Shown here: positions 1 through 64,000 of the stretch, one piece after another
Numbering within the stretch: position 1 is the first letter of the stretch
How the letters are laid out: every line of letters begins with the position of its first letter
Source: an uncultured virus (IMG/VR IMGVR_UViG_3300023108_002122)
Taxonomy: Duplodnaviria > Heunggongvirae > Uroviricota > Caudoviricetes
DNA length: 64,000 bases
Direction: 5' to 3' (one strand)
IMG/VR virus record: IMGVR_UViG_3300023108_002122
Made by a program: the position numbers and the translations under genes
Notes under the pieces: model-generated
Told to the model about the DNA's origin: nothing
The model's input: only the letters and a program-made list of their open reading frames with translations
Databases searched by the model: none

Positions 1-218
1 CCACGCATATCTGATCCAGTAAAATCACAACCGTCCATTACTAATCCATCAAAGCTTACACCTCTAAAGTCTTGATTTCTAAAATCACAATTCTTAAATT
101 TGTATTTACCATCACCGGCCGTTCGGTCATGCTGAGTTGTTGTAAGATTTTCTCCTATTGCAATAATATCAAGTAAATCTTCATCATATTTTAATTTTCC
201 ATTTCTTGTATAAATCAT
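1..218 (-). CDS. Pentapeptide-repeat protein (partial, runs off left edge)
   Basis: Hand translation MIYTRNGKLK...NCDFRNQDFRGVSFDGLVMDGCDFTGSDMR shows 5-residue periodicity; ATG overlaps the stop of 215..1000 (ATGA). Confidence 0.7.
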   Translation of the reverse strand, partial: MIYTRNGKLKYDEDLLDIIAIGENLTTTQHDRTAGDGKYKFKNCDFRNQDFRGVSFDGLVMDGCDFTGSDMR

Positions 219-1000
219 AATACTAACCTTACGTATTTGTTTTCTTCATAATCTTTATCACAGGTAAATCCAGCTGCTGTAAAAGCATAAATAAATTTTT
301 TACTCGGTAAACTCCAAACTTCTTTACAAAAATGTAATTTTGCTTGATTTATCACTTCTTCGAGTAATAATTTAGATAATCCCATTCCTCTATAATTGGG
401 ATCTACCCATAATCCTCGTGATCGATAATACATACCAGTAGCATAACCCGAGTTAACTCCAATAAGTTTATTATTATCATATAAACCGAAAAAGTCTGGC
501 TCGTCTGTTGCAGGAGGATAATTAGAATCTACATGCACTTTAAAAGAGTCTAAGCCAGGCCATAATTTATTATCCCATATTTCTTTTATTTCCTTAAAAG
601 AAATTTCTTTTATTTTAAATTCATATCCTAATAATGTAGAAATAGGTGTATTATATTTTGGATTGACGAGCTTAGTTGTTGGTTTGATTTGTTTTAATTG
701 ACCAAAGTTTTTAATAACTTCTATTGTATTTTCTATATCATTAGAAATAAATTTATCAATCACAAATAAATGTGTTACATTATTAACCATATCTAAATGA
801 TCAGTACCTATTGCAATTACATCTAATTTATCTGTTTTTATTTGTTCCCAAATAAAATTTCGTACTTTTTCGTCTTTAGGCCAAGTATAATCAGCAGTTA
901 CTATAATAGATTCTATATTATGAGGAAATATATTTTCTCTATAATAAGTTGCTGCTATATCATTCTTTAAAAAGATTACATTATTAATATCAAGTTCCAC
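215..1000 (-). CDS. GNAT-family acetyltransferase domain protein (C-terminal GNAT)
   Basis: LWVDPNYRGMGLSKLLLEEVI matches the acetyl-CoA binding motif A. Confidence 0.75.
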   Translation of the reverse strand: MELDINNVIFLKNDIAATYYRENIFPHNIESIIVTADYTWPKDEKVRNFIWEQIKTDKLDVIAIGTDHLDMVNNVTHLFVIDKFISNDIENTIEVIKNFGQLKQIKPTTKLVNPKYNTPISTLLGYEFKIKEISFKEIKEIWDNKLWPGLDSFKVHVDSNYPPATDEPDFFGLYDNNKLIGVNSGYATGMYYRSRGLWVDPNYRGMGLSKLLLEEVINQAKLHFCKEVWSLPSKKFIYAFTAAGFTCDKDYEENKYVRLVL

Positions 1001-2270
1001 GTATAGACATCCCAGTAATTCTATAATTCCAACTTATATCTGTATAAGATGAAAATAGTTTTGCAACATCGTGCATATTATTTTTCTTCTTTTTATATTT
1101 ATAGGACAAATAGTGCCATTGTTTTACGAAATCTGGATCTGAAAATAAACTAAACCAAGTATTATCATAATCTTGAGATTCTCCCCACAAACGATAAGAT
1201 GCTATTTCAGTTCTATAAAATGCAAGCATTTTTTCATAAGGATCTTTATCTATCCTATTCCATTTTTCAGTAAAATAGTTTAATATAAAATGATATCCAG
1301 CATTTTTTTCTACGTTTGAAATAATAGTAGAAGGAGTATTTTGAAAATGACTACTAGTTGCATTAGTAAAAATATTTACTAGATCTTCTATTTTTGGGTT
1401 ATTTGTAGATGCTAAATAATTATGAGAGTATTTTACGATATCACCTACAATATATCCTCCTCCTACTTCACCAGACATTGCTATATCGCCTTTATCTTTT
1501 ACTGCATGTCTTTTAACAGAAAATTGGCCGGCATGCCAATGTGTATCTTCGCACCAATAAGTATCTTTCGAAAAATGTCTAGTGTTATTAACATTAAGAT
1601 ATTCTATATTCCATCCTATATTCTCGTAATCTTTAGCAGCATTAATATCAATTAAGTTTTTTACATTATCACTATGTACTTTTACTAAGCGCGGATTAAA
1701 TCCAAAATGTTTTAAAGCCATTGCAAGAAAAGCAGAATCTTTACCACCGCTAAACGATACTACTGGATCGAGATTATGAATATGAGAAAATATTCTCTCT
1801 AAACATTTTAAAGTTTTATTAGGATCTGGTTCAGAGATAGAATCTTCATTTAATAAATCCATATAACGAGATTGCTTTGTATTAATACAATAATGTTCAG
1901 GCATTATTTGTTCAATCTCATTATAGCGAGTTAATTCACCAACAGTAAATTGTTTTATTATATTTTTTTGTTCATGCCAAAGTTTACAATCAGTTAATTG
2001 ATCTGTATCTTTTATTAGATCTCTAAGGTTATCACTAATTTTATTTTTTGTATAGTAAAGATTTGTAGTTGCATAATGATCTACACAACCTATCCAATAA
2101 TCGTTATCGATATAAACATATGCAAATTGACCACGTATATCTTTTGGTGGATCTCTATTTTCTAATTTGTTATAAAGATCTTCGTGTGAATAATTTGAGT
2201 ATCCATATATCCATAATTTGTTTTTAAAACAAGTAAATTGTCTCTTTGGATTTTTATTGAGAAATATCAT
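990..2270 (-). CDS. Asparagine synthetase-like / N-type ATP pyrophosphatase
   Basis: PP-loop SFSGGKDS; N-terminal RGQFAYV..VDH..LYY resembles a degenerate Ntn glutaminase domain lacking Cys1. Confidence 0.65.
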   Translation of the reverse strand: MIFLNKNPKRQFTCFKNKLWIYGYSNYSHEDLYNKLENRDPPKDIRGQFAYVYIDNDYWIGCVDHYATTNLYYTKNKISDNLRDLIKDTDQLTDCKLWHEQKNIIKQFTVGELTRYNEIEQIMPEHYCINTKQSRYMDLLNEDSISEPDPNKTLKCLERIFSHIHNLDPVVSFSGGKDSAFLAMALKHFGFNPRLVKVHSDNVKNLIDINAAKDYENIGWNIEYLNVNNTRHFSKDTYWCEDTHWHAGQFSVKRHAVKDKGDIAMSGEVGGGYIVGDIVKYSHNYLASTNNPKIEDLVNIFTNATSSHFQNTPSTIISNVEKNAGYHFILNYFTEKWNRIDKDPYEKMLAFYRTEIASYRLWGESQDYDNTWFSLFSDPDFVKQWHYLSYKYKKKKNNMHDVAKLFSSYTDISWNYRITGMSIRGT

Positions 2271-2389
2271 TCGTAATATTTACCAGACTTTTTCAATTCT
2301 TTTTTCTTATCTTTTACAACACGCATACGAAAAAGCGGTGTTCGAACCGCTTGTTTAATTTTATTTTTTATTGATTTAGTCTTTTTCAT
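2267..2389 (-). CDS. 40-aa basic protein, ArfA-like motif (not in ORF track)
   Basis: MKKTKSIKNKIKQAVRTPLFRMRVVKDKKKELKKSGKYYE; perfect sigma70 promoter directly upstream; ATGA overlap with next gene. Confidence 0.6.
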   Translation of the reverse strand: MKKTKSIKNKIKQAVRTPLFRMRVVKDKKKELKKSGKYYE

Positions 2390-2394
2390 AGTTT

Positions 2395-2423
2395 ATTATA
2401 TCATACAAAACAAGATATGTCAA
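2395..2423 (-). promoter_or_regulatory. sigma70-type early promoter
   Basis: TTGACA-N17-TATAAT on minus strand, 5 nt before the ATG at 2389. Confidence 0.8.
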
Positions 2424-4160
2424 CTATTTATCAAATACTAAGCTAAAATTTTTAGAAATAAAATGAACAATTGTTACATCTACCTCTCTCATTATTTGTT
2501 CGAACCTTCCTTTTGCAGTTTTAAAAGAAATGGAATTTGTATTAAATTCTGCTTTACTACCATAATATTGTTTAAAGTGGAAAGATTCTGGTAATCTATA
2601 AATTAATACATCATTTTTTTGACATTTATATGAAAATATAGTTTCATTATCATAACCAAAAGAAGCTCTTATATTTTCTGGATAAAATGAATATTCGTCT
2701 TCTTTAAGTTCCTTCATTGTTTTAATAATCTCATCTATATTACTAAAATAATCTAATTTATCCATACCATATCTTGATGCACAAATAACACCTGTATTAT
2801 ATACATTATTATCTGGTTCTAAATTATCTTCATTTAATAGAGCATGAGCATTCCAATATTTTGCTTGTGGATTTCTAAAATCTTTTTGATAATGAGTAAA
2901 GTACGCCTGAGACTTATCATAAATGTGTAGTTTATGTTTATCATCATATTGACAACAAATAGCATAGTCTACTGGTACAGTATCAAATATATCTCTGTGA
3001 TTTCTAAACCAAACATCATAATCAATGTACATGACATAATCATACTCATAAGTAAGTTTATCAAGCAAATAAATTTTATATAAATTTATAGCATCATATT
3101 CTGATAAATCAGGAAATTTTTTTATAAAATTTTCGTATTTTTCATCCCTTGTAAATCTTAAATAAGTTGCATCAATTGCTTTTGCATAATCTTTATGATT
3201 TTGAATTAATTCATTTTCATATTTTGCAAATTGTTCTTGTGCTATTTTACTTTTATTTTTTTCATTATCACGATAGCTTGGAGGAGCATCTAATTTATTA
3301 TCGTCTATGTGAACATATAATGAAAAAATACATTTTGTTTTCTTATTAAAAAATGCATTGAATTGTTTATTAATATAATGTATACAATGAGCATCAACTT
3401 TATCAGCAGGTCTATGATCATATATTTTATGCCATTTATCATCAAAAATTACATAAGGTATTTTATACTTTTCTAAAATATATGAAAAAATAGATTCATT
3501 ATTTGCAAAATATAAATTTTCAAAAAATCGATTTAAATTTTCTTTTTTAATTTCTTGAATTTTTATAATGGCTTCTTTCATTCTTTCAATGAAATGAATT
3601 TTTTTAATATGCTCAGAGTTAGCTAGCATAATACCAGTATTAATTACATGATTATCTCCACCATCTAATAAATCTTTCGTAATATGGTATTTGAGAACAG
3701 GACTTCTTAAACCAACTTGATCTAAATTAAGAGCTTCTTTATTTTTAGAAACTATATCATAATCTTGATCTTTAATATGAATACCTTTTGATAAATCGTG
3801 CTCATCAAATATATTTAAATCTGTATTAAACACAACATCCATATCAACATACATAACTTCATCATATTCTTCAGCAAGTTGAGCAAATAAATGGTGTTTA
3901 TATAAATTTATTTTAGTAAACTCTAATTCAGTATCTACGTCAAATTCCTTCATTGTATTATGAAAGAATTTAAAATCTACATTAATCTTTTTTGCATAGT
4001 CTTCTTTATTAGTTACTAATAAATCAAAATAATCTTTTGTAATTAATTCTTTAGCAACGCTAGCGTCTTTTTCAGCAGATAAATCTATTTTACGCTTTCC
4101 TAAATATTTACGAGAATCAATTTTTATATCATCATATAATGTAAAAATAACTCTTTTCAT
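2424..4160 (-). CDS. Tandem-duplicated GT-A glycosyltransferase (two nucleotide-diphospho-sugar transferase domains)
   Basis: Two internal repeats, each with DxD (YVDMDVV, YIDYDVW), NTG, NE(S/T)IFSY and H(Y/F)I(N/S)K. Confidence 0.75.
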   Translation of the reverse strand: MKRVIFTLYDDIKIDSRKYLGKRKIDLSAEKDASVAKELITKDYFDLLVTNKEDYAKKINVDFKFFHNTMKEFDVDTELEFTKINLYKHHLFAQLAEEYDEVMYVDMDVVFNTDLNIFDEHDLSKGIHIKDQDYDIVSKNKEALNLDQVGLRSPVLKYHITKDLLDGGDNHVINTGIMLANSEHIKKIHFIERMKEAIIKIQEIKKENLNRFFENLYFANNESIFSYILEKYKIPYVIFDDKWHKIYDHRPADKVDAHCIHYINKQFNAFFNKKTKCIFSLYVHIDDNKLDAPPSYRDNEKNKSKIAQEQFAKYENELIQNHKDYAKAIDATYLRFTRDEKYENFIKKFPDLSEYDAINLYKIYLLDKLTYEYDYVMYIDYDVWFRNHRDIFDTVPVDYAICCQYDDKHKLHIYDKSQAYFTHYQKDFRNPQAKYWNAHALLNEDNLEPDNNVYNTGVICASRYGMDKLDYFSNIDEIIKTMKELKEDEYSFYPENIRASFGYDNETIFSYKCQKNDVLIYRLPESFHFKQYYGSKAEFNTNSISFKTAKGRFEQIMREVDVTIVHFISKNFSLVFDK

Positions 4161-4795
4161 CTACCAATCACCATATATCTATTACAATTTTCAAGTTCTT
4201 TTTCATTTGAATAAAATACATCTATTAAGTTAAATGATTTTATAAACTCTTCAAGAGAATTGTGTGTATTAATATGACTTTGTACATCATGATAATTATT
4301 ACCTTGAAAACATATAATTGTATCTTTTCTTTTTAATGCTAATATTAAATTAAGATCATCTTGTTCCATATGTTCGCAACTTGTATTAATAATTACATCA
4401 AAGCTTTTAATAGTATCAAACAAATAATCTTCAGCATTATTATGAATGAATTTAGTATTTTCTGATATTAAACCTTTTTGTAATACTTCTCCAATTTTTG
4501 GAGATTCTGGATCTGAATCAATATTTCTTATTTCTACATTATCGCTTAAGTGTTGATTGAGCATTGCACTAATAAGTCCATACCAAGAACCTACTATACA
4601 TATACGTTTAGGATTATCTATAAAAGGTAATAAAGTTTCAACGAGCCACTCTTTACTTTCAATTTGACTTTCTTTAACTGAATTAATAATATCAATTGAA
4701 CGATATAAATCTATATCTGTTTCATATTTAGATAATTCATATAATTCTTTTACTGCTTCTAATGCATTTTTATATAGTTTTTCTTTATACGACAT
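4157..4795 (-). CDS. Class I SAM-dependent methyltransferase (likely start MSYKEK)
   Basis: IVGSWYG motif I, acidic end of strand 2 (NIDSD), FDVIINTSCEH. Confidence 0.7.
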   Translation of the reverse strand: MSYKEKLYKNALEAVKELYELSKYETDIDLYRSIDIINSVKESQIESKEWLVETLLPFIDNPKRICIVGSWYGLISAMLNQHLSDNVEIRNIDSDPESPKIGEVLQKGLISENTKFIHNNAEDYLFDTIKSFDVIINTSCEHMEQDDLNLILALKRKDTIICFQGNNYHDVQSHINTHNSLEEFIKSFNLIDVFYSNEKELENCNRYMVIGR

Positions 4796-5384
4796 ATTCA
4801 ATACCATTATACATATCAATTGGTGTAGGAGCTCCATAAGGATTTGCAACACTGTTTACTATACCATTTTCAAATTTATTTAATTTAAATTTTTCATGTA
4901 CTAAAAATCTATCTATGCCTTTATATTTGCGCATAAAATAATCTCTATTCGTCATAAAGTGTTCCCAAATATGATTTTGCTCACCCGCAATCCAAGTAAT
5001 TACTGAACTATTTATTTTAACATCATAAGCATGTTTAGCAAACTCTAAATCTTCTTTCCAATAAGCATTAAGTATTGTTAATCCATCCCAAGTAATAAAT
5101 TGAGAAGGATCTTCTTTAATATCCATATCTAAATCAAAGAATAAGCATTTACCTCTTAATGGAAAGTCTTTACTAAATAATGCTAATTTATTCCACCAAT
5201 ATTTTAATGACGGTTTTTTATATACTCCAATACAATTAATTTTAACACCCTTAATATCATCTGTATAACAATAATAATTTGCTTCTGGATAATATTGTAT
5301 TAATTGCTCATGTAATTTATTTACATGATTTGCTGTATACTTTTTTCCATGTTTAACAAATATAATATTAATTTGTGGTGACAT
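4785..5384 (-). CDS. GT-A glycosyltransferase (GT8-like, phage type)
   Basis: YCYTD, WWNKLALF, LFFDLDM (DxD), NSSV motifs. Confidence 0.7.
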   Translation of the reverse strand: MSPQINIIFVKHGKKYTANHVNKLHEQLIQYYPEANYYCYTDDIKGVKINCIGVYKKPSLKYWWNKLALFSKDFPLRGKCLFFDLDMDIKEDPSQFITWDGLTILNAYWKEDLEFAKHAYDVKINSSVITWIAGEQNHIWEHFMTNRDYFMRKYKGIDRFLVHEKFKLNKFENGIVNSVANPYGAPTPIDMYNGIEYVV

Positions 5385-6447
5385 TTATTTCTTCTCTTAA
5401 CTGATGTTCTTTTTTAGCACGGTTCGAACATTGTCTTTCACAGGGCCATAAAGGTTTTTCTGATTTAAAACTTTCTGGTAAAGTTTTAGTAAACCATTTT
5501 CCATCTACAATTTCTTTGAGAGTATGATTAAAAATATTATAATCTTCTTTATTATCTGTATAATCTTTCCAATGAGGCGAATTAATCCAATCCGTATTAT
5601 CTTTATAATTTGATTTAAAATATCCGTTGTCTATATAACAACAAGGTACTACTTGTCCAAGTGGATTTATAATAATATCATTTCTTGGTAAAGCCCAACG
5701 GCATTTTATTTGATTATCTAATACAAGTTGATTTGGTTTAGCACCTGGAATAAAAGGATTTGTTAAACAATCTCTATTTGCTGGCTCTAATACTTCTTTT
5801 TCGCCATTTTCATTTATAAAAGGATAATTACCATTTTCATCTATTTCACTTCTATCAAATCTATCTGAAATAACATTTGTATGAAATTTTGAACCATTTT
5901 TAATACATAATTCTTTTATTTCATCTAAATAATCTTGATTGTGCTTAAATACGACAGTTTGAGTTTTTGCATTTGCATATGTAGATGCAAATGTTTTCAT
6001 ATTATTTAATACTTTATTTAAATCTGTAAATCTGCGATATTTAGAATGCATCTCTTGATTAATTCCATCAACATCAAATCTTACATTTAGTCGTCGTCCT
6101 CCCATTATACCAAAATTCCACCACCATTCTTCATCTCTAATAGATCCATTTGTTTCTATTTGTACTGTTACAAACTTTGAACTGTTTAAAATATATTCTA
6201 CTATTTCAAATATATCTTTCATCATAATAGAGTCTCCCCACGACCCTACAAATTTAAAATCCTTAACTTTTTTTACATCTTCTGGAGAGAAAGCTTTTTT
6301 GAAATCATCGAGAGACCATTGAACAAGAGGCAGCCATTCTTTTTTCTGCAAATTATTTTTAGAGTTTGTTCTATGACATTGAGGACAACCCGCATTACAA
6401 AACGTACACAGGTCTAAAGTGACTTTTAAATTATCAGTATCCCACAT
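5368..6447 (-). CDS. Radical SAM protein with SPASM/twitch-like C-terminus
   Basis: CNAGCPQC (CxxxCxxC), ETNG, C-terminal GQVVPCC and CERQC. Confidence 0.85.
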   Translation of the reverse strand: MWDTDNLKVTLDLCTFCNAGCPQCHRTNSKNNLQKKEWLPLVQWSLDDFKKAFSPEDVKKVKDFKFVGSWGDSIMMKDIFEIVEYILNSSKFVTVQIETNGSIRDEEWWWNFGIMGGRRLNVRFDVDGINQEMHSKYRRFTDLNKVLNNMKTFASTYANAKTQTVVFKHNQDYLDEIKELCIKNGSKFHTNVISDRFDRSEIDENGNYPFINENGEKEVLEPANRDCLTNPFIPGAKPNQLVLDNQIKCRWALPRNDIIINPLGQVVPCCYIDNGYFKSNYKDNTDWINSPHWKDYTDNKEDYNIFNHTLKEIVDGKWFTKTLPESFKSEKPLWPCERQCSNRAKKEHQLREEINVTTN

Positions 6448-6462
6448 AATATAAAAATTTAA

Positions 6463-6963
6463 TTAATTGGTAATTAGAGACAGTGCTTCTACAACTGATT
6501 GAGCTTTACGAACTTTTCCTTTTAATTCTGCATCAGCATCTTTCATATAATCGCTTTCTAAAGCCCATAATTTAAATTTAAATAAGTAGTCTTTATCTAC
6601 ATTATTTTGTAATATACTTTCAAAAATATCATTGTCAGATGAAAGCATTCTCATCTTTTGCTCATGTATCGCATCTTTTTCATAATTTTGATAAAGACCT
6701 TGCTCAATTAACTGTTTTGCTGCAGCAGCAACTTCTATATTGTGTGCTTCTGAATGCATTCTTTTATATTCTGCTGTTGAGTCTTGTAGTTTTTCTTCAT
6801 CCCAACCTTCTTCAAGTAATGCTTTATAATTTAGATTATTTTCATCAACTTCCACATAAAAAGGAAGAAGAGTTTTTCCATCATCAGACCAATCTATTCT
6901 AATGTTTGTTTGATCCGGATTTATATAATATGCATTTATAATTTTACCACTAAATTCTGCCAT
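6463..6963 (-). CDS. Hypothetical protein
   Basis: 166-aa ORF with AGGAG RBS. Confidence 0.6.
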   Translation of the reverse strand: MAEFSGKIINAYYINPDQTNIRIDWSDDGKTLLPFYVEVDENNLNYKALLEEGWDEEKLQDSTAEYKRMHSEAHNIEVAAAAKQLIEQGLYQNYEKDAIHEQKMRMLSSDNDIFESILQNNVDKDYLFKFKLWALESDYMKDADAELKGKVRKAQSVVEALSLITN

Positions 6964-6975
6964 TTTCTTCTCCTA

Positions 6976-7356
6976 TTACCATGCTTTACAACTCCAGTAC
7001 CTGGCTTTATCTTTAGGTCCTGGATTATCACAATTATGTCTAGCTCTAAAAGATTTACGGCGAGCTGGAATATGCTTTTTAATTGACATATTAGGATCAC
7101 CAAATTCTACTTTTTTAGCCTTACCATCTCCATCAGGATCTACATAAACCTTTGATTTTTTAACATCACCCGCAGTAGGTTTATTAAGAGTTACTTCTCT
7201 GCCTTTATAAGTTGCTTCAGAAATCTTATGTTGACCACCGCAAGATTCACATGATTCATCACAACCACAAGTTCCGTCTTCTTTAATTTTATTACCACAG
7301 CAAGAGCATTTATCTCCTACTTTGGCTTCCGTAATAAAGTGTATAAATGATTTCAT
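6976..7356 (-). CDS. Conserved T4-like phage protein with Cys-rich N-terminus (DUF6321-like C-terminus)
   Basis: Likely start MKSFIHF; CSCCG..CGCDESCESC; RRKSFRARHNC..ARYWSC..W. Confidence 0.55.
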   Translation of the reverse strand: MKSFIHFITEAKVGDKCSCCGNKIKEDGTCGCDESCESCGGQHKISEATYKGREVTLNKPTAGDVKKSKVYVDPDGDGKAKKVEFGDPNMSIKKHIPARRKSFRARHNCDNPGPKDKARYWSCKAW

Positions 7357-7357
7357 G

Positions 7358-8347
7358 TTAATTTCCTTTTTTAATTCTAAGAGATTGAGATATTCCAACT
7401 TGTTGAGGTGTACCGTTTGGAAACTCTTGTGTTCTATAATCATCAGCATTTACAAATCTAGTCGTATAACCAGTACCTGTAGGCACTCGTCTTGTATCTA
7501 TCATACTTGTTCCAACTGTTAAACCTGAACCATTAATATTATATGATATTTTCTTAGTTGCGTTATTAGCTAATTCATAATTTATAAATGGAGCAAGCAA
7601 ATCTCTCCAAGATTCTGGAGTATGTACTCGAAGTGTTTCATCTGTTGCATCAAAATATATAGGAAACTGATCTCCACCTGTTATCACTGCATAAGAGGTT
7701 TCAGGATAATCTACCTTATGTAAATAATATGTATTAACTGTTAATGGTTGATATGTAGATTCAGGTATACCACCAGAAGTATATGCACTAGTATCTGCAA
7801 TAGTATCAGCAAAAAATGTTCCTACTTGTGTTGCATTTGCTGGTGCTGCTGCAGTACTTATAAAATAAGTTCCGCCTTGAGCTGTTCCTGTAGCTGAAGT
7901 TGTAAATTGATCTATTACTGGAGTAACAAATGTATCAATAAAATCTTGGCGAGTCATTGCTTGAATTTGATAGTTCTCTGTTGCAGTGTTTGCTAAATAT
8001 ACAGGAAATTGGAAATTATTAAGATCTCCAGTTGGTTGCGGATCAGACCATCTTACTTCTCTACATGAATTGTATACCGTAGAACTTTGAGAAATGTTTG
8101 GTGTTTCAGCTTCTGTTGCAAAACGATCTACTCTAGATGTTGAAGATCCTGCAATATAATATGTATCTGTTAAAGGAAAGCCAGATAATAAATTTGGATC
8201 ACTTCCATAATTACCTATTTGTAATTCAACAGATGGAAGTTGTGCGTGAACCCAACCAGCAAATTCATTTAAATCGTCTATTGCTTCTTGATCGGCTTGC
8301 ACCATATTATTTGATCCATCAAATACAAAGGGGAATACTACTGCCAT
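7358..8347 (-). CDS. Putative virion structural protein
   Basis: Thr/Gly/Ser-rich 329 aa, downstream of late promoters. Confidence 0.5.
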   Translation of the reverse strand: MAVVFPFVFDGSNNMVQADQEAIDDLNEFAGWVHAQLPSVELQIGNYGSDPNLLSGFPLTDTYYIAGSSTSRVDRFATEAETPNISQSSTVYNSCREVRWSDPQPTGDLNNFQFPVYLANTATENYQIQAMTRQDFIDTFVTPVIDQFTTSATGTAQGGTYFISTAAAPANATQVGTFFADTIADTSAYTSGGIPESTYQPLTVNTYYLHKVDYPETSYAVITGGDQFPIYFDATDETLRVHTPESWRDLLAPFINYELANNATKKISYNINGSGLTVGTSMIDTRRVPTGTGYTTRFVNADDYRTQEFPNGTPQQVGISQSLRIKKGN

Positions 8348-8362
8348 GTTATATTCTCCAAG

Positions 8363-8545
8363 TTAATCTCTTGCGCAATAAAGAGTTCTAACTTCTGTAC
8401 CTTGAGAATCAAATATTCTTAAAACATTACTTTGAAATTTAATTGCTGAGTTAATAGTATTTTTTGTGATTGTATCTGTATTTGCGATATTTTGTAATTC
8501 ATACGTATCGCTAATCATTGTGTTGCCTGCTACTTTAATTGCCAT
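8363..8545 (-). CDS. Small putative tail-fibre-associated protein
   Basis: MAIKVAGNTMISD..LQNI N-terminus; strong AGGAGGAG RBS; late promoter upstream. Confidence 0.45.
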   Translation of the reverse strand: MAIKVAGNTMISDTYELQNIANTDTITKNTINSAIKFQSNVLRIFDSQGTEVRTLYCARD

Positions 8546-8583
8546 CTTCGTCTCCTCCTGTAAAATTGACTATTAGCAAAATA

Positions 8584-8605
8584 TATTTATACTTATTTAT
8601 AAATA
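8584..8605. promoter_or_regulatory. Divergent T4-type late promoters (TATAAATA)
   Basis: TATTTATA at 8584-8591 and palindromic TATTTATAAATA at 8594-8605 between divergent genes; gp55 is in the window. Confidence 0.7.
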
Positions 8606-8655
8606 CTAATTGATATGAATTCTTTATTATGCTAAATTAATTAGGAGATTATAAA

Positions 8656-9018
8656 ATGGCAGATGAAGAAGTTAAAAAGGTTAAAACAATTGATGCCTCG
8701 GTAATGGCTGATGCAGACTTAGATGGTGATGGACATATTTCTCAAGAGGAATATGAAATGCATCTTGAATTTAAACGTAAAGAATTAGAAGATGCTGATG
8801 CAATGAGAGATGCGCAAAGAACTATGGCATGGTTCGCTTTATTTGGTATGTTATTATATCCTTTTGCTGTTGTTCTTGCTACAATGTTAACATTAGATCA
8901 AGCTGCTAAGATTCTTGGTGATATGGCTGCTACATACTTTGTATCAGTTGCTGCTATTGTTGCTGCGTTCTTTGGTGGTCAAGCTATGGTAGCCAAAAGC
9001 GGAAAAGAAAAGAAATAA
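8656..9018 (+). CDS. EF-hand plus two-transmembrane protein
   Basis: DLDGDGHISQEE EF-hand loop; two hydrophobic helices; basic C-terminus. Confidence 0.65.
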   Translation: MADEEVKKVKTIDASVMADADLDGDGHISQEEYEMHLEFKRKELEDADAMRDAQRTMAWFALFGMLLYPFAVVLATMLTLDQAAKILGDMAATYFVSVAAIVAAFFGGQAMVAKSGKEKK

Positions 9019-9047
9019 AAAAGGGACCGGCTGGTCCCTTTCTTTTT
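9017..9047. terminator. Bidirectional intrinsic terminator
   Basis: AAAGGGACC-GGCT-GGTCCCTTT with A/T tracts between convergent genes. Confidence 0.8.
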
Positions 9048-9066
9048 GAGTATTCTAATTGCTATA

Positions 9067-9945
9067 TTAGAATGCGACGTTCATCTCTACTTTATAAGCC
9101 AGATCTGAAGCTGATGAATCATCAGTTACTGAAGCAGAGAAAATACCTCTTTCTACTTTACCAACATAGATATCTGCATCATTTTTAGTAATATACTTAC
9201 CTGTTAATGTACCAACTTCTGCAACATCCATAGATGCAACTACACCATATAGATCTTTACCAGCAACTGCATCAGAGATATCACCTAGGATACCATCATC
9301 TTGAGTTACACCAGCAGCGTCTTGTACATCGATATTAACATATGTAACACCAAAACCAGCAACATCGCCACCTACTGAATAAGCAGTATTAGTTTTACCA
9401 GCAGAAGCTTCTTGAGTTTCTACGTTAACTGAAAGACCTTGAAACTCAGTACCTAGAGTAAGGAAACGAGTATCATTTGTTACGTTTTGTGCTTTAATAT
9501 CAACACCTGCAACATTAAAAGTAAGATCAGCAGTAGCATTACCGTCACCAGACTTTTGTGTTACTTTAACACCAGCTGGACCAACGTTAGTTGCAACTGA
9601 GAACTTCTGAGAAGCTGCAGATTTTTTCTGTAGAAGGCCATTACCCTTCATACCTTTTTTGTTACCAGCCATAAGATCTAAACCACCAAGTTTAGTATCA
9701 ATCCAAACTTGTGTAGCATTAACAGAATTATCTGAAGTGTCTGCGCCGATGTCTTCTAGCATCATAGTAACTGTAGACTCGCCAGACTTACCTTTAACTG
9801 TAAGATCTAAATCTTGAGCATAATTAGCTGGACCATTACCACCTGTAAAGGTACCTTCGTAATTACCAGTAATAGAAATATCAGCGATTGCTGATGTAGT
9901 TAAAAAAGAAGCAGCTACTGCTGCTGCAATAAAAGATTTTTTCAT
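9067..9945 (-). CDS. Outer-membrane porin-like beta-barrel protein
   Basis: Signal peptide ending AIA, amphipathic strands, C-terminal YKVEMNVAF (terminal Phe). Confidence 0.75.
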   Translation of the reverse strand: MKKSFIAAAVAASFLTTSAIADISITGNYEGTFTGGNGPANYAQDLDLTVKGKSGESTVTMMLEDIGADTSDNSVNATQVWIDTKLGGLDLMAGNKKGMKGNGLLQKKSAASQKFSVATNVGPAGVKVTQKSGDGNATADLTFNVAGVDIKAQNVTNDTRFLTLGTEFQGLSVNVETQEASAGKTNTAYSVGGDVAGFGVTYVNIDVQDAAGVTQDDGILGDISDAVAGKDLYGVVASMDVAEVGTLTGKYITKNDADIYVGKVERGIFSASVTDDSSASDLAYKVEMNVAF

Positions 9946-10003
9946 TATAATCTCCTTTTATAAAATATATACACTTAAGGTGTGTAATTAACCTTCAAGA
10001 GAA

Positions 10004-10255
10004 TTAATAAACTCCAAGAATAAATTCGTCGCTTACGAGAACACGATTAGTATCGATCCTTAAGCTTTTTTCCCAGATTAGTGCAACTTTATCGCCAACT
10101 TTAATTTCATATTTGTTGACATCTGGACCAACCGCGTCGACTCGACCTGGTCTAGCACCTACATCAACCGAAGAGCCAGTTAGTACAATACCACTGGCAG
10201 TTTTCGTTTCTGCTTCTTGCTGGGTAACTAAAACGTAATTTTTCAATGGATTCAT
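10004..10255 (-). CDS. groES: GroES-like co-chaperonin
   Basis: PLKNYVLV..ETKTASGIVL..GRVDAVGP..IKVGDKV..ILG. Confidence 0.85.
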   Translation of the reverse strand: MNPLKNYVLVTQQEAETKTASGIVLTGSSVDVGARPGRVDAVGPDVNKYEIKVGDKVALIWEKSLRIDTNRVLVSDEFILGVY

Positions 10256-10272
10256 AATTTCTCCTTCAATAT

Positions 10273-10488
10273 TTAATCAAATGACGCGCAGTCAGCGATT
10301 AAATCTCCATCTTGATCAGTTGTAATAAATACATGATTTTCAATAACTTCATCGCCTATATTATAGTGAACTTCGTATTGAGCTTCATCTGAAGCATTAA
10401 TTTGTACAAATGATGAATCATCAACAACGATACTATAACCGGCTTCTACAATCAATGCATTTATTTCATCAGTAGTTAAATTTTCCAA
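10273..10488 (-). CDS. Acidic hypothetical protein
   Basis: TTG start with GGAG RBS; late promoter at 10504-10511. Confidence 0.5.
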   Translation of the reverse strand: MENLTTDEINALIVEAGYSIVVDDSSFVQINASDEAQYEVHYNIGDEVIENHVFITTDQDGDLIADCASFD

Positions 10489-10711
10489 TTTAATTCTCCG
10501 TATTATTTATAACAAAAAGTGTTACACTTATAAAACAAAGTGTAACATTGTTAACACAATATTACTTTTTAATAATATTGATTTATATATAAAAGTTTTT
10601 TTATTCTAATGTAAATAAAATTATAAGTCCAACCGCGGCTGCTATACCTGCTGCAACTGCAGTGAAAACTTCTTTCACTGTTAAATGTTTATTCATTATA
10701 TTTTCCTTTAT

Positions 10712-11134
10712 TTATAAAGTTACTTCAAGAGCTTTAAAAGCTTCTAATGTTAATTCCTCTTCTAATTCATACGCTTCCACTTCCCAAGGAGCATCATGGT
10801 AATTAATATCTTCATGAACTAATGTACCTTTCCAACGATGTACACCGCCAATAATTTCTTTTAATTCACCACGTGCATATTGTTTTACATGAATCATTTC
10901 GTGTACAACAGTACCAATTAATTCATACAAAGACATACCTTTACAAATTTCCATTTCAAATTCGCGATTTGTATCACCCATGAGGCAGTATCCATAAGCA
11001 TCACTATTTTTAATAGTGACATCGATTTCGATATTACGGATACGCGGCATGAGTTTATGGAGACACCATTCGACGGTAGATGTTACGATTTCACGTTCTT
11101 TAGATTTTCCACCGACTACATTAATATATTTCAT
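10712..11134 (-). CDS. Zincin-like metallopeptidase (HExxH)
   Basis: VVHEMIHVKQY..PWEVEAY. Confidence 0.7.
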   Translation of the reverse strand: MKYINVVGGKSKEREIVTSTVEWCLHKLMPRIRNIEIDVTIKNSDAYGYCLMGDTNREFEMEICKGMSLYELIGTVVHEMIHVKQYARGELKEIIGGVHRWKGTLVHEDINYHDAPWEVEAYELEEELTLEAFKALEVTL

Positions 11135-11172
11135 TGTGTAATATTACCACTCTTTTTACCATTTATAGTAAT

Positions 11173-11242
11173 ATTATAACATGATTTTCAAAAAATGTCA
11201 ACCTTTTTTTGAAATAAAAAAGCCTTATAAATCAATAACTTG
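11173..11242 (-). promoter_or_regulatory. sigma70 early promoter with upstream IHF-consensus site
   Basis: TTGACA-N17-TATAAT (11201-11173); AATCAATAACTTG at 11230-11242 fits WATCAANNNNTTR. Confidence 0.7.
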
Positions 11243-11251
11243 GAAAAAATT

Positions 11252-11764
11252 TCAGTCTTTTTTAAGCTTTTTGCAGAGATTATCGTATTTTGCTTGGTCA
11301 ACAACACCTTCTGATAGCAATTTTTCACGATTTTTCATATGTTTGGCCTGTACATCGTCCTTAGAGCCACCAAAATAAGGAACACAATGTCCTTCCTTAA
11401 TCATGATTTCTGTGACTAATGTGGGGGTTGTCATGCCATTATAATCCATTGAAGTAATAGGATACTCAACATAAAAATCGCCAAGAATACGACCAAATTT
11501 ACCTTTCATATCTTCGCCATCTTTATCTTCAGTAGTAACTAATTGTCCACCATTTTTCAAAAGTTCTTTTAATCTATTTTTAGCAGCAATACCAAATAGT
11601 TTTTCTACTTTGTCGCTTGTGCGTGATTCTGGTGTGTCAATGCCCATAATTCTTACACGCTCATCGCGTAGCCAAACACCAAAACCAAGGTTGATGTTAA
11701 CATCGACTGTATCACCATCTACTACTTTAATTAGTTCTACGTCATATCTATTTTGCTGTGCCAT
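11252..11764 (-). CDS. Thermonuclease (SNase-fold) family nuclease
   Basis: KVVDGDTV..VRIMGIDTPE..GKFGRILG. Confidence 0.85.
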   Translation of the reverse strand: MAQQNRYDVELIKVVDGDTVDVNINLGFGVWLRDERVRIMGIDTPESRTSDKVEKLFGIAAKNRLKELLKNGGQLVTTEDKDGEDMKGKFGRILGDFYVEYPITSMDYNGMTTPTLVTEIMIKEGHCVPYFGGSKDDVQAKHMKNREKLLSEGVVDQAKYDNLCKKLKKD

Positions 11765-11775
11765 TTTTACTCCTA

Positions 11776-12498
11776 TTAAGTGTTAATTTTTCTCCACCAC
11801 CAACATAATCTGCTCATATCTTGAAAATGTCCGCCGGTCCAATTTTGCAAAAAAGTCTCGCCGACTTTTTCTAAATTATACGTAGCTTCCATATTATTAA
11901 TAAATTCTTCATTCCAGCCGTCATCTTGTATTCTAGCTTTTACAAAAATCCAATCACTTGACATTTTAACAACATATTTTAATTCTTCTTCAATCCAAGT
12001 TTGATCATCGCTATTTAAAGAACCAATACAAACAAAAACATCAGCCGCATTATCTCCATACATTTCATGCGCTTCTTGTGAAGAAATTACACGAGTATTA
12101 TCATCAGCAAACCAATTGATATATTTGTTATCATATGTAGTCCAAATTTTTTCATCATCTGTACCACCAGCATCTGAAAATGGTTTTCTTTCTGATGTTA
12201 AACTTTTTTGAAGCTTCTCATAAAACTCAAATTGATTTAGTATATCTGCTTCTAAATTGCCGCCCATAAACTCATCCCAGCTTCCATCACCACATAGACA
12301 ATCTGCTCTTCCGTGAGCTCTGTGTGGTAACCAATAATAGTTTCCAGATTGAATAATTCTTGTTGGGTTTTTCTCAAAAATTTCAGTTAATACTTTTCCT
12401 TCCCAATTAATTTTTTTAGCCCAGGAAAATGAATCATCTGAATCTGATATGCCAATCAGCTCTTTAATTTCATTATCAGTATAATTAAATTCTGCCAT
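11776..12498 (-). CDS. Hypothetical protein
   Basis: 240-aa ORF co-oriented in operon. Confidence 0.55.
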   Translation of the reverse strand: MAEFNYTDNEIKELIGISDSDDSFSWAKKINWEGKVLTEIFEKNPTRIIQSGNYYWLPHRAHGRADCLCGDGSWDEFMGGNLEADILNQFEFYEKLQKSLTSERKPFSDAGGTDDEKIWTTYDNKYINWFADDNTRVISSQEAHEMYGDNAADVFVCIGSLNSDDQTWIEEELKYVVKMSSDWIFVKARIQDDGWNEEFINNMEATYNLEKVGETFLQNWTGGHFQDMSRLCWWWRKINT

Positions 12499-12506
12499 TT
12501 TTCTTA

Positions 12507-12947
12507 TTAATCATTAAGTGGATTGTCTAAAGCTTTTTGAATTCGATCTTCTAGATCTGTTTTTGTCGTTTCTAGTTTATTTTCAAAACGATCTAATTTA
12601 GTATCATAATTTTCTAATTTTGCTGTTACTTTTGTATCAATGCGATACATATTTGTTTTAGCATCATTTAAGTTTGTTTCCATTGATGATAAAAGTTTTT
12701 GTTGATTGTCAATCTTTTGGTCAATTAATTCCATGCGCTGTTCAAATGCACCTACATCAAGATTAGCAACTTCCTCAATCTTTTGATACATTGTAAAACC
12801 TGCATATAACATACCAATAACAGAACCAAGACCAGCAATAGCCATACTTAATGTTGTAGGAGTCATCTTCAACCCCATTACATTAAATGATTTGTCTTTA
12901 AGTCCTTCTAATTTTTCTAGCTCTTCGCCTAAATCTTTATCTGCCAT
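12507..12947 (-). CDS. Single-TM coiled-coil protein
   Basis: One hydrophobic helix followed by a long heptad-like region. Confidence 0.6.
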   Translation of the reverse strand: MADKDLGEELEKLEGLKDKSFNVMGLKMTPTTLSMAIAGLGSVIGMLYAGFTMYQKIEEVANLDVGAFEQRMELIDQKIDNQQKLLSSMETNLNDAKTNMYRIDTKVTAKLENYDTKLDRFENKLETTKTDLEDRIQKALDNPLND

Positions 12948-12965
12948 GATTTACCTTTCTAGTTT

Positions 12966-13154
12966 TCAATATCTTTTAATTCTAGTACGTGGATATACAA
13001 TAGGATTTTGTTTATTATATTCCCTTTGCCTTTCCACTTCTTCTTTTGTAAATTTACTGATATAAGATTGAGCACATTGAGATGCAATAGAGTAGTTGGG
13101 CTCATATGAATCCCAACACCATTTTATTGCATCGTTAACGTTTGCAAAATCCAT
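12966..13154 (-). CDS. Small hypothetical protein
   Basis: 62 aa, abuts upstream stop. Confidence 0.45.
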   Translation of the reverse strand: MDFANVNDAIKWCWDSYEPNYSIASQCAQSYISKFTKEEVERQREYNKQNPIVYPRTRIKRY

Positions 13155-13613
13155 TTAACTCTTTCCTAGATAGAATGAACCAGCCGCAAGAATAGAAATC
13201 TTAAGCCACTCAAATGCAACTACCGCGTTCTCTAGTCTTACAAACTCTGTAACTGTTTGTGTATTATCAAATAAACCTAGTAAATTAAATCCTTTTGTAA
13301 CTTCTACAGGAACAACAATATCTAATCCTGTTAAACCAGCAGTCATTGCCCATGCACCCATTGCTAACATAGATAATACAAAGATACGTCTTGTCATTTT
13401 AGCGAATGGATCATTACCCACTCTTTTTGCAGCTGCGTTTGCTGAATCTGTTGCTGCCTGTTTTCTCTTAGCATCATTCTCTGTCTCGGCATTCATCTTA
13501 CCGATTAAAAGTTTTTGCTGTTCTGCTTTATTTTTTTGAGCTTGGTCCATGAACTTAAAAAGTCCACCCATTGCGGCGCCACCTGCCATTGTAATTAGTT
13601 CTACTGGAATCAT
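13155..13613 (-). CDS. Membrane protein (about 3 TM)
   Basis: Hydrophobic segments at N-terminus, centre and C-terminus. Confidence 0.6.
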   Translation of the reverse strand: MIPVELITMAGGAAMGGLFKFMDQAQKNKAEQQKLLIGKMNAETENDAKRKQAATDSANAAAKRVGNDPFAKMTRRIFVLSMLAMGAWAMTAGLTGLDIVVPVEVTKGFNLLGLFDNTQTVTEFVRLENAVVAFEWLKISILAAGSFYLGKS

Positions 13614-13990
13614 TTTTCTTTCCTCATTAATAATTTATATCTAATTGTATTTGCTAAATACAGCCCTCCAGAAAGTAAAAATATAATTAATAATGGCCAA
13701 GGTAACCTTAATGGTTGCTCTTCGACTTCTTCCACCTCACCAACAATTTCTTGTTGATTAACTTCTGGTTTTTTCTTCTCTACTTTTTGAACCACAACTT
13801 CTGATCCATTCCAATTGTGATTCGAATCATAATATTTTTCTTCTTCATAAACATCTTCTGTTATTGGTTTTGTTTCTTCTAATACAGTTTTAACAGTAGT
13901 TGCTTTACTAATAATATCTATAATAGGATATGTTTCTAAAGTAGAGCATCCTGTTAAAAATATCATTAAACATACTATAGCATATTTCAT
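13610..13990 (-). CDS. Lipoprotein with C-terminal TM anchor
   Basis: Lipobox LTGC; C-terminal PWPLLIIFLLSGGLYL. Confidence 0.6.
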   Translation of the reverse strand: MKYAIVCLMIFLTGCSTLETYPIIDIISKATTVKTVLEETKPITEDVYEEEKYYDSNHNWNGSEVVVQKVEKKKPEVNQQEIVGEVEEVEEQPLRLPWPLLIIFLLSGGLYLANTIRYKLLMRKEK

Positions 13991-14433
13991 TTTTTCTTGT
14001 CAGAATCGTTTTCAAATTTAAAACTTTTCAATTTATTAATTTCTTCTTGTAATTTAATTACCTCAAGTCTTTTCTTTCTTAACTCAAGTTCATATAATGA
14101 ATTACAATTAATTCTTTCTTTTGGCGCATCTAACGGAATAATTATTCTCGCATAAACACCTACGTCTTTAGTACTATCAACATTTGGATTACTCGATCCA
14201 AATGGAGAATCATAATTATCAATAATACCAGTAACACCAAATTCTAAATTAGTTGCTCCGCCAATAGCATTTTTACAATCAAGACCATCAGGAGATCTTA
14301 TACTATCTTGTCCATAAGTACTACCAGCATTTGGTAATTGTAAATTTAATGAACTAGCAGCTAAAACTCCGCCGCTAAATATCATTGATAAACAAAATAC
14401 AACAAATTTTTTCATTTCAATGTTCCTTCTCAT
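13987..14433 (-). CDS. Secreted protein, beta-hairpin plus coiled coil
   Basis: Signal peptide (likely start MKKFVVF at 14415); LEFGVTG/VGVYARIIIPL strands flanked by 2 Cys. Confidence 0.55.
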   Translation of the reverse strand: MRRNIEMKKFVVFCLSMIFSGGVLAASSLNLQLPNAGSTYGQDSIRSPDGLDCKNAIGGATNLEFGVTGIIDNYDSPFGSSNPNVDSTKDVGVYARIIIPLDAPKERINCNSLYELELRKKRLEVIKLQEEINKLKSFKFENDSDKKK

Positions 14434-14816
14434 TTTATTTTAGAACATATCCTAGATAAGATAGCGGTTCTGATTTCATCTTCTTTTTTTATTTTAGATT
14501 TAGAACAAATATATAATGCTCTATCTTTATCTTTTTCTCTTATGTAAATATCTAATCTAACTCTACTAAGATATTTTAATTCTATAATATTTTGTTTACT
14601 TATAGAATAAGAAGTTACAAACGGAACATTTTTCCAATCTTTATCAAATACTCCAACCTCATAATACTCTACATCTTTTCTTTTATTTAACATCTCCATT
14701 GTAGTTTTTAGTACTCCTTCAACATGAGATGGTTCTAATTTTGGGTATGTTGGCGTCATTTCATGAGCGCTCAATGTTAAAGGTAATAACGCCAACATCA
14801 TAATAAAATATTTCAT
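14430..14816 (-). CDS. Secreted protein, putative pilus chaperone-like Ig domain
   Basis: Signal peptide LSA-H; MTP..MEMLNKR..YYEVGVFD pattern reminiscent of PapD N-domain; two C-terminal Cys. Confidence 0.45.
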   Translation of the reverse strand: MKYFIMMLALLPLTLSAHEMTPTYPKLEPSHVEGVLKTTMEMLNKRKDVEYYEVGVFDKDWKNVPFVTSYSISKQNIIELKYLSRVRLDIYIREKDKDRALYICSKSKIKKEDEIRTAILSRICSKIK

Positions 14817-14833
14817 AATCTAATTTTTCCTCA

Positions 14834-15334
14834 TTATTGTGCTACGCAACTTGCTTCAACAAGTGCTGTGTAACTTCCACCTGGAAAAGCTTTTGAGCCT
14901 CCCATAACTGCTGTAGATGAAGTCTTAAACCAAGTACTTCCTGTTGCAGTTAAATCATACTTATCCGTCATATCAAATTCAATTTTATTTGTTTCATAAT
15001 CTGCCATATTTGTAGCGTCTGATACTGCAGATACTTCAGTATCGCCTGACCATGTTACCACGTCTGGTAAATTTGGTGCAGATGAAAAAGCACTTGGTGC
15101 AGTAAATTCTACATAATACGCATCAGCTAATGTAACGTCTACGCGTGTTACCGCTAGAACACCACCATCAGCTACTGCTGTTGTTAACGTATAAGCATTA
15201 GGGTTACCATACACACCAGCTGTGTCGGTAGAAATAATGCATCTTGACTGTACACTACCATTAATTGGAGTATCAGCCGCCGCACTAGTAATCATACCTA
15301 ATGTAGCAATTGTGATTAATGTTTTAATGAACAT
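14834..15334 (-). CDS. Secreted fimbrial/pilin-like subunit
   Basis: Signal peptide; INGSVQSRC at mature N-terminus; PGGSYTALVEASC final strand. Confidence 0.55.
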   Translation of the reverse strand: MFIKTLITIATLGMITSAAADTPINGSVQSRCIISTDTAGVYGNPNAYTLTTAVADGGVLAVTRVDVTLADAYYVEFTAPSAFSSAPNLPDVVTWSGDTEVSAVSDATNMADYETNKIEFDMTDKYDLTATGSTWFKTSSTAVMGGSKAFPGGSYTALVEASCVAQ

Positions 15335-15377
15335 ATGTTCTCTCCTAACTAGTTATTTTTTTCTTATCATATATTCA

Positions 15378-16262
15378 TCATCTATATTGCGCGTTGATCA
15401 TTTCTTCGTGCAATTTTTGAGTGGACCAATTCAAACGTCTTCCACTCTTATTATCTGGAAGTTGCCCTCCATCTAATTTTACAGTTTCTTTATATGAACC
15501 ACCAGGAATAGTACTATTGATATAACTAGTCATATTAACCTGATTATTCATTTGTTGTAGCATTAATCCTTGAGCTATTGACTCTGCAAATAAAGCGGAA
15601 TTATCTGCTTCTGCTAATGCTTTTTCTAATCTTTCTTTTCTATCTTTCTCTTCTTTTTCTTCTGCTTCTGCTAATTCTTCTTCAGACTTTTCTTCTTCTT
15701 CGTCATAATTTTCTTCTTTGTTATCTGTTTCTTCTTCCTCTACTTCAAACTGCTCATATAAAGAAGATACATCAATTTCTGGAGGTTTGGGTGGAATAAA
15801 TCCTGGACAATTAACATTTGCTTGTGGATTATAACAAGGATCTACTTTATATGTGTAAATCACTGTTGCATCTTCAACCGTACCATCACCAGTTGTATTT
15901 AAAAATCCATCTCCAAACTGAGAACGATGTACATAAGGTAGTGGAACATTCTTAATAATCGCAATTCCGCCTGGAGCTCCATCCCAATTATCTGTTTCTT
16001 TCCAAACATAACCAGACTTATCAGCATTCCAGTTACCAATGTCTACTTCAAAATTGGAATTGGTTTCTTTTATTGGAGTGTAAGTATAAAATACATTATT
16101 AATACTTGTTCCACTCGGATCAGGCAATACACTATCCATACTCCAAGGATTGCCATAATTCACAGCATTCCCCGTGAATCCGTAATAAGGCTTTATAGAT
16201 TCAGAATAAGAATAATAAGGCAGCAAGGCCACCAAGGCCGTAAGTAGCAGTTTCTTTAGCAT
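15378..16262 (-). CDS. Secreted protein with Glu-rich linker
   Basis: Signal peptide; beta-rich domain; DPC..CPG; acidic tract. Confidence 0.55.
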   Translation of the reverse strand: MLKKLLLTALVALLPYYSYSESIKPYYGFTGNAVNYGNPWSMDSVLPDPSGTSINNVFYTYTPIKETNSNFEVDIGNWNADKSGYVWKETDNWDGAPGGIAIIKNVPLPYVHRSQFGDGFLNTTGDGTVEDATVIYTYKVDPCYNPQANVNCPGFIPPKPPEIDVSSLYEQFEVEEEETDNKEENYDEEEEKSEEELAEAEEKEEKDRKERLEKALAEADNSALFAESIAQGLMLQQMNNQVNMTSYINSTIPGGSYKETVKLDGGQLPDNKSGRRLNWSTQKLHEEMINAQYR

Positions 16263-16752
16263 TTAATTTCCCGTCTGAAATATCTAACTCTTGTTGAGTT
16301 GTTTCTACATGTGTTTCCCAAGCTAATCTAGCTTCGTTACCAATCAATCCATTATACGGACAAGGAGTTCCGGCGTGCATCATAGCATCAAAGACTTTCT
16401 GGTCTTGACACATAATAGATACAGCAGCGACTTTCATACCCATATCATACATAGTTTTAGCATTTTTAAGTCTAATACAATTTTCTTCGGTAAATGTTGT
16501 ACCTGCTGAGATACCAAGAATTTGAGTTTGAACTGCACCTGCTACACCAATAGTACATAGGTCACTATTATTACCTGCACTAAATTGCGGTGAGATCGCA
16601 GATGGCGGTGGTTGCTTGATGGTTGTATTCATCGAGCCATTAGTCGTCACAGTGCTATCTGTGGTCGAAATTGTTTCGATCGGTTCTGCATTCACTGTGT
16701 TAATAAATAAAGACATAGCAAAACCAATCAATAATGCATAAAATTTATTCAT
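16201..16752 (-). CDS. Secreted Cys-containing protein with C-terminal hydrophobic tail
   Basis: Signal peptide, PPPSAISP, 4 Cys, GLGGLAALLFLF terminus. Confidence 0.55.
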   Translation of the reverse strand: MNKFYALLIGFAMSLFINTVNAEPIETISTTDSTVTTNGSMNTTIKQPPPSAISPQFSAGNNSDLCTIGVAGAVQTQILGISAGTTFTEENCIRLKNAKTMYDMGMKVAAVSIMCQDQKVFDAMMHAGTPCPYNGLIGNEARLAWETHVETTQQELDISDGKLNAKETATYGLGGLAALLFLF

Positions 16753-16806
16753 TATAATATTCCTTTAAATTGGTTTTTGAAAATAAGCTTAGCTTACTCT
16801 ATTGAT

Positions 16807-16843
16807 TATTTATATATAATAAGTAATCAAATTATTATAAATA
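16807..16843. promoter_or_regulatory. Divergent late promoters
   Basis: TATTTATA 16807-16814 (minus) and TATAAATA 16836-16843 (plus). Confidence 0.65.
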
Positions 16844-16872
16844 AAACAGATAGTATGAAAGAGGTATAAAAT

Positions 16873-17604
16873 ATGATTGAAAACTGTTCAAAAATGGCAA
16901 AAGCAGCACAAACTGCTTATTTGGATGGCAAACCGGCCAAGCCCGAATATAAAAAACTAGGGTATACAACACACAAATTTATTGATATTGATGGTGCTCA
17001 GTGTCATATTGTATCAAATAAAGATGAAGTTGTTTTATGTTTTAGAGGTACAGAACCTACAGAATTTTCTGATATTACAGCAGATTTAAATGCTTTTCCT
17101 GATAAAGCAAATAACGGACATGGATTAGTTCATAATGGATTTCAGGAAGAAGTTAATAAAGTATGGGATACTATTACAGCTTCATTAAATAAAATGAAAC
17201 TTGATGGTAAAAATTTATTCGTTTGTGGACATTCACTTGGTGGTGCAATGGCTACAATCGCAACAAGTCGACTCGGTGATAAAGTTAATGCTTTATATAC
17301 ATATGGGTCGCCGAGAGTAGGAACAAGATCATTTGTTAAATCATTTGCTCAAATTCCTCACTATCGACACGTAAATAATAATGATATGGTTACTAAAGTA
17401 CCTTTTGCTTTAATGGGATATAAACATCACAGCAAAGCAAGATACATTAATTATTACGGTAATATTAGATCTCTTACACCTTGGCAAAGAATCAAGGATC
17501 AATGGAGAGGTCGTTGGGCAGCTCTTAAAAAAGGTTGTCCTTTTGATGGTGCATATGATCATAGTATGAAATATTATGTACAATACACCGAAGCGAATCA
17601 ATGA
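16873..17604 (+). CDS. Lipase class 3 (alpha/beta hydrolase)
   Basis: FRGT, VHNGF, GHSLGGA nucleophile elbow, YTYGSPRVG, NDMVTKVP, DHSM. Confidence 0.9.
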   Translation: MIENCSKMAKAAQTAYLDGKPAKPEYKKLGYTTHKFIDIDGAQCHIVSNKDEVVLCFRGTEPTEFSDITADLNAFPDKANNGHGLVHNGFQEEVNKVWDTITASLNKMKLDGKNLFVCGHSLGGAMATIATSRLGDKVNALYTYGSPRVGTRSFVKSFAQIPHYRHVNNNDMVTKVPFALMGYKHHSKARYINYYGNIRSLTPWQRIKDQWRGRWAALKKGCPFDGAYDHSMKYYVQYTEANQ

Positions 17605-17915
17605 GTGATATGATTGATCGCATGTTAGGCGACACATTGTGGATTTATACTGCAATTGCTGGCGCTTTACTAGGTGCGGCATTCTTAGCATGGTTTAAAG
17701 AAACGCATGCAGGAATATGGTTAAACGGCAAGTTTGATAGTTTTTTAGATTATCTTGCCATTCGCTGGGGTTGGACTTGGTTACAAGAACCAGAAGATGC
17801 CTGGCGTAAAAAGTATCCGAAGATTACTAAAAAAATTGATGAGATTGAGTTACGTCTTAAAAATGTTGAAGGTAAAGCGGGTACTAAAATAATAAGACAA
17901 AAGAAGGAGAAATAA
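17601..17915 (+). CDS. Single-TM membrane protein
   Basis: N-terminal hydrophobic helix; ATGA overlap with lipase. Confidence 0.6.
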   Translation: MSDMIDRMLGDTLWIYTAIAGALLGAAFLAWFKETHAGIWLNGKFDSFLDYLAIRWGWTWLQEPEDAWRKKYPKITKKIDEIELRLKNVEGKAGTKIIRQKKEK

Positions 17916-17916
17916 T

Positions 17917-18135
17917 ATGTTAAAACAAGTAGTAGGTTGGATTAATGAGGCTACATCAGCAGGTGTTGCTTTAATCGCACTAGCAATCGTTTTACAGGTT
18001 ATCTTTGGTGGTACTGTTCCATTCATCGGTGGCGACGTAATCGGAACAATCACTGGTATTGTTGCACAACTTGGTTCACAAGGACTAGTTGGTTTAGTAG
18101 CAGCAGCTGTATTGTATAAGATCTTTGCTAAATAA
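17917..18135 (+). CDS. Small hydrophobic membrane protein
   Basis: 72 aa, Gly/Ala/Val/Ile-rich; AAGGAG RBS. Confidence 0.65.
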   Translation: MLKQVVGWINEATSAGVALIALAIVLQVIFGGTVPFIGGDVIGTITGIVAQLGSQGLVGLVAAAVLYKIFAK

Positions 18136-18150
18136 GACTAAGGTCTTAAT

Positions 18151-18184
18151 AAAAAAAGAGGGAGCTTAATTGCTCCCTTTTTTT
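18151..18184. terminator. Bidirectional intrinsic terminator
   Basis: GGGAGC-TTAATT-GCTCCC flanked by A and T tracts between convergent genes. Confidence 0.75.
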
Positions 18185-18374
18185 ATCTAATGTGAGGATC
18201 TATATGGTCGTCATTATAAACTTCATCTCCAAGCGCCCTGATTTTTCTGGCTAAACCATTATATCTAAATTGCCAAGTATCAGCTCTTTCTTTTTCAGCT
18301 TCATACTTTCCTTTCCAATCAGTTTTTTTAAATTTTTCTGCTTGAAGTTTCCACCAGTTTTTTAAACTTGCCAT
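18183..18374 (-). CDS. Small hypothetical protein (likely start MASLKN)
   Basis: AAGGAG RBS before the internal ATG. Confidence 0.5.
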   Translation of the reverse strand: MASLKNWWKLQAEKFKKTDWKGKYEAEKERADTWQFRYNGLARKIRALGDEVYNDDHIDPHIR

Positions 18375-18385
18375 ATTATACTCCT

Positions 18386-18679
18386 TTAAACACAACCTGT
18401 GGGTTTAGGCAAACCACCATATTTAGTAATTGGTTTCATGGGACCTGTCATCCACATTTTGAATACTTCTTTTTTATCCATACCAATTGCCTTTGCAAAA
18501 TTACGAATAGCAGGAACAGCTGATGTATCCTCATAGATTTCTCTTGCTTTCATAATATGCTCAATTTTTTCATCAGTTAGTTCATATCCATCTTCTTCTG
18601 CCATTGCATTCATAACATCGACAGACCATTCTGACATATCTAACAAATAACCGTCACCATCTCTTTCTGGTAAACTCAT
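18386..18679 (-). CDS. tusE: TusE/DsrC family sulfur-relay protein (single C-terminal Cys)
   Basis: RDGDGYL..W..A..G.ELT..GLPKPTGCV. Confidence 0.9.
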   Translation of the reverse strand: MSLPERDGDGYLLDMSEWSVDVMNAMAEEDGYELTDEKIEHIMKAREIYEDTSAVPAIRNFAKAIGMDKKEVFKMWMTGPMKPITKYGGLPKPTGCV

Positions 18680-18711
18680 AATATACTCCTAGGTATTTAA
18701 TTAAAAAATAT

Positions 18712-19002
18712 TTATACTTCTTCAGTTGGTTTAAATTCTATTAACATATTTTTAAGATATGGATCACAACCTTTATCTTCTAATCTTGTCATCAACCACA
18801 TCTCAAATGAGTCTTTGTCCTCGAATGTTCTTTTAAAGTAGAAGGTCTCGTTGGGTAACTCTCTTTCGAAAGATACCACAACAGGACCAGCATATACATC
18901 TTTGATAAACATTACAGCTACAACGACATATGCAATTACCCCCATTAGCAATGCCGCTGCCCAACCTGGACAATTCTTTTCGTTACAGCTTGAACCTATC
19001 AT
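18712..19002 (-). CDS. Membrane-anchored hypothetical protein
   Basis: One TM helix; AGGA RBS. Confidence 0.5.
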   Translation of the reverse strand: MIGSSCNEKNCPGWAAALLMGVIAYVVVAVMFIKDVYAGPVVVSFERELPNETFYFKRTFEDKDSFEMWLMTRLEDKGCDPYLKNMLIEFKPTEEV

Positions 19003-19016
19003 AGATTTCTCCTATA

Positions 19017-19301
19017 TTACTTCTCTTGTACAGGGAAGTTGTAGTATGGTGATGCATAACCATAATTTTTATATGGATTATGCTGATAAGATACAACGTA
19101 ATCTGGATCGTCAACTTCGTTAATCATATTTACAAATTCAGTTGGATACCAACGTGGATCCATCATTGAATATGGATTAAACGAAAAGATACCGTTATCT
19201 TCTACATAACCATAGTTGTTGTTATTAAAAGGGCCAAAATCAAATGCTGAAGCAGTTGAAACGGCTGTTGCCATAATTGTTGCTAATGCTAGCTTTTTCA
19301 T
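19017..19301 (-). CDS. Secreted Asn/Tyr/Pro-rich protein
   Basis: Signal peptide ASA-F; NNNNYGY..NPY..YGYASPYY. Confidence 0.6.
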   Translation of the reverse strand: MKKLALATIMATAVSTASAFDFGPFNNNNYGYVEDNGIFSFNPYSMMDPRWYPTEFVNMINEVDDPDYVVSYQHNPYKNYGYASPYYNFPVQEK

Positions 19302-19500
19302 ATCTATTCTCCTATTAAGAATTAAATGATGCTCTTAAAGAGCGGGTTATAATAATTACGCTACTAGAGCGATTTTTTTACATGTTAGATAATCTAACTA
19401 TGTTTGTTACTTTTATTTATAATACTAAATTACTATATTATAATATTTTAATATTAATTATTTTAATAATAACTATCTATTTTTTAAATAGTTAAATTAT

Positions 19501-19743
19501 TTAAGCGATAAACCAGCGATAGATTCCGAAAATATCTATCCAAAGAAAGAAAAAGTTTTGTGCAAACATTGGCCAATCTTTTTCTCTTGCAAAATATAAT
19601 GATAGTAGTACATGTCCTACTAAGAACATCCAGAATCCCCATCGTGAAGATTCTATATTTGCTGAGAGGATAGTCCCAGCACTTAAAAACATTATTGTTG
19701 CTGTCCATTTTGCAAATGACTCATTCATTATAAGCTTGGTCAT
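19501..19743 (-). CDS. Small 3-TM membrane protein
   Basis: Three hydrophobic helices ending GIYRW. Confidence 0.55.
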   Translation of the reverse strand: MTKLIMNESFAKWTATIMFLSAGTILSANIESSRWGFWMFLVGHVLLSLYFAREKDWPMFAQNFFFLWIDIFGIYRWFIA

Positions 19744-19937
19744 TATACTCCTGCATTTAATGGATGAGTAAGTTCATCTATCATTAGATAAATGTCTTGT
19801 TCTATTTCACACCAATCATCTTCTGAATAAAAGAAATCAAAATAACCTTCATCAGAAAGACGATTCATGATTTTACCTGAATCAGTCATTCCATCTTCAA
19901 CAACAAATTTTTCAACAATTTTTTCAAAATTTCGCAT
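19743..19937 (-). CDS. Small acidic early protein
   Basis: AAGGAG RBS; sigma70 promoter at 19969-19997. Confidence 0.55.
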   Translation of the reverse strand: MRNFEKIVEKFVVEDGMTDSGKIMNRLSDEGYFDFFYSEDDWCEIEQDIYLMIDELTHPLNAGV

Positions 19938-19968
19938 AATATTACTCCTTATTGCATTATATAATCAT

Positions 19969-19997
19969 ATTATAACATAGTATACAGTATTTGTCAA
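19969..19997 (-). promoter_or_regulatory. sigma70-type early promoter
   Basis: TTGACA-N17-TATAAT with extended TGn. Confidence 0.75.
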
Positions 19998-20162
19998 CTA
20001 TTTGTCTTTACCTCTTTCGCGATTAAAATGATCTTTTTCTTTTTGTGACATTTTAATGTATTTAGCAAAAGAAATGCATTCTACATTACCATTCTTATCT
20101 GGTGTAGAACACCACATTCCACTTGATACGATATCAGAATTTTTTACCATTTTTACTCCTTT

Positions 20163-20423
20163 TCATTTTATTTTGTTTTGTTTAATGGGTTTATTACCTA
20201 AAGCCTTACGTGATTGTTTTTTAAATTGAGCATTCATTTTCTTTTGCTGTGCTTGCGCTTTTCTAGCTTGTACTTGCCCACGCTTTGTGTAATCAGTACC
20301 TTTTTTTGCTTTTTTATTAATTGTACGACGTACATCAAATATAATTTTAAATTTTGGAAGGATTTCAATTCTGAACCATCCTACTCTAAAATTAAATCTC
20401 ATAATCTTATTGTTCCGTGACAA
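20163..20423 (-). CDS. Basic hypothetical protein
   Basis: Lys/Arg-rich ORF in early operon. Confidence 0.45.
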   Translation of the reverse strand: MSRNNKIMRFNFRVGWFRIEILPKFKIIFDVRRTINKKAKKGTDYTKRGQVQARKAQAQQKKMNAQFKKQSRKALGNKPIKQNKIK

Positions 20424-20680
20424 GTACCATCATGACCAGTTCTTTGTCTATTTAATGGTCTCATGCCTGTACTAATTAAATCACCTAAACTAATATCACC
20501 AGCGGCTAATACTGCTACTAATAAATCTTGAGCATCATCTATAGTCATGTGAGTACATCCAGCACGACCACTTTGTACACAATTAATGTTATGTTGAATA
20601 TCATCCTGCCAAGTATCAACTTGTGGGATTCTAGTATCATCAGGAGTAACTCCCCAAACTAAAATATCTTTCATAATCAT
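20399..20680 (-). CDS. Early hypothetical protein
   Basis: Directly after conserved promoter; AAGGA RBS. Confidence 0.55.
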   Translation of the reverse strand: MIMKDILVWGVTPDDTRIPQVDTWQDDIQHNINCVQSGRAGCTHMTIDDAQDLLVAVLAAGDISLGDLISTGMRPLNRQRTGHDGTCHGTIRL

Positions 20681-20694
20681 TCCTTTTTAATTTT

Positions 20695-20732
20695 TATAGT
20701 TATATTATACACTAGTTCTAAGAAGATGTCAA
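20695..20732 (-). promoter_or_regulatory. Conserved 38-bp early promoter element, copy 1
   Basis: TTGACATCTTCTTAGAACTAGTGTATAATATAACTATA (minus). Confidence 0.85.
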
Positions 20733-20740
20733 GGCTTTTT

Positions 20741-21211
20741 TTAAAAAACTATGTATTTTCTTTGATCATCTACCCAATCATCAAATGATCTGTCATCTTG
20801 TGGAATATATCTATCATCAGCACCAGCCATTGTATTAATTTTGTGCTTAATTGATCCATTTAATCTTCTACTTAAAGCATGTTTATGAAAGTGAACTCCA
20901 ACATGACCATCTTTAGGGTACCACATATCTACAATGTCAGTTTTCATAGCAAGCTTATCAATCATATTAAGAGTGTATCCTCCAAGATCAGATTTTTTGG
21001 CTTGTGAACCATCAACATTATCCCAACCCCATTTAGGATGGTAGTGAACAGTATCAAAGATTAATGTTAACTTGTCATCATTGTGCATAACGAAATCAGA
21101 ATTACATGCGTCTAAAAGATCATTCATAATATCGTTAAGATCATTACGATTGTTGACTTTGAACCTTAATCTTGAAGCGTACTTGTCATTATCAGTAAAT
21201 CTTTTTGCCAT
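20741..21211 (-). CDS. Early hypothetical protein
   Basis: 156-aa ORF between two promoter copies. Confidence 0.6.
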   Translation of the reverse strand: MAKRFTDNDKYASRLRFKVNNRNDLNDIMNDLLDACNSDFVMHNDDKLTLIFDTVHYHPKWGWDNVDGSQAKKSDLGGYTLNMIDKLAMKTDIVDMWYPKDGHVGVHFHKHALSRRLNGSIKHKINTMAGADDRYIPQDDRSFDDWVDDQRKYIVF

Positions 21212-21234
21212 TTTTAACGTCCTTGTTTATTAAA

Positions 21235-21272
21235 TATAGTTATATTATACACTAGTTCTAAGAACATGTCAA
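21235..21272 (-). promoter_or_regulatory. Conserved 38-bp early promoter element, copy 2
   Basis: One mismatch to copy 1. Confidence 0.85.
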
Positions 21273-21325
21273 CTTATTTTAATAATATTTTTTTATTATT
21301 ATAATAAATTATTTTTATAATTTTC

Positions 21326-21402
21326 TGGTGGGCCCACTAGGATTTGAACCTAGGACCAATGGATTATGAGTCCACTGCTCTAACCAACTGAGCTATAGGC
21401 CC
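21326..21402 (-). tRNA. tRNA with CAT anticodon, probably Ile2 (lysidine type)
   Basis: GGGCCTATAGCTCAGTTGGTTAGAGCAGTGGACTCATAATCCATTGGTCCTAGGTTCAAATCCTAGTGGGCCCACCA; cloverleaf, encoded CCA, ileX-like body. Confidence 0.85.
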
Positions 21403-21411
21403 AACTTAATT

Positions 21412-22287
21412 TTAAGGGAGTTTAATTTCTAAATTGTATTGATCTAAACACATGTCTTCTAGTGTTTTTGTGAGAGTAACTAAATTACTTAGATCATCTA
21501 CTACACTTGCTGTAGCATCACCTTCTCTACGAGGTGCAATTTCTTTTTCGATTTTAATACCTGTAACTTTTTCCATGCAATCAAGTACTTCTAATACACT
21601 ATATCCTTCATTACTTCCAAGGCATTCATATGGTGTATTTGCAGGACCTGTTTCTACTGCATTTACAATTGCATTAGTGAGATCCAAAATATGAATATAA
21701 TCACGTATGCAAGTACCATCGCGAGTAGGATAGTCATTACCGTATATAGAGATTTTAGGAAGTTTGTTCGCAGCAACCATAGCAGCAACACGAATAAGAT
21801 GGGTAGGAGCACCGAGCTGTCTGTTAACGCCATCAGTACCAGAAACATTAAAAAAACGGAAGATAGTATACCCATTTGCTTTCTCCTTAATAATATCTTC
21901 TGCTGCTACTTTACTTTTAGCATAAGGAGAAGCCATTTCCCAAGCACTACTTGTACTTGCAAAAATAAAATGGTCAGTACTTACGTTATCTAACATATTT
22001 GCAGTTCCCATAGCATTTACTCTATAGTATTCAGTTGGTTCTGACATACTTTGAGGAACAACACTACGTCCTGCTAAATGTACTACAGCATCAAATTTAC
22101 CACCAATCTGAGGATCGGTAATATCTATATTATACCAGTCTGGACAATAATCTGAAATATCATTATATTCACCATGAATATTAGTATCCCATCCTGTAAC
22201 ATGATGACCATGTTCTTTTAACATTTTACATACATGACTACCGATATAACCAGTTGCACCTGTCACTAAAACATTTTTTACTTCCAT
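21412..22287 (-). CDS. galE: UDP-glucose 4-epimerase
   Basis: GATGYIGSH, YAKSK (YxxxK), FRFFNV, YPTRDGTCIRDYIH, RREGD. Confidence 0.9.
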   Translation of the reverse strand: MEVKNVLVTGATGYIGSHVCKMLKEHGHHVTGWDTNIHGEYNDISDYCPDWYNIDITDPQIGGKFDAVVHLAGRSVVPQSMSEPTEYYRVNAMGTANMLDNVSTDHFIFASTSSAWEMASPYAKSKVAAEDIIKEKANGYTIFRFFNVSGTDGVNRQLGAPTHLIRVAAMVAANKLPKISIYGNDYPTRDGTCIRDYIHILDLTNAIVNAVETGPANTPYECLGSNEGYSVLEVLDCMEKVTGIKIEKEIAPRREGDATASVVDDLSNLVTLTKTLEDMCLDQYNLEIKLP

Positions 22288-22309
22288 AATATAATCTATA
22301 TTTTTTTTA

Positions 22310-22585
22310 TTAAGAAGGCATAACCAAACCTGTTACGGCTTGTGTATAACTCTTAGAAACCTGAGGAGCTGTTTCAGTTACAAAAATTGCATTATTGAAA
22401 ACTACTTCTTTAGGATTATCTTTACCTGTAAAACAAATACCACGAGCAAATCCAAGTTGACCTTCGTCATTCATTGTAATCATCTTTGGATTATCAAGTG
22501 TTATAACATTATTGCTCATAGTAACTAATTTACCAACATACTCACCTGAGGCTGTTTGTACTGTTACAATATCATTCTTTTCCAT
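22310..22585 (-). CDS. Small beta-barrel (Sm-like) phage protein, start MEKNDIV
   Basis: Start corrected to avoid tRNA-Cys overlap; AGGA RBS. Confidence 0.55.
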   Translation of the reverse strand: MEKNDIVTVQTASGEYVGKLVTMSNNVITLDNPKMITMNDEGQLGFARGICFTGKDNPKEVVFNNAIFVTETAPQVSKSYTQAVTGLVMPS

Positions 22586-22611
22586 TTTTATTCCTACTTT
22601 TATAATTAAAC

Positions 22612-22687
22612 TGGACTTGGTGACAGGACTCGAACCTGCATAGAACGGATTTGCAATCCGATGCATAACCAATTCTGCCACACCAAG
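22612..22687 (-). tRNA. tRNA-Cys(GCA)
   Basis: CTTGGTG/CACCAAG acceptor stem, TTGCAAA loop, GTTCGAGTC, U73, CCA. Confidence 0.9.
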
Positions 22688-22691
22688 AATT

Positions 22692-22769
22692 TGGCCTCGC
22701 CGGGAGGACTCGAACCTCCAACCTACAGCTTAGAAGGCTGTTGCTTCTATCCGCTTGAGCTACGGCGAG
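22692..22769 (-). tRNA. tRNA-Arg(TCT)
   Basis: CTCGCCG/CGGCGAG acceptor stem, ACAGC-CTTCTAA-GCTGT anticodon arm, CCA. Confidence 0.9.
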
Positions 22770-22773
22770 ATTC

Positions 22774-23223
22774 TTACTTCTTAAATTTAACTGTTCTAGT
22801 TACACCATTTTCTGTGAATGTAACTACTGAATGACTATAAACTTCTTTCTTTTCTTTAGTATAGAGAATAACATCTCTACATTTTTCTACTTGTGTATAG
22901 CCAACAACATTGGTTTTGTTACTAACTGAATCAGCTCCAATAAGAGCACCAAGAACTGTTAATGCATCTTTACCAGATCCACCTCCAAATTGATTGCCAA
23001 TAACTCCGCCAACAATAGCACCACCTAAAGTTTCAGAAGTAGTTGGTCTGCGAGTATGGTAAATAGGTTCTTCTACGATATTGCATGTTTGTACAACTTT
23101 AGGAACTTTTACTGTTTCCGTTACAAAAATATCTTCAACATCGGCTGCATAAGCACCAGACGACAGCATTGTTGCTGCAATTGTAGTAAGTAAAGTACGT
23201 TTCATAATCAATCCTTTTTTCAA
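22774..23223 (-). CDS. Glycine-zipper 2TM domain secreted protein (YcfJ-like)
   Basis: Signal peptide; GAIVGGVIGNQFGGGSGKDALTVLGALIG. Confidence 0.8.
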   Translation of the reverse strand: MKKGLIMKRTLLTTIAATMLSSGAYAADVEDIFVTETVKVPKVVQTCNIVEEPIYHTRRPTTSETLGGAIVGGVIGNQFGGGSGKDALTVLGALIGADSVSNKTNVVGYTQVEKCRDVILYTKEKKEVYSHSVVTFTENGVTRTVKFKK

Positions 23224-23237
23224 TTTATAGTACCATT

Positions 23238-23603
23238 TTATACCATGTTTGTGAGAATGTCAACATAATTTTGCACAAAATTATTAGCATTATTGCTTGA
23301 AGGCATATAAAAACTATTATTTACCTGATAAATGCTATTATTTTCTATCATTATTTGCTTAACTTCTTCTAACATTTTTCCAATAATATAGAGTACTTGA
23401 TCAAATTCCAAATCTTTTGTACATACCATTAAAGTATATTCCTCTTCACCATTTTCATAGATTAGGCCATTTTTTCCATCATCGAATGTTTCTGGCCAAG
23501 CTTCTACTGTTATTTTATTTGGAAAGATGTCTATTTGTGCACAAACATAATTAACAAATTGCTCTGTTAATATGGGATCTATGTTATATGCTTCTACTTT
23601 CAT
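23238..23603 (-). CDS. Hypothetical protein
   Basis: Start overlaps gp52 stop. Confidence 0.5.
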   Translation of the reverse strand: MKVEAYNIDPILTEQFVNYVCAQIDIFPNKITVEAWPETFDDGKNGLIYENGEEEYTLMVCTKDLEFDQVLYIIGKMLEEVKQIMIENNSIYQVNNSFYMPSSNNANNFVQNYVDILTNMV

Positions 23604-24943
23604 TACATTTTATCCAAATCTTTTTTAAATTGATCATTTGGTGTAGTCGACTTCCAATATGCTAGTCGACTTTGACACTCTTTAATCTCTTGTTGTAGTT
23701 CTTTAACCATTTCATCTGTTAGACTTAATATATTTATTCTAAGTAATCTATCAATATCTTCAGGAATAGCTTCCGTATTTAATTTAATTTGATTAGCAAC
23801 ATCATCTTTTTTCTTATTTTTAAATTCAATTTTATTATCAAGTACTGCTTGAATAAATTGCATTTTAATTTTTAACCATCTTGCTAATTCGCTTTCTTCC
23901 ATCTTACGAAGATCAATTCTTTTTTGTAAAATACTTAAGCGATAATCACAAAAGTCTTTAACGAGCTGGCGTTCGTCAGTATATTCTCTAAGCTTTCCAT
24001 CAAATCCAATTACAGTTAAATTTTCTGTAAGAGGTTTGCTTAATTTAAACTTAGAAATAACTTTATCATTATTCCAATTTGCTGATGTATTTTGTTTTAA
24101 CTTAACTTCAAATTGAAACCCAGTCTTATCGCATTGATCTTCATAAGATACGATGTCACCTTTATCTTCTAAAGCATCTAGTACTTTAACATATGATTCG
24201 CGATCATAACCATATGGAACCTCTGTAATTTGTAGAACCGTTTTACTTTTCTTTTCGAAATTACCTAATACGGTATACTTATTTTCAGCTTCATTGTACT
24301 TTACAGTTCCGCTGAACTCTGGAAAAGTTATAGGAATTCTACGAGCAATATTACCAGTATTAAGATACTCGTTACATGCTGTAGAGAGGTCACTAGGGTG
24401 ACGTGGAAGAATATTTGTAGCAAATCCAGTTGCAATACCTTTAGTACCATTTGCTAATACTAATGGAATAACTGGAATATAAAATTTAGGTGGTTCATGT
24501 TCAGGATCATCATGTTTAGGCGCTAAGTCGACATCCTGAATATACTTATCAAAATTAGAATGAACTTTTGTATAAACATAACGAGGTGCACCAGCTTCTT
24601 GTACTAATCTTGTACCAAAAGATCCACGACCTTCAACTAAACAAACATTATTGTTCCATGTAGCAGCCATCAATTGGCCAGCACCTGCAGCACTTGCTTC
24701 ACCATGTGCATATCCATAATCAGAGATAATACCTGCAATAGCACTTACTTTCTTAAAATCTTTTTTAGAATTAAGTAGAGAACTATATAGATAAAATCTT
24801 TGTACTGGCTTAAGCCCGTCTATCATATTAGGAATAGCACGTGCTTCAACAGTATACATAGCAAATGAAAGCCATTCATTGCTTGCTACTTGAGAAATTG
24901 GATAATCTGTATTCATAGAGTTATTTGTCTTTAAATCATTCAT
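23603..24943 (-). CDS. gp52: DNA topoisomerase II medium subunit
   Basis: RAIPNMIDGLKPVQR, YAHGEAS, GAPRY catalytic Tyr, NGTKGIATGF. Confidence 0.95.
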   Translation of the reverse strand: MNDLKTNNSMNTDYPISQVASNEWLSFAMYTVEARAIPNMIDGLKPVQRFYLYSSLLNSKKDFKKVSAIAGIISDYGYAHGEASAAGAGQLMAATWNNNVCLVEGRGSFGTRLVQEAGAPRYVYTKVHSNFDKYIQDVDLAPKHDDPEHEPPKFYIPVIPLVLANGTKGIATGFATNILPRHPSDLSTACNEYLNTGNIARRIPITFPEFSGTVKYNEAENKYTVLGNFEKKSKTVLQITEVPYGYDRESYVKVLDALEDKGDIVSYEDQCDKTGFQFEVKLKQNTSANWNNDKVISKFKLSKPLTENLTVIGFDGKLREYTDERQLVKDFCDYRLSILQKRIDLRKMEESELARWLKIKMQFIQAVLDNKIEFKNKKKDDVANQIKLNTEAIPEDIDRLLRINILSLTDEMVKELQQEIKECQSRLAYWKSTTPNDQFKKDLDKM

Positions 24944-24984
24944 ATAATAATATTATAACATGTTTTAGTTTAATGTCAACAAGT

Positions 24985-26811
24985 TTATGCCATCATATAT
25001 TCTTTACGTAGCTCAGAATTTTTTCCAAACATCATTTGAAATATATTAGCATTATCAACTGTTACAACATCATAAACTGGTTTATTAATTATTTGATCAT
25101 ACTCGTTTTCTTGTAATGATCCTAAACCTTTTATGTAACGATGTTTCCAACCTGTCTGAGTCGACTTGAATTCATTAGCCTCTTCATATGTATAAAACCA
25201 TTTAACATCAGATCCTTTAGATGAAATCATAATTGGTGTACGAGTGATTTTAACTTTTTTCTCAGTTAATAATCTTGGCCAGAATTTATAAAAGAATGCA
25301 ATAAGTAATGGACTAATATGTCCGATACCATCATGGTCAGCATCTGTTAATGTAGCAATATATTCATATGTCATATTATCAACAGAGTTCGGATTAGTGA
25401 TATCGAGGCCGAGAACAGATACTAATTCACTTAATTCTTTATTTTTAAGAACTTCAGCTGGTTTCATATCCCACGTATTCATAATAACACCACGTAATGG
25501 ATATGCGCCTACCTTATCAGGATTTCTTACTTTAAGAAGGAATCCCATTGCAGAATCTCCCTCTACAATTTTAAGTGTTGCATTATCAGTATTTGCTGCA
25601 ATATGTTTTGCAACTTTAACTTTACGTAATTTCTTCTGTGCAAGAGTAGCAGCACGTCTATCTGCTGCAATCTTCTTAGCAAGCTGAGCTTCAATAATAG
25701 GATCAATAATAGAAGGTGTATTTAAAATCTTTTTAGCATAGAAAGATGCTTCTTTAATTCCAGCTTCAATTGAATGTTCCTTAACATTACTCATTGGATT
25801 TGTTAGACGTTCTTTTGTTTGAGAATCAAATTTAGGATTTGTAAAATTCTTTGCAAACATTACAAATGTTAAACCATTCTTAATAGTCGACTTTGCAACT
25901 TCAATTTTATGTCTACGCTTAATCATTGCACCTAATTCATCTAAAACAATATTAGTCATGTAGTCGACATATGTACCACCCATGCGAGTGTTAACACCAT
26001 TAATAAATGAATTAGATCTAAATCCATCATCGGATGCAGAGAAAAAGAAAGATAAATTATCAGTCTTTTCAATAATTGCTTCTTCGCCAAATAACTCAGA
26101 ATATTTTTTAAGATTATTTACTTTAATACGACGTTTATTAAATGAGAATGCAATTTCTGGGAATGCCATTTGTAAACTCATTAAACGATCTTCTACTAAA
26201 TCAATCGTATCTAAATCAAATAGATTATCAGTTTCATATAAACTAAAATCTGGAACAAACATAACTTCAGTACCAGATCCTACAGGATATTCTCTTTGTT
26301 CTACTTTAATATCCTCACCACCATTTTTACAAGTAACTTGAACCAATTTACCATTGGACCACGTTTTACCTACAAATTTAGTCGACAAAAAGTTAGTTGC
26401 TGCTGAACCTACACCATTTGTACCAATAGTAACTCGTTCATCATCAAATGAAGTACCAGCATTTACTCTTGTCCAAGCAGCGACTGGTCTAAGAATTTTA
26501 TCTTTAGTTGTTTCATCAAAGATTTCATCTTGTGGAATACCACGTCCATTATCTGTAATTACAACAGAATTATTATCTCTTATAGAAACATTAATTTTAT
26601 TTCCATATTTAAAATTAGTACGAATTGCTTCATCAATAGAATTATCGAGAATTTCATCAATCATTTTAGACAAAGCAGGAACATAAGTATGTTTATCCCA
26701 CTTACCTAAAACAAATCTTTCAATAACTTCTTGAGAAGAAGAACCCATATACATACCAATACGTTCTCTGACGTGCTGGCGTGCGGTTAATATTCTAAAA
26801 TCTTCAGACAC
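24985..26811 (-). CDS. gp39: DNA topoisomerase II large subunit (fused gp39+60)
   Basis: EILDNSIDE, DNGRGIP, GTNGVG, EGDSA, PLRG, DADHDG, YIKGLGS. Confidence 0.95.
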   Translation of the reverse strand: MSEDFRILTARQHVRERIGMYMGSSSQEVIERFVLGKWDKHTYVPALSKMIDEILDNSIDEAIRTNFKYGNKINVSIRDNNSVVITDNGRGIPQDEIFDETTKDKILRPVAAWTRVNAGTSFDDERVTIGTNGVGSAATNFLSTKFVGKTWSNGKLVQVTCKNGGEDIKVEQREYPVGSGTEVMFVPDFSLYETDNLFDLDTIDLVEDRLMSLQMAFPEIAFSFNKRRIKVNNLKKYSELFGEEAIIEKTDNLSFFFSASDDGFRSNSFINGVNTRMGGTYVDYMTNIVLDELGAMIKRRHKIEVAKSTIKNGLTFVMFAKNFTNPKFDSQTKERLTNPMSNVKEHSIEAGIKEASFYAKKILNTPSIIDPIIEAQLAKKIAADRRAATLAQKKLRKVKVAKHIAANTDNATLKIVEGDSAMGFLLKVRNPDKVGAYPLRGVIMNTWDMKPAEVLKNKELSELVSVLGLDITNPNSVDNMTYEYIATLTDADHDGIGHISPLLIAFFYKFWPRLLTEKKVKITRTPIMISSKGSDVKWFYTYEEANEFKSTQTGWKHRYIKGLGSLQENEYDQIINKPVYDVVTVDNANIFQMMFGKNSELRKEYMMA

Positions 26812-26884
26812 TAAATTTTGCTCCGTTTTTAACTTATAATAAATAATAACATAACTTTAAAAAAATGTCAACAGGTAAATTTCA

Positions 26885-27373
26885 ATGATTACAAATTATT
26901 TATCGCCGGTATCATTTCTTGTAACTATAGATAGAATACCCAATGTAGAGTTCTTTACTCAAAAGGCTACTATCCCTAGTTTAACTATGACGCCTATATT
27001 ACAAACTGCTCCTATTCACAATATATATAAAGAACCAGATCGCTTAGACTACACAGAACTGGATCTATCTTTTATTGTTGATGAAAATATGACCAACTAT
27101 AAAGAAATATTAAACTGGATGGAAGGTCTTGGTACTCCAGTTAAATCTGATCAATATGCAAATTTAGCCAAAACAAAAGAAGGTATTGTATCAGATATAT
27201 CTATACTTATTCAAAATAGCGCTCGCAATCCAAATATTAAATTTACTTTTACAGATTGCTTTCCAACTTCATTAGCACCCGTCATGCTAGATGTAACTTC
27301 TCCAGATGTTTTTTATCCAGAATGTAACGTTACATTTAGATATAATAACTTCTTTATGGAAACTATTAGTTGA
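26885..27373 (+). CDS. gp3: Tail completion / tube terminator
   Basis: NYLSPVSF..PNVEFF..FIVDENMTNY..FTDCFPTSL; T4-like position before uvsY/uvsW. Confidence 0.8.
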   Translation: MITNYLSPVSFLVTIDRIPNVEFFTQKATIPSLTMTPILQTAPIHNIYKEPDRLDYTELDLSFIVDENMTNYKEILNWMEGLGTPVKSDQYANLAKTKEGIVSDISILIQNSARNPNIKFTFTDCFPTSLAPVMLDVTSPDVFYPECNVTFRYNNFFMETIS

Positions 27374-27398
27374 CATTTCTAATAAACTATGTTATAAT
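27370..27398 (+). promoter_or_regulatory. sigma70-type promoter for uvsY
   Basis: TTGACA-N17-TATAAT with TGn. Confidence 0.75.
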
Positions 27399-27436
27399 AT
27401 TATATATTGTGAAAAACTGAATGTCAAGGATTTGTA

Positions 27437-27874
27437 ATGAGTACTGAAGATATTAATAATATTTGGGCTGAAGATTCTCGTATAGATGAATCAAATTTAG
27501 CCGGCGAGCTTAAAAAAATTCCAGCTTTGCATAACAAATATTATACATTATATTATAAAGAAGCATTAACTGTCAAAAAATTAAGAGCAGATTATAAAGT
27601 ATTAGAGCTAGAAAAGCGAGAATACTATGATGGATCTATGGCAGAAGAAGATCTTAAAGAACGTGGGTGGGTCCCATTTCAGAAAAAAGTACTTCGTAAT
27701 GATGTAGACAAGTACATCCAAGCAGATAAAGATATTATAAGATTGAGTCTCAAAATCGATCTCCATTCAGCAAGAGCAAACTTTTTAGAAGATATTGTAA
27801 AGACTTTGCATTCAAGAAATTTTATTATTAAATCAATGATAGATATTATTAAATTCCAACACGGCGAATATTAA
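27437..27874 (+). CDS. uvsY: Recombination mediator UvsY
   Basis: D..ID...L..E..KIP.LH.KY..IK..ID..KF..G pattern. Confidence 0.85.
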   Translation: MSTEDINNIWAEDSRIDESNLAGELKKIPALHNKYYTLYYKEALTVKKLRADYKVLELEKREYYDGSMAEEDLKERGWVPFQKKVLRNDVDKYIQADKDIIRLSLKIDLHSARANFLEDIVKTLHSRNFIIKSMIDIIKFQHGEY

Positions 27875-29367
27875 TGAGTGAAGTAATAAAAATTGAGCCG
27901 CATGATGCTGTACACATGGTTGTACATGCAGATTCTGGTACTAAAATGGAATTAGAAAATTATTTCCGTTTTCAACCAAGTGGTTATCAATTTTCTCCAG
28001 CATATAAAAATAGAGTATGGGATGGATGGATTAGAATTTTCCAGGCATTACGTCCAAAATTATATGTTGGTCTATTACCTCATTTACAAAAATTTTGCGA
28101 GGAAAGAGGATATGATTTAGATGCTCCAGATCATATGATTTTTGGAGAAGATGTTCCTGATGATTATGCATATAAATTAGCAAAAGAAATTGATTGTAAA
28201 TTTGAACCTCGTGATTATCAAAATCAATATGTAATTGATGCATTAAGAGATCAAAGATCTTTATCATTATCTCCCACATCATCTGGTAAATCATTAATTA
28301 TCTATTTAATTCAACAACATTATTTTAAAACATATAATCATCGTACACTTATTATTGTACCAACAATTGGATTGGTCCATCAAATGGCAGGTGACTTTGT
28401 CGACTATGGATGTGATCCGGATTTAATTTATAAGATACAAGGTGGAGTCGACAAGAATACAGATGCTCCAATTGTTATTTCTACATGGCAATCATTAGTT
28501 AAATTACCAAAATCATGGTTTGCTCCATTTAGAGTTGTACTTGGAGATGAAGCACATCAATTCCAAGCTAAATCTTTACAAAAAATTATGGAGTCTTTAC
28601 CTAATTGTTATTATCGACATGGCTTTACTGGCACATTAAAATCAGAAGAAAGTAAAACACATCGTCTTGTATTGGAAGGATGTTTTGGTAAAGTAAGAAA
28701 GCACGTGTCGACTAAAGAACTTATGGATAAAGGTACTGTTGCAGACTTTAATGTAAAAGCAATTGTACTTTCTCATTCACCTGATGTAAGAAAAAGTTTT
28801 TATTCTGCATATAAACAAATTAAAGAATCGAGTAAACGTTATCCTGCGGAAAGAGAATTTATTGTTAATAATACAAAAAGAAATATTTTTATAAGAAATC
28901 TTTTATGGTCCCTTGAAGGACAAAATAATCTTGTATTATTTGATCTTGTAGAAAAACATGGTAAAATATTAGAACCTCTTTTACAAAAAGAAGATCGTCA
29001 ATTGCATTTTATATATGGCGGAACAAAAGGAGAGGAAAGAGAAAGAATTAGACACTTAGTAGAAAATGATCCAATTAAACAGCATGATATTCTTGCTTCT
29101 TATGGAGTTTTTTCAACTGGTGTTAATCTAAAGAAATTGGATAATGTAATATTCGCTTCTGGTTCTAAATCAGAAATTAAAGTATTACAATCTATTGGTA
29201 GAGCATTAAGAAAAGGGAATGACGCTGATAAAGCGACATTGTATGATATTGCAGATGATTTATCTCTAAAATCTTTTGAAAATTATACGTTACAACATTT
29301 TAGAAAAAGAATGGAAATCTATGGATCAGAACAATTTCCTGTTAAGATTTTTACAGTTGATGTTTAA
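27874..29367 (+). CDS. uvsW: SF2 DNA helicase UvsW
   Basis: RDYQ, PTSSGKS, DEAH, TGT, QSIGRALR. Confidence 0.95.
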   Translation: MSEVIKIEPHDAVHMVVHADSGTKMELENYFRFQPSGYQFSPAYKNRVWDGWIRIFQALRPKLYVGLLPHLQKFCEERGYDLDAPDHMIFGEDVPDDYAYKLAKEIDCKFEPRDYQNQYVIDALRDQRSLSLSPTSSGKSLIIYLIQQHYFKTYNHRTLIIVPTIGLVHQMAGDFVDYGCDPDLIYKIQGGVDKNTDAPIVISTWQSLVKLPKSWFAPFRVVLGDEAHQFQAKSLQKIMESLPNCYYRHGFTGTLKSEESKTHRLVLEGCFGKVRKHVSTKELMDKGTVADFNVKAIVLSHSPDVRKSFYSAYKQIKESSKRYPAEREFIVNNTKRNIFIRNLLWSLEGQNNLVLFDLVEKHGKILEPLLQKEDRQLHFIYGGTKGEERERIRHLVENDPIKQHDILASYGVFSTGVNLKKLDNVIFASGSKSEIKVLQSIGRALRKGNDADKATLYDIADDLSLKSFENYTLQHFRKRMEIYGSEQFPVKIFTVDV

Positions 29368-29399
29368 GAGCCTTTTATTGGTTTCTAAGGCATAAGCCT

Positions 29400-29428
29400 A
29401 TTATACATGGCTTTTAAAAGTTTGTCAA
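29400..29428 (-). promoter_or_regulatory. sigma70 consensus promoter pointing antisense into uvsW
   Basis: TTGACA-N17-TATAAT on minus strand. Confidence 0.6.
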
Positions 29429-29476
29429 CCCTTTTTTTAACTTTTTTTTAAAAATAATTTAATTTAATAAAAACAG

Positions 29477-29505
29477 TTGACATTTCATTAAAAATATGTT
29501 AGAAT
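29477..29505 (+). promoter_or_regulatory. sigma70-type promoter for gp55 operon
   Basis: TTGACA-N17-TAGAAT with TGn. Confidence 0.7.
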
Positions 29506-29538
29506 TATTTAAAATTATTACAACACGAGTGAGGAACT

Positions 29539-30060
29539 ATGGCTAAGCGTAACTACGTTAATAATAAAGACCTACTCGCAGCAATGGTAGATTATAAAGC
29601 AAGTTGCCAAGAAGCAGAAGAAGCTGGTGACAAAAAACCACGCGTTCCTGATTATATTGGTGAATGCATTTTACAAATTGCTACGAGATTGGCTACTAAA
29701 CCAAATTTTTCTGGATATTCATATAAAGAAGATATGATTTCAGACGGTATTGAAAACTGTTTACTTTACATAAGCAACTTTAATCCAGATAAATCTAATA
29801 ATCCATTTGCATACTTTACACAAATTATTTGGTATGCATTCTTAAGACGTATTGCAAAAGAAAAGAAACAAATGTATATTCGTTTCAAATCTTCTCAAGC
29901 ATTTCTCGCAGCAGGTCAAACATATGAAGGTGATGAAGATTTAAGTTTACATTTAAATACTGCAGCAGATTATATGAATACATTTATTGAAGATTTTGAA
30001 GATAAACTTAATCGTGATAAACAAAAGAAAAAAGAAAAAGAAGAAGAAAAGAAAAAATGA
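29539..30060 (+). CDS. gp55: Late-transcription sigma factor
   Basis: YVNNK, NFSGYSYKEDMISDGIENC, NPFAYFTQI..AF.RRI.KEK. Confidence 0.95.
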   Translation: MAKRNYVNNKDLLAAMVDYKASCQEAEEAGDKKPRVPDYIGECILQIATRLATKPNFSGYSYKEDMISDGIENCLLYISNFNPDKSNNPFAYFTQIIWYAFLRRIAKEKKQMYIRFKSSQAFLAAGQTYEGDEDLSLHLNTAADYMNTFIEDFEDKLNRDKQKKKEKEEEKKK

Positions 30061-30416
30061 GATTTACAAAAGAACACGAATGGATTAAAAAAGAAGGTGA
30101 CTTATATTTAGTTGGAGTTACTCAACATGCTATTGAATTATTAGGTGATTTGGTTTATATTGAATTACCAGCACCAGGTGAAGTGTTTGATAAAGATACA
30201 GAATGTGCTGTAGTAGAATCTGTTAAAGCAGCTTCAGATGTTTATTGTCCAGTATCAGGCCTGGTGACTGAAATTAATGCATCATTAGAAGATACGCCTG
30301 AAGCAGTAAGTGATGATTGGACTACATGGATATTTAAATTAGAAAATGTAAACGAAGCAGATTTAGAAGATTTTATGGATGAGGAAGCTTATAATAAGTA
30401 TATCGAGGGATTATAA
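30057..30416 (+). CDS. gcvH: Glycine cleavage system H protein (lipoyl carrier)
   Basis: RFTKEHEW, LGDLVYIELP, VESVKAASDVYCPVSG with lipoyl Lys. Confidence 0.9.
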   Translation: MRFTKEHEWIKKEGDLYLVGVTQHAIELLGDLVYIELPAPGEVFDKDTECAVVESVKAASDVYCPVSGLVTEINASLEDTPEAVSDDWTTWIFKLENVNEADLEDFMDEEAYNKYIEGL

Positions 30417-31477
30417 TGAAAATAGCAATGGTTACAGACATGCACATTGGAGTGCGTGGTGATTCTAAAATATTTCAACAACATCAAGAAAGATTTTTTC
30501 GTGAAATCTTTTTTCCATATTTAGATGAGCATGATATTAAAATCGTATTTGATCTTGGTGATACATTTGATAGACGTAAATATATTAACTTTGTAAGTTT
30601 ACAAAAAGGTAAAGAGTTTTTCTTTGACGAACTTGCTAAACGTAATATTGAATTTCATGCTTTAGTTGGTAATCATACAACATATTATACAAATACAAAT
30701 GAAGTTAACTCAATGAATCTATTGCTTCGTGAGTATGATAACTTTCATATCTATGAAGATAAATGTGAACATTTGACAATTGGCTCAACTAAGTTTATAA
30801 TGGTACCTTGGATTAATAATTCAAATTACAAAGAAATGATGGATCAAATTCGTAATTCAGATGCTAATGTATGTATTGGCCACTTCTCAATTCAAGGATT
30901 TGAAATGGATAAAGGACATGTATGCGATCATGGTTTAACTAAAGAAGTATTTACAAACTTTGAAGCAGTATACTCTGGTCACTTCCATCATCCATCTACA
31001 TATAATAATATTTCTTACCTTGGTTCTCCATATGAAATGACATGGGCTGATTATCAAGGTAAACGTGGTTTTAGAGTATTTGATACTGAAACAAGAGAAT
31101 TAGATTGGATTTTAAATCCAAATCCTATTTTTCATAAGATTGAATATGATGATGCTGATATGACTATTGATGATGTTGCTAATCTAAATACAGATAATAT
31201 CGAAAATACTTATATTAAAGTTATTGTAAAAAATAGAACTAATCCATATATCTATGATCTTTTTATTAATAGGTTAGTAGATTCTGGAGCAGCTGATGTA
31301 AAAGCAGTTGAAGACTCTTTAAATTTAGAAGCTGAAGGTATTGATGAAATACTAGATGAAACTAAAGACACAAAAGAAATATTACATAACTATATTGATG
31401 CAATGGAAACGCGTGTTGATAAAGTTCATGTAAAAAGAATTATTGATGAATTATATACTGAGGCACAATCTATATAA
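30416..31477 (+). CDS. gp47: Recombination endonuclease subunit (Mre11/SbcD-like)
   Basis: DMHIG, GDTFD, GNH, SGHFH. Confidence 0.95.
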   Translation: MKIAMVTDMHIGVRGDSKIFQQHQERFFREIFFPYLDEHDIKIVFDLGDTFDRRKYINFVSLQKGKEFFFDELAKRNIEFHALVGNHTTYYTNTNEVNSMNLLLREYDNFHIYEDKCEHLTIGSTKFIMVPWINNSNYKEMMDQIRNSDANVCIGHFSIQGFEMDKGHVCDHGLTKEVFTNFEAVYSGHFHHPSTYNNISYLGSPYEMTWADYQGKRGFRVFDTETRELDWILNPNPIFHKIEYDDADMTIDDVANLNTDNIENTYIKVIVKNRTNPYIYDLFINRLVDSGAADVKAVEDSLNLEAEGIDEILDETKDTKEILHNYIDAMETRVDKVHVKRIIDELYTEAQSI

Positions 31478-33190
31478 ATGAAAATACAATTTAAAAAGAT
31501 CCGCTATAAGAATATTCTTTCAGCGGGTAATGCATTCACTGAAATTCTTTTCGATAAAAGCAAAACAACTCTGGTAAGTGGCACTAATGGTAGTGGTAAG
31601 TCGACTATGCTTGATGCTCTTACATTTGCTTTATATGGAAAAGCTTTTCGTAAAGTAAAGAAGGACCAATTAGTTAACTCAATTAATAATAAAGAATTAG
31701 AAGTTGAAGTTGAATTTGCTATTGGATCATCTTATTATAAAATACAACGAGGTATTAAACCAAACTATTTTAAGATTTATTTGAATGGTAATTTAATAGA
31801 TCAAGATGCTGCTGTTAAAGATTATCAATCTTATTTAGAACAAAATATATTACGTCTAAACTATAAATCTTTTACTCAGATAGTTGTATTAGGTAGCGCA
31901 ACTTATGTTCCATTTATGGATTTAGCAGCAGGCCAACGAAGAGATATTATTGAAGACTTACTTGACATTGAAGTATTTAGTGTTATGAATACGTTATTAA
32001 AAGATAAAATAAGTTCAAATAAAGAAAGCATTACAGAAAACAGTTATCAAAAAGATATGATCGAAACAAGAATTGATTCAGCAAAAGAACATAATGAATC
32101 AATACGAAAGATTAAAGAAAAAGAAGTCGACAAGATTAAAGAAAAGATGAAAGTACATCTCGAAAATATTGAAAATGAAAAAGCTTCTATTGATGTACTT
32201 GATAAAGAAATTGCAGAACTTAATGAATCTATTAAGGATAAACCAAATGTTAAATCTAAATTAGATAAAGCAAAACAACTTAAACGCGATTTAACATCAT
32301 CATTACAAACTCTTATAAATGAGCATGCTTTTTATCATAATAATGATAACTGCCCAACTTGTGAGCAAGCTATTGCTCATGATTTTAAGCAAGAAGCAAT
32401 GACTAAAAAATCAAATAAGATGGATGAAATTAAAAGTGGTACTGTAGATCTTGATGCTAAAATACAAGAATATGAAACTCGTATGAATGAAATTTCAGAT
32501 GTCGAAGATAAGATTTCTGATAAAGCACTTACAAGTGCAGATCATAGAGCTCATATTAAAATGGCAAAGAATGCTCTTGTGTCTTATAAAAATGAATTAA
32601 CAAGTGCTGAGGAAGAAGTCGAAGCAGTTGACACATCTAAATTAGAGGAATATAATAGACAATTAGAAAAGATTGAAAATCAGCAAACAGTTTTATTTGA
32701 AGAAAAAGAAGTGATTGGAGTTATTAGAGCAATGCTGCAAGATGGAGGTATTAAAGCTAAGATTATTAAACAGTATGTACCTGTTATGAATAAACTTATC
32801 AACAAATATCTAACAGCGTTTGATCTCTTTGTCGACTTCCAACTAGATGAAAACTTTAATGAGATTATTAAATCTCGTTTCCGTGATAAATTCTCTTATG
32901 CTTCATTCTCAGAAGGTGAAAAGCTACGTATTACATTATCAATTATGTTAGCGTGGCGAGCTGTAGCAAAATTAAGAAATTCAGTAGCAACTAATCTATT
33001 ATTGCTAGATGAAACATTAGATGGTGCTCTTGATGGAACTGGTATCGAGATGTTAATTGATACTTTACATAACTTAAATGCTGATGATAATATCTTTGTT
33101 ATCTCTCATCGTGGACATCAGTTTGGTGACAAATTTATGTCTCATATTAAATTTGAGAAAGTAAAAAACTTCAGCCAAATTGCAGCTTAG
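31478..33190 (+). CDS. gp46: Recombination ATPase subunit (Rad50/SbcC-like)
   Basis: GTNGSGKST, CPTC zinc hook, FSEGEK, LLDE. Confidence 0.95.
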   Translation: MKIQFKKIRYKNILSAGNAFTEILFDKSKTTLVSGTNGSGKSTMLDALTFALYGKAFRKVKKDQLVNSINNKELEVEVEFAIGSSYYKIQRGIKPNYFKIYLNGNLIDQDAAVKDYQSYLEQNILRLNYKSFTQIVVLGSATYVPFMDLAAGQRRDIIEDLLDIEVFSVMNTLLKDKISSNKESITENSYQKDMIETRIDSAKEHNESIRKIKEKEVDKIKEKMKVHLENIENEKASIDVLDKEIAELNESIKDKPNVKSKLDKAKQLKRDLTSSLQTLINEHAFYHNNDNCPTCEQAIAHDFKQEAMTKKSNKMDEIKSGTVDLDAKIQEYETRMNEISDVEDKISDKALTSADHRAHIKMAKNALVSYKNELTSAEEEVEAVDTSKLEEYNRQLEKIENQQTVLFEEKEVIGVIRAMLQDGGIKAKIIKQYVPVMNKLINKYLTAFDLFVDFQLDENFNEIIKSRFRDKFSYASFSEGEKLRITLSIMLAWRAVAKLRNSVATNLLLLDETLDGALDGTGIEMLIDTLHNLNADDNIFVISHRGHQFGDKFMSHIKFEKVKNFSQIAA

Positions 33191-33198
33191 GAGAAAAT

Positions 33199-33414
33199 AT
33201 GCAACACAAAATTAGTGACTTCTGTAAAAAAATTAATCTAATGCACGAGAAAGCATCATACCTTCGTTATGAAAAATACAGTGTGCCAAAGGAAAGACGT
33301 GATGAAGGAATGATTAGAGCTCTTATTGATGACATTCAAGCTCTTGCTATTGAAGTTGCGCATGACCGCGGAATCCACCCAAAAATGTCAGAAAAGGATG
33401 TAAATAATAGTTGA
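33199..33414 (+). CDS. Small hypothetical protein
   Basis: AGGAG RBS. Confidence 0.55.
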   Translation: MQHKISDFCKKINLMHEKASYLRYEKYSVPKERRDEGMIRALIDDIQALAIEVAHDRGIHPKMSEKDVNNS

Positions 33415-33439
33415 CATTAATGCGCTTTTTTGATATAAT
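33411..33439 (+). promoter_or_regulatory. sigma70-type promoter for DNA polymerase
   Basis: TTGACA-N17-TATAAT. Confidence 0.75.
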
Positions 33440-33474
33440 GTTAACTATAATGTACAAAACACATAAGGAAATTC

Positions 33475-36054
33475 ATGCCTGATTTTTACACCAACGTAGA
33501 TCGAATTGGTAACTTTATTCTATGGCGAGGATATCAAGCCGGACGAAAGTTCGAACGTAAAATTAAATACGAACCTACTATCTTTGTAGGTACTAATAAT
33601 AAAGAATCGATGTGGAAATCTCTTATTGATGATAGTCCACTTCAGGCTACTAAAAAAGGTACGATGAAAGATACTCGTATCTATATCGAAGATCATAAAG
33701 ATGTTCATGGATTTAAAATTGCTGGTAATAGTAATTATGTTGCGCAATTTATTCAAGAGCATTATCCTGATAATATTGAATTTGATCCATCATTAATTAA
33801 TATCGTTTCGTTTGATATAGAGGTTGATATATCTGATGGTTATGCTAATATTAACCAAGCAGATAAAGAAATTACATCTATTGCTTACAAGTCGACTAAA
33901 CACCTAAGGTATCATTTGCTTGGTCGTAAAGACTATGATAAGACTCAAACTATTACTGATATTAATCCAGATAATATCGAATTTAAAAAGTTTGATACTG
34001 AACATCAATTACTTCAAGAGTTTAAACGTATTTGGATGGAAGACTATCCTGATATTGTAACTGGTTGGAACGTTGAATATTTTGATATTCAATATATTAT
34101 AACTCGTATGATTCGTTTATTTGGCGAAGACTGGGTTAAAGATCTATCTCCTTGGCGTAATATTCGTCAGCAATCTCGTGAAGTATTTGGTAAAAAACAA
34201 TCAACTTGGTCTATATCTGGTATATCGATTATTGATTATATGGATGCTTTTAAGAAGTTTGGTTACAAATATGGTCCACAAGAATCTTATAAACTAGATC
34301 ATATTGCTTACGTCGTGCTTGGTGAAAAGAAATTAGATTACTCTGAATATGGTTCTTTGACTGCTTTGTACGAACAAAATCCACAACTTTATTTGGATTA
34401 TAACCTTAAAGATACATGGCTTGTTGAAAAGCTTGAAGAGGAATCAGGTCTACTATCTCTTGTAATGACTGTTGCTTATGGTGGAGGTGTAAACTATTCT
34501 GATGCATTTGGTACCGTGAGTATTTGGGAAACAACTCTTTATCGTCGACTGATGAAAAAAGGTATTGTGCCTCCATTAAAAGGTGGTCCTGGTGAACGCG
34601 TTGCTGAACTCGTTGGTGGTTATGTTAAAGATCCAAAGGTTGGAATGCATCCTTGGGTTGTCTCATTCGATCTAAATTCTCTATATCCACACCTGATGTT
34701 ACAATATAACTTGTCACCAGAAACATATGTAGACAACGCACGAGAATATATTAACCAAGATATGGTGCTCAATGGACAAGAAGTTGCAGATCCTAATAAT
34801 CCTGGTAGTACAATGCGTGTACCATATCAAAACAGATCTAGGTATGCAACATGTGCTAATGGTGCATGCTTTAGAAAAGATAAACTTGGTATCATTCCTG
34901 AAATCATTGATGAATATTATGCTACTCGATCTGGAATTAAAAAGCGTATGTTACAAGTTGAACAAGAACTTGAAACTGCGAAGGGTACTGATAAATTAGC
35001 TCTTAAACGAGAAGCTAACCAATTACATAATCAGCAAATGGCGATTAAGATTGCTATGAACTCTTTGTATGGCGCAACAGCAAATATTTACTTCCTATAT
35101 TATATTAACGATATGGCTGAAGCAATTACAACATCTGGCCAATTGTCAATTCGTTACGCTCAAAAATCTGTAAACGAATATCTAAATAAGTTATTGAAAA
35201 CAGATAGTGTTGATTATATTATCTACATCGATACAGATTCTATCTATGTTAATATGGGACCTGTTATTCAAGCTTCGTTTGGTACAATGGATATCGATCG
35301 TGCTAAAGGTGAAGAGTTCCTTGATAAAATTTGTGAAATGAAAATTGAACCTATTATTGATGCTGGTTATAAAGAACTTGCTGAAAAGATGGGAGCATAT
35401 CGACAAGCAATGAGTATGAAGCGAGAAAAGATTACTGATAAAGCAGTATTCATTGCAAAGAAACGTTATATTTTAAATGCACTTAACTCAGAAGGTGTAC
35501 ATTATGAACAACCTAAGATTTCTGTTACAGGTTTGGAATCAGTACGATCTTCTACTCCGGAAGTTTGTCGTGATAAACTGAAAGCAGCATTTAAAGTAAT
35601 TATGAATGAAGGTGAAGAAGCAATGCAAGAATTTATTGCTAATTTTAAAGATGAGTTCTTTAAACTACCACCTGAAGCTATTGGCCGTAACTCCGGTACA
35701 GATAATATAGATAAGTATAGGAATAGAGAAACATTGTACAAAAAAGGTTGTCCAATGCACGTAAGAGGTTGTATTCTTTATAATTATCATTTGAAAGAAA
35801 AGCAGTTAGATAAAAAATTCGAATCTGTTATTTCAGGTGATAAAGTAAAGTTTGTTTATCTTAAAACACCTAATCCTATTCGTGAAAATATTATATCGTT
35901 TCCCGGAGTACTTCCTAAAGAACTTGGATTGCATGACTATATAGATTATGAAAAGCAATTCGAAAAGGTTTTTCTAAGTCCTCTTGAATCTATCCTCGAA
36001 GCGATCGGTTGGTCTGCAGAGAAGGTAAATACTCTTGAAGACTTTTTTGTTTAA
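33475..36054 (+). CDS. gp43: Family B DNA polymerase
   Basis: DIEV exonuclease, [27 protein letters not shown]-terminal clamp-binding LEDFF. Confidence 0.97.
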
Positions 36055-36065
36055 GGAGATATACG

Positions 36066-36248
36066 TTGAATGACGAAACAAAACGATGGAGATTAGATGT
36101 GCTAATATCAAAACATGATCACCAGCATAACATAGTAGAACAACTTATTGCTGAAGGTTGCTCAGATGATATTGTAAGCAAAGCTAAGAAAGAAAAATTA
36201 TTATTAAAGGATGAAATAAGAAAATTAGAATTAGAACTAGGAGAATAA
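36066..36248 (+). CDS. DUF465/YdcH-like small protein
   Basis: KKEKLLLKDEI motif; TTG start with AAGGAG. Confidence 0.6.
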   Translation: MNDETKRWRLDVLISKHDHQHNIVEQLIAEGCSDDIVSKAKKEKLLLKDEIRKLELELGE

Positions 36249-36249
36249 C

Positions 36250-36765
36250 ATGAGTAAAGATTGGGCCCAAGATATTCATGAAATGCAAAACAAGTTCCAA
36301 CTACCTAATTGGGTAAAGGATAATCCAGATAAACTTAAAGAGTTTTTAGAGTTTAGGATTCGTTTTGTTCGTGAAGAATTGGAAGAAACAGAAAAAGCGT
36401 TTGCAAATAAAATTGACGCAGAAGAAATTGTAGATGGTTTAATTGATATATGTGTAGTTGCTATCGGCACACTTGATGCATTTAAAGTAAATTCTCATCA
36501 GGCATGGGATCAAGTTATGGAAGCTAATATGTCAAAAGAAGTTGGTGTAAAACCAGAAAGACCAAATCCACTTGGTTTACCAGATTTAATGAAACCAGAA
36601 GGTTGGCAAGCTCCATCTCATGCTGGTAATCACGGTTTATTAGCAAATCTATATCGTCTTGATAAGATTGGACAAGGACTAAAACAGCAAGTAGAATCAG
36701 GAACTTTGTCTGCAGATGATCTAGATTATATTGAAAAAATTGCAAAAAGTTTGAAAAAAGGCTAA
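36250..36765 (+). CDS. All-alpha NTP pyrophosphohydrolase (MazG/PRA-PH-like)
   Basis: EELEE..EIVDGLID..V.EANMSK..KPEGW..P. Confidence 0.8.
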   Translation: MSKDWAQDIHEMQNKFQLPNWVKDNPDKLKEFLEFRIRFVREELEETEKAFANKIDAEEIVDGLIDICVVAIGTLDAFKVNSHQAWDQVMEANMSKEVGVKPERPNPLGLPDLMKPEGWQAPSHAGNHGLLANLYRLDKIGQGLKQQVESGTLSADDLDYIEKIAKSLKKG

Positions 36766-36772
36766 AAAAGGG

Positions 36773-36810
36773 TTGACATCTTCTTAGAACTAGTGTATAA
36801 TATAACTATA
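36773..36810 (+). promoter_or_regulatory. Conserved 38-bp early promoter element, copy 3
   Basis: Identical to copy 1. Confidence 0.85.
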
Positions 36811-36834
36811 TTAAATAATAAAGCAAGGAGATTT

Positions 36835-37110
36835 ATGATTACAAAAGAAAACTTTAGAATTGAATCTAACTATCTAACATTTGTACCTTCAACTGCGAAG
36901 ACTCATGCTGACTTTACTCATGTTTGTTCTAGAGATCGTAGATTCCACAAATGGACTTGTGCTAAAGTTCGTAATCTTATCATCAAAGAATTAAATGATA
37001 ATAACATTACAGAAGATAAAGTTAATCGTGATCTTATTGAGTCTTTCTTAAATGACGGTGTTGTTAAAGATTACATTACTGCTAACGTACCATCTTTTAT
37101 GAGAAAATAA
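36835..37110 (+). CDS. Early hypothetical protein (start MITKENF)
   Basis: AAGGAG RBS after promoter. Confidence 0.6.
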   Translation: MITKENFRIESNYLTFVPSTAKTHADFTHVCSRDRRFHKWTCAKVRNLIIKELNDNNITEDKVNRDLIESFLNDGVVKDYITANVPSFMRK

Positions 37111-37125
37111 TTTAGGAGTTATATT

Positions 37126-37374
37126 ATGTTAAAATATGAAAATGTTGCTGAAGTTGGTGATACTATCAAAGCTTTAGATTTTGAACCTTGGGTTGGCCGT
37201 GAAGATGTTTATCTAATTGGTAAAGTTACAGATAAAGGTATAAACGAGCTTGGTTATGCCGCTTATACAGTAAAAGTTTTAGAATCTCCAGGATTCGAAT
37301 CTCGTGTTGGAACAACTATGTATGTTCCATATCAATCAAACTTTGATTTTGAAGGTCGTGTATGCCGGGTTTAG
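37126..37374 (+). CDS. Early hypothetical protein
   Basis: AGGAG RBS. Confidence 0.6.
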   Translation: MLKYENVAEVGDTIKALDFEPWVGREDVYLIGKVTDKGINELGYAAYTVKVLESPGFESRVGTTMYVPYQSNFDFEGRVCRV

Positions 37375-37610
37375 TTTATTGTGATTATATTGCAGATCGT
37401 GTTAAGACTGCATTAAATATTGATTCTGAAATAGAAGGATCATTATTACAAGAAGTAGGTAATATCGAATGGGATCTGCATCCAAAAGACGGATACTTAT
37501 TATCTACAGATAAATGGCTTTATGCCACAGATATTAACGGTAATAAATATCGAATATCTGTAGAAAAAATAGAAGAAGAATATGAACGAATTGCTGATAG
37601 AGCTATTTGA
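37362..37610 (+). CDS. Early hypothetical protein
   Basis: Overlaps upstream ORF end. Confidence 0.5.
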   Translation: MPGLVYCDYIADRVKTALNIDSEIEGSLLQEVGNIEWDLHPKDGYLLSTDKWLYATDINGNKYRISVEKIEEEYERIADRAI

Positions 37611-37768
37611 AAAATTAGAGCAACCATATAATAGTTTAGTTGTATTAAAACTAGCTGATATGATAGACACTATGATAGAAGATGGTGTTTTAGATGAATC
37701 TGATGCACAAATAGCTGAAAATATCGAATTTATTTGCAAATTACCAAAAAAATAATTGAAAATAATTC

Positions 37769-37847
37769 TAAGTTATTGATTTTTAATGAAAACTTTTTTC
37801 ACAAAAAGGTTGACATCTTCTTGAAACTAGTGTATAATATAACTATA
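37769..37847 (+). promoter_or_regulatory. Conserved early promoter copy 4 (37810-37847) with upstream IHF-consensus site
   Basis: TTGACATCTTCTTGAAACTAGTGTATAATATAACTATA; TAAGTTATTGATT is the reverse complement of WATCAANNNNTTR. Confidence 0.8.
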
Positions 37848-37869
37848 AAATAAAAAATTAGGAGATATT

Positions 37870-38148
37870 ATGCGATACTACGAACCCAACTACAATCCTA
37901 CTGATGCTGAGAAATACGCTGCCCATCTTGGTCGTATTCTTATGGATTATTCAATGAACATGCCTATGAAAGGCTTATCAAATGACGAGGTCGCTCGTTC
38001 TAATCGTATGTCTGCTTTTGGTGATAGACTTACTCGTATCGGTTCAGAGTTTGGACCAAAAACCTTTAATGATGTAATCGAATCTGCTGGTGTCACTATG
38101 ACAGAAGCAAAAGAATTTCTTAAACTAGCTAAAAAGGAGGACAAATAA
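37870..38148 (+). CDS. Early hypothetical protein
   Basis: AGGAG RBS after promoter. Confidence 0.6.
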   Translation: MRYYEPNYNPTDAEKYAAHLGRILMDYSMNMPMKGLSNDEVARSNRMSAFGDRLTRIGSEFGPKTFNDVIESAGVTMTEAKEFLKLAKKEDK

Positions 38149-38295
38149 AATGTCAGCAATTAGCGATATTATTATTGATATTCAGGAAATGCTTGCGGAA
38201 GGTTTTCCTTCTCTAGCGATTGCTCAAGCTCTGGAAATTCCAGTAGAATGGGTTGAAGAAGAAAAAGATAAGATGAGACGTGAAGGAGATTTATA

Positions 38296-38640
38296 ATGAA
38301 ATACACATTTGATGAAAATATTTTTTCTGATCTATATAAAGATGCTTATGGTGTTCGTCCTCGTGGACATGCATTCTATACTGCTTCAAATGAAGAGAAG
38401 CAAAAAATATGGGATGATACTTTACAAGCTCAGATAGATAATGAAAAATTCGAAAGAGCAGTTGAAAAAGAATGTATTAATAAGTTTGAAAAAACTGTAG
38501 ATCATTTAATTAAAATTGGAGCTAATAAACGTTCTACTGCTATTCGTTGGATGATGGATGCAAGTGATGCTGCCGGTGATTGGGATTACTTCTCTTATCA
38601 AAATAACTTACCTTACAATTATCTTAAGGAGGCTTCATGA
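38296..38640 (+). CDS. Conserved phage early protein (SDLYKDAYGVRPR family)
   Basis: Motif recalled from large-myovirus early proteins; AAGGAG RBS. Confidence 0.65.
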   Translation: MKYTFDENIFSDLYKDAYGVRPRGHAFYTASNEEKQKIWDDTLQAQIDNEKFERAVEKECINKFEKTVDHLIKIGANKRSTAIRWMMDASDAAGDWDYFSYQNNLPYNYLKEAS

Positions 38641-38817
38641 ATATAGAAGAGTTTGAAACAGTATTAAAAAATCATGATTGGTTTTCTGCTATGAGTGATG
38701 ATCATAGAGTATGGAAACGCGGTCAGGAAGAGTTTGCAAAAATTCGTGAGATAGTTAAAGAAAACCCACAATTTGAAAATATTTTTAATCAATATGTAGA
38801 AGAGAGGATGATATAAA

Positions 38818-39075
38818 ATGGCAGAACTAAAAAGAACCCCATGTTACAAATTTACAGTTCAAATGAAAGAAGGAAAACCAGTTGGTAATGACGCTAAATT
38901 AGTTGAACTATTACGCCAAAATGTTAAAGCAGAAAATGTTTTTGCAAAGCGTGGTAAAAAGAAATATGTTAAATTGCAAGGACGAGGCCATCGTTATGGT
39001 AGCCGTCGTTTTTGTCGAAGTCTTCCGCTATCATTAGCAGAAAGAGCAGATGTTTATGTTTATGATCGCTATTAA
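38818..39075 (+). CDS. Basic early hypothetical protein
   Basis: YVKLQGRG..A.R.DVYVY.R. Confidence 0.55.
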   Translation: MAELKRTPCYKFTVQMKEGKPVGNDAKLVELLRQNVKAENVFAKRGKKKYVKLQGRGHRYGSRRFCRSLPLSLAERADVYVYDRY

Positions 39076-39079
39076 TTAG

Positions 39080-39108
39080 TTGACATTTACAAAAAAACAT
39101 GTTATAAT
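39080..39108 (+). promoter_or_regulatory. sigma70-type promoter heading the nucleotide-modification cluster
   Basis: TTGACA-N17-TATAAT with TGn. Confidence 0.75.
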
Positions 39109-39143
39109 ATACTATTAAATACTTCGCGATACAAAAATATACT

Positions 39144-39782
39144 ATGAATATAAAAGCAGAAACGAAAGGTCAAGAGACTTTTAATGTTGATGGTGAATAT
39201 ACACCACTCATTAATGGAATAAGGCAAGTAATGCCAGAATTACAAAAAGTTTGGAAAGAGAAGTGTATTCCAGCTTTTGAAGATTTTAAAGGTGTTAATA
39301 TTGTCGAATATTTTGATTCATTACCAGTTTCACAACGATCAGTAGAAATGAGTAAACAACTTGGTGATTCAATTAATAATTATATGGAAAAGCTTTTAAT
39401 TGAATTGGGTGTTGGCATTCGAGTTGAACAAGAAGATGGATATGATTGGGTATACACTAACAATCGTGAAACTAAAATTGAAGATAAAAATGCAATGTCT
39501 CAAAAGCCAGATAATAGACAATGGGTTGGTAATAGTGGCAGTGGTAGGAAAGTTCCTATGCACCTACTAAAGAAATTTAAGATTAATGATAAACTTGAAA
39601 TCATTGGTGCTCATGCTTCATTAGTTAATCTTGATAATACAACTCAATACTGGGTAAATAGTGCTGGTGCAAGATCAACACTTTCGTTTAATTGGAATGA
39701 TATCAATGGTATTATTCCTGCTTATGGACACTGGGATGGTAAAAAGAAAAACTTATTCCCACGTTTTGAATCAATCAATTAA
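39144..39782 (+). CDS. Hypothetical protein, possible PD-(D/E)xK nuclease
   Basis: E..(helix)..GYDW-x10-EDK arrangement. Confidence 0.4.
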   Translation: MNIKAETKGQETFNVDGEYTPLINGIRQVMPELQKVWKEKCIPAFEDFKGVNIVEYFDSLPVSQRSVEMSKQLGDSINNYMEKLLIELGVGIRVEQEDGYDWVYTNNRETKIEDKNAMSQKPDNRQWVGNSGSGRKVPMHLLKKFKINDKLEIIGAHASLVNLDNTTQYWVNSAGARSTLSFNWNDINGIIPAYGHWDGKKKNLFPRFESIN

Positions 39783-39794
39783 AGGTTATATGGC

Positions 39795-40184
39795 ATGAAA
39801 CAAAAAGTAACAAAAACTCCCGAAGCTTCAGTAAAGTATTCTAAAAATACTCCTGAGGCTGTAAAAGTACTTCAAGAGTGTATTGATTTACAACTTAAAA
39901 AATCTAGAGATTATCAAAATCCAAACTCACCAATCAAACAAGCAGATTATTATCCAAGTGGTGTACAAACAATTTATGAAGTTATGTGGGCTAAAATGCT
40001 TCGTATGAAATCTGTTATGGAAGCAATGAAAGCTTCTGATGGATATGATCCTAATTTTGAAAGCCTAGAAGACAGCGCTAAAGATCTTGCTAACTATGCA
40101 AGCTTCTTTGTTTCTTATTGTCGTGGAGGTATTGGAGGACAAACTGAAGGTAAAGATATTTTCAATAAACCAATAAAGAAATAA
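39795..40184 (+). CDS. Nucleotide-modification-associated alpha-helical protein (Nmad1/DUF1599-like)
   Basis: LQLKKSRDY..K.LR..ESLEDSAKDLANY. Confidence 0.65.
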   Translation: MKQKVTKTPEASVKYSKNTPEAVKVLQECIDLQLKKSRDYQNPNSPIKQADYYPSGVQTIYEVMWAKMLRMKSVMEAMKASDGYDPNFESLEDSAKDLANYASFFVSYCRGGIGGQTEGKDIFNKPIKK

Positions 40185-40196
40185 AGAGGTAATATT

Positions 40197-40892
40197 ATGA
40201 TGAACGTTGCTGATATTAAAAATTACTTTGTTGGTGAACTTGAAGCTCAACGCTTTACCGTAGATAAAACTGGTGCAAAAACTATTGAGATGCTTGGTGC
40301 ATCTTTTAAAGCAGATAAACCAGCCATTTTTGGAGTACCTTCTGATGAGTATATACAAAAAGAAATCGCGTGGTATGAAAAGCAATCAACCAACATTAAT
40401 GACATCTATGGTGAAGAACGTGATGCTCCTGCTGCTTGGAAATATGCTGCTGATGCTTATGGGAATATTAATAGTAATTATGGAAAAATAGTTTTTTCTG
40501 ATCAATACTATAATCAATTTGAAAATGCATTAAATGAACTGAGAAACAATCCAGACTCTCGTAGAGCTGAAATGGTTTATAACCGTCCAAGTATTTGGAA
40601 AGAGTTTGATGAGAATGGTAAATCAGATTTTATTTGTACTAATGCACAAACATTCTATATTCGTGATGGTAAACTTCATTTGGTTTCTCAAATGAGATCT
40701 AATGATGTTGTATTTGGTTATAAAAATGATTATGCTTGGGCTCAATATCTAATGGATAAAATGGTTACTGCATATAATGATACTATAGATCTAGATAGTG
40801 ATTACATTACTAAAGGCGATCTTATTTGGCAAGTACAAAACTTACACGTTTACGAAAGACATTTTGAATTAGTTGAAGCGTATGGGATGTAA
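40197..40892 (+). CDS. gp42: dCMP hydroxymethylase (thymidylate synthase fold)
   Basis: INSNYG, SRRA, SDFICTN, MRSNDVVFGYKNDYAW (Asp at the pyrimidine-specificity position), LHVYERHF. Confidence 0.8.
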   Translation: MMNVADIKNYFVGELEAQRFTVDKTGAKTIEMLGASFKADKPAIFGVPSDEYIQKEIAWYEKQSTNINDIYGEERDAPAAWKYAADAYGNINSNYGKIVFSDQYYNQFENALNELRNNPDSRRAEMVYNRPSIWKEFDENGKSDFICTNAQTFYIRDGKLHLVSQMRSNDVVFGYKNDYAWAQYLMDKMVTAYNDTIDLDSDYITKGDLIWQVQNLHVYERHFELVEAYGM

Positions 40893-41067
40893 TTATGGCT
40901 AAATATAATATACAAATAACAAAAGACGGAAAATTTTCAGCGAATGCATGTATGGTAATTAATGAAGATCATAATACATACGTGCATGAATGTCCATTGT
41001 TTGATACTATTGATGAAGTACAAACATGGATTATTGAAAACGCTAAATATATAACAGAATGTAAATA

Positions 41068-41355
41068 ATGAAAAAATCACCTATTAATAATATGCAGCAA
41101 TTGTTAGCAATTACTGCCGAGGAATGTGGAGAATTAACTCAAGCTTGCATGAAAATAATGAGAATGAATAATACCAAACAAGGAATGTTTGATAATAACG
41201 AGTATTATAATTCTTTATTAGATGAAGTTGGAGATGTTGCTTGTATGATTGGGTTACTTATAGAGCACGGATTTGTAGATGAAGATGTTATAACAAACCG
41301 TGCAATAGCTAAAAGAGAAAAGTTAAGACAATGGAGTACATTAATTAATGACTGA
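41068..41355 (+). CDS. MazG-like NTP pyrophosphohydrolase
   Basis: EECGELTQA..LLDEVGDV. Confidence 0.75.
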   Translation: MKKSPINNMQQLLAITAEECGELTQACMKIMRMNNTKQGMFDNNEYYNSLLDEVGDVACMIGLLIEHGFVDEDVITNRAIAKREKLRQWSTLIND

Positions 41356-41797
41356 TAAGTGGGATAAGCGATTTATGAATGTCGCAAGAGAAATCTCTAC
41401 GTGGAGTAAAGATCCAAGTACTAAAATTGGTGCTATCATTGTTAATGATGAAAGACGTATTCTTGCAACTGGTTATAATGGTTTTCCAAAAGGTATTGAA
41501 GATACTGATGAAAGACTATATAATAAAGAACAAAAATATACTCGCGTAATTCATGCAGAAATGAATGCTCTTATGAATGCATTATATAATGGAGTATCAG
41601 TTAAAGATTCTACTTTATACGTATGGGGTTTACCAGTTTGTTCTGAATGTGCAAAGAATGTTATCCAAGCTGGTATTAAAAGAGTTGTAATTCCCGATTA
41701 TGAAGTTATAGATTTAAGATGGGAAAAAGTTTGGTTAACTAAATCTCAGCCAATGTTTGAAGAAGCGGGTTTACAAATCTCGTATTTGGAGTTATAA
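41348..41797 (+). CDS. cd: dCMP deaminase
   Basis: [21 protein letters not shown]. Confidence 0.9.
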
Positions 41798-41804
41798 TAG
41801 TATT

Positions 41805-42137
41805 ATGAGTTATTTAGTTATAGATAATTGTGTTAAATGTAAGCACACTGATTGTGTTGAGGTTTGTCCTGTAGACTGCTTTTATGAAGGACCTGATATG
41901 TTAGTAATCAATCCAAGCGAATGTATTGATTGTGGTGTATGTGAACCTGAATGTCCTGTTGATGCAATTGTGTTAGAAACAGATTTAAAAGAAGATGAAC
42001 GTAAGTTATGGACAGAAAGAAATGAAAAGTATTCTGAAATCTGGCCTAATATTGTAGATAAAAAAGATCCTCCATTTGATTTTGATGAGTGGGAGGGTGT
42101 ACCTAATAAGTTTGAAAAATTTGTGGAGCCAAAATGA
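41805..42137 (+). CDS. fdxA: 7Fe/8Fe ferredoxin (FdxA type), start MSYLV
   Basis: [30 protein letters not shown]. Confidence 0.9.
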
Positions 42138-43231
42138 AAAAAGTTTTAATTACTGGAATGAATAAATTACAATGTACAAAAGATTTCTTTTTGCAACAAC
42201 AATTGCAAGTTGTACCTTCTCACTATTCTGTTATTCGTTCTCTTGAAGATATGGGTTATCAAGTAGAACAAAGACCTGTAGCACTTGGTGAAGATCTATC
42301 TGGTTATGATGAGGTTATTGTTTATATTCATAGTATTCAATCGTTTTGTCAATTCATTTGGTCTGGTTTATATGCAGTACATGCCCGCCCTAATTGTATT
42401 ATTGCCTTTGATGATTGGCAATTTAATCAAATCTATGGAGCCATTCAAACATATAAAGAGAACCTCGAGAATGACGATCCAGGTGTTTTTAGACAATACC
42501 TATTTGATCTATGGCAGGGTAAAGAAGATAAAGAAACAGTGATGAAATATAAAGACGCATATATTGATGGCTGTAATATTATTACAAGTAAACAAAATAG
42601 ATTATTAGTAAGTGCATTCGCTGGTGGTGATTTATCAACACTAGAATTAGGATGGAGTCCAGAAAATACATACACATTTAATCCAAATCCATATCATCTT
42701 AATCGTCGTGCAGACAATGGATATGGAACTGGAACAGTGGGATTAGATAATTTCTTTGGTGATACACCAGAAAAAGAAATGAAATGGAACTTCGCTTCTC
42801 TAGTGCAAGAGAAAACGAGGAAATGGTTAAAGGCACAGCAACCTGACGATTGGAAGTGGGAAATTGTTTATTATGGCGCTAAGCGCGGAAAATACAAGTC
42901 AGAGCGTAAAACTGAGCCCGAGATGGTGAAGGTATTCGAACAACAGTGGGGTTGTTTAATGCCAGGATACTTTCACGCAGGATCCGGGTGGTGGCGAGCA
43001 CGCCCGCTTCAGGTTGCCGATGCCGGTTCTATTATCATTGGTGATAAACCAGAAATGATGGTATATTATCAAGATGATTATTTAGCGGGACTAAAAGTTT
43101 CAGATGTAGAAGCAATGGATCTTACACAACTTAAACAAACTGCTCAAGCACAAAGAGATGCATTATATGATAATCATCCTCTAGATAAAAAAGTACAACA
43201 AGAAGAAATGAAGAATATTTTAGAAGCATGA
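42134..43231 (+). CDS. GT-B glycosyltransferase, T4 beta-glucosyltransferase-like
   Basis: KVLITG..VPS..EDMG..YDEVIV N-domain and [20 protein letters not shown]-domain echo the BGT layout; adjacent to glf and near gp42. Confidence 0.5.
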
Positions 43232-44244
43232 ATATATTAGTAGTAGGCGCAGGATTATCAGGAGTAACAATTGCACGTGAGATGGCTGAAGCCGGACATA
43301 TTGTAGATGTAATTGATAAACGCGATCATATTGCTGGTAATGCTTATGATTATATTAATGAATATGGTATTCGTGTACATCAATATGGACCCCATTTATT
43401 TCATACAAATAATAAAGAAGTGTTTTCTTATCTTTCTAAATTTACCGAATGGGTTCCATATAAGCATAAAGTGAAAGCATTATTAGAAGATGGTCGTTAT
43501 GCAACTCTACCAGTAAATAAAGAAACAAAAGAAATGGTTGGTGAATCAAATGTACTTGATATTTTCTTTAGACCATATACAAAGAAAATGTGGGGAGTTG
43601 AGCTTGATGAATTAAATCCTGATATTGTAAATCGTGTTCCAATTCGTGATGATGATAACGAATATTATTTTCCAAACGATGCATATCAGTTTATGCCAAA
43701 AGACGGTTATACTAAAATGGTGGAAAATATTTTATCTCATATAAACATTACGGTAAAATTGAAAACAGAATACGATAAAGAAATGAATAGTCATTATGAT
43801 CATGTATTTAATTCAATGCCAATTGATCAGTACTTTGATTTTAAACATGGAGACTTACCATATCGATCTATTAAATTTGAAACTATAACAGTACCATTAC
43901 CTATAGCATTACCAACTGCTACAGTTAATTTTACTCATGATGGTCCACAAACTAGAGTAACAGAATGGAAGCGCATCCCGTTTCATGGTATAAATAAATA
44001 TCATACAACATTAACTTTTGAAACTCCGTGTGATTATAAAGATAATAATATGGAGCGTTACTATCCTATTAAAGATAAAGATGGTACAAATAGAAAGTTA
44101 TATGAACAGTATAAAAGTGAGCAACCGGATAATATGACTTTTATCGGTAGATGTGGATTATATGCGTATTTAGATATGCATCAAGCTGTAAATTCTGCAT
44201 TAGCTACCGCAAAAAGATTTTTAGAGAATGAAACACGAAACTAG
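43228..44244 (+). CDS. glf: UDP-galactopyranose mutase
   Basis: VVGAGLSG, HIAGNAYD, HQYGPHLFHT, YTKKMWG, LPYRS, RYYP, GRCGLYAYLDMHQ. Confidence 0.92.
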   Translation: MNILVVGAGLSGVTIAREMAEAGHIVDVIDKRDHIAGNAYDYINEYGIRVHQYGPHLFHTNNKEVFSYLSKFTEWVPYKHKVKALLEDGRYATLPVNKETKEMVGESNVLDIFFRPYTKKMWGVELDELNPDIVNRVPIRDDDNEYYFPNDAYQFMPKDGYTKMVENILSHINITVKLKTEYDKEMNSHYDHVFNSMPIDQYFDFKHGDLPYRSIKFETITVPLPIALPTATVNFTHDGPQTRVTEWKRIPFHGINKYHTTLTFETPCDYKDNNMERYYPIKDKDGTNRKLYEQYKSEQPDNMTFIGRCGLYAYLDMHQAVNSALATAKRFLENETRN

Positions 44245-44360
44245 TGAAAGTATTCCTATTAAATATTTAGATCGAGCAAAATATTTGATCGATAAAGGTT
44301 ATGTCGTGAAACAAAATGCTGAGAAATTAGCATATAAAATATGGAAAAAGAATAAAGATA

Positions 44361-45560
44361 ATGAGTGAGTTTACACATGCAAGTATAGTACCTTTAATTG
44401 GTGGTGAAACAATAGGATCTGCAAATGCTTTTGGATCTCCTCCATTACATTTTATGTCATATGAAGCGTTTGCTAATAACGATCAGCATATTAGAAATTA
44501 TTATAAAGATACGCCATATTACGTTTTAGATAAAGGTGATAAAATACCAGAGCAAAGAGCTGATGTAGTTTCATCGGTATGTCCTTGTGCTGGTTTATCA
44601 ATGATGTCTCACGGTTATGGCGATGATAATCAAAATAATAAATGGATGGTAGAAACAGCAACTACTATTCTTGGTGATTATAGACCAAAAGTATTCTGGG
44701 GAGAAAATGCTCCAGGATTTGCTGGTAAGATTGGAAAAAATATTCGTGAACAATTAAGAGGTATTGGTAAAGAGAATGGATACACAATGAGTGTATATCG
44801 TACTCGTTCTTTATTGCATGGTGTACCTCAGGTAAGAGAACGTTCTTTTTATTTCTTTTGGCAAGGTAATCAAGTTCCTATTTTTGATTATTATAAAAGA
44901 GATTATACACCAATTGAAACGCTTATTCGTAATGCAAAAGGTACTCAAAATAATCCTATTAATAAAAACACACCATCTGAAAATCCATATTACAAATATA
45001 TTCTTGAAGAGATTGAAGGTGGTAAAACACATGCTCAACATTCCAATTCAGTTCCTCCAACATCAGCAAGAGGTGTAGATGCTTTTTCTTATATTGAAAG
45101 AGCAGGTAAAGATTATAGCCAAGTTGGTAAATGGATGGGTGAAAATGGATTTGAAAAAGAAGTAGAAAAATGTGAATACAAATATGATAAACTAAAAGCC
45201 GGTAAAAGTATTATGAGACGTGGAGTAATTATTCCTAAAGATCGTATTGGTGCTTTTGTTGGTCATTATCCTACAATGCTTACACATCCAGATGAGGATA
45301 GATTTATTACATATCGAGAAGCTATGTCTATTATGGGATTGCCAGAAGATTTTGAATTAGTAGATGCTAGTAAAAAGAATGCTAATCATATTTGTCAAAA
45401 CGTTCCTGTAAAAACTGCTCAAGATATGGCGCATGAAGTATTACAAACTTTAAAAGGTAAAAGAAAAATGGTTGACACGGAGTACGTTTTGCAGTATAAT
45501 ACTACTAATAAGCTTGAATTTGATGAGAGCTTAAGTACCCTAGAGGATTTTTTAGTATGA
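44361..45560 (+). CDS. Atypical DNA cytosine-C5 methyltransferase-fold protein
   Basis: PCAGLS (motif IV), ENAP (VI), QVRER (VIII), R..T.RE...MGLP.DF (IX); motif I reads PLIGG and motif X reads CQNVP. Confidence 0.75.
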   Translation: MSEFTHASIVPLIGGETIGSANAFGSPPLHFMSYEAFANNDQHIRNYYKDTPYYVLDKGDKIPEQRADVVSSVCPCAGLSMMSHGYGDDNQNNKWMVETATTILGDYRPKVFWGENAPGFAGKIGKNIREQLRGIGKENGYTMSVYRTRSLLHGVPQVRERSFYFFWQGNQVPIFDYYKRDYTPIETLIRNAKGTQNNPINKNTPSENPYYKYILEEIEGGKTHAQHSNSVPPTSARGVDAFSYIERAGKDYSQVGKWMGENGFEKEVEKCEYKYDKLKAGKSIMRRGVIIPKDRIGAFVGHYPTMLTHPDEDRFITYREAMSIMGLPEDFELVDASKKNANHICQNVPVKTAQDMAHEVLQTLKGKRKMVDTEYVLQYNTTNKLEFDESLSTLEDFLV

Positions 45561-46186
45561 GAACAGACTTTATTTTAGACTTTGAAACTATTGGACAAGT
45601 TGCATCGGAGGTTCCAGCAATTGAATGTTCATATACAACATTTGTATGGGATCGTTTTTTAGAAGATCCATATACATTTGAAGAGCTTGTTTCAAAAATA
45701 AAAAAAGATAAACTTTCTATTTCGGATCAAATGAAAAATTATGATTTTAAATATAAAGAGGATGATCTTAAATGGTGGATGAATCAATCACCTGAAGTAA
45801 GAAAGTTGCTTAAACCAAAAGATAGTGATCTTACAGTACCTCAATTTATTGAACGTATGATAGAATATTTGAGAACATCTGATAAGATTGAATATTGGTG
45901 GGCTAGAGCAAATGGTTTTGATCCAGTTATATTAGATCATTTGTCTCGTTCTGCTAATAAAGATTTATTACTCAATGAGTATATTCCTTATTGGAGAGTA
46001 AGAGACACTCGCACATTTATTGATGCGAAGTTTAATTTTACAACAAGAAACGGTTTTGTACCAATTGCAGATGAAGAGCATTGGAATAAAATTTTTAATG
46101 CACATGATAGTACTCATGATGTGGCGGCTGATGTTCTACGATTACAAGCTATTCATAGAGCAGAAAATGATTTAGAACAAGTATAA
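45557..46186 (+). CDS. dexA: DnaQ-like 3'-5' exonuclease (DexA-like)
   Basis: ILDFET, WW..Q, ANGFDPVIL, RDTRT, HDSTHD. Confidence 0.8.
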   Translation: MRTDFILDFETIGQVASEVPAIECSYTTFVWDRFLEDPYTFEELVSKIKKDKLSISDQMKNYDFKYKEDDLKWWMNQSPEVRKLLKPKDSDLTVPQFIERMIEYLRTSDKIEYWWARANGFDPVILDHLSRSANKDLLLNEYIPYWRVRDTRTFIDAKFNFTTRNGFVPIADEEHWNKIFNAHDSTHDVAADVLRLQAIHRAENDLEQV

Positions 46187-46198
46187 GGTAGCGTAAAT

Positions 46199-47077
46199 AT
46201 GGAAATAAAAGTAACAATCGAAGAACTTAGAAAGCATAAAGTATTTGTAGGAACACCAATGTATGGTGCTCAATGCGCTGGTACTTATACTAAATCAAGT
46301 ACTGACTTAGCAATGATAGCAGCTGCAAATGGTTTAAATTTCAGATTCTATTATCTATTTAATGAGAGTTTAATTCAAAGAGCTCGTAATTATATTGTAG
46401 ATGAGTTTATGAGATCTGATTGTACTCATTTATTATTCATTGATTCTGATATTGGTTTTAATGCAAGAGATGTTTTATCTTTATTGGCTGTTCAAACATC
46501 AGATCCAGAAAAATATAATATTGTTACTGGACCATATCCAAAGAAAACTATTGCATGGGAAAAGGTATACAAAGCAGCACAAGCAGGTAGAGCAGATGAA
46601 AATCCATTTGAATTAGAAAACTACGCTGCTGATTTTGTATTTAATCCAGTAAAGAAAGTTAATCAGTTTAATTTATCTGAACCAATTGAAATTGGTGAAG
46701 GTGGTACAGGATTTATGTTAATTCCTCGTGAAACTTTTGAAAAGTTTGGTAAGGCATATCCTGAATTACAATATAAACCAGATCATGTTAGAACACAACA
46801 GTTTGATGGTTCTCATGATATTATGGCTTATTTCGATTGTATAATCGATCCAGTGTCTAAGCGCTATTTGTCTGAAGATTATTTCTTCTGTCATAAAGCA
46901 CGTGAAGCTGGAATGCATGTTTATATGTGTCCTTGGATGCAATTACAACATATAGGATCTTATATTTTCAAAGGAAATATGGCTGCTATTGGAAGTCTTG
47001 GTGTTTCTGCAACAGCAGATTCTTCTGGTAGTCGTAAAACTTATGAAAAGAAAAAGAAAAAGAAACGTAAAAAATAG
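46199..47077 (+). CDS. GT-A fold glycosyltransferase-like phage protein
   Basis: TPMYG, ESLIQRARN, LFIDSDI, GTGFMLI, LSEDYFFC, HIG. Confidence 0.75.
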   Translation: MEIKVTIEELRKHKVFVGTPMYGAQCAGTYTKSSTDLAMIAAANGLNFRFYYLFNESLIQRARNYIVDEFMRSDCTHLLFIDSDIGFNARDVLSLLAVQTSDPEKYNIVTGPYPKKTIAWEKVYKAAQAGRADENPFELENYAADFVFNPVKKVNQFNLSEPIEIGEGGTGFMLIPRETFEKFGKAYPELQYKPDHVRTQQFDGSHDIMAYFDCIIDPVSKRYLSEDYFFCHKAREAGMHVYMCPWMQLQHIGSYIFKGNMAAIGSLGVSATADSSGSRKTYEKKKKKKRKK

Positions 47078-47106
47078 TTGACAACAGTTGACTATTGTGA
47101 TATAAT
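47078..47106 (+). promoter_or_regulatory. sigma70-type promoter for clamp operon
   Basis: TTGACA-N17-TATAAT. Confidence 0.75.
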
Positions 47107-47144
47107 TATAAAAATAATCGTGAATCATAGGAGCAAACTATATT

Positions 47145-47810
47145 ATGAAATTTTCTGAACAAACTCTTACTATTTTAAAGAGCTTTGCATCGATTAATAA
47201 ATCGATTCTAATGAAACCTGGTAATACACTTAAAACTGTAACACCGGAAAAAACTTTGATCGCAACTGCAGATATTCCGGATACAATCCCATCTGAAGCT
47301 TGCGTATATGATTTATCAAGATTTTTATCAATTCTTGGTCTTTATTCTGACCCAGATGTGGAATTTCATGATAAATACTTTATGATTAAAGATGGTAAGC
47401 GTAAAACAAGATATGCTTTCGCTGACATCTCTATGATTCATGCAGCGCCAGAGAAGACAATTCAATTGCCTTCTAATGACGTTGAGGTTGATGTATCATG
47501 GGACGACTTACAGTCTGTTATTAAGGCTGCTGGTGTTCTACAATTTTCTGAGATTGCTTTCGTTGGTGAAGCAGGTAAAGTTTACCTAAAAGCCGTTGAT
47601 AGTACATCTGAAAATTCTGATGATTATGGAATTGAAATTGGTGATACGTCTGATGAATTTAAGATTATTATTAAAAGTGATAATCTTAAGCTTTTACCTC
47701 AGGATTACAAAGTTACTCTTTGCGCGAAGGGTATCTCTGAGTTTAAAGGCAAGGGTGCTACATATTTTGTAGCAATTGATACTAAGTCGACTTATAAGGA
47801 AGGAAATTAA
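47145..47810 (+). CDS. gp45: Sliding clamp
   Basis: MKFSEQTLTILKSFASINKSI, YDLSRFLS, NLKLLPQDYKV. Confidence 0.92.
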   Translation: MKFSEQTLTILKSFASINKSILMKPGNTLKTVTPEKTLIATADIPDTIPSEACVYDLSRFLSILGLYSDPDVEFHDKYFMIKDGKRKTRYAFADISMIHAAPEKTIQLPSNDVEVDVSWDDLQSVIKAAGVLQFSEIAFVGEAGKVYLKAVDSTSENSDDYGIEIGDTSDEFKIIIKSDNLKLLPQDYKVTLCAKGISEFKGKGATYFVAIDTKSTYKEGN

Positions 47811-47811
47811 A

Positions 47812-48084
47812 ATGAGTGAAGAAAACGCACAAGCACAAGAACAACAGCCGGTACAGGTTTCTTTGCAAGACATTGCAACTGTAGTACAGATGATTGATGT
47901 AACATCACGTCGTGGTGCATTTGAAGGTAATGAATTGCAAGGTATTGGTATGCTACGTAATAAGCTAGAAGCTTTTTTACGTCAAAACGCTCCTAAAGGT
48001 GAAGTACCTGAAGGCGAAATGCCAAACCCAGAAATGCCAGCGGATGTTCCAGCAGACGCTCCATTAGCTGATAAAGTTAGCTAA
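47812..48084 (+). CDS. Conserved hypothetical protein (start MSEEN)
   Basis: IDV.SRRGAFEG.EL..IG; AAGGA RBS. Confidence 0.6.
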   Translation: MSEENAQAQEQQPVQVSLQDIATVVQMIDVTSRRGAFEGNELQGIGMLRNKLEAFLRQNAPKGEVPEGEMPNPEMPADVPADAPLADKVS

Positions 48085-48092
48085 TAAAACTT

Positions 48093-48117
48093 GAGGGAGG
48101 CAACTCCCTCTTTTTTT
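48093..48117 (+). terminator. Intrinsic terminator with GCAA tetraloop
   Basis: GAGGGAG-GCAA-CTCCCTC-T7. Confidence 0.85.
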
Positions 48118-48143
48118 CTTTTATATTATGATAAGGTGAATGA

Positions 48144-49097
48144 ATGGCTATTGACGCTAAAGAAAACGAAATTCTATTTGTAGAAAAATATCGTCCACAA
48201 AAGATTGACGATACAATTCTTCCAGAAAAAACAAAGAAAGCTTTTAAAAAATTTGTACAAGATGGAAGTATTCCAAACCTATTACTAACTGGTGGACCAG
48301 GTGTAGGTAAAACCACAATCGCTAAAGCAATGCTTGAAGAATTAGGTTGTGATTATATTGTAAAAAATGGTTCACTAAATGTAAATATTGATACACTGAG
48401 ATATGATATATCAACATATGCATCAGCAGTTTCTTTAACTGGTGGTCGTAAATATGTAATTTTTGATGAAGCAGATTATCTAAATGCTGCATCAGTTCAA
48501 CCTGCCCTTCGTAATTTTATTGAAGAGTATTCATCTAATTGCGGTTTTATTTTTACTTGTAACTTTAAAAATCGTATTATTCAACCATTAAGATCTCGTT
48601 TATCTGAAATTGACTTCACGATCGAAACAAAAGATCGTCCTAAATTGGCAATGGACTTCTTTAAACGTGTTAATAATATTCTCGATAATGAAAATATTGA
48701 ATACGATCAAAAAGTAGTTGCAAAAGTAATTGAAAAGCATTTCCCAGATTTTCGCCGAGTATTAACTGAGCTTCAATCATATGCTGCTTCAGGTAAAATC
48801 GATGAAGGCATCTTTGTTAATCTTAAACAAGACTCTATGGATGCATTGTTTAAGTTATTAAAAGAAAAGAATTTTACTGAAATGCGTAAATGGGTTGCAA
48901 AAAACTCTGACCAAGATATGAATGAAATGTTTAGACGTATCTATGATATGGCAACAGATAAAGTTGAAATGAGATCTATGCCTGGCTTTGTTGTAACACT
49001 CGCTGATTATATGTACAAATCTAATTTTGTTGCCGATCAAGAAGTAAACATGGTAGCATTTTTAACAGAAGTAATGTTAGAAGCTGAATATAAGTAA
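48144..49097 (+). CDS. gp44: Clamp loader ATPase subunit
   Basis: VEKYRP, GGPGVGKTT, DEAD, PLRSR. Confidence 0.95.
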   Translation: MAIDAKENEILFVEKYRPQKIDDTILPEKTKKAFKKFVQDGSIPNLLLTGGPGVGKTTIAKAMLEELGCDYIVKNGSLNVNIDTLRYDISTYASAVSLTGGRKYVIFDEADYLNAASVQPALRNFIEEYSSNCGFIFTCNFKNRIIQPLRSRLSEIDFTIETKDRPKLAMDFFKRVNNILDNENIEYDQKVVAKVIEKHFPDFRRVLTELQSYAASGKIDEGIFVNLKQDSMDALFKLLKEKNFTEMRKWVAKNSDQDMNEMFRRIYDMATDKVEMRSMPGFVVTLADYMYKSNFVADQEVNMVAFLTEVMLEAEYK

Positions 49098-49276
49098 TGG
49101 GATTATTTAGTAAAAACAAAGCAAGTTGTTTTAATTGTGGTTCTAAGTTGAAAAAAAATAAAACATACACAGTTAAAATTAACACCATCGAAGGTTTAAT
49201 GAATGTTAAAGCTTGTGAAAAATGCGGTTTAGAACTAGATGAAATAGTTAAAGAATTTGAGCAGGTAATGAAATGA
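49097..49276 (+). CDS. 59-aa zinc-ribbon protein (not in ORF track)
   Basis: MGLFSKNKASCFNCG..ACEKCG; overlaps gp44 stop and gp62 start. Confidence 0.55.
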   Translation: MGLFSKNKASCFNCGSKLKKNKTYTVKINTIEGLMNVKACEKCGLELDEIVKEFEQVMK

Positions 49277-49671
49277 GTAAAGATTATAGCCCGTTTGATT
49301 TTATGAATGCTGTATCTTTTACTAAAGAAGATCTTATTGGTAATTCTGATTTACCAGAAATGGTAGAAAAACAATATACACCTTATATGGTTAATCGTGG
49401 ATTTACTAATTTTGAAGATACGATTTTACATGCAAACGAAATGAATATGAGACATTATCTTTTTCATGATGCTCAATTTCAATATTATCGTGCAGCATTA
49501 CGTAAAAGAAAACGTTTTAGTAAATGGCCAAAAGCAGATAAAAGTATTGATTTAGATGCAATACAAGAAGTCTATCAATGTAATAGAACTGTTGCTAAAC
49601 TATATTATAAAGCATTATCTGAAAAGGATATGAAATATGTACATGATAAGCTCGTTACTGGCGGCGCATGA
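49273..49671 (+). CDS. gp62: Clamp loader small subunit
   Basis: PFDF.N..YTPYMVNR..ANEMN..RKRKRFSKW; between gp44 and regA. Confidence 0.88.
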   Translation: MSKDYSPFDFMNAVSFTKEDLIGNSDLPEMVEKQYTPYMVNRGFTNFEDTILHANEMNMRHYLFHDAQFQYYRAALRKRKRFSKWPKADKSIDLDAIQEVYQCNRTVAKLYYKALSEKDMKYVHDKLVTGGA

Positions 49672-49751
49672 GATTATTGTTTTAATAAATAATGTAAACG
49701 GTACATTCGAACCGATTGATTTTAACAATAATTATAAGGTGCTAACTTATT

Positions 49752-50156
49752 ATGCAAACGGAAGATATTTTTAAGGGAGTTGGTGTGGAAATTACATTAC
49801 CTACTCCAGACAGTTTCTTAAAAATTAAAGAAACTTTAACCAGAATTGGTATTTCTTCTCGCAAAGAAAAAACTCTCTATCAAACATGCCACATCCTTCA
49901 TAAACAAGGAAGATATTCTATTCTACATTTTAAAGAATTATTCATTTTAGATGGCAAGTTAGATACATTTTCAGAAGAAGATAGAGCAAGAAGAAATACA
50001 ATAGTGAACTTACTTGAAGAATGGGATTTACTTAAAGTTGTTGATAAAGAAGAAGCAGAAGCAGTTGTTACTCCATTAAATCAAATTAAAATACTATCCC
50101 ATAAAGAGAAAGGTGATTGGAATTTAGAAGCCAAATATAATATAGGAAAAAAATAG
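49752..50156 (+). CDS. regA: Translational repressor RegA
   Basis: FLKIKETLTRIGI..LYQTCHILHKQGRY.I.HFKELF. Confidence 0.95.
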   Translation: MQTEDIFKGVGVEITLPTPDSFLKIKETLTRIGISSRKEKTLYQTCHILHKQGRYSILHFKELFILDGKLDTFSEEDRARRNTIVNLLEEWDLLKVVDKEEAEAVVTPLNQIKILSHKEKGDWNLEAKYNIGKK

Positions 50157-50159
50157 ATC

Positions 50160-50672
50160 ATGAAAATTTATAAAGTGAATAAGGAAGCAACTCTTCCTGA
50201 ATACGCAACCGACGGTTCCGCGTGTTTCGATGTTAAAGCATGTGTCAAAAAAGGTCAAAGACTTAAATCATATAATAACTGGAATAAAGAGATGGCGATT
50301 GTTGTCAAAGGTGTTGGCAATTCTCAAGATGCATTTCAACTTCCACCAGATTGTAGATGTTTAATCCCAACAGGTTTAATTTTTGATATTCCAAAAGGCC
50401 ACGTAATGAAAATGTATATTCGTTCTGGTACTGCTCTAAAGAAAGGATTACAACTATCAAATGGTACTGGTATTATTGATTCTGATTATGTAGAAGAAAC
50501 ATACATTATGGTTACTAATGTAACTGATTCTTTAGTTACTATTGAAAATGGTGAAAGACTTGCACAATGTTTAATAGAAAAAACGTTACAAGAAGAAATT
50601 AAAGAAACTAAAACAGCTCCAAAACAAAAGACTAATAGAGATGGTGGTTTTGGAAGTACTGGAAAAAAATAG
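50160..50672 (+). CDS. dut: Trimeric dUTPase
   Basis: SACFD, RSG, GIIDSDY, GERLAQ, RDGGFGSTG. Confidence 0.92.
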   Translation: MKIYKVNKEATLPEYATDGSACFDVKACVKKGQRLKSYNNWNKEMAIVVKGVGNSQDAFQLPPDCRCLIPTGLIFDIPKGHVMKMYIRSGTALKKGLQLSNGTGIIDSDYVEETYIMVTNVTDSLVTIENGERLAQCLIEKTLQEEIKETKTAPKQKTNRDGGFGSTGKK

Positions 50673-50714
50673 TTGACAAAAGTTTAATACTGTGTTATAA
50701 TAGTATTATAAATA
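50673..50714 (+). promoter_or_regulatory. Tandem sigma70 and late promoters for hsp20
   Basis: TTGACA-N17-TATAAT (50673-50701) and TATAAATA (50707-50714). Confidence 0.7.
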
Positions 50715-50719
50715 GGATT

Positions 50720-50805
50720 ATAGGAATGCCAATTGGGTTCCTGTATTAGACGCCGAGCCTTAGGCTGGCAATTTTAAACTCGCTTAATAAAAGGAGAAAA
50801 ATATG
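50720..50805 (+). promoter_or_regulatory. ROSE-like RNA thermometer in hsp20 leader
   Basis: Three successive hairpins, the last pairing UCGCU (50780-50784) with the SD AGGAG (50792-50796). Confidence 0.6.
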
Positions 50806-51276
50806 ACACGTTCAATTACGCAAACGATGCTTAACGACCCATTCTTTATCGGCTTCGACCGAGTTGTAGATAGAATGCTTTCGGCCACACCTGGCCAATC
50901 AAACTACCCTCCATATAACATTGTCAAACTCAATGACGAAGAATATCAGATTCAAGTTGCTGTTGCAGGCTTTAATCGCGATGAAATCGATATTGAAGTT
51001 AAAGATGGTGTTCTTACAATTACTGGAGAAAAAGAAAGCGAAGATGAGACTAATTTCCTATATAAAGGAATTTCTGCACGTCAGTTCCGTCGTCGTTTTA
51101 CTCTAAATGATACAGTTGAAGTTCAAACAGCTGATCTTAGTGATGGTATTCTAACAATTGATTTAGTTAATATCATTCCAGATGCGAGAAAACCTCGTAA
51201 AATTGCGATTGGTTTAAACTCAAATGTATTAGAAGGAGAGAAAGCAGAAGCCGAACTTCTTACTGAGGAGAAATAA
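50803..51276 (+). CDS. Small heat-shock protein (Hsp20/IbpA-like)
   Basis: IGFD, NYPPYNI, AVAGF, LYKGISARQFRRRF, GILTI, KPRKI. Confidence 0.95.
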   Translation: MTRSITQTMLNDPFFIGFDRVVDRMLSATPGQSNYPPYNIVKLNDEEYQIQVAVAGFNRDEIDIEVKDGVLTITGEKESEDETNFLYKGISARQFRRRFTLNDTVEVQTADLSDGILTIDLVNIIPDARKPRKIAIGLNSNVLEGEKAEAELLTEEK

Positions 51277-51292
51277 AACACCACGTGTTTTG

Positions 51293-51316
51293 AAGGAGCC
51301 TTCGGGCTCCTTTTTT
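51293..51316 (+). terminator. Intrinsic terminator with C(UUCG)G loop
   Basis: GGAGCC-TTCG-GGCTCC-T6, typical of T4-like phages. Confidence 0.9.
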
Positions 51317-53072
51317 ATGATACGAAGCCAAATCCAGTACCAAATCCACCACCATTACCGCCATTACCGCCATTATTAACATTTGCAAAAGTACTAGTTC
51401 TGTTTCCTTCATTAACAGTTACAGGTGCTCCACTTACATTATTAATAATTGGCATGTTTATAGCAGTATTATTACCACCAGCACTTGATAGCATTTTTAT
51501 TGCTTCATTGAAGCTACTGTTATTATTACTTTGTAAATCTAATATTTGATTATCATAATCAAATTTATTCATTCCTGGCTGTGTTTTATTACCTGGAATA
51601 ATTTTTTGTATCGATCCATCAGAATTGAATTTTTGTTCTAGAAGTTCTGTATAAACTCTTCTTAAAAAGTCTTTTTGGCGCTTAGGTAATATAGCAAAGT
51701 CTTCATCATTAATTTTAATATCTTGAAATTCTTTTAAGAGCTGATTTGTTAATTGTACTGCTTGTGCTTGTACCATAGGATCTGCATTTGCTTTTAACTC
51801 TTTTAATTTATTAATAAGTGCATCTGCTTTCTCTTGATCTAAACCACCTTCTACACCAAGTTTATCTCTAATTAAAGTATTAATTTCATTTCGTAAACTT
51901 GCCATTACTGGAGCATAATCTTGATCAGCAATGATTTTATCTTTTGCTGTTTGTATAGCAGCTTCTACTTTTAATTGTGATTTCTCATCACCGTCAATTG
52001 CTTTATTAATATCATCTTGATTAATTAAATCTAGATTCATAGCTTGTTTTGTAGCATACTGAGTATTGATAGTTTTAGATACATCAGATTCCGACTTTTC
52101 TGGATCTAAACCCATAGCTTTTAAATCCGCAGTCATTTTTTCTCTTGCAGCTTTCATTGCTGCTCTTCTATCTTCCAAATATTTGTATAAAGAATAACCA
52201 ATACCTACAGCAAAACCTGCTATCGCTCCAACTAACATACCTCCGGGCCCAAACATTGCGCCTAACGCCATTCCCGAAATAGCACTATTTGCTACATTTA
52301 CAGTTGTATTAGCCCAGTCTTGATCCACTCCCAAATTTGTTAGCCAAGATTTCATATCATCGGCATACATGTATGCAAGACCCGCAACCATTAAAGCTGC
52401 ACTTCTCGTTATTCCCATTCTTAAGGTACCACCAGTAGACAATTTAGTTCCTAGTACTCCTTGAACTATACCTTTAACACCAGCAGTAATAGCAGCACTT
52501 CCAAGTATAAAGCTCATAACTCCATCTAAACCTAAAGCAGCGAAATCATTTAATACAGCACCAACTTTATCAACGGCTGTTCCAATAATTCCAAATCTTT
52601 CTTTTAATTTTGCTACTGGAATACCAAGTTCGTCTTCAAAAAACTTACTTGCACCACCATAAGCATCGAAAAAACCTTTAGCAACTAAGAATCCAGTTAC
52701 ACCTACTGCACTTATTCCTGCAAATTTTAATGCATCAGATACAATTCCTTTTACTGTAACTTTTTCTTGCTCTTTCTCTTTTTCTACCGTGTTTGAATCT
52801 TCTGCCATTTGATTAGTTGCAGCAGCGCTATTTAATTCTGCTAATTGTTCAGAAGTTCTTTGCGCTTCAAGCTGATCGGACATAATCCCAGCTTGATTTC
52901 TTAATATATTTGTCGAAGCTCTTATATTATATTCAATAGATTTAAATAATGGCGCAAATTTTTCTAACTCAATTTTTACATTACGAATTGAATTTGTTCC
53001 TGAATTTCGTATAAGATCGCCTTCAGCTCGAAGTCTGTCGATTATAGCCTGTGTGTTTTCAGAAATAGCCAT
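51315..53072 (-). CDS. Putative tape-measure / baseplate hub protein (gp29-like)
   Basis: Helical 585 aa with Gly/Ala-rich hydrophobic segments; lies after gp26/gp51. Confidence 0.55.
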   Translation of the reverse strand: MAISENTQAIIDRLRAEGDLIRNSGTNSIRNVKIELEKFAPLFKSIEYNIRASTNILRNQAGIMSDQLEAQRTSEQLAELNSAAATNQMAEDSNTVEKEKEQEKVTVKGIVSDALKFAGISAVGVTGFLVAKGFFDAYGGASKFFEDELGIPVAKLKERFGIIGTAVDKVGAVLNDFAALGLDGVMSFILGSAAITAGVKGIVQGVLGTKLSTGGTLRMGITRSAALMVAGLAYMYADDMKSWLTNLGVDQDWANTTVNVANSAISGMALGAMFGPGGMLVGAIAGFAVGIGYSLYKYLEDRRAAMKAAREKMTADLKAMGLDPEKSESDVSKTINTQYATKQAMNLDLINQDDINKAIDGDEKSQLKVEAAIQTAKDKIIADQDYAPVMASLRNEINTLIRDKLGVEGGLDQEKADALINKLKELKANADPMVQAQAVQLTNQLLKEFQDIKINDEDFAILPKRQKDFLRRVYTELLEQKFNSDGSIQKIIPGNKTQPGMNKFDYDNQILDLQSNNNSSFNEAIKMLSSAGGNNTAINMPIINNVSGAPVTVNEGNRTSTFANVNNGGNGGNGGGFGTGFGFVS

Positions 53073-53085
53073 TTAATTTTAACCT

Positions 53086-53259
53086 TTATTTTGATTTATT
53101 TTGTTCGTTCTGTTCTTTTATATATTCAATTAACATAGTAAAGTAAATATCTCTCTCATAAGGTAACATATTTTCTATATCACTTATAGAATATTTATGA
53201 TGCTGAGCCAAAGCGAATACAATTTTATAATACTCACTAAGACTTGTATGACTCAGCAC
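53086..53259 (-). CDS. gp51: Baseplate hub assembly protein gp51-like (57 aa, not in ORF track)
   Basis: LSEYYKIVFALAQHHKYSISDIENMLPYERDIYFTML; GTG overlaps gp26 stop. Confidence 0.8.
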   Translation of the reverse strand: MLSHTSLSEYYKIVFALAQHHKYSISDIENMLPYERDIYFTMLIEYIKEQNEQNKSK

Positions 53260-53963
53260 TAGATAAAAAAAGTTCGCATTCCCTCCACTACAAACGTTTT
53301 TTCATCTCCATTACTATTCGTATATTTCATTTCATGTCTTAATTTAGGCATAGTTTCAAAAAACTTTTGAATGCTTTTAATAACATTCCCGTCTAAATTA
53401 TCCATAAAACCATCAATATCTTCAGCAGAATGATCTTTAAAATAATGCACTTCATCTGCAGAAGCAATTTTATCTAAACAATTAATCATTACATTATAGT
53501 TCGTAAGAGCATCATCATCTTTATTACTTAATAATGCAAAAAATTCATTAATTGTCGGATACTTTAAATATAATACAAAATCTTCATTAACTTGTATTTC
53601 ATTTGTATGTTCATCATCATATGTTAATACTGGATCAGATTCTACATCTATACTTAGTGTAACTTCTTCTTCAGTATCCGGGTCTTTAATCGTAAATGCA
53701 ATATTATTATCTACTGATTTAGATCTTAACATTAATAAAACATACTCCAAGTCAAACATTGCTAAATCATCCACATCCATATCAATTAAGCAATTATTTA
53801 CAACTTGTTTTGCAGCAAGTACCTCTTGCTCCGGTTCTTTTGATTCTTGTGCTACCAAAAGAATTTTTTCTTCTTTAACCGTAAACGGTCTATATTTAAT
53901 TTTTTCTTGTGTTGATGGTAAAATCAACTCAAATATTGGCAAATCAATTTTTGGTAAAGCCAT
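53259..53963 (-). CDS. gp26: Baseplate hub assembly chaperone
   Basis: MALPKI..P.F...LPS....I.YRPFTVKEEKILL..FDLEY..L.LRSKSV..FFETMP..G...FF. Confidence 0.88.
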   Translation of the reverse strand: MALPKIDLPIFELILPSTQEKIKYRPFTVKEEKILLVAQESKEPEQEVLAAKQVVNNCLIDMDVDDLAMFDLEYVLLMLRSKSVDNNIAFTIKDPDTEEEVTLSIDVESDPVLTYDDEHTNEIQVNEDFVLYLKYPTINEFFALLSNKDDDALTNYNVMINCLDKIASADEVHYFKDHSAEDIDGFMDNLDGNVIKSIQKFFETMPKLRHEMKYTNSNGDEKTFVVEGMRTFFI

Positions 53964-53978
53964 AATATTAACTCCTCA

Positions 53979-54752
53979 TTATCTAGTTACTTGATTTATC
54001 TCCCTTGAAATTCTATCAACTGAATTAGTAACTCTTGTAAATTTATTTACTGCATCTTGTACACTTCTTGGTATAATATTTTGTCCAATTAATTGTCCGA
54101 CTCCTCCGATAGCGCTTATAAGTCCTAATAAGCCATTACCGCGTCCAAAAGGTGCAGTTGGTGAACCAATTTTTTCACCAGCATAATGAATTCTATCGTA
54201 TTGAAAACTTACTGGTAATACAGAAAATTGGTCATTGTTTTCCCAAGCCAAGTCTACATCTCCCATTTGTAAAGGAAATGCACCATCTAAAACAACTTCA
54301 TAATATTGGCCTGAGATATAATAGTTTGTAGAATAAGCTCTAATAATAACACGAGCTGAATACTCATCTTTATATCCTACTTCAAAAGGTAATTTACCAT
54401 CTACTTCGGCAAAATCACCACCTTCATTAGAAAAGTTGATTACATTTTGTGCCCATGAATGCATGAATGATAATACTTGATGATCAGAATCTAGCATAAA
54501 AATAGCTTGCACTGGTTCTGGATTCCAAGTCATTGGCATAACTTTTCTCATTTGTGCAACAGGTTCCCAAATTTGAGATTGGAAAACCATTCCAGGAATA
54601 GTAGCATTTTTACAAAAGAAAGTCATATCTCTAGAATTAGCTCTAGATCTAACACCAGGATAATTTACAATCTGTAATTCAAATAAAGAAGGTTTGGCTG
54701 GGCCACCAAACCAATCCATTTGTGATTTAAATTCTGATACATTAAATGCCAT
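53979..54752 (-). CDS. gp54: Tail-tube-fold protein (tube initiator gp54-like)
   Basis: GPAKPSLFE, C.NATIPG, YKDEY, AFP..MGDVDLAW..V.F.Y. Confidence 0.65.
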   Translation of the reverse strand: MAFNVSEFKSQMDWFGGPAKPSLFELQIVNYPGVRSRANSRDMTFFCKNATIPGMVFQSQIWEPVAQMRKVMPMTWNPEPVQAIFMLDSDHQVLSFMHSWAQNVINFSNEGGDFAEVDGKLPFEVGYKDEYSARVIIRAYSTNYYISGQYYEVVLDGAFPLQMGDVDLAWENNDQFSVLPVSFQYDRIHYAGEKIGSPTAPFGRGNGLLGLISAIGGVGQLIGQNIIPRSVQDAVNKFTRVTNSVDRISREINQVTR

Positions 54753-54753
54753 T

Positions 54754-55365
54754 TTATCCTCTTATAATTCTTCTAGAATCAGTATAAACTTTATTTGCCG
54801 TTGCACCAACAAATCTTTGTGATGGTAAGAATAAAGCAATATCCCATTCCGATGGTAATATATGAGCAGGTTTAGTTCTTACATGCTCACTTAAATAATG
54901 TTTAACACAAGGTTTAAATTCTTTAAACTTTGTTATACCATTTAACATTTTATAAGACGCTCTTATCCTAGTGCTTTCATCAAACCTTTTATTATTAAGA
55001 ACTGTATATAATTGATCCATCAATTTAGCTCTTAAAATAGGTGGTAAGTAATGAAAGTTTATTCCTAAAAATCCGCCCTTAGCATTATTTATTGGAAATA
55101 TTAAAGGATATCTATCATAATATGGTAAAGTTTCTTTATGTTTTGGGTCATAACCAAACATATACATATGACCTAACATAAATGTGCCTTTTCTATTAAC
55201 GCGAGATTGACTTATTGCTCTAATAGTTTTTTCTGGATCTGCTCTAGATCTACTAACGCCTTTAGCTTGTTCACGATACCATTCACGAGCTTCGGCTGTA
55301 CGAGCTGGTACTTTACCACCACGTATTCCGTCTAATAAAATATCGTCAAAAAGTTTAGAAGCCAT
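54754..55365 (-). CDS. gp2: DNA end protector
   Basis: YDPKHKETLPYYDRYPL, GINFHYLPP..R, C.KHYL..HV. Confidence 0.9.
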   Translation of the reverse strand: MASKLFDDILLDGIRGGKVPARTAEAREWYREQAKGVSRSRADPEKTIRAISQSRVNRKGTFMLGHMYMFGYDPKHKETLPYYDRYPLIFPINNAKGGFLGINFHYLPPILRAKLMDQLYTVLNNKRFDESTRIRASYKMLNGITKFKEFKPCVKHYLSEHVRTKPAHILPSEWDIALFLPSQRFVGATANKVYTDSRRIIRG

Positions 55366-55818
55366 TTATTTTATTCCTAGCTGATCTTCCGTATAAATTG
55401 CAAAATCCCATCCTCGTCCTGTGCACCAAGCTCGAGCCGCTTTCCATTTTGCTTCGTTTATTCCCCAAGTTTTAACCTCGTTTAAATACCTTCTTGAAAC
55501 CTTTCCGTTTGCAGTCTTTTTATTTCTAATATCTGGCGGTCTAGTTTGAGACTTAGGTTTGATTTCAATCATCAAAGTTCTAGGTCCTGCTGGTGTTTTC
55601 CTATGTATTACTACATCTGGAAAATACCTATGTCTTTTACCGTCAATTGGTGAGTAATATGGTATTACGTATTCCTCACTTGCCCACCAAATAACATCAG
55701 GATGAATATCTACATGCCTAAAAAATTTAAACTCCCACATTGAGCGGTAGTATATTTTAGACGGATCACCCTTATATTTGCTAGGATTTTTTGGACGAAA
55801 TCTTCCACTATAAGCCAA
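55366..55818 (-). CDS. gp4: Head completion nuclease
   Basis: PKNPSKYKGD..YRSMWE, HRYFPD, EIKP, NEAKW. Confidence 0.92.
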   Translation of the reverse strand: MAYSGRFRPKNPSKYKGDPSKIYYRSMWEFKFFRHVDIHPDVIWWASEEYVIPYYSPIDGKRHRYFPDVVIHRKTPAGPRTLMIEIKPKSQTRPPDIRNKKTANGKVSRRYLNEVKTWGINEAKWKAARAWCTGRGWDFAIYTEDQLGIK

Positions 55819-55837
55819 ATCGTTCCTCGCAATTCAA

Positions 55838-55866
55838 TATAAATAGAAATAATAATTTTATTTATA
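55838..55866. promoter_or_regulatory. Opposed late promoters between gp4 and gp48
   Basis: TATAAATA 55838-55845 (plus) and TATTTATA 55859-55866 (minus). Confidence 0.65.
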
Positions 55867-55884
55867 AGAAATAAGGGCGATCAT

Positions 55885-56886
55885 ATGGCAAGAACTAAAC
55901 GGGTTGAGTTTTATAGTAGACTAGCAGAAAAAGAAAATGCTGGTGCTATGTCTCATTTAAGATTTCCTGATAAGCCATTTCCACATACAATGTTAATGGT
56001 ATTTAAAAAATATGATTTCCAACAATATAAAAGTGGTTTTGGTTTAAACGAATCTGCGTTTGATGCTGCTGATAGAGGATCTGGGATTGGACTAAGAAGT
56101 TCTGATTCTATAGAATTGCCTTTTCCAAAACAATTAGTTGATACAAATACAATGAGACTTAATGGATATGAAAGGTCTCCAATTACAGAAAACCTTACTT
56201 TACAATTAACAAAAGATATGGGAAAGGGAGAAGCTACTATAAATCAACTACCACAATTAATACAAGCTCAAGGTGCTTCTATTGCTGGTTTAGCTCAAAG
56301 CACAAGTGGCGGTGAAGTTATGGATTCTATAAAAGGTTTTAAGGTACAAGATGTTGCAAGTGCTGCTACATATTTAGCAAGAAAATTAATTCCTGGCGAT
56401 ATTGCTAGAAGTATTAACTCAGCTACAGGACAAGTAGTTAATCCTCGTGAAACACTTGCTTTTGAAGGTGTTAACTTAAGAAATCATCAATTTAATTGGG
56501 ATTTATATCCAACTAACCAACGAGATTCAGAAAGGATTAGAGAAATAGTTGAAAAAATTAAACAAAATTCTTTACCATCTGTACAAGATTTACCAGGAAT
56601 TAGAAGAGCATTCTTAAAATATCCATCAGTTGTAGATATTTACTTATTAGGTGTTAATCAAGAATATTATATGAAATTTAAAACTTCTATGGTTACTAAC
56701 TTTACTGTTGATTATGGTGCAGGTGGTAATTTAGCAATTATAAAAGGTGGTAAACCAGCAGGTGTAAATATCGCATTACAATTATCAGAACTAGAAATTG
56801 AAAGTGCCCAAGATTATGGAGTAACTGCTCCTGATAAAGCAAAAACATTTGCTACAGGATATGATGGTGAAGGAGATACAGACTAA
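55885..56886 (+). CDS. gp48: Baseplate tail-tube cap
   Basis: I.LP.P, VNP..TLAFEGV.LR.H.F.W.LYP, F.VDY, L.LSELE. Confidence 0.8.
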   Translation: MARTKRVEFYSRLAEKENAGAMSHLRFPDKPFPHTMLMVFKKYDFQQYKSGFGLNESAFDAADRGSGIGLRSSDSIELPFPKQLVDTNTMRLNGYERSPITENLTLQLTKDMGKGEATINQLPQLIQAQGASIAGLAQSTSGGEVMDSIKGFKVQDVASAATYLARKLIPGDIARSINSATGQVVNPRETLAFEGVNLRNHQFNWDLYPTNQRDSERIREIVEKIKQNSLPSVQDLPGIRRAFLKYPSVVDIYLLGVNQEYYMKFKTSMVTNFTVDYGAGGNLAIIKGGKPAGVNIALQLSELEIESAQDYGVTAPDKAKTFATGYDGEGDTD

Positions 56887-57263
56887 TGACTAGATACTTT
56901 GAAGAATTTCCAACTGTAGAATACGAAGGACAACAAGTAAAAGATATTACTCGTAGAAATTCTTTAACTAACTTTGTATTAAATAATCCTATGCTGTATA
57001 TGCCTTATACAGTAAAAGAAGGTCAGCGTCCAGAAGATGTTGCAAGTTTTTATTATGGCTCAACAGATTATACATGGTTAGTTTATATGTCTAATAATAT
57101 CATTGATCCGTATATTCAATGGCCAATGGCGACTGCAGAATTTAATGACTATTTAATTTCAAAATATGGTGAGCAATCTGGCAAAGTTGGAGAAGAAGTT
57201 GTTGAATGGGCATTTGAGCAAAACGGTGAAAACATTGTTTATTATTATAAAGTAGTAGGATAA
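56886..57263 (+). CDS. gp53: Baseplate wedge gp53, N-terminal part
   Basis: YF..FP.V.Y, YTVKEGQRPEDVA..YYG...Y.WLV...NNIIDPY.QWP. Confidence 0.85.
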   Translation: MTRYFEEFPTVEYEGQQVKDITRRNSLTNFVLNNPMLYMPYTVKEGQRPEDVASFYYGSTDYTWLVYMSNNIIDPYIQWPMATAEFNDYLISKYGEQSGKVGEEVVEWAFEQNGENIVYYYKVVG

Positions 57264-57266
57264 AAT

Positions 57267-57524
57267 ATGGCTGTAGAAATTGTTAAATTAGCACCAGAAT
57301 CTTTTAGAACAATATATCTTCGTAAAGAAGATCGTGTTATTTTACGCACAGAACTTGGCCGTAAAATTATTGTTAAACGTATTATTCCAGACGAGTGGAT
57401 TGAATGGAGAATATACGATCAAGAAATTACCGATAATGAAAATAGAAAAGAAATTTTCTTACTCGATCGAGATTATTTAAACCAAATTAGTGACGAATTC
57501 CGCAGAAAGATAAGAAGTAGATAA
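57267..57524 (+). CDS. Probable C-terminal part of split gp53
   Basis: IYDQEITDNENRKEIFLLDRDYLNQI resembles the gp53 C-terminal Y..E...NE.KR.I.LL...Y motif; same frame as upstream part. Confidence 0.6.
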   Translation: MAVEIVKLAPESFRTIYLRKEDRVILRTELGRKIIVKRIIPDEWIEWRIYDQEITDNENRKEIFLLDRDYLNQISDEFRRKIRSR

Positions 57525-58912
57525 TGGCTGACACATCATTTAATCCGTCTGAAGCCGAAATAATTTCTATTAAAATTACTTCATATGATGGATCAAAAAC
57601 AGAAGATTTATCAACAAACTTTTATTATGAGTTTGGCGTAAAACAGAGCATAGATTCTCCTGCTTGGCAAGGTTATATCAAAGTTATTGATGCTATTGGT
57701 TTTTTAGAAAAGTTTCCATTAAGAGCAGAAGAAAAAATGGAATTAAAATTAATTGCTTCTGATTTAAATACGGAAATTAATTTATATACAAATATAATAA
57801 AAGTAACAGATATTCAACCGCTTCAAAGTAATAATGGATCATCATATACAATTCATTTTGTATCTGAAGAAACATTTAAAGGTGGTACAAGATCAGTATC
57901 TAAAGCATATGATTTACAAACAAGTGATACTGTAAGAGAAGTATTTAATACATATTATTCTAATATTCCTACAAAAGAAAATGCATCAACACAAGATTCA
58001 GTACATGATAGAGTATTACCGTTTGGTGCAAGAAGATATTTAATAACAGAAACACAAAAAAGAAAACAACAAAGAAATCTTTTTATACAAGATACTGCAT
58101 CTCGTTCTAGATTAGTAATACCGCGTTTAACTCCTGCAGAAACAATGCAAATGTTAGGAGCTAGATCATATAATCCAGAAACTCCTTCTTGTACTTTTAG
58201 ATTTTTTGAAACTTTAGAAAATTATTATTTTTGTACAGATGAATTCTTAGTAAAAGATATCGAAAATGATCATGTTATACAATTGTATTACAGCCCAACG
58301 GCAAGTGTAGATCCTAAAGCACCTTTAGATCAAATTAATAGAATAGAATCATTACATATCGCTCAAAAAAGTATTGATTTAGAAAAAGATGTTTTTTCTG
58401 GCTCATACAGAAGTGAAGTAACTGAATTAGATTTTGTGAGAAAGAAAGCAAATATAAGAAATTTCAATTATGATACTGATGGTAAATATATGGATATGAA
58501 AGGTGATATTAGAAGCCTGGATGATAATCCTCATACAGAAGAATTTCGTAATGATATATTCACAAAAGAAAATGCAAGATCATTTATGATCTTTAAAGAT
58601 TATCAATCTAGTGGTGATCTAAGTTCTAATATACATAGAAATAGATTTCTATCTGAAATAATTCAGAATAGAGTATCTTATCTTTCTCATTTAAATAATA
58701 CACAAGTTGAAGTATCTTTAAAAGGTAGATTAGATATTAGACCTGGTTATATTGTAAATTTAAATATACCAGAATTATCTACTGGCACTTTAAATAACGA
58801 AACATTATCAGGTAGATATTTAATAAAAAGTACTTCACATGTAATTAGTGAGGGTGTTTTAGAAACAAGTTTACAACTTTCTAAATTTGATTGGAATAGA
58901 GGCGATGTTTGA
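57524..58912 (+). CDS. Baseplate hub protein (gp27-like)
   Basis: Between gp53 and gp5; FFET...YYF, IRPG.IVNL, LSGRYLI....H. Confidence 0.65.
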   Translation: MADTSFNPSEAEIISIKITSYDGSKTEDLSTNFYYEFGVKQSIDSPAWQGYIKVIDAIGFLEKFPLRAEEKMELKLIASDLNTEINLYTNIIKVTDIQPLQSNNGSSYTIHFVSEETFKGGTRSVSKAYDLQTSDTVREVFNTYYSNIPTKENASTQDSVHDRVLPFGARRYLITETQKRKQQRNLFIQDTASRSRLVIPRLTPAETMQMLGARSYNPETPSCTFRFFETLENYYFCTDEFLVKDIENDHVIQLYYSPTASVDPKAPLDQINRIESLHIAQKSIDLEKDVFSGSYRSEVTELDFVRKKANIRNFNYDTDGKYMDMKGDIRSLDDNPHTEEFRNDIFTKENARSFMIFKDYQSSGDLSSNIHRNRFLSEIIQNRVSYLSHLNNTQVEVSLKGRLDIRPGYIVNLNIPELSTGTLNNETLSGRYLIKSTSHVISEGVLETSLQLSKFDWNRGDV

Positions 58913-61031
58913 TTTTGGTGTAGGTCTTAAAGATCCGGTATTTTTTGTAGGAGTGGTCGAAAATAATATCGATCCTCGCAAAGAAGGACGCGTGCAAGTA
59001 AGAGCCTTTGGTGTGCACGGAACTAACTCTGATGTCCCTACAGATATGCTTCCTTGGGCTATTGTTGTGCAAGGTGACTATAACCCTAACAATATTCCAA
59101 AGATAAACAGCTGGGTGTTTGGTGTGTTCTTAGATAGTAGAGATGCACAACAACCAATGGTACTTGGATTAATTCCAACTCAAATGACAGAACCATTAAC
59201 ACCTGATTCAATTAAAAAACAAGGATGGGGTGTAATACCAGATAGAGATAGTAAACTCTTAGCACAAGGATCTGAGCCAGAAAGTTTTGGACAACCTCAA
59301 AATTCAAGACTTGCTCGTGGTGAAAAGATTGAGGAAACAAAAGTCTTTCAACAAGAAATGGCTAGAAAGAAAAACGTTAAAGTCGGAGGTAAAGATGAAA
59401 CGTGGGATGAGCCTGGCACTGCTTATAATGCTGAGTATCCCTTCAATAAAGTAATAGAAACCGGAGCGCATACTATTGAACTAGACGACACTCCAGGTGC
59501 CGAAAGGATTATGATCCATCACGGTTCCGGTTCCTTTGTGCAAATTGATACTAGAGGTACTGTTACAGAAAAAGCAGTATCAGATAAATTTGAAGTGATG
59601 GACCGTAAACAACACGTAGTTGTTGGCGGGATGAGCACAGTAACCATTGAAGGTAATAGTTATGTTTACGTGAAAGGAAATAAAATAGAAGAAATCGAAG
59701 GAGATTTACAAACATTAGTTCACGGTAATCATATGTTATCAGTAGGTGGACAAAGCACGATTAATGCTTCTGATCAAGCTCAAATGAGAGGAGCTGATGT
59801 TAAGATAGAAGCCAACGTAGGTACAATGGCAATTAATGCTAATAAAGAAATGCAAATCCAAGCTGGTAAGTTTGGTAATCCATATGGAGCACTTTCAATT
59901 AAGTCAGAAAAAATTCTTGTGGATGCTACAGATAAATTACATTTAAGAGGTAATACACAAGTTAATGTACAATCTGTTGCAGAAATGAATTTCTCGGCAC
60001 TTACAATTAATCAACTTTCAGCGACTTGGTCAGCACAAGCTTCATTAACAACTACAATATCTAGTGCACTTACTACAGATATTACTGGAGGCATTGATGT
60101 TGCTATTGGAGGTGGAGTACAAACAAATATTAATTCTCCAATTGTAAATATTGATAACTTTGTTAACTTAGCTGGTGGATTAGCACGACCTGCTATACCT
60201 TCATTAGTAGCAGCTAAATTCACAATTCCGCCAATACCAAGTAAAGCATTTATTCCAACATCACCTATTCCTGAAATTGCTTGGGGAGCCGCTACAGTAT
60301 TTGCACCTGAACCAGTTAATAAATCAACTGCTCTTATTACAGCAGATTTAGGTTCGATGGGTAGTACTGGTTACAATTCTATAGATCATAAAGGTGAAAC
60401 TCGTACATTATACGCAAGTAATGTGATTGCTTCTGTTTCTGCTGGAGCAGCTGCACCATTATTAGACTTTATTGGTGATTTAGAAAGTAACGGATATGAT
60501 GATATTTCTGGATTAGTTTCCAAATCAAGATATCCGGCCAAGAAGCTTACTGATATGACTATTCAAGAAGTACTTGATTGGCAAGAAAGTATTGATAGTA
60601 AACAAAGCTCAGAGGCTGCTGGTCGTTATCAAATTATGGAAGATACTTTACGAGGTTATAATAATGATAATAATAATGGTCCAGGAAGACCATTATATAA
60701 GAGAGCCGGCTTAAGTGCAAGTGATAAGTTTAGTGCTGCAAACCAAGATAAATTAGCAATTGCATTATTAAAAACAAGAGGATTAGATTCATACTTAAAA
60801 GGTAAAATTAGTAGAGAAAAATTTGCTTATAACCTAGCATGTGAATGGGCTTCATTACCATTAGTTACTGGACCTAATGCTGGTAAGAGTAGATATGATA
60901 GTAATACGAATAAATCTTTAACTAAAGTAAAAGACTTTTTACAAGTATTAGATAAAGTTAAATCTAGTTATTCTATTAAAGAAGGTACTGCATTAGCTCA
61001 AACTATAACGCCTGGAGGTAACATCGCATGA
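58905..61031 (+). CDS. gp5: Baseplate spike gp5 with C-terminal lysozyme-like domain
   Basis: FVGVVENNIDP...GRVQVR..G.H OB-fold; YPFNKV..H.IELDDTPGAERI; beta-helix repeats; ES..Y, AAGRYQ, EWASLP. Confidence 0.88.
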   Translation: MFDFGVGLKDPVFFVGVVENNIDPRKEGRVQVRAFGVHGTNSDVPTDMLPWAIVVQGDYNPNNIPKINSWVFGVFLDSRDAQQPMVLGLIPTQMTEPLTPDSIKKQGWGVIPDRDSKLLAQGSEPESFGQPQNSRLARGEKIEETKVFQQEMARKKNVKVGGKDETWDEPGTAYNAEYPFNKVIETGAHTIELDDTPGAERIMIHHGSGSFVQIDTRGTVTEKAVSDKFEVMDRKQHVVVGGMSTVTIEGNSYVYVKGNKIEEIEGDLQTLVHGNHMLSVGGQSTINASDQAQMRGADVKIEANVGTMAINANKEMQIQAGKFGNPYGALSIKSEKILVDATDKLHLRGNTQVNVQSVAEMNFSALTINQLSATWSAQASLTTTISSALTTDITGGIDVAIGGGVQTNINSPIVNIDNFVNLAGGLARPAIPSLVAAKFTIPPIPSKAFIPTSPIPEIAWGAATVFAPEPVNKSTALITADLGSMGSTGYNSIDHKGETRTLYASNVIASVSAGAAAPLLDFIGDLESNGYDDISGLVSKSRYPAKKLTDMTIQEVLDWQESIDSKQSSEAAGRYQIMEDTLRGYNNDNNNGPGRPLYKRAGLSASDKFSAANQDKLAIALLKTRGLDSYLKGKISREKFAYNLACEWASLPLVTGPNAGKSRYDSNTNKSLTKVKDFLQVLDKVKSSYSIKEGTALAQTITPGGNIA

Positions 61032-62671
61032 TTCCACATTTAGATCCTTGCTTAACTCCATCATCAGCTGCAATAAATATTAGCTCCGGAATACTAACGA
61101 ATAATAACGGAGAATATACAAAAGATCAAATTGCAGTATTTGAAAAAGAATTTAAAGATTCAATTGTAAGAGAAGTAGAAACTAATCCATTATCTAAAAT
61201 GGTTAAAGAATATGGAAATGATTTTTATGACGTTCATAATTATTTAAATCAAGCTCTAAAAAATAATAAAGATAAATTAAATAATTTTGGTGCTCTTAGT
61301 GAAAGAACAGATGGCGGAAAAAGTCCAGCAATAACTCCAGCAGAAACTGCTGCAATGATGGATGATTATGGATTTACTGTTAACACTCTTACAAAAGCAA
61401 TTAATGAAAGATTTGATGGTGTATTAACTCAATTAGATGGATATTATAGAGATAGTTTTTCATCTAGTATTATGGGCGGATTTTGTGGATTATTCCAAAG
61501 CGCATTTGTATTAATTAATGGCTTCTTTAATTTAGTAGGACAAGTTCAAGGTTTAATAAGTGATGCAATATCTTTTGTAAATAAAATTAAAAATATTGAA
61601 GATGCGGCTAAAGCATTCTTTGAGCAATTAAAAGTTAAAGCATTAATTGAAGCAATTAAAAAGAAAATTGTTGATACTGTTGAAGGTGTTATTAAGAGCG
61701 TTGTTTCCGCGATTGAGAATTTTGATATAGGTGAAGTTGTTAATGATATTGGAGTTTTTATTCAAGAAAATATTATTAATAGAGTTGAAGATATTAAAAA
61801 TGGTATTGTAGAATTTTTTAGTGATGAAAATATAGAAGGTATTAAAAACAAAATCACTGGATTATTTGATTACGCAGTAGGATTATTTGAAAATCCTTCT
61901 TTAGAAGAAATTCAATTTTTAATTTTGAGAATTTGTGGATTTGCAGCAGGTGTCGAAGGATTAATTAAAGGAACAAGAGCACCATTAGACGATTTCCAAA
62001 ATAGATATAGAGAAGTTTTTAACAATTTACAAAATGCTTCTAATAGAATTGAAGGTGAATCTATTAGAGCTGGTGCAATAAGATTTTCTGAGCCAAGACG
62101 TAAAGAGGTAATAAATAATACTAAGGAAGAGTGGGCAAATATAGATCCTGATTATCAGTATCAAATAACAGAAACTACTCAAACGACTACTGAAGATGAT
62201 GGTGAAATACCAGTATCTAAATATGATGGTTTAGTAGAACAAATGAAGTCTCTTCCTAAATGGAAAGATTTGAAAAACGGAAAAGATTCTAGATTTAAAG
62301 TAGAAGGTGATTGGGTTAAAGATCTTGGTGCTGACGGTTGGAATAGAATACTAGATAAAGTTAAACTTCAATTACAAAGTTTACAAAAATCTGCTAAAGA
62401 AGCAGGAATTACAGATCAATTAATTATTATGAGTGGCTGGAGAAGCCAAGAATATAATAAGAAGCAAGTTGAACAAGATCCTGGAACTGGATCACACAGC
62501 TTTGGATTAGCTGTTGATGTTACTTGGGATGATTTTTATGCTCGAGCAGATAAAACGGATGAGTTTGCCGAATTGGCAAAAAAGGCAGGATTTAGAAATA
62601 TAGGAATGAGAGATAAGTTTATACATCTTGGTATGGGACAAACTAATTATTGGGATGTAAGAACACAATAG
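61028..62671 (+). CDS. Helical protein with C-terminal peptidase M15A domain
   Basis: SGWRS..YN..GSHSFGLAVD..FIHLG. Confidence 0.7.
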   Translation: MIPHLDPCLTPSSAAINISSGILTNNNGEYTKDQIAVFEKEFKDSIVREVETNPLSKMVKEYGNDFYDVHNYLNQALKNNKDKLNNFGALSERTDGGKSPAITPAETAAMMDDYGFTVNTLTKAINERFDGVLTQLDGYYRDSFSSSIMGGFCGLFQSAFVLINGFFNLVGQVQGLISDAISFVNKIKNIEDAAKAFFEQLKVKALIEAIKKKIVDTVEGVIKSVVSAIENFDIGEVVNDIGVFIQENIINRVEDIKNGIVEFFSDENIEGIKNKITGLFDYAVGLFENPSLEEIQFLILRICGFAAGVEGLIKGTRAPLDDFQNRYREVFNNLQNASNRIEGESIRAGAIRFSEPRRKEVINNTKEEWANIDPDYQYQITETTQTTTEDDGEIPVSKYDGLVEQMKSLPKWKDLKNGKDSRFKVEGDWVKDLGADGWNRILDKVKLQLQSLQKSAKEAGITDQLIIMSGWRSQEYNKKQVEQDPGTGSHSFGLAVDVTWDDFYARADKTDEFAELAKKAGFRNIGMRDKFIHLGMGQTNYWDVRTQ

Positions 62672-62680
62672 GAAAAATAA

Positions 62681-63097
62681 ATGTCACAAACTTTATTTAC
62701 AGGTAATACAAAAAAGATAACAATCTATCAAGATTTTAAAAAGAATCTTGAAAAAAGTCCTGTCTCTGCAGATCTTACGGTAAATAAAGATGAAGAAGCT
62801 GTAAAAGAATCAATCAAAAATCTTATTCTTACCGATAGAGGTGAAAGATTAATGCAACCAAATTTAGGTGCAAGTATTAGAGGTTTATTATTTGAAAATA
62901 TTACTCCTGCAACTCTTAAATTAATTCAAGATAGAGTTGAAGAAACAATCAATTTATACGAACCAAGAGCAGAGCTTATTGATGTTGTCGCAGAATCAAA
63001 CATCGATGACAATATAGTACGTGTTAAAATTGTATTTTACATATCTAACATTCAACAGCCTATAACAGTGGATGTATTTTTAGAGAGGACGCGATAA
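62681..63097 (+). CDS. gp25: Baseplate wedge subunit
   Basis: AVKESIKNLILT..GER...P.LG..I..LLFE, YEPR. Confidence 0.92.
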   Translation: MSQTLFTGNTKKITIYQDFKKNLEKSPVSADLTVNKDEEAVKESIKNLILTDRGERLMQPNLGASIRGLLFENITPATLKLIQDRVEETINLYEPRAELIDVVAESNIDDNIVRVKIVFYISNIQQPITVDVFLERTR

Positions 63098-64000
63098 ATG
63101 GCTAAACTAAATATTTCAGAATTAGATTTTGAAACGATTAAATCAAACTTTAAAACATATTTAAAAGATCAGACTCAATTTAAAGATTATAACTTTGAAG
63201 GATCTAATATGTCTGTATTTTTGGATGTATTAGCTTATAATACATTTCAAAATAACTTTTATACCAATATGGCAGTCAATGAAATGTTCCTTGATTCAGC
63301 CGTACTAAAAAATTCTATTGTATCACATGCGAAAGAATTAAATTATCTACCGCGTTCTAGAAGATCAGCTCGTGCTGTTGTTAATGTAACTATTACAGAC
63401 ACAACTGTATCAGGACAAACGGTAACTATTCCTGCTTATTCAGCGTTTACAACAAGCTTTAAAGGTACAAATTATAACTTTATTAATGCAGAAACATATA
63501 TCGCTCGTAAAACTGCGCCAGGTACTTTTGTTGCAAGTAATGTAGAAATTTTTGAAGGAGAAATGCTTTCTAGTTTTGAAAGAGAAGGTTTCTTTATAGA
63601 TGATGATGGTATTTTAAGAGTTATTCTTTCTAACGAAAATGCTGATACTGATTCTATCGAAGTGTTTATCGATGCTGAAGCAACAGATAATGAAAATGTT
63701 TTCATTCGTAAAAATGATGTTTTTGGTGTAGGTCCAACAGATAAAGTATTTTATGTAGAACCATTTTATGATGGAAGATATTCTATTTATTTTGGTAATA
63801 ATATATTTGGTCTACAACCTGCTGAGTATGAAGATGTACGTGTAAGATATCGTATTACTTCTGGTCCTGAAGCAAACGGTGCATATACTTTTTCATTAGA
63901 AACAACATCATCAAATTCAGAAGCAACAGTTCAAACAGTTGAAGCAGCAGCCGGCGGAGCTGAAAGAGAAACTCAAGAAAGTATTAGATATTTTGCTCCA
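63098..64000 (+). CDS. gp6: Baseplate wedge subunit (partial, runs off right edge; not in ORF track)
   Basis: Hand translation MAKLNISELDFETIKSNFKTYLKDQTQFKDYNFEGSNMSVFLDVLAYNT..NEMFLDSA. Confidence 0.92.
   Translation, partial: MAKLNISELDFETIKSNFKTYLKDQTQFKDYNFEGSNMSVFLDVLAYNTFQNNFYTNMAVNEMFLDSAVLKNSIVSHAKELNYLPRSRRSARAVVNVTITDTTVSGQTVTIPAYSAFTTSFKGTNYNFINAETYIARKTAPGTFVASNVEIFEGEMLSSFEREGFFIDDDGILRVILSNENADTDSIEVFIDAEATDNENVFIRKNDVFGVGPTDKVFYVEPFYDGRYSIYFGNNIFGLQPAEYEDVRVRYRITSGPEANGAYTFSLETTSSNSEATVQTVEAAAGGAERETQESIRYFAP

Follow-up and report, generated by a model that had tools for sequence, protein, structure and literature searches.

The 399-amino-acid open reading frame (ORF) at positions 44361–45560 of the window (the whole 64-kb stretch of DNA analyzed here, which comes from a marine T4-like phage; all features below lie on its plus strand) may encode a clamp-tethered cytosine-C5 enzyme that works on newly copied hydroxymethylcytosine (hmC) DNA and probably does something other than plain SAM methylation, a composite reading for which we judge the chances to be about even. 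A C5 "methylase" is paradoxical in phages of this kind, whose cytosines are expected to have their C5 position filled beforehand, and an answer to this paradox would point either to a new DNA base or to a back-up activity for sites that hmC substitution has missed.

The fold of the ORF product is that of a two-domain cytosine-C5 methyltransferase. Residues 59–360 match positions 55–322 of the Pfam profile PF00145 (7e-21, 75.4 bits for a cutoff of 22), and the AF2 model (pLDDT 95.1, pTM 0.93) was placed by VIA fold comparison closest to M.HhaI (Z 25.9), M.HaeIII (Z 25.8), and CmoX (PDB 8YF3, Z 24.0). Model residues 1–367 superpose on residues 9–325 of HhaI, with an rmsd of 3.1 Å over 294 residues. 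The target-recognition region is largely helical in the model, and the NCBIfam dcm profile TIGR00675 gives only 37.9 bits, below its cutoff of 100.65. The closest matches in the protein atlas are exclusively of the ORF's own kind, named cytosine methyltransferase, and a megablast comparison of 10 kb of this DNA with cultured phages returned no match.

In C5-methyltransferases, a Cys, the Glu of motif VI, and the Arg residues of motif VIII serve to flip the cytosine and to attack its C6 position. The original prediction that the catalytic PC, EN, and QxRxR motifs are retained holds for residues 75–76, 115–116, and 157–161: Pro75-Cys76 of motif IV ("CPCAGLS"; 44583–44588) aligns with the PC of HhaI and HaeIII, and the alignment likewise locates Glu115-Asn116-Ala117 of motif VI ("GENAPG"; 44703–44711), in which Ala takes the place of the usual Val, and Gln157-Val-Arg159-Glu-Arg161 of motif VIII ("PQVRER"; 44829–44843). 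In an alignment of 118 diverse relatives, from which all residue counts are taken, Glu115, Arg159, and Arg161 are each present in 118, Cys76 in 117, Asn116 in 116, and Gln157 in 115 sequences. On the base side, the residue that follows the catalytic Cys is Ala in 104/118 and the motif VI Val is replaced by Ala117 in 114/118; the consensus residues at both positions are larger than Ala. A motif IX-like "RxxTxRExxxxMGxP" is retained as well, and the ORF is predicted from this residue pattern to encode an active cytosine-C5 enzyme.

The cofactor side, as aligned, differs from that of canonical enzymes at positions that are strictly conserved across the family. The motif I consensus of C5-methyltransferases is F-x-G-x-G, and canonical motif X reads G-N-A/S-V-P, with its Gly-Asn facing the transferred methyl group. 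Here, alignment and model put P-L-I-G-G at the motif I site (residues 11–15; 44391–44405), with P11 conserved in 117, L12 in 116, G14 in 118, and G15 in 116 of the 118 relatives, L12 being the replacement for the first motif I Gly. The preceding Val10 falls at the motif I Phe position in the ranges of the VIA superposition on HhaI, and residue 10 is Ile in 56 and Val in 50 relatives (I/V in 106). The end of strand beta-2 (residues 31–33 in the model), where canonical enzymes have a ribose-binding Glu and an aromatic residue, reads Ser33-Tyr34-Glu35 (44457–44465), a placement derived from secondary structure and alignment ranges rather than from a residue-level superposition. Position 33 is Ser or Thr in 113 and position 34 aromatic in 111 relatives, just 35 have an acidic residue at position 35, and the motif II Glu has no conserved counterpart in the family, the register being uncertain by one residue. 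At the motif X site, profile alignment identifies, after a Cys, Q-N-V-P (residues 346–349; 45396–45407), with Q346 found in 116, N347 in 113, V348 in 115, and P349 in 106 relatives. The profile alignments pair Q346 with the Asn of HaeIII "GNAVPV," with Asn304 of M.HhaI, and with Arg350 of CmoX, whereas a single-sequence alignment with HhaI pairs Asn347 with Asn304 over a stretch that scores only -0.2 bits. Residues 1–40 were left unaligned with canonical enzymes by every sequence method used: the Pfam match begins at profile position 55, that of the family profile with PDB entries at position 40, and the hhalign alignment with Escherichia coli Dcm covers only positions 68–175.

Both readings of the original prediction, PLIGG for FxGxG and QNVP for GN(A/S)V, are conserved across the 118 relatives, and the remodeling of SAM-binding motifs that it had proposed is more strongly supported than claimed: family-wide changes affect two residues of motif I (the Phe and the first Gly), the Glu of motif II, and the Asn of motif X. 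Some features that suit an adenosine-type cofactor such as SAM are retained, namely D57 at the motif III site (Asp in 85/118), the aromatic residue at position 34, and the Gly-Gly loop. A characterized point of reference is CmoX of Synechococcus phage S-B43, a DNA cytosine C5-carboxymethyltransferase in which Phe25, Glu47, Phe48, and Asp69 form the canonical adenine and ribose contacts, the motif I Phe25 stacking on the SAM adenine and the motif II Glu47 holding the ribose hydroxyls, and Arg350 contacts the transferred group (PMC12783734).

Judged by these shared motifs, the ORF belongs to a distinct phage clade, which we name "PLIGG/QNVP" and which is large: of 5044 candidates, 2668 are relatives at E ≤ 0.001 (903 cluster representatives). 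The ORF product has the two-domain fold and the Pro-Cys, Glu-Asn, and Arg-x-Arg elements in common with M.HhaI, M.HaeIII, and E. coli Dcm. In contrast to canonical C5-methyltransferases, it displays, with its clade, V/I-P-L-I-G-G for motif I and x-Q-N-V-P for motif X, no conserved beta-2 Glu, and Ala both after the Cys and in motif VI; it also has a largely helical recognition region and a clamp-type C-terminal tail, and its gene always lies beside a dCMP-specific thymidylate-synthase homolog. Some of the relatives are long proteins that come from short metagenome contigs and bear eukaryote-like extensions, in one case with a CXXC zinc finger. A search of genome contigs for homologs, which used two peptide patterns only and informs little on distant cellular relatives, yielded 15 loci, all in metagenome bins; T4-like phage synteny was seen in 11 of the 15, the gene stood alone in L114 and L116, and L124 and L125 were fragments. 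No restriction–modification context was seen at these 15 loci. We found no literature on the PLIGG/QNVP clade, on its pocket, or on a clamp tail in a phage methyltransferase, in a search of non-subscription sources.

The gene sits in an hmC module made of a gp42-type synthase, a deaminase, sugar genes, and two glycosyltransferase-like genes. The gp42-type dCMP hydroxymethylase (40197–40892) matches the T4 enzyme (PDB 1B49, E 4e-66) and carries a 5hm-dCMP synthase signature: when aligned with T4 gp42, it has the catalytic Cys and a conserved Asp169, and Asp also stands where ThyA of E. coli has N177 and L143. PMC13326640, the source of the diagnostic residues, gives Asn at the Asp169 position as the mark of 5-hydroxy-dCMP synthases; because Asp169 is kept, we rejected that assignment for the gp42-like gene. 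These T4-type residues uphold the original prediction of a genome that modifies C5 before replication. Where related loci extend 6.5 kb or more upstream, a gp42-like gene is present in 38/38, a count that reflects synteny and not 38 independent events because the loci are kin. Asp likewise occupies the N177 position of the neighboring thymidylate-synthase homolog in four further lineages, L069, L104, Pseudoalteromonas phage XG4, and cyanophage S-TIM5.

Directly upstream of the hydroxymethylase, and paired with the gp42-like gene in relatives also, lies a small MazG-like hydrolase (39795–40184; phrog_18404, 3.9e-11), which is a candidate dCTP-clearing enzyme; the dUTPase-family protein of the window is Dut and not a T4 gp56-type dCTPase. 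Downstream are a dCMP deaminase (41348–41797; PF00383, 1.1e-22) and, in the variable slot that separates the deaminase from the methylase look-alike, a 365-amino-acid protein of no known family (42134–43231; phrog_14998), which had no sequence match in the PDB and only an E-value of 0.21 to T4 beta-glucosyltransferase by BLAST. It is followed by a UDP-galactopyranose mutase, Glf (43228–44244; PF03275, 3.3e-53; TIGR00031, 284 bits for a cutoff of 303.75). On the other side, a DexA-like 3'-5' exonuclease (45557–46186) overlaps the stop codon of the 399-amino-acid ORF and precedes a GT-A-fold glycosyltransferase (46199–47077; model pLDDT 79.4) that contains a D-S-D motif and has a tail rich in lysine; it matches STIV A197 (3.3e-07), ppGalNAc-transferases, and GlfT2 and keeps its position between the exonuclease and gp45 in relatives. 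No gene for a special cofactor is constantly found beside the methylase look-alike, the adjoining slot being occupied by sugar genes.

On these gene assignments, the phage DNA probably carries 5-hydroxymethylcytosine (5hmC) in place of cytosine and, because of this, the enzyme would most likely meet 5hmC or else rare unmodified cytosine. The module resembles the T4 glucosyl-hmC system in its gp42-type synthase signature, nearby glycosyltransferase genes, and T4-like replication gene order, and differs from it in that T4 has no C5-methyltransferase-fold gene in its 24–42 kb stretch. Phage pathways that combine a C5-methyltransferase, a 5mYOX/TET dioxygenase, and glycosyltransferases likewise cluster a methyltransferase-fold gene with DNA glycosyltransferases and sugar-nucleotide enzymes; in them, 5hmC arises on replicated DNA, where methylation is followed by oxidation (bioRxiv 10.1101/2023.12.21.572611). 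Here, in contrast, 5hmC would precede replication through the gp42-type enzyme. The Pfam scan found no dioxygenase family among the 67 window ORFs that it covered; a methylase step for a TET route appears unneeded, and we rejected a TET-coupled pathway on account of the missing dioxygenase.

The main rival to our reading is an ordinary SAM-dependent, site-specific 5mC methyltransferase with diverged SAM motifs, which would protect the phage DNA by methylating unreplaced or context-specific cytosines, its clamp tail merely aiding efficiency. We give this explanation a substantial, though minority, share of the probability. The PF00145 threshold is passed and the nearest folds are all SAM enzymes; the Gly-Gly loop is conserved, as are the motif III Asp and the aromaticity of position 34; and relatives are labeled "site-specific DNA-cytosine methylase," albeit by automatic naming. 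L069, L102, and L104 contain tandem methylase paralogs, which resemble site-specific methylases with different targets. Moreover, the CXXC-fused and other long relatives retain PL[IV]GG and QNVP, which suggests that the clade can use plain cytosine and a common cofactor. On the other hand, four canonical cofactor positions are replaced jointly, by residues that are themselves conserved in more than 110 of the 118 diverse members, the dcm score is far under its cutoff, and the clade accompanies dCMP-specific thymidylate-synthase homologs in five lineages, in which C5 should be occupied. Because the cofactor pocket is rebuilt, ordinary methyl transfer from canonically bound SAM loses likelihood, and we consider the evidence evenly balanced on whether the enzyme catalyzes a different reaction.

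The C-terminus of the ORF (...LSTLEDFLV) had been noted to resemble a polymerase clamp-binding tail, and the likeness is confirmed: the family B DNA polymerase of the window (gp43 homolog; 33475–36054) ends in ...NTLEDFFV, and the last seven residues of the two proteins, T-L-E-D-F-L-V (45537–45557) and T-L-E-D-F-F-V (36031–36051), are identical at six of seven positions. The predicted docking partner of this putative gp45-binding peptide is the gp45 sliding clamp encoded at 47145–47810 (PF09116, 1.3e-19; phrog_223, 4.9e-72). T4-type C-terminal peptides bind gp45 and are interchangeable, as reported in PMC2988020, and those of T4 gp43, gp55, and gp33 have the same short hydrophobic-acidic C-terminus behind a variable linker (PMC2988020); the gp43 and gp55 C-termini, read from NC_000866, are similar to the peptide found here. 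The present case differs in that the tail is on a base-modifying enzyme, a type that does not appear among the clamp ligands in the accessible part of PMC2988020, and in that binding is predicted.

It is unlikely, in our estimation, that this resemblance arose by chance among acidic-hydrophobic C-termini and that there is no binding to the clamp. A recognizable tail is indeed absent from 51/118 diverse relatives and from the S-TIM5 and XG4 homologs, and the prediction of a complex between the tail and a gp45 trimer scored 0.52 (best of three controls, 0.00), graded as weak support. In the calibration, the mark was attained by 116 of the 157 solved complexes and by 2 of the 215 mismatched pairs, and at scores of 0.60 or below by only 18 of the 157 solved complexes plus both passing mismatches; our runs (contact agreement at least 47%, partner pLDDT at least 38) used custom alignments and three-plus-one chains, unlike the calibration. 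The score may also reflect memory because an RB69 clamp–peptide complex has already been solved. Against chance, a six-frame scan of the 64-kb window for a relaxed tail pattern beside a stop codon retrieved only the polymerase, the 399-amino-acid ORF, and a spurious antisense frame of 64 codons, and of the 123 relatives whose 3' end is complete the strict pattern occurs in 108 and the relaxed pattern in 117, at the extreme C-terminus in proteins down to about 30% identity. The tail also co-varies with that of the polymerase on the same contig: 15 distinct methylase/polymerase pairs have a mean BLOSUM62 score of 20.4 versus 15.4 ± 1.4 for shuffled pairs, a value reached in 12/5000 shuffles that do not control for the relatedness of the phages. 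In the distant phage L104, HVNTLF ends both the polymerase and one methylase paralog, and in L069 a late-sigma-like factor, an AGT-like glycosyltransferase, and two methylase paralogs all end in x-L-F, the T4 counterpart of the sigma-like factor being a known clamp ligand (PMC2988020). Replisome tethering, as originally proposed, is therefore well supported in silico: the predicted tail quite probably tethers the enzyme to the gp45 clamp and, if so, the enzyme would scan DNA just behind the fork.

We regard as quite improbable a CmoX-like transferase that would add a larger group from a SAM analog (e.g., carboxy-SAM) to unmodified cytosine. CmoX is a phage protein of C5-methyltransferase fold with an altered motif X residue and offers a precedent for non-methyl transfer (PMC12783734); 8YF3 is among the best matches of our ORF (profile E 9.2e-15, besides the fold similarity), and the residue by which CmoX selects its cofactor is exactly where the clade and methylases part. 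The hallmarks given for CmoX are a "SPPC" motif, Arg at the HhaI Asn304 position, and a CmoA gene in the genome (PMC12783734), whereas the 399-amino-acid ORF reads "VCPC" and has Gln346 instead of the defining Arg. CmoX occurs together with CmoA and an amide ligase, and its Phe, Glu, and Asp contacts are the canonical ones, which are changed in the clade; the Pfam scan of 67 window ORFs found no CmoA-like or amide-ligase families. Finally, a role as a non-catalytic accessory, flipping bases or reading hmC so as to offer bases to neighboring glycosyltransferases, would fit a gene that always adjoins the glycosyltransferase slot, but is hardly credible given that the Cys, the Glu, and both Arg are kept in 117–118 of the 118 relatives, which a mere binder would not need.

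For the preferred reading of a clamp-tethered enzyme acting on hmC DNA, a tentative mechanism can be sketched, which we think possible though less likely than not. As a chemical precedent, C5-methyltransferases bond covalently to 5hmC DNA and destabilize C5 substituents (PMC11347137). In our scheme, Cys76 would attack 5hmC at C6 with loss of the 5-hydroxyl, leaving an exocyclic methylene intermediate, which would then be captured by a group bound in the remodeled pocket, where Leu12, Gln346, and Asn347 may occupy the usual place of the methionine part of SAM. The product would be a further 5-substituted cytosine, or the outcome a substituent exchange. It is conceivable, although we would not count it as probable, that the ORF represents the first natural enzyme to apply covalent C6 chemistry to 5hmC rather than to cytosine, riding on the clamp behind the fork and replacing or extending the hydroxymethyl group with a partner held in a non-canonical pocket.

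DNMT1 docks on PCNA through a PIP box and copies the 5mC pattern with SAM. The likeness to our ORF lies in a cytosine-C5 enzyme tied to the replication clamp, with new DNA modified at once; the differences are that the DNMT1 motif is unrelated and at another position in the protein, and that the DNA here is expected to contain hmC. The tail shared by the polymerase and the methylase look-alikes, and in one relative by a glycosyltransferase and a sigma factor, suggests that DNA decoration is organized on the sliding clamp, an arrangement known for DNMT1 and PCNA and for which we found no phage description in the literature searched. If the 5hmC-acting reading is true, an enzyme that derivatizes 5hmC would be useful for epigenetic sequencing chemistry. 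On the same condition, abundant marine phages would carry an undescribed cytosine derivative, and their base modification would be coupled to the replisome, as that by DNMT1 is to PCNA in animals.

The window covers a portion of a T4-like myovirus genome (G+C about 32%), in which we identified a family B DNA polymerase (33475-36054), the gp45 sliding clamp (47145-47810), the gp44/gp62 clamp loader, RegA, UvsW, UvsY, gp46/47 and topoisomerase II, together with baseplate genes and a gp55-like late sigma factor (29539-30060). Among cultured phages, T4-like cyanophages have the nearest polymerases (about 44% identity), and a megablast search with 10 kb of the window gave no DNA-level match to cultured phages. 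In the gp55-like protein, the acidic-hydrophobic stretch FIEDFEDKL is internal and followed by a Lys/Glu-rich end, whereas the clamp motif of T4 gp55 lies near the C-terminus, with just five residues beyond it. Two genes are odd cargo amid the replication genes: a glycine-cleavage H protein (30057-30416; PF01597, 9.1e-35), which might conceivably play a part in one-carbon supply to the hydroxymethylase, and a ferredoxin with a DUF3470 domain (41757-42137). On the minus strand, a cluster (215-6447) combines two large proteins of unknown family with a radical SAM protein, a GNAT acetyltransferase, a glycosyltransferase-like protein and a weak match to class I methyltransferases. Amid the baseplate and tail genes is a small protein whose N-terminal domain is of the TnsA-like endonuclease type (55366-55740, minus strand; PF08722, 4.2e-22).

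The C5-methyltransferase look-alike (44361-45560, plus strand) is a protein of 399 amino acids, whose start codon is sound because its N-terminus agrees with those of its relatives. It matches Pfam PF00145 above the Pfam threshold (7e-21, 75.4 bits), over profile positions 55-322 only, and falls below the NCBIfam dcm cutoff. An AlphaFold2 model built from 118 diverse relatives (pLDDT 95.1, pTM 0.93) superposes on M.HhaI with a Z of 25.9 and an rmsd of 3.1 Å over 294 residues, model residues 1-367 spanning HhaI 9-325; structural searches, which included Foldseek, also matched M.HaeIII (Z 25.8), DNMT1 (Z 25.5) and CmoX, a phage DNA cytosine C5-carboxymethyltransferase (PDB 8YF3; Z 24.0). The catalytic motifs are kept, as had been claimed from the sequence: Cys76 is present in 117 of the 118 relatives, and Glu115, Arg159 and Arg161 in every one. 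The protein is like C5-methyltransferases in its base-attacking half, but fails three cofactor motifs of that family.

The cofactor side is altered, and conserved in its altered form across the family. The canonical motif I consensus is F-x-G-x-G; according to the structural alignment ranges, Val10 stands at the place of the Phe (Ile or Val in 106/118) and Leu12 corresponds to the first Gly, with Pro11 between them kept in 117/118. Residues 1-40 gave no alignment to canonical enzymes by sequence methods. In the model, strand 2 ends at residue 33, and what follows is Ser/Thr in 113, aromatic in 111 and acidic in 35 of the 118; no conserved Glu was found among these relatives at the ribose-binding Glu place, in a register uncertain by about one residue. 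The Asp of motif III is mostly retained (Asp57 in 85/118). Because the family profile pairs "cQNVPv" with "GNAVPV" of HaeIII and "GRMVPP" of CmoX, Gln346 is assigned to the place of HhaI Asn304 and CmoX Arg350; a single-sequence alignment to HhaI moves this register by one residue, weakly, the stretch scoring -0.2 bits. The original prediction of remodelled SAM-binding motifs is borne out by this family-wide conservation of changed positions, Leu12 and Gln346 each being kept in 116/118. On the base side, Ala follows the catalytic Cys in 104 and replaces the motif VI Val in 114 of the relatives, both places being occupied by larger residues in the consensus. In CmoX, the residue at the Arg350 position is reported to contact the transferred group, and the canonical cofactor contacts are Phe25, Glu47, Phe48 and Asp69 (PMC12783734).

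The resemblance of the C-terminus to that of the polymerase, also noted originally, was confirmed: the look-alike ends in TLEDFLV and the polymerase in TLEDFFV, a pair unique among the real ORFs of the 64-kb window. The C-termini of T4 gp43 and gp55 are similar hydrophobic/acidic peptides, and those of gp43, gp55 and gp33 are reported to bind gp45 and to be interchangeable (PMC2988020); the tail is of this T4 clamp-ligand kind. Among all fetched loci with a complete 3' end, the strict pattern was found in 108/123 and a relaxed one in 117/123, with 60 distinct nine-residue ends. In 15 distinct pairs, the tail is closer to that of the polymerase on the same contig than shuffled ones are (mean 20.4 vs. 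15.4 ± 1.4), and 12 of 5000 shuffles scored as high as observed, a count that is not a probability since the contigs are related. The clearest case is a relative's contig (L104, 4013-11497) in which HVNTLF terminates the polymerase as well as one member of a tandem pair of paralogues, adjoining a strong alpha-glucosyltransferase match (PF11440, 3.1e-63). In another (L069, 2417-11194), the ending x-L-F is common to a sigma factor, two tandem paralogues and an AGT-like DNA glycosyltransferase. A gp45-like tail is present in 42 of the 118 diverse representatives; another 25 end in a hydrophobic residue followed by Phe/Tyr, and 51 have neither. The tail is lacking in the homologues of Pseudoalteromonas phage XG4 and of cyanophage S-TIM5, whose genus, Aurunvirus, is a separate one not placed in the family of T4.

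A predicted complex of residues 350-399 with three gp45 chains scored 0.52, against 0.00 for the best of three controls, with contact agreement of at least 47% and partner pLDDT of at least 38, and was graded as weak support. Of the 157 solved complexes in the calibration, 116 passed the mark, as did 2 of the 215 mismatched pairs; passes with scores up to 0.60 number only 18 of the 157 and include both mismatches; unlike the calibration set, this job used its own alignments and 3+1 chains. The pass may also have been memorised, as the RB69 clamp with a polymerase peptide is a solved structure (cited in PMC2988020). We consider it probable that the look-alike docks on gp45. DNMT1 on PCNA follows a similar logic.

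The gene sits within a hydroxymethylcytosine (hmC) module. The gp42-like dCMP hydroxymethylase (40197-40892) matches the T4 enzyme at 4e-66 and is 44-51% identical to full-length phage matches, T-even-type enzymes included. Some gp42 homologues are reported to make 5-hydroxy-dCMP, marked by Asn at the ThyA Asp169 position (PMC13326640, 2026); the window's enzyme retains Asp169 and has Asp at the ThyA N177 and L143 positions, the T4-type signature. Around it are two MazG-like nucleotide pyrophosphohydrolases (36250-36765 and 39795-40184, the latter directly upstream), a dCMP deaminase, the ferredoxin, a 365-aa protein of unknown family and a UDP-galactopyranose mutase, then the look-alike, 3' of which come a DexA-like exonuclease, a GT-A-fold glycosyltransferase and gp45. 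A reported co-location of MazG-like proteins with synthases and deaminases of this sort (bioRxiv 10.1101/2024.12.05.627091) suggests that they may clear dCTP. The dUTPase-family protein (50160-50672), which exceeds the Dut equivalog cutoff, resembles ordinary phage dUTPases, unlike the gp56 type of T4.

Every one of the 38 related loci that extend at least 6.5 kb upstream contains a gp42-like gene, a synteny shared among kin. More telling is that the clade also occurs with a thymidylate-synthase homologue bearing Asp at the N177 position in L069, L104, XG4 and S-TIM5, four lineages with other gene orders. In other T4-like phages, this slot is taken by a second branch of the clade, deeply divergent at 30-35% identity, which ends in the same tail. 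The stretch between deaminase and look-alike is variable among relatives, which carry other genes where the window has the 365-aa protein (phrog_14998) translationally coupled to the mutase (42134-44244). The former has no PDB sequence match and gave a BLAST E-value of 0.21 against T4 beta-glucosyltransferase; a phage NDP-sugar mutase for UDP-galactofuranose was proposed in Rhizobium phage RL38JI (PMC13326640). The GT-A-fold protein (46199-47077; 292 aa, D-S-D motif, Lys-rich tail) has no Pfam family; its Foldseek matches were STIV A197 (3.3e-07), then ppGalNAc-transferases and GlfT2, and it is kept between the exonuclease and gp45 in most relatives.

Fifteen matches (L112-L126) came from metagenome bins with labels such as Rhodobacteraceae, Planctomycetaceae, Verrucomicrobiales and Flavobacteriaceae. 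The 11 that show the T4-like phage synteny are most likely phage DNA assigned to the wrong bin; of the rest, two contain nothing but the gene and two are fragments. Long clade members (P0215, P0170, P0176, P0185, P0260; 485-1462 aa), on short metagenomic contigs of 1.5-5 kb, keep PL[IV]GG and QNVP and have low-complexity or zinc-finger-like extensions: a CXXC zinc finger in P0215 (PF02008, 6.6e-07) and eukaryote-like low-complexity extensions in others.

C5-methyltransferases are reported to form covalent adducts with 5hmC DNA and to loosen C5 substituents (PMC11347137). This precedent, with the smaller base-side and larger cofactor-side residues, therefore favors chemistry on the 5-substituent of hmC, which would proceed by way of an exocyclic methylene intermediate, or a cofactor other than canonically bound SAM. 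We give these two together about an even chance, and consider the hmC-substitution mechanism on its own less likely than not. That the protein is an ordinary site-specific methylase is a possibility of some weight, if a minority one: an adenosine cofactor would still fit the motif III Asp, the aromatic residue and the Gly-Gly loop, the tandem paralogues resemble site-specific methylases, and the CXXC and long relatives with clade motifs hint at plain cytosine and a common cofactor. Identity with CmoX was rejected, the key residue being Gln in place of Arg and a Pfam scan of 67 window ORFs having found no CmoA, as was a methylase-TET pathway, with no dioxygenase found in the same scan and 5hmC made before replication. 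A literature search, whose coverage stopped short of subscription journals and preprint supplements, turned up no published description of the clade, its pocket or its clamp tail. The look-alike is a real enzyme, both conserved and unusual, and stands a fair chance of performing new chemistry; we infer that it acts on nascent phage DNA, where the base it usually meets would be hmC and not C.
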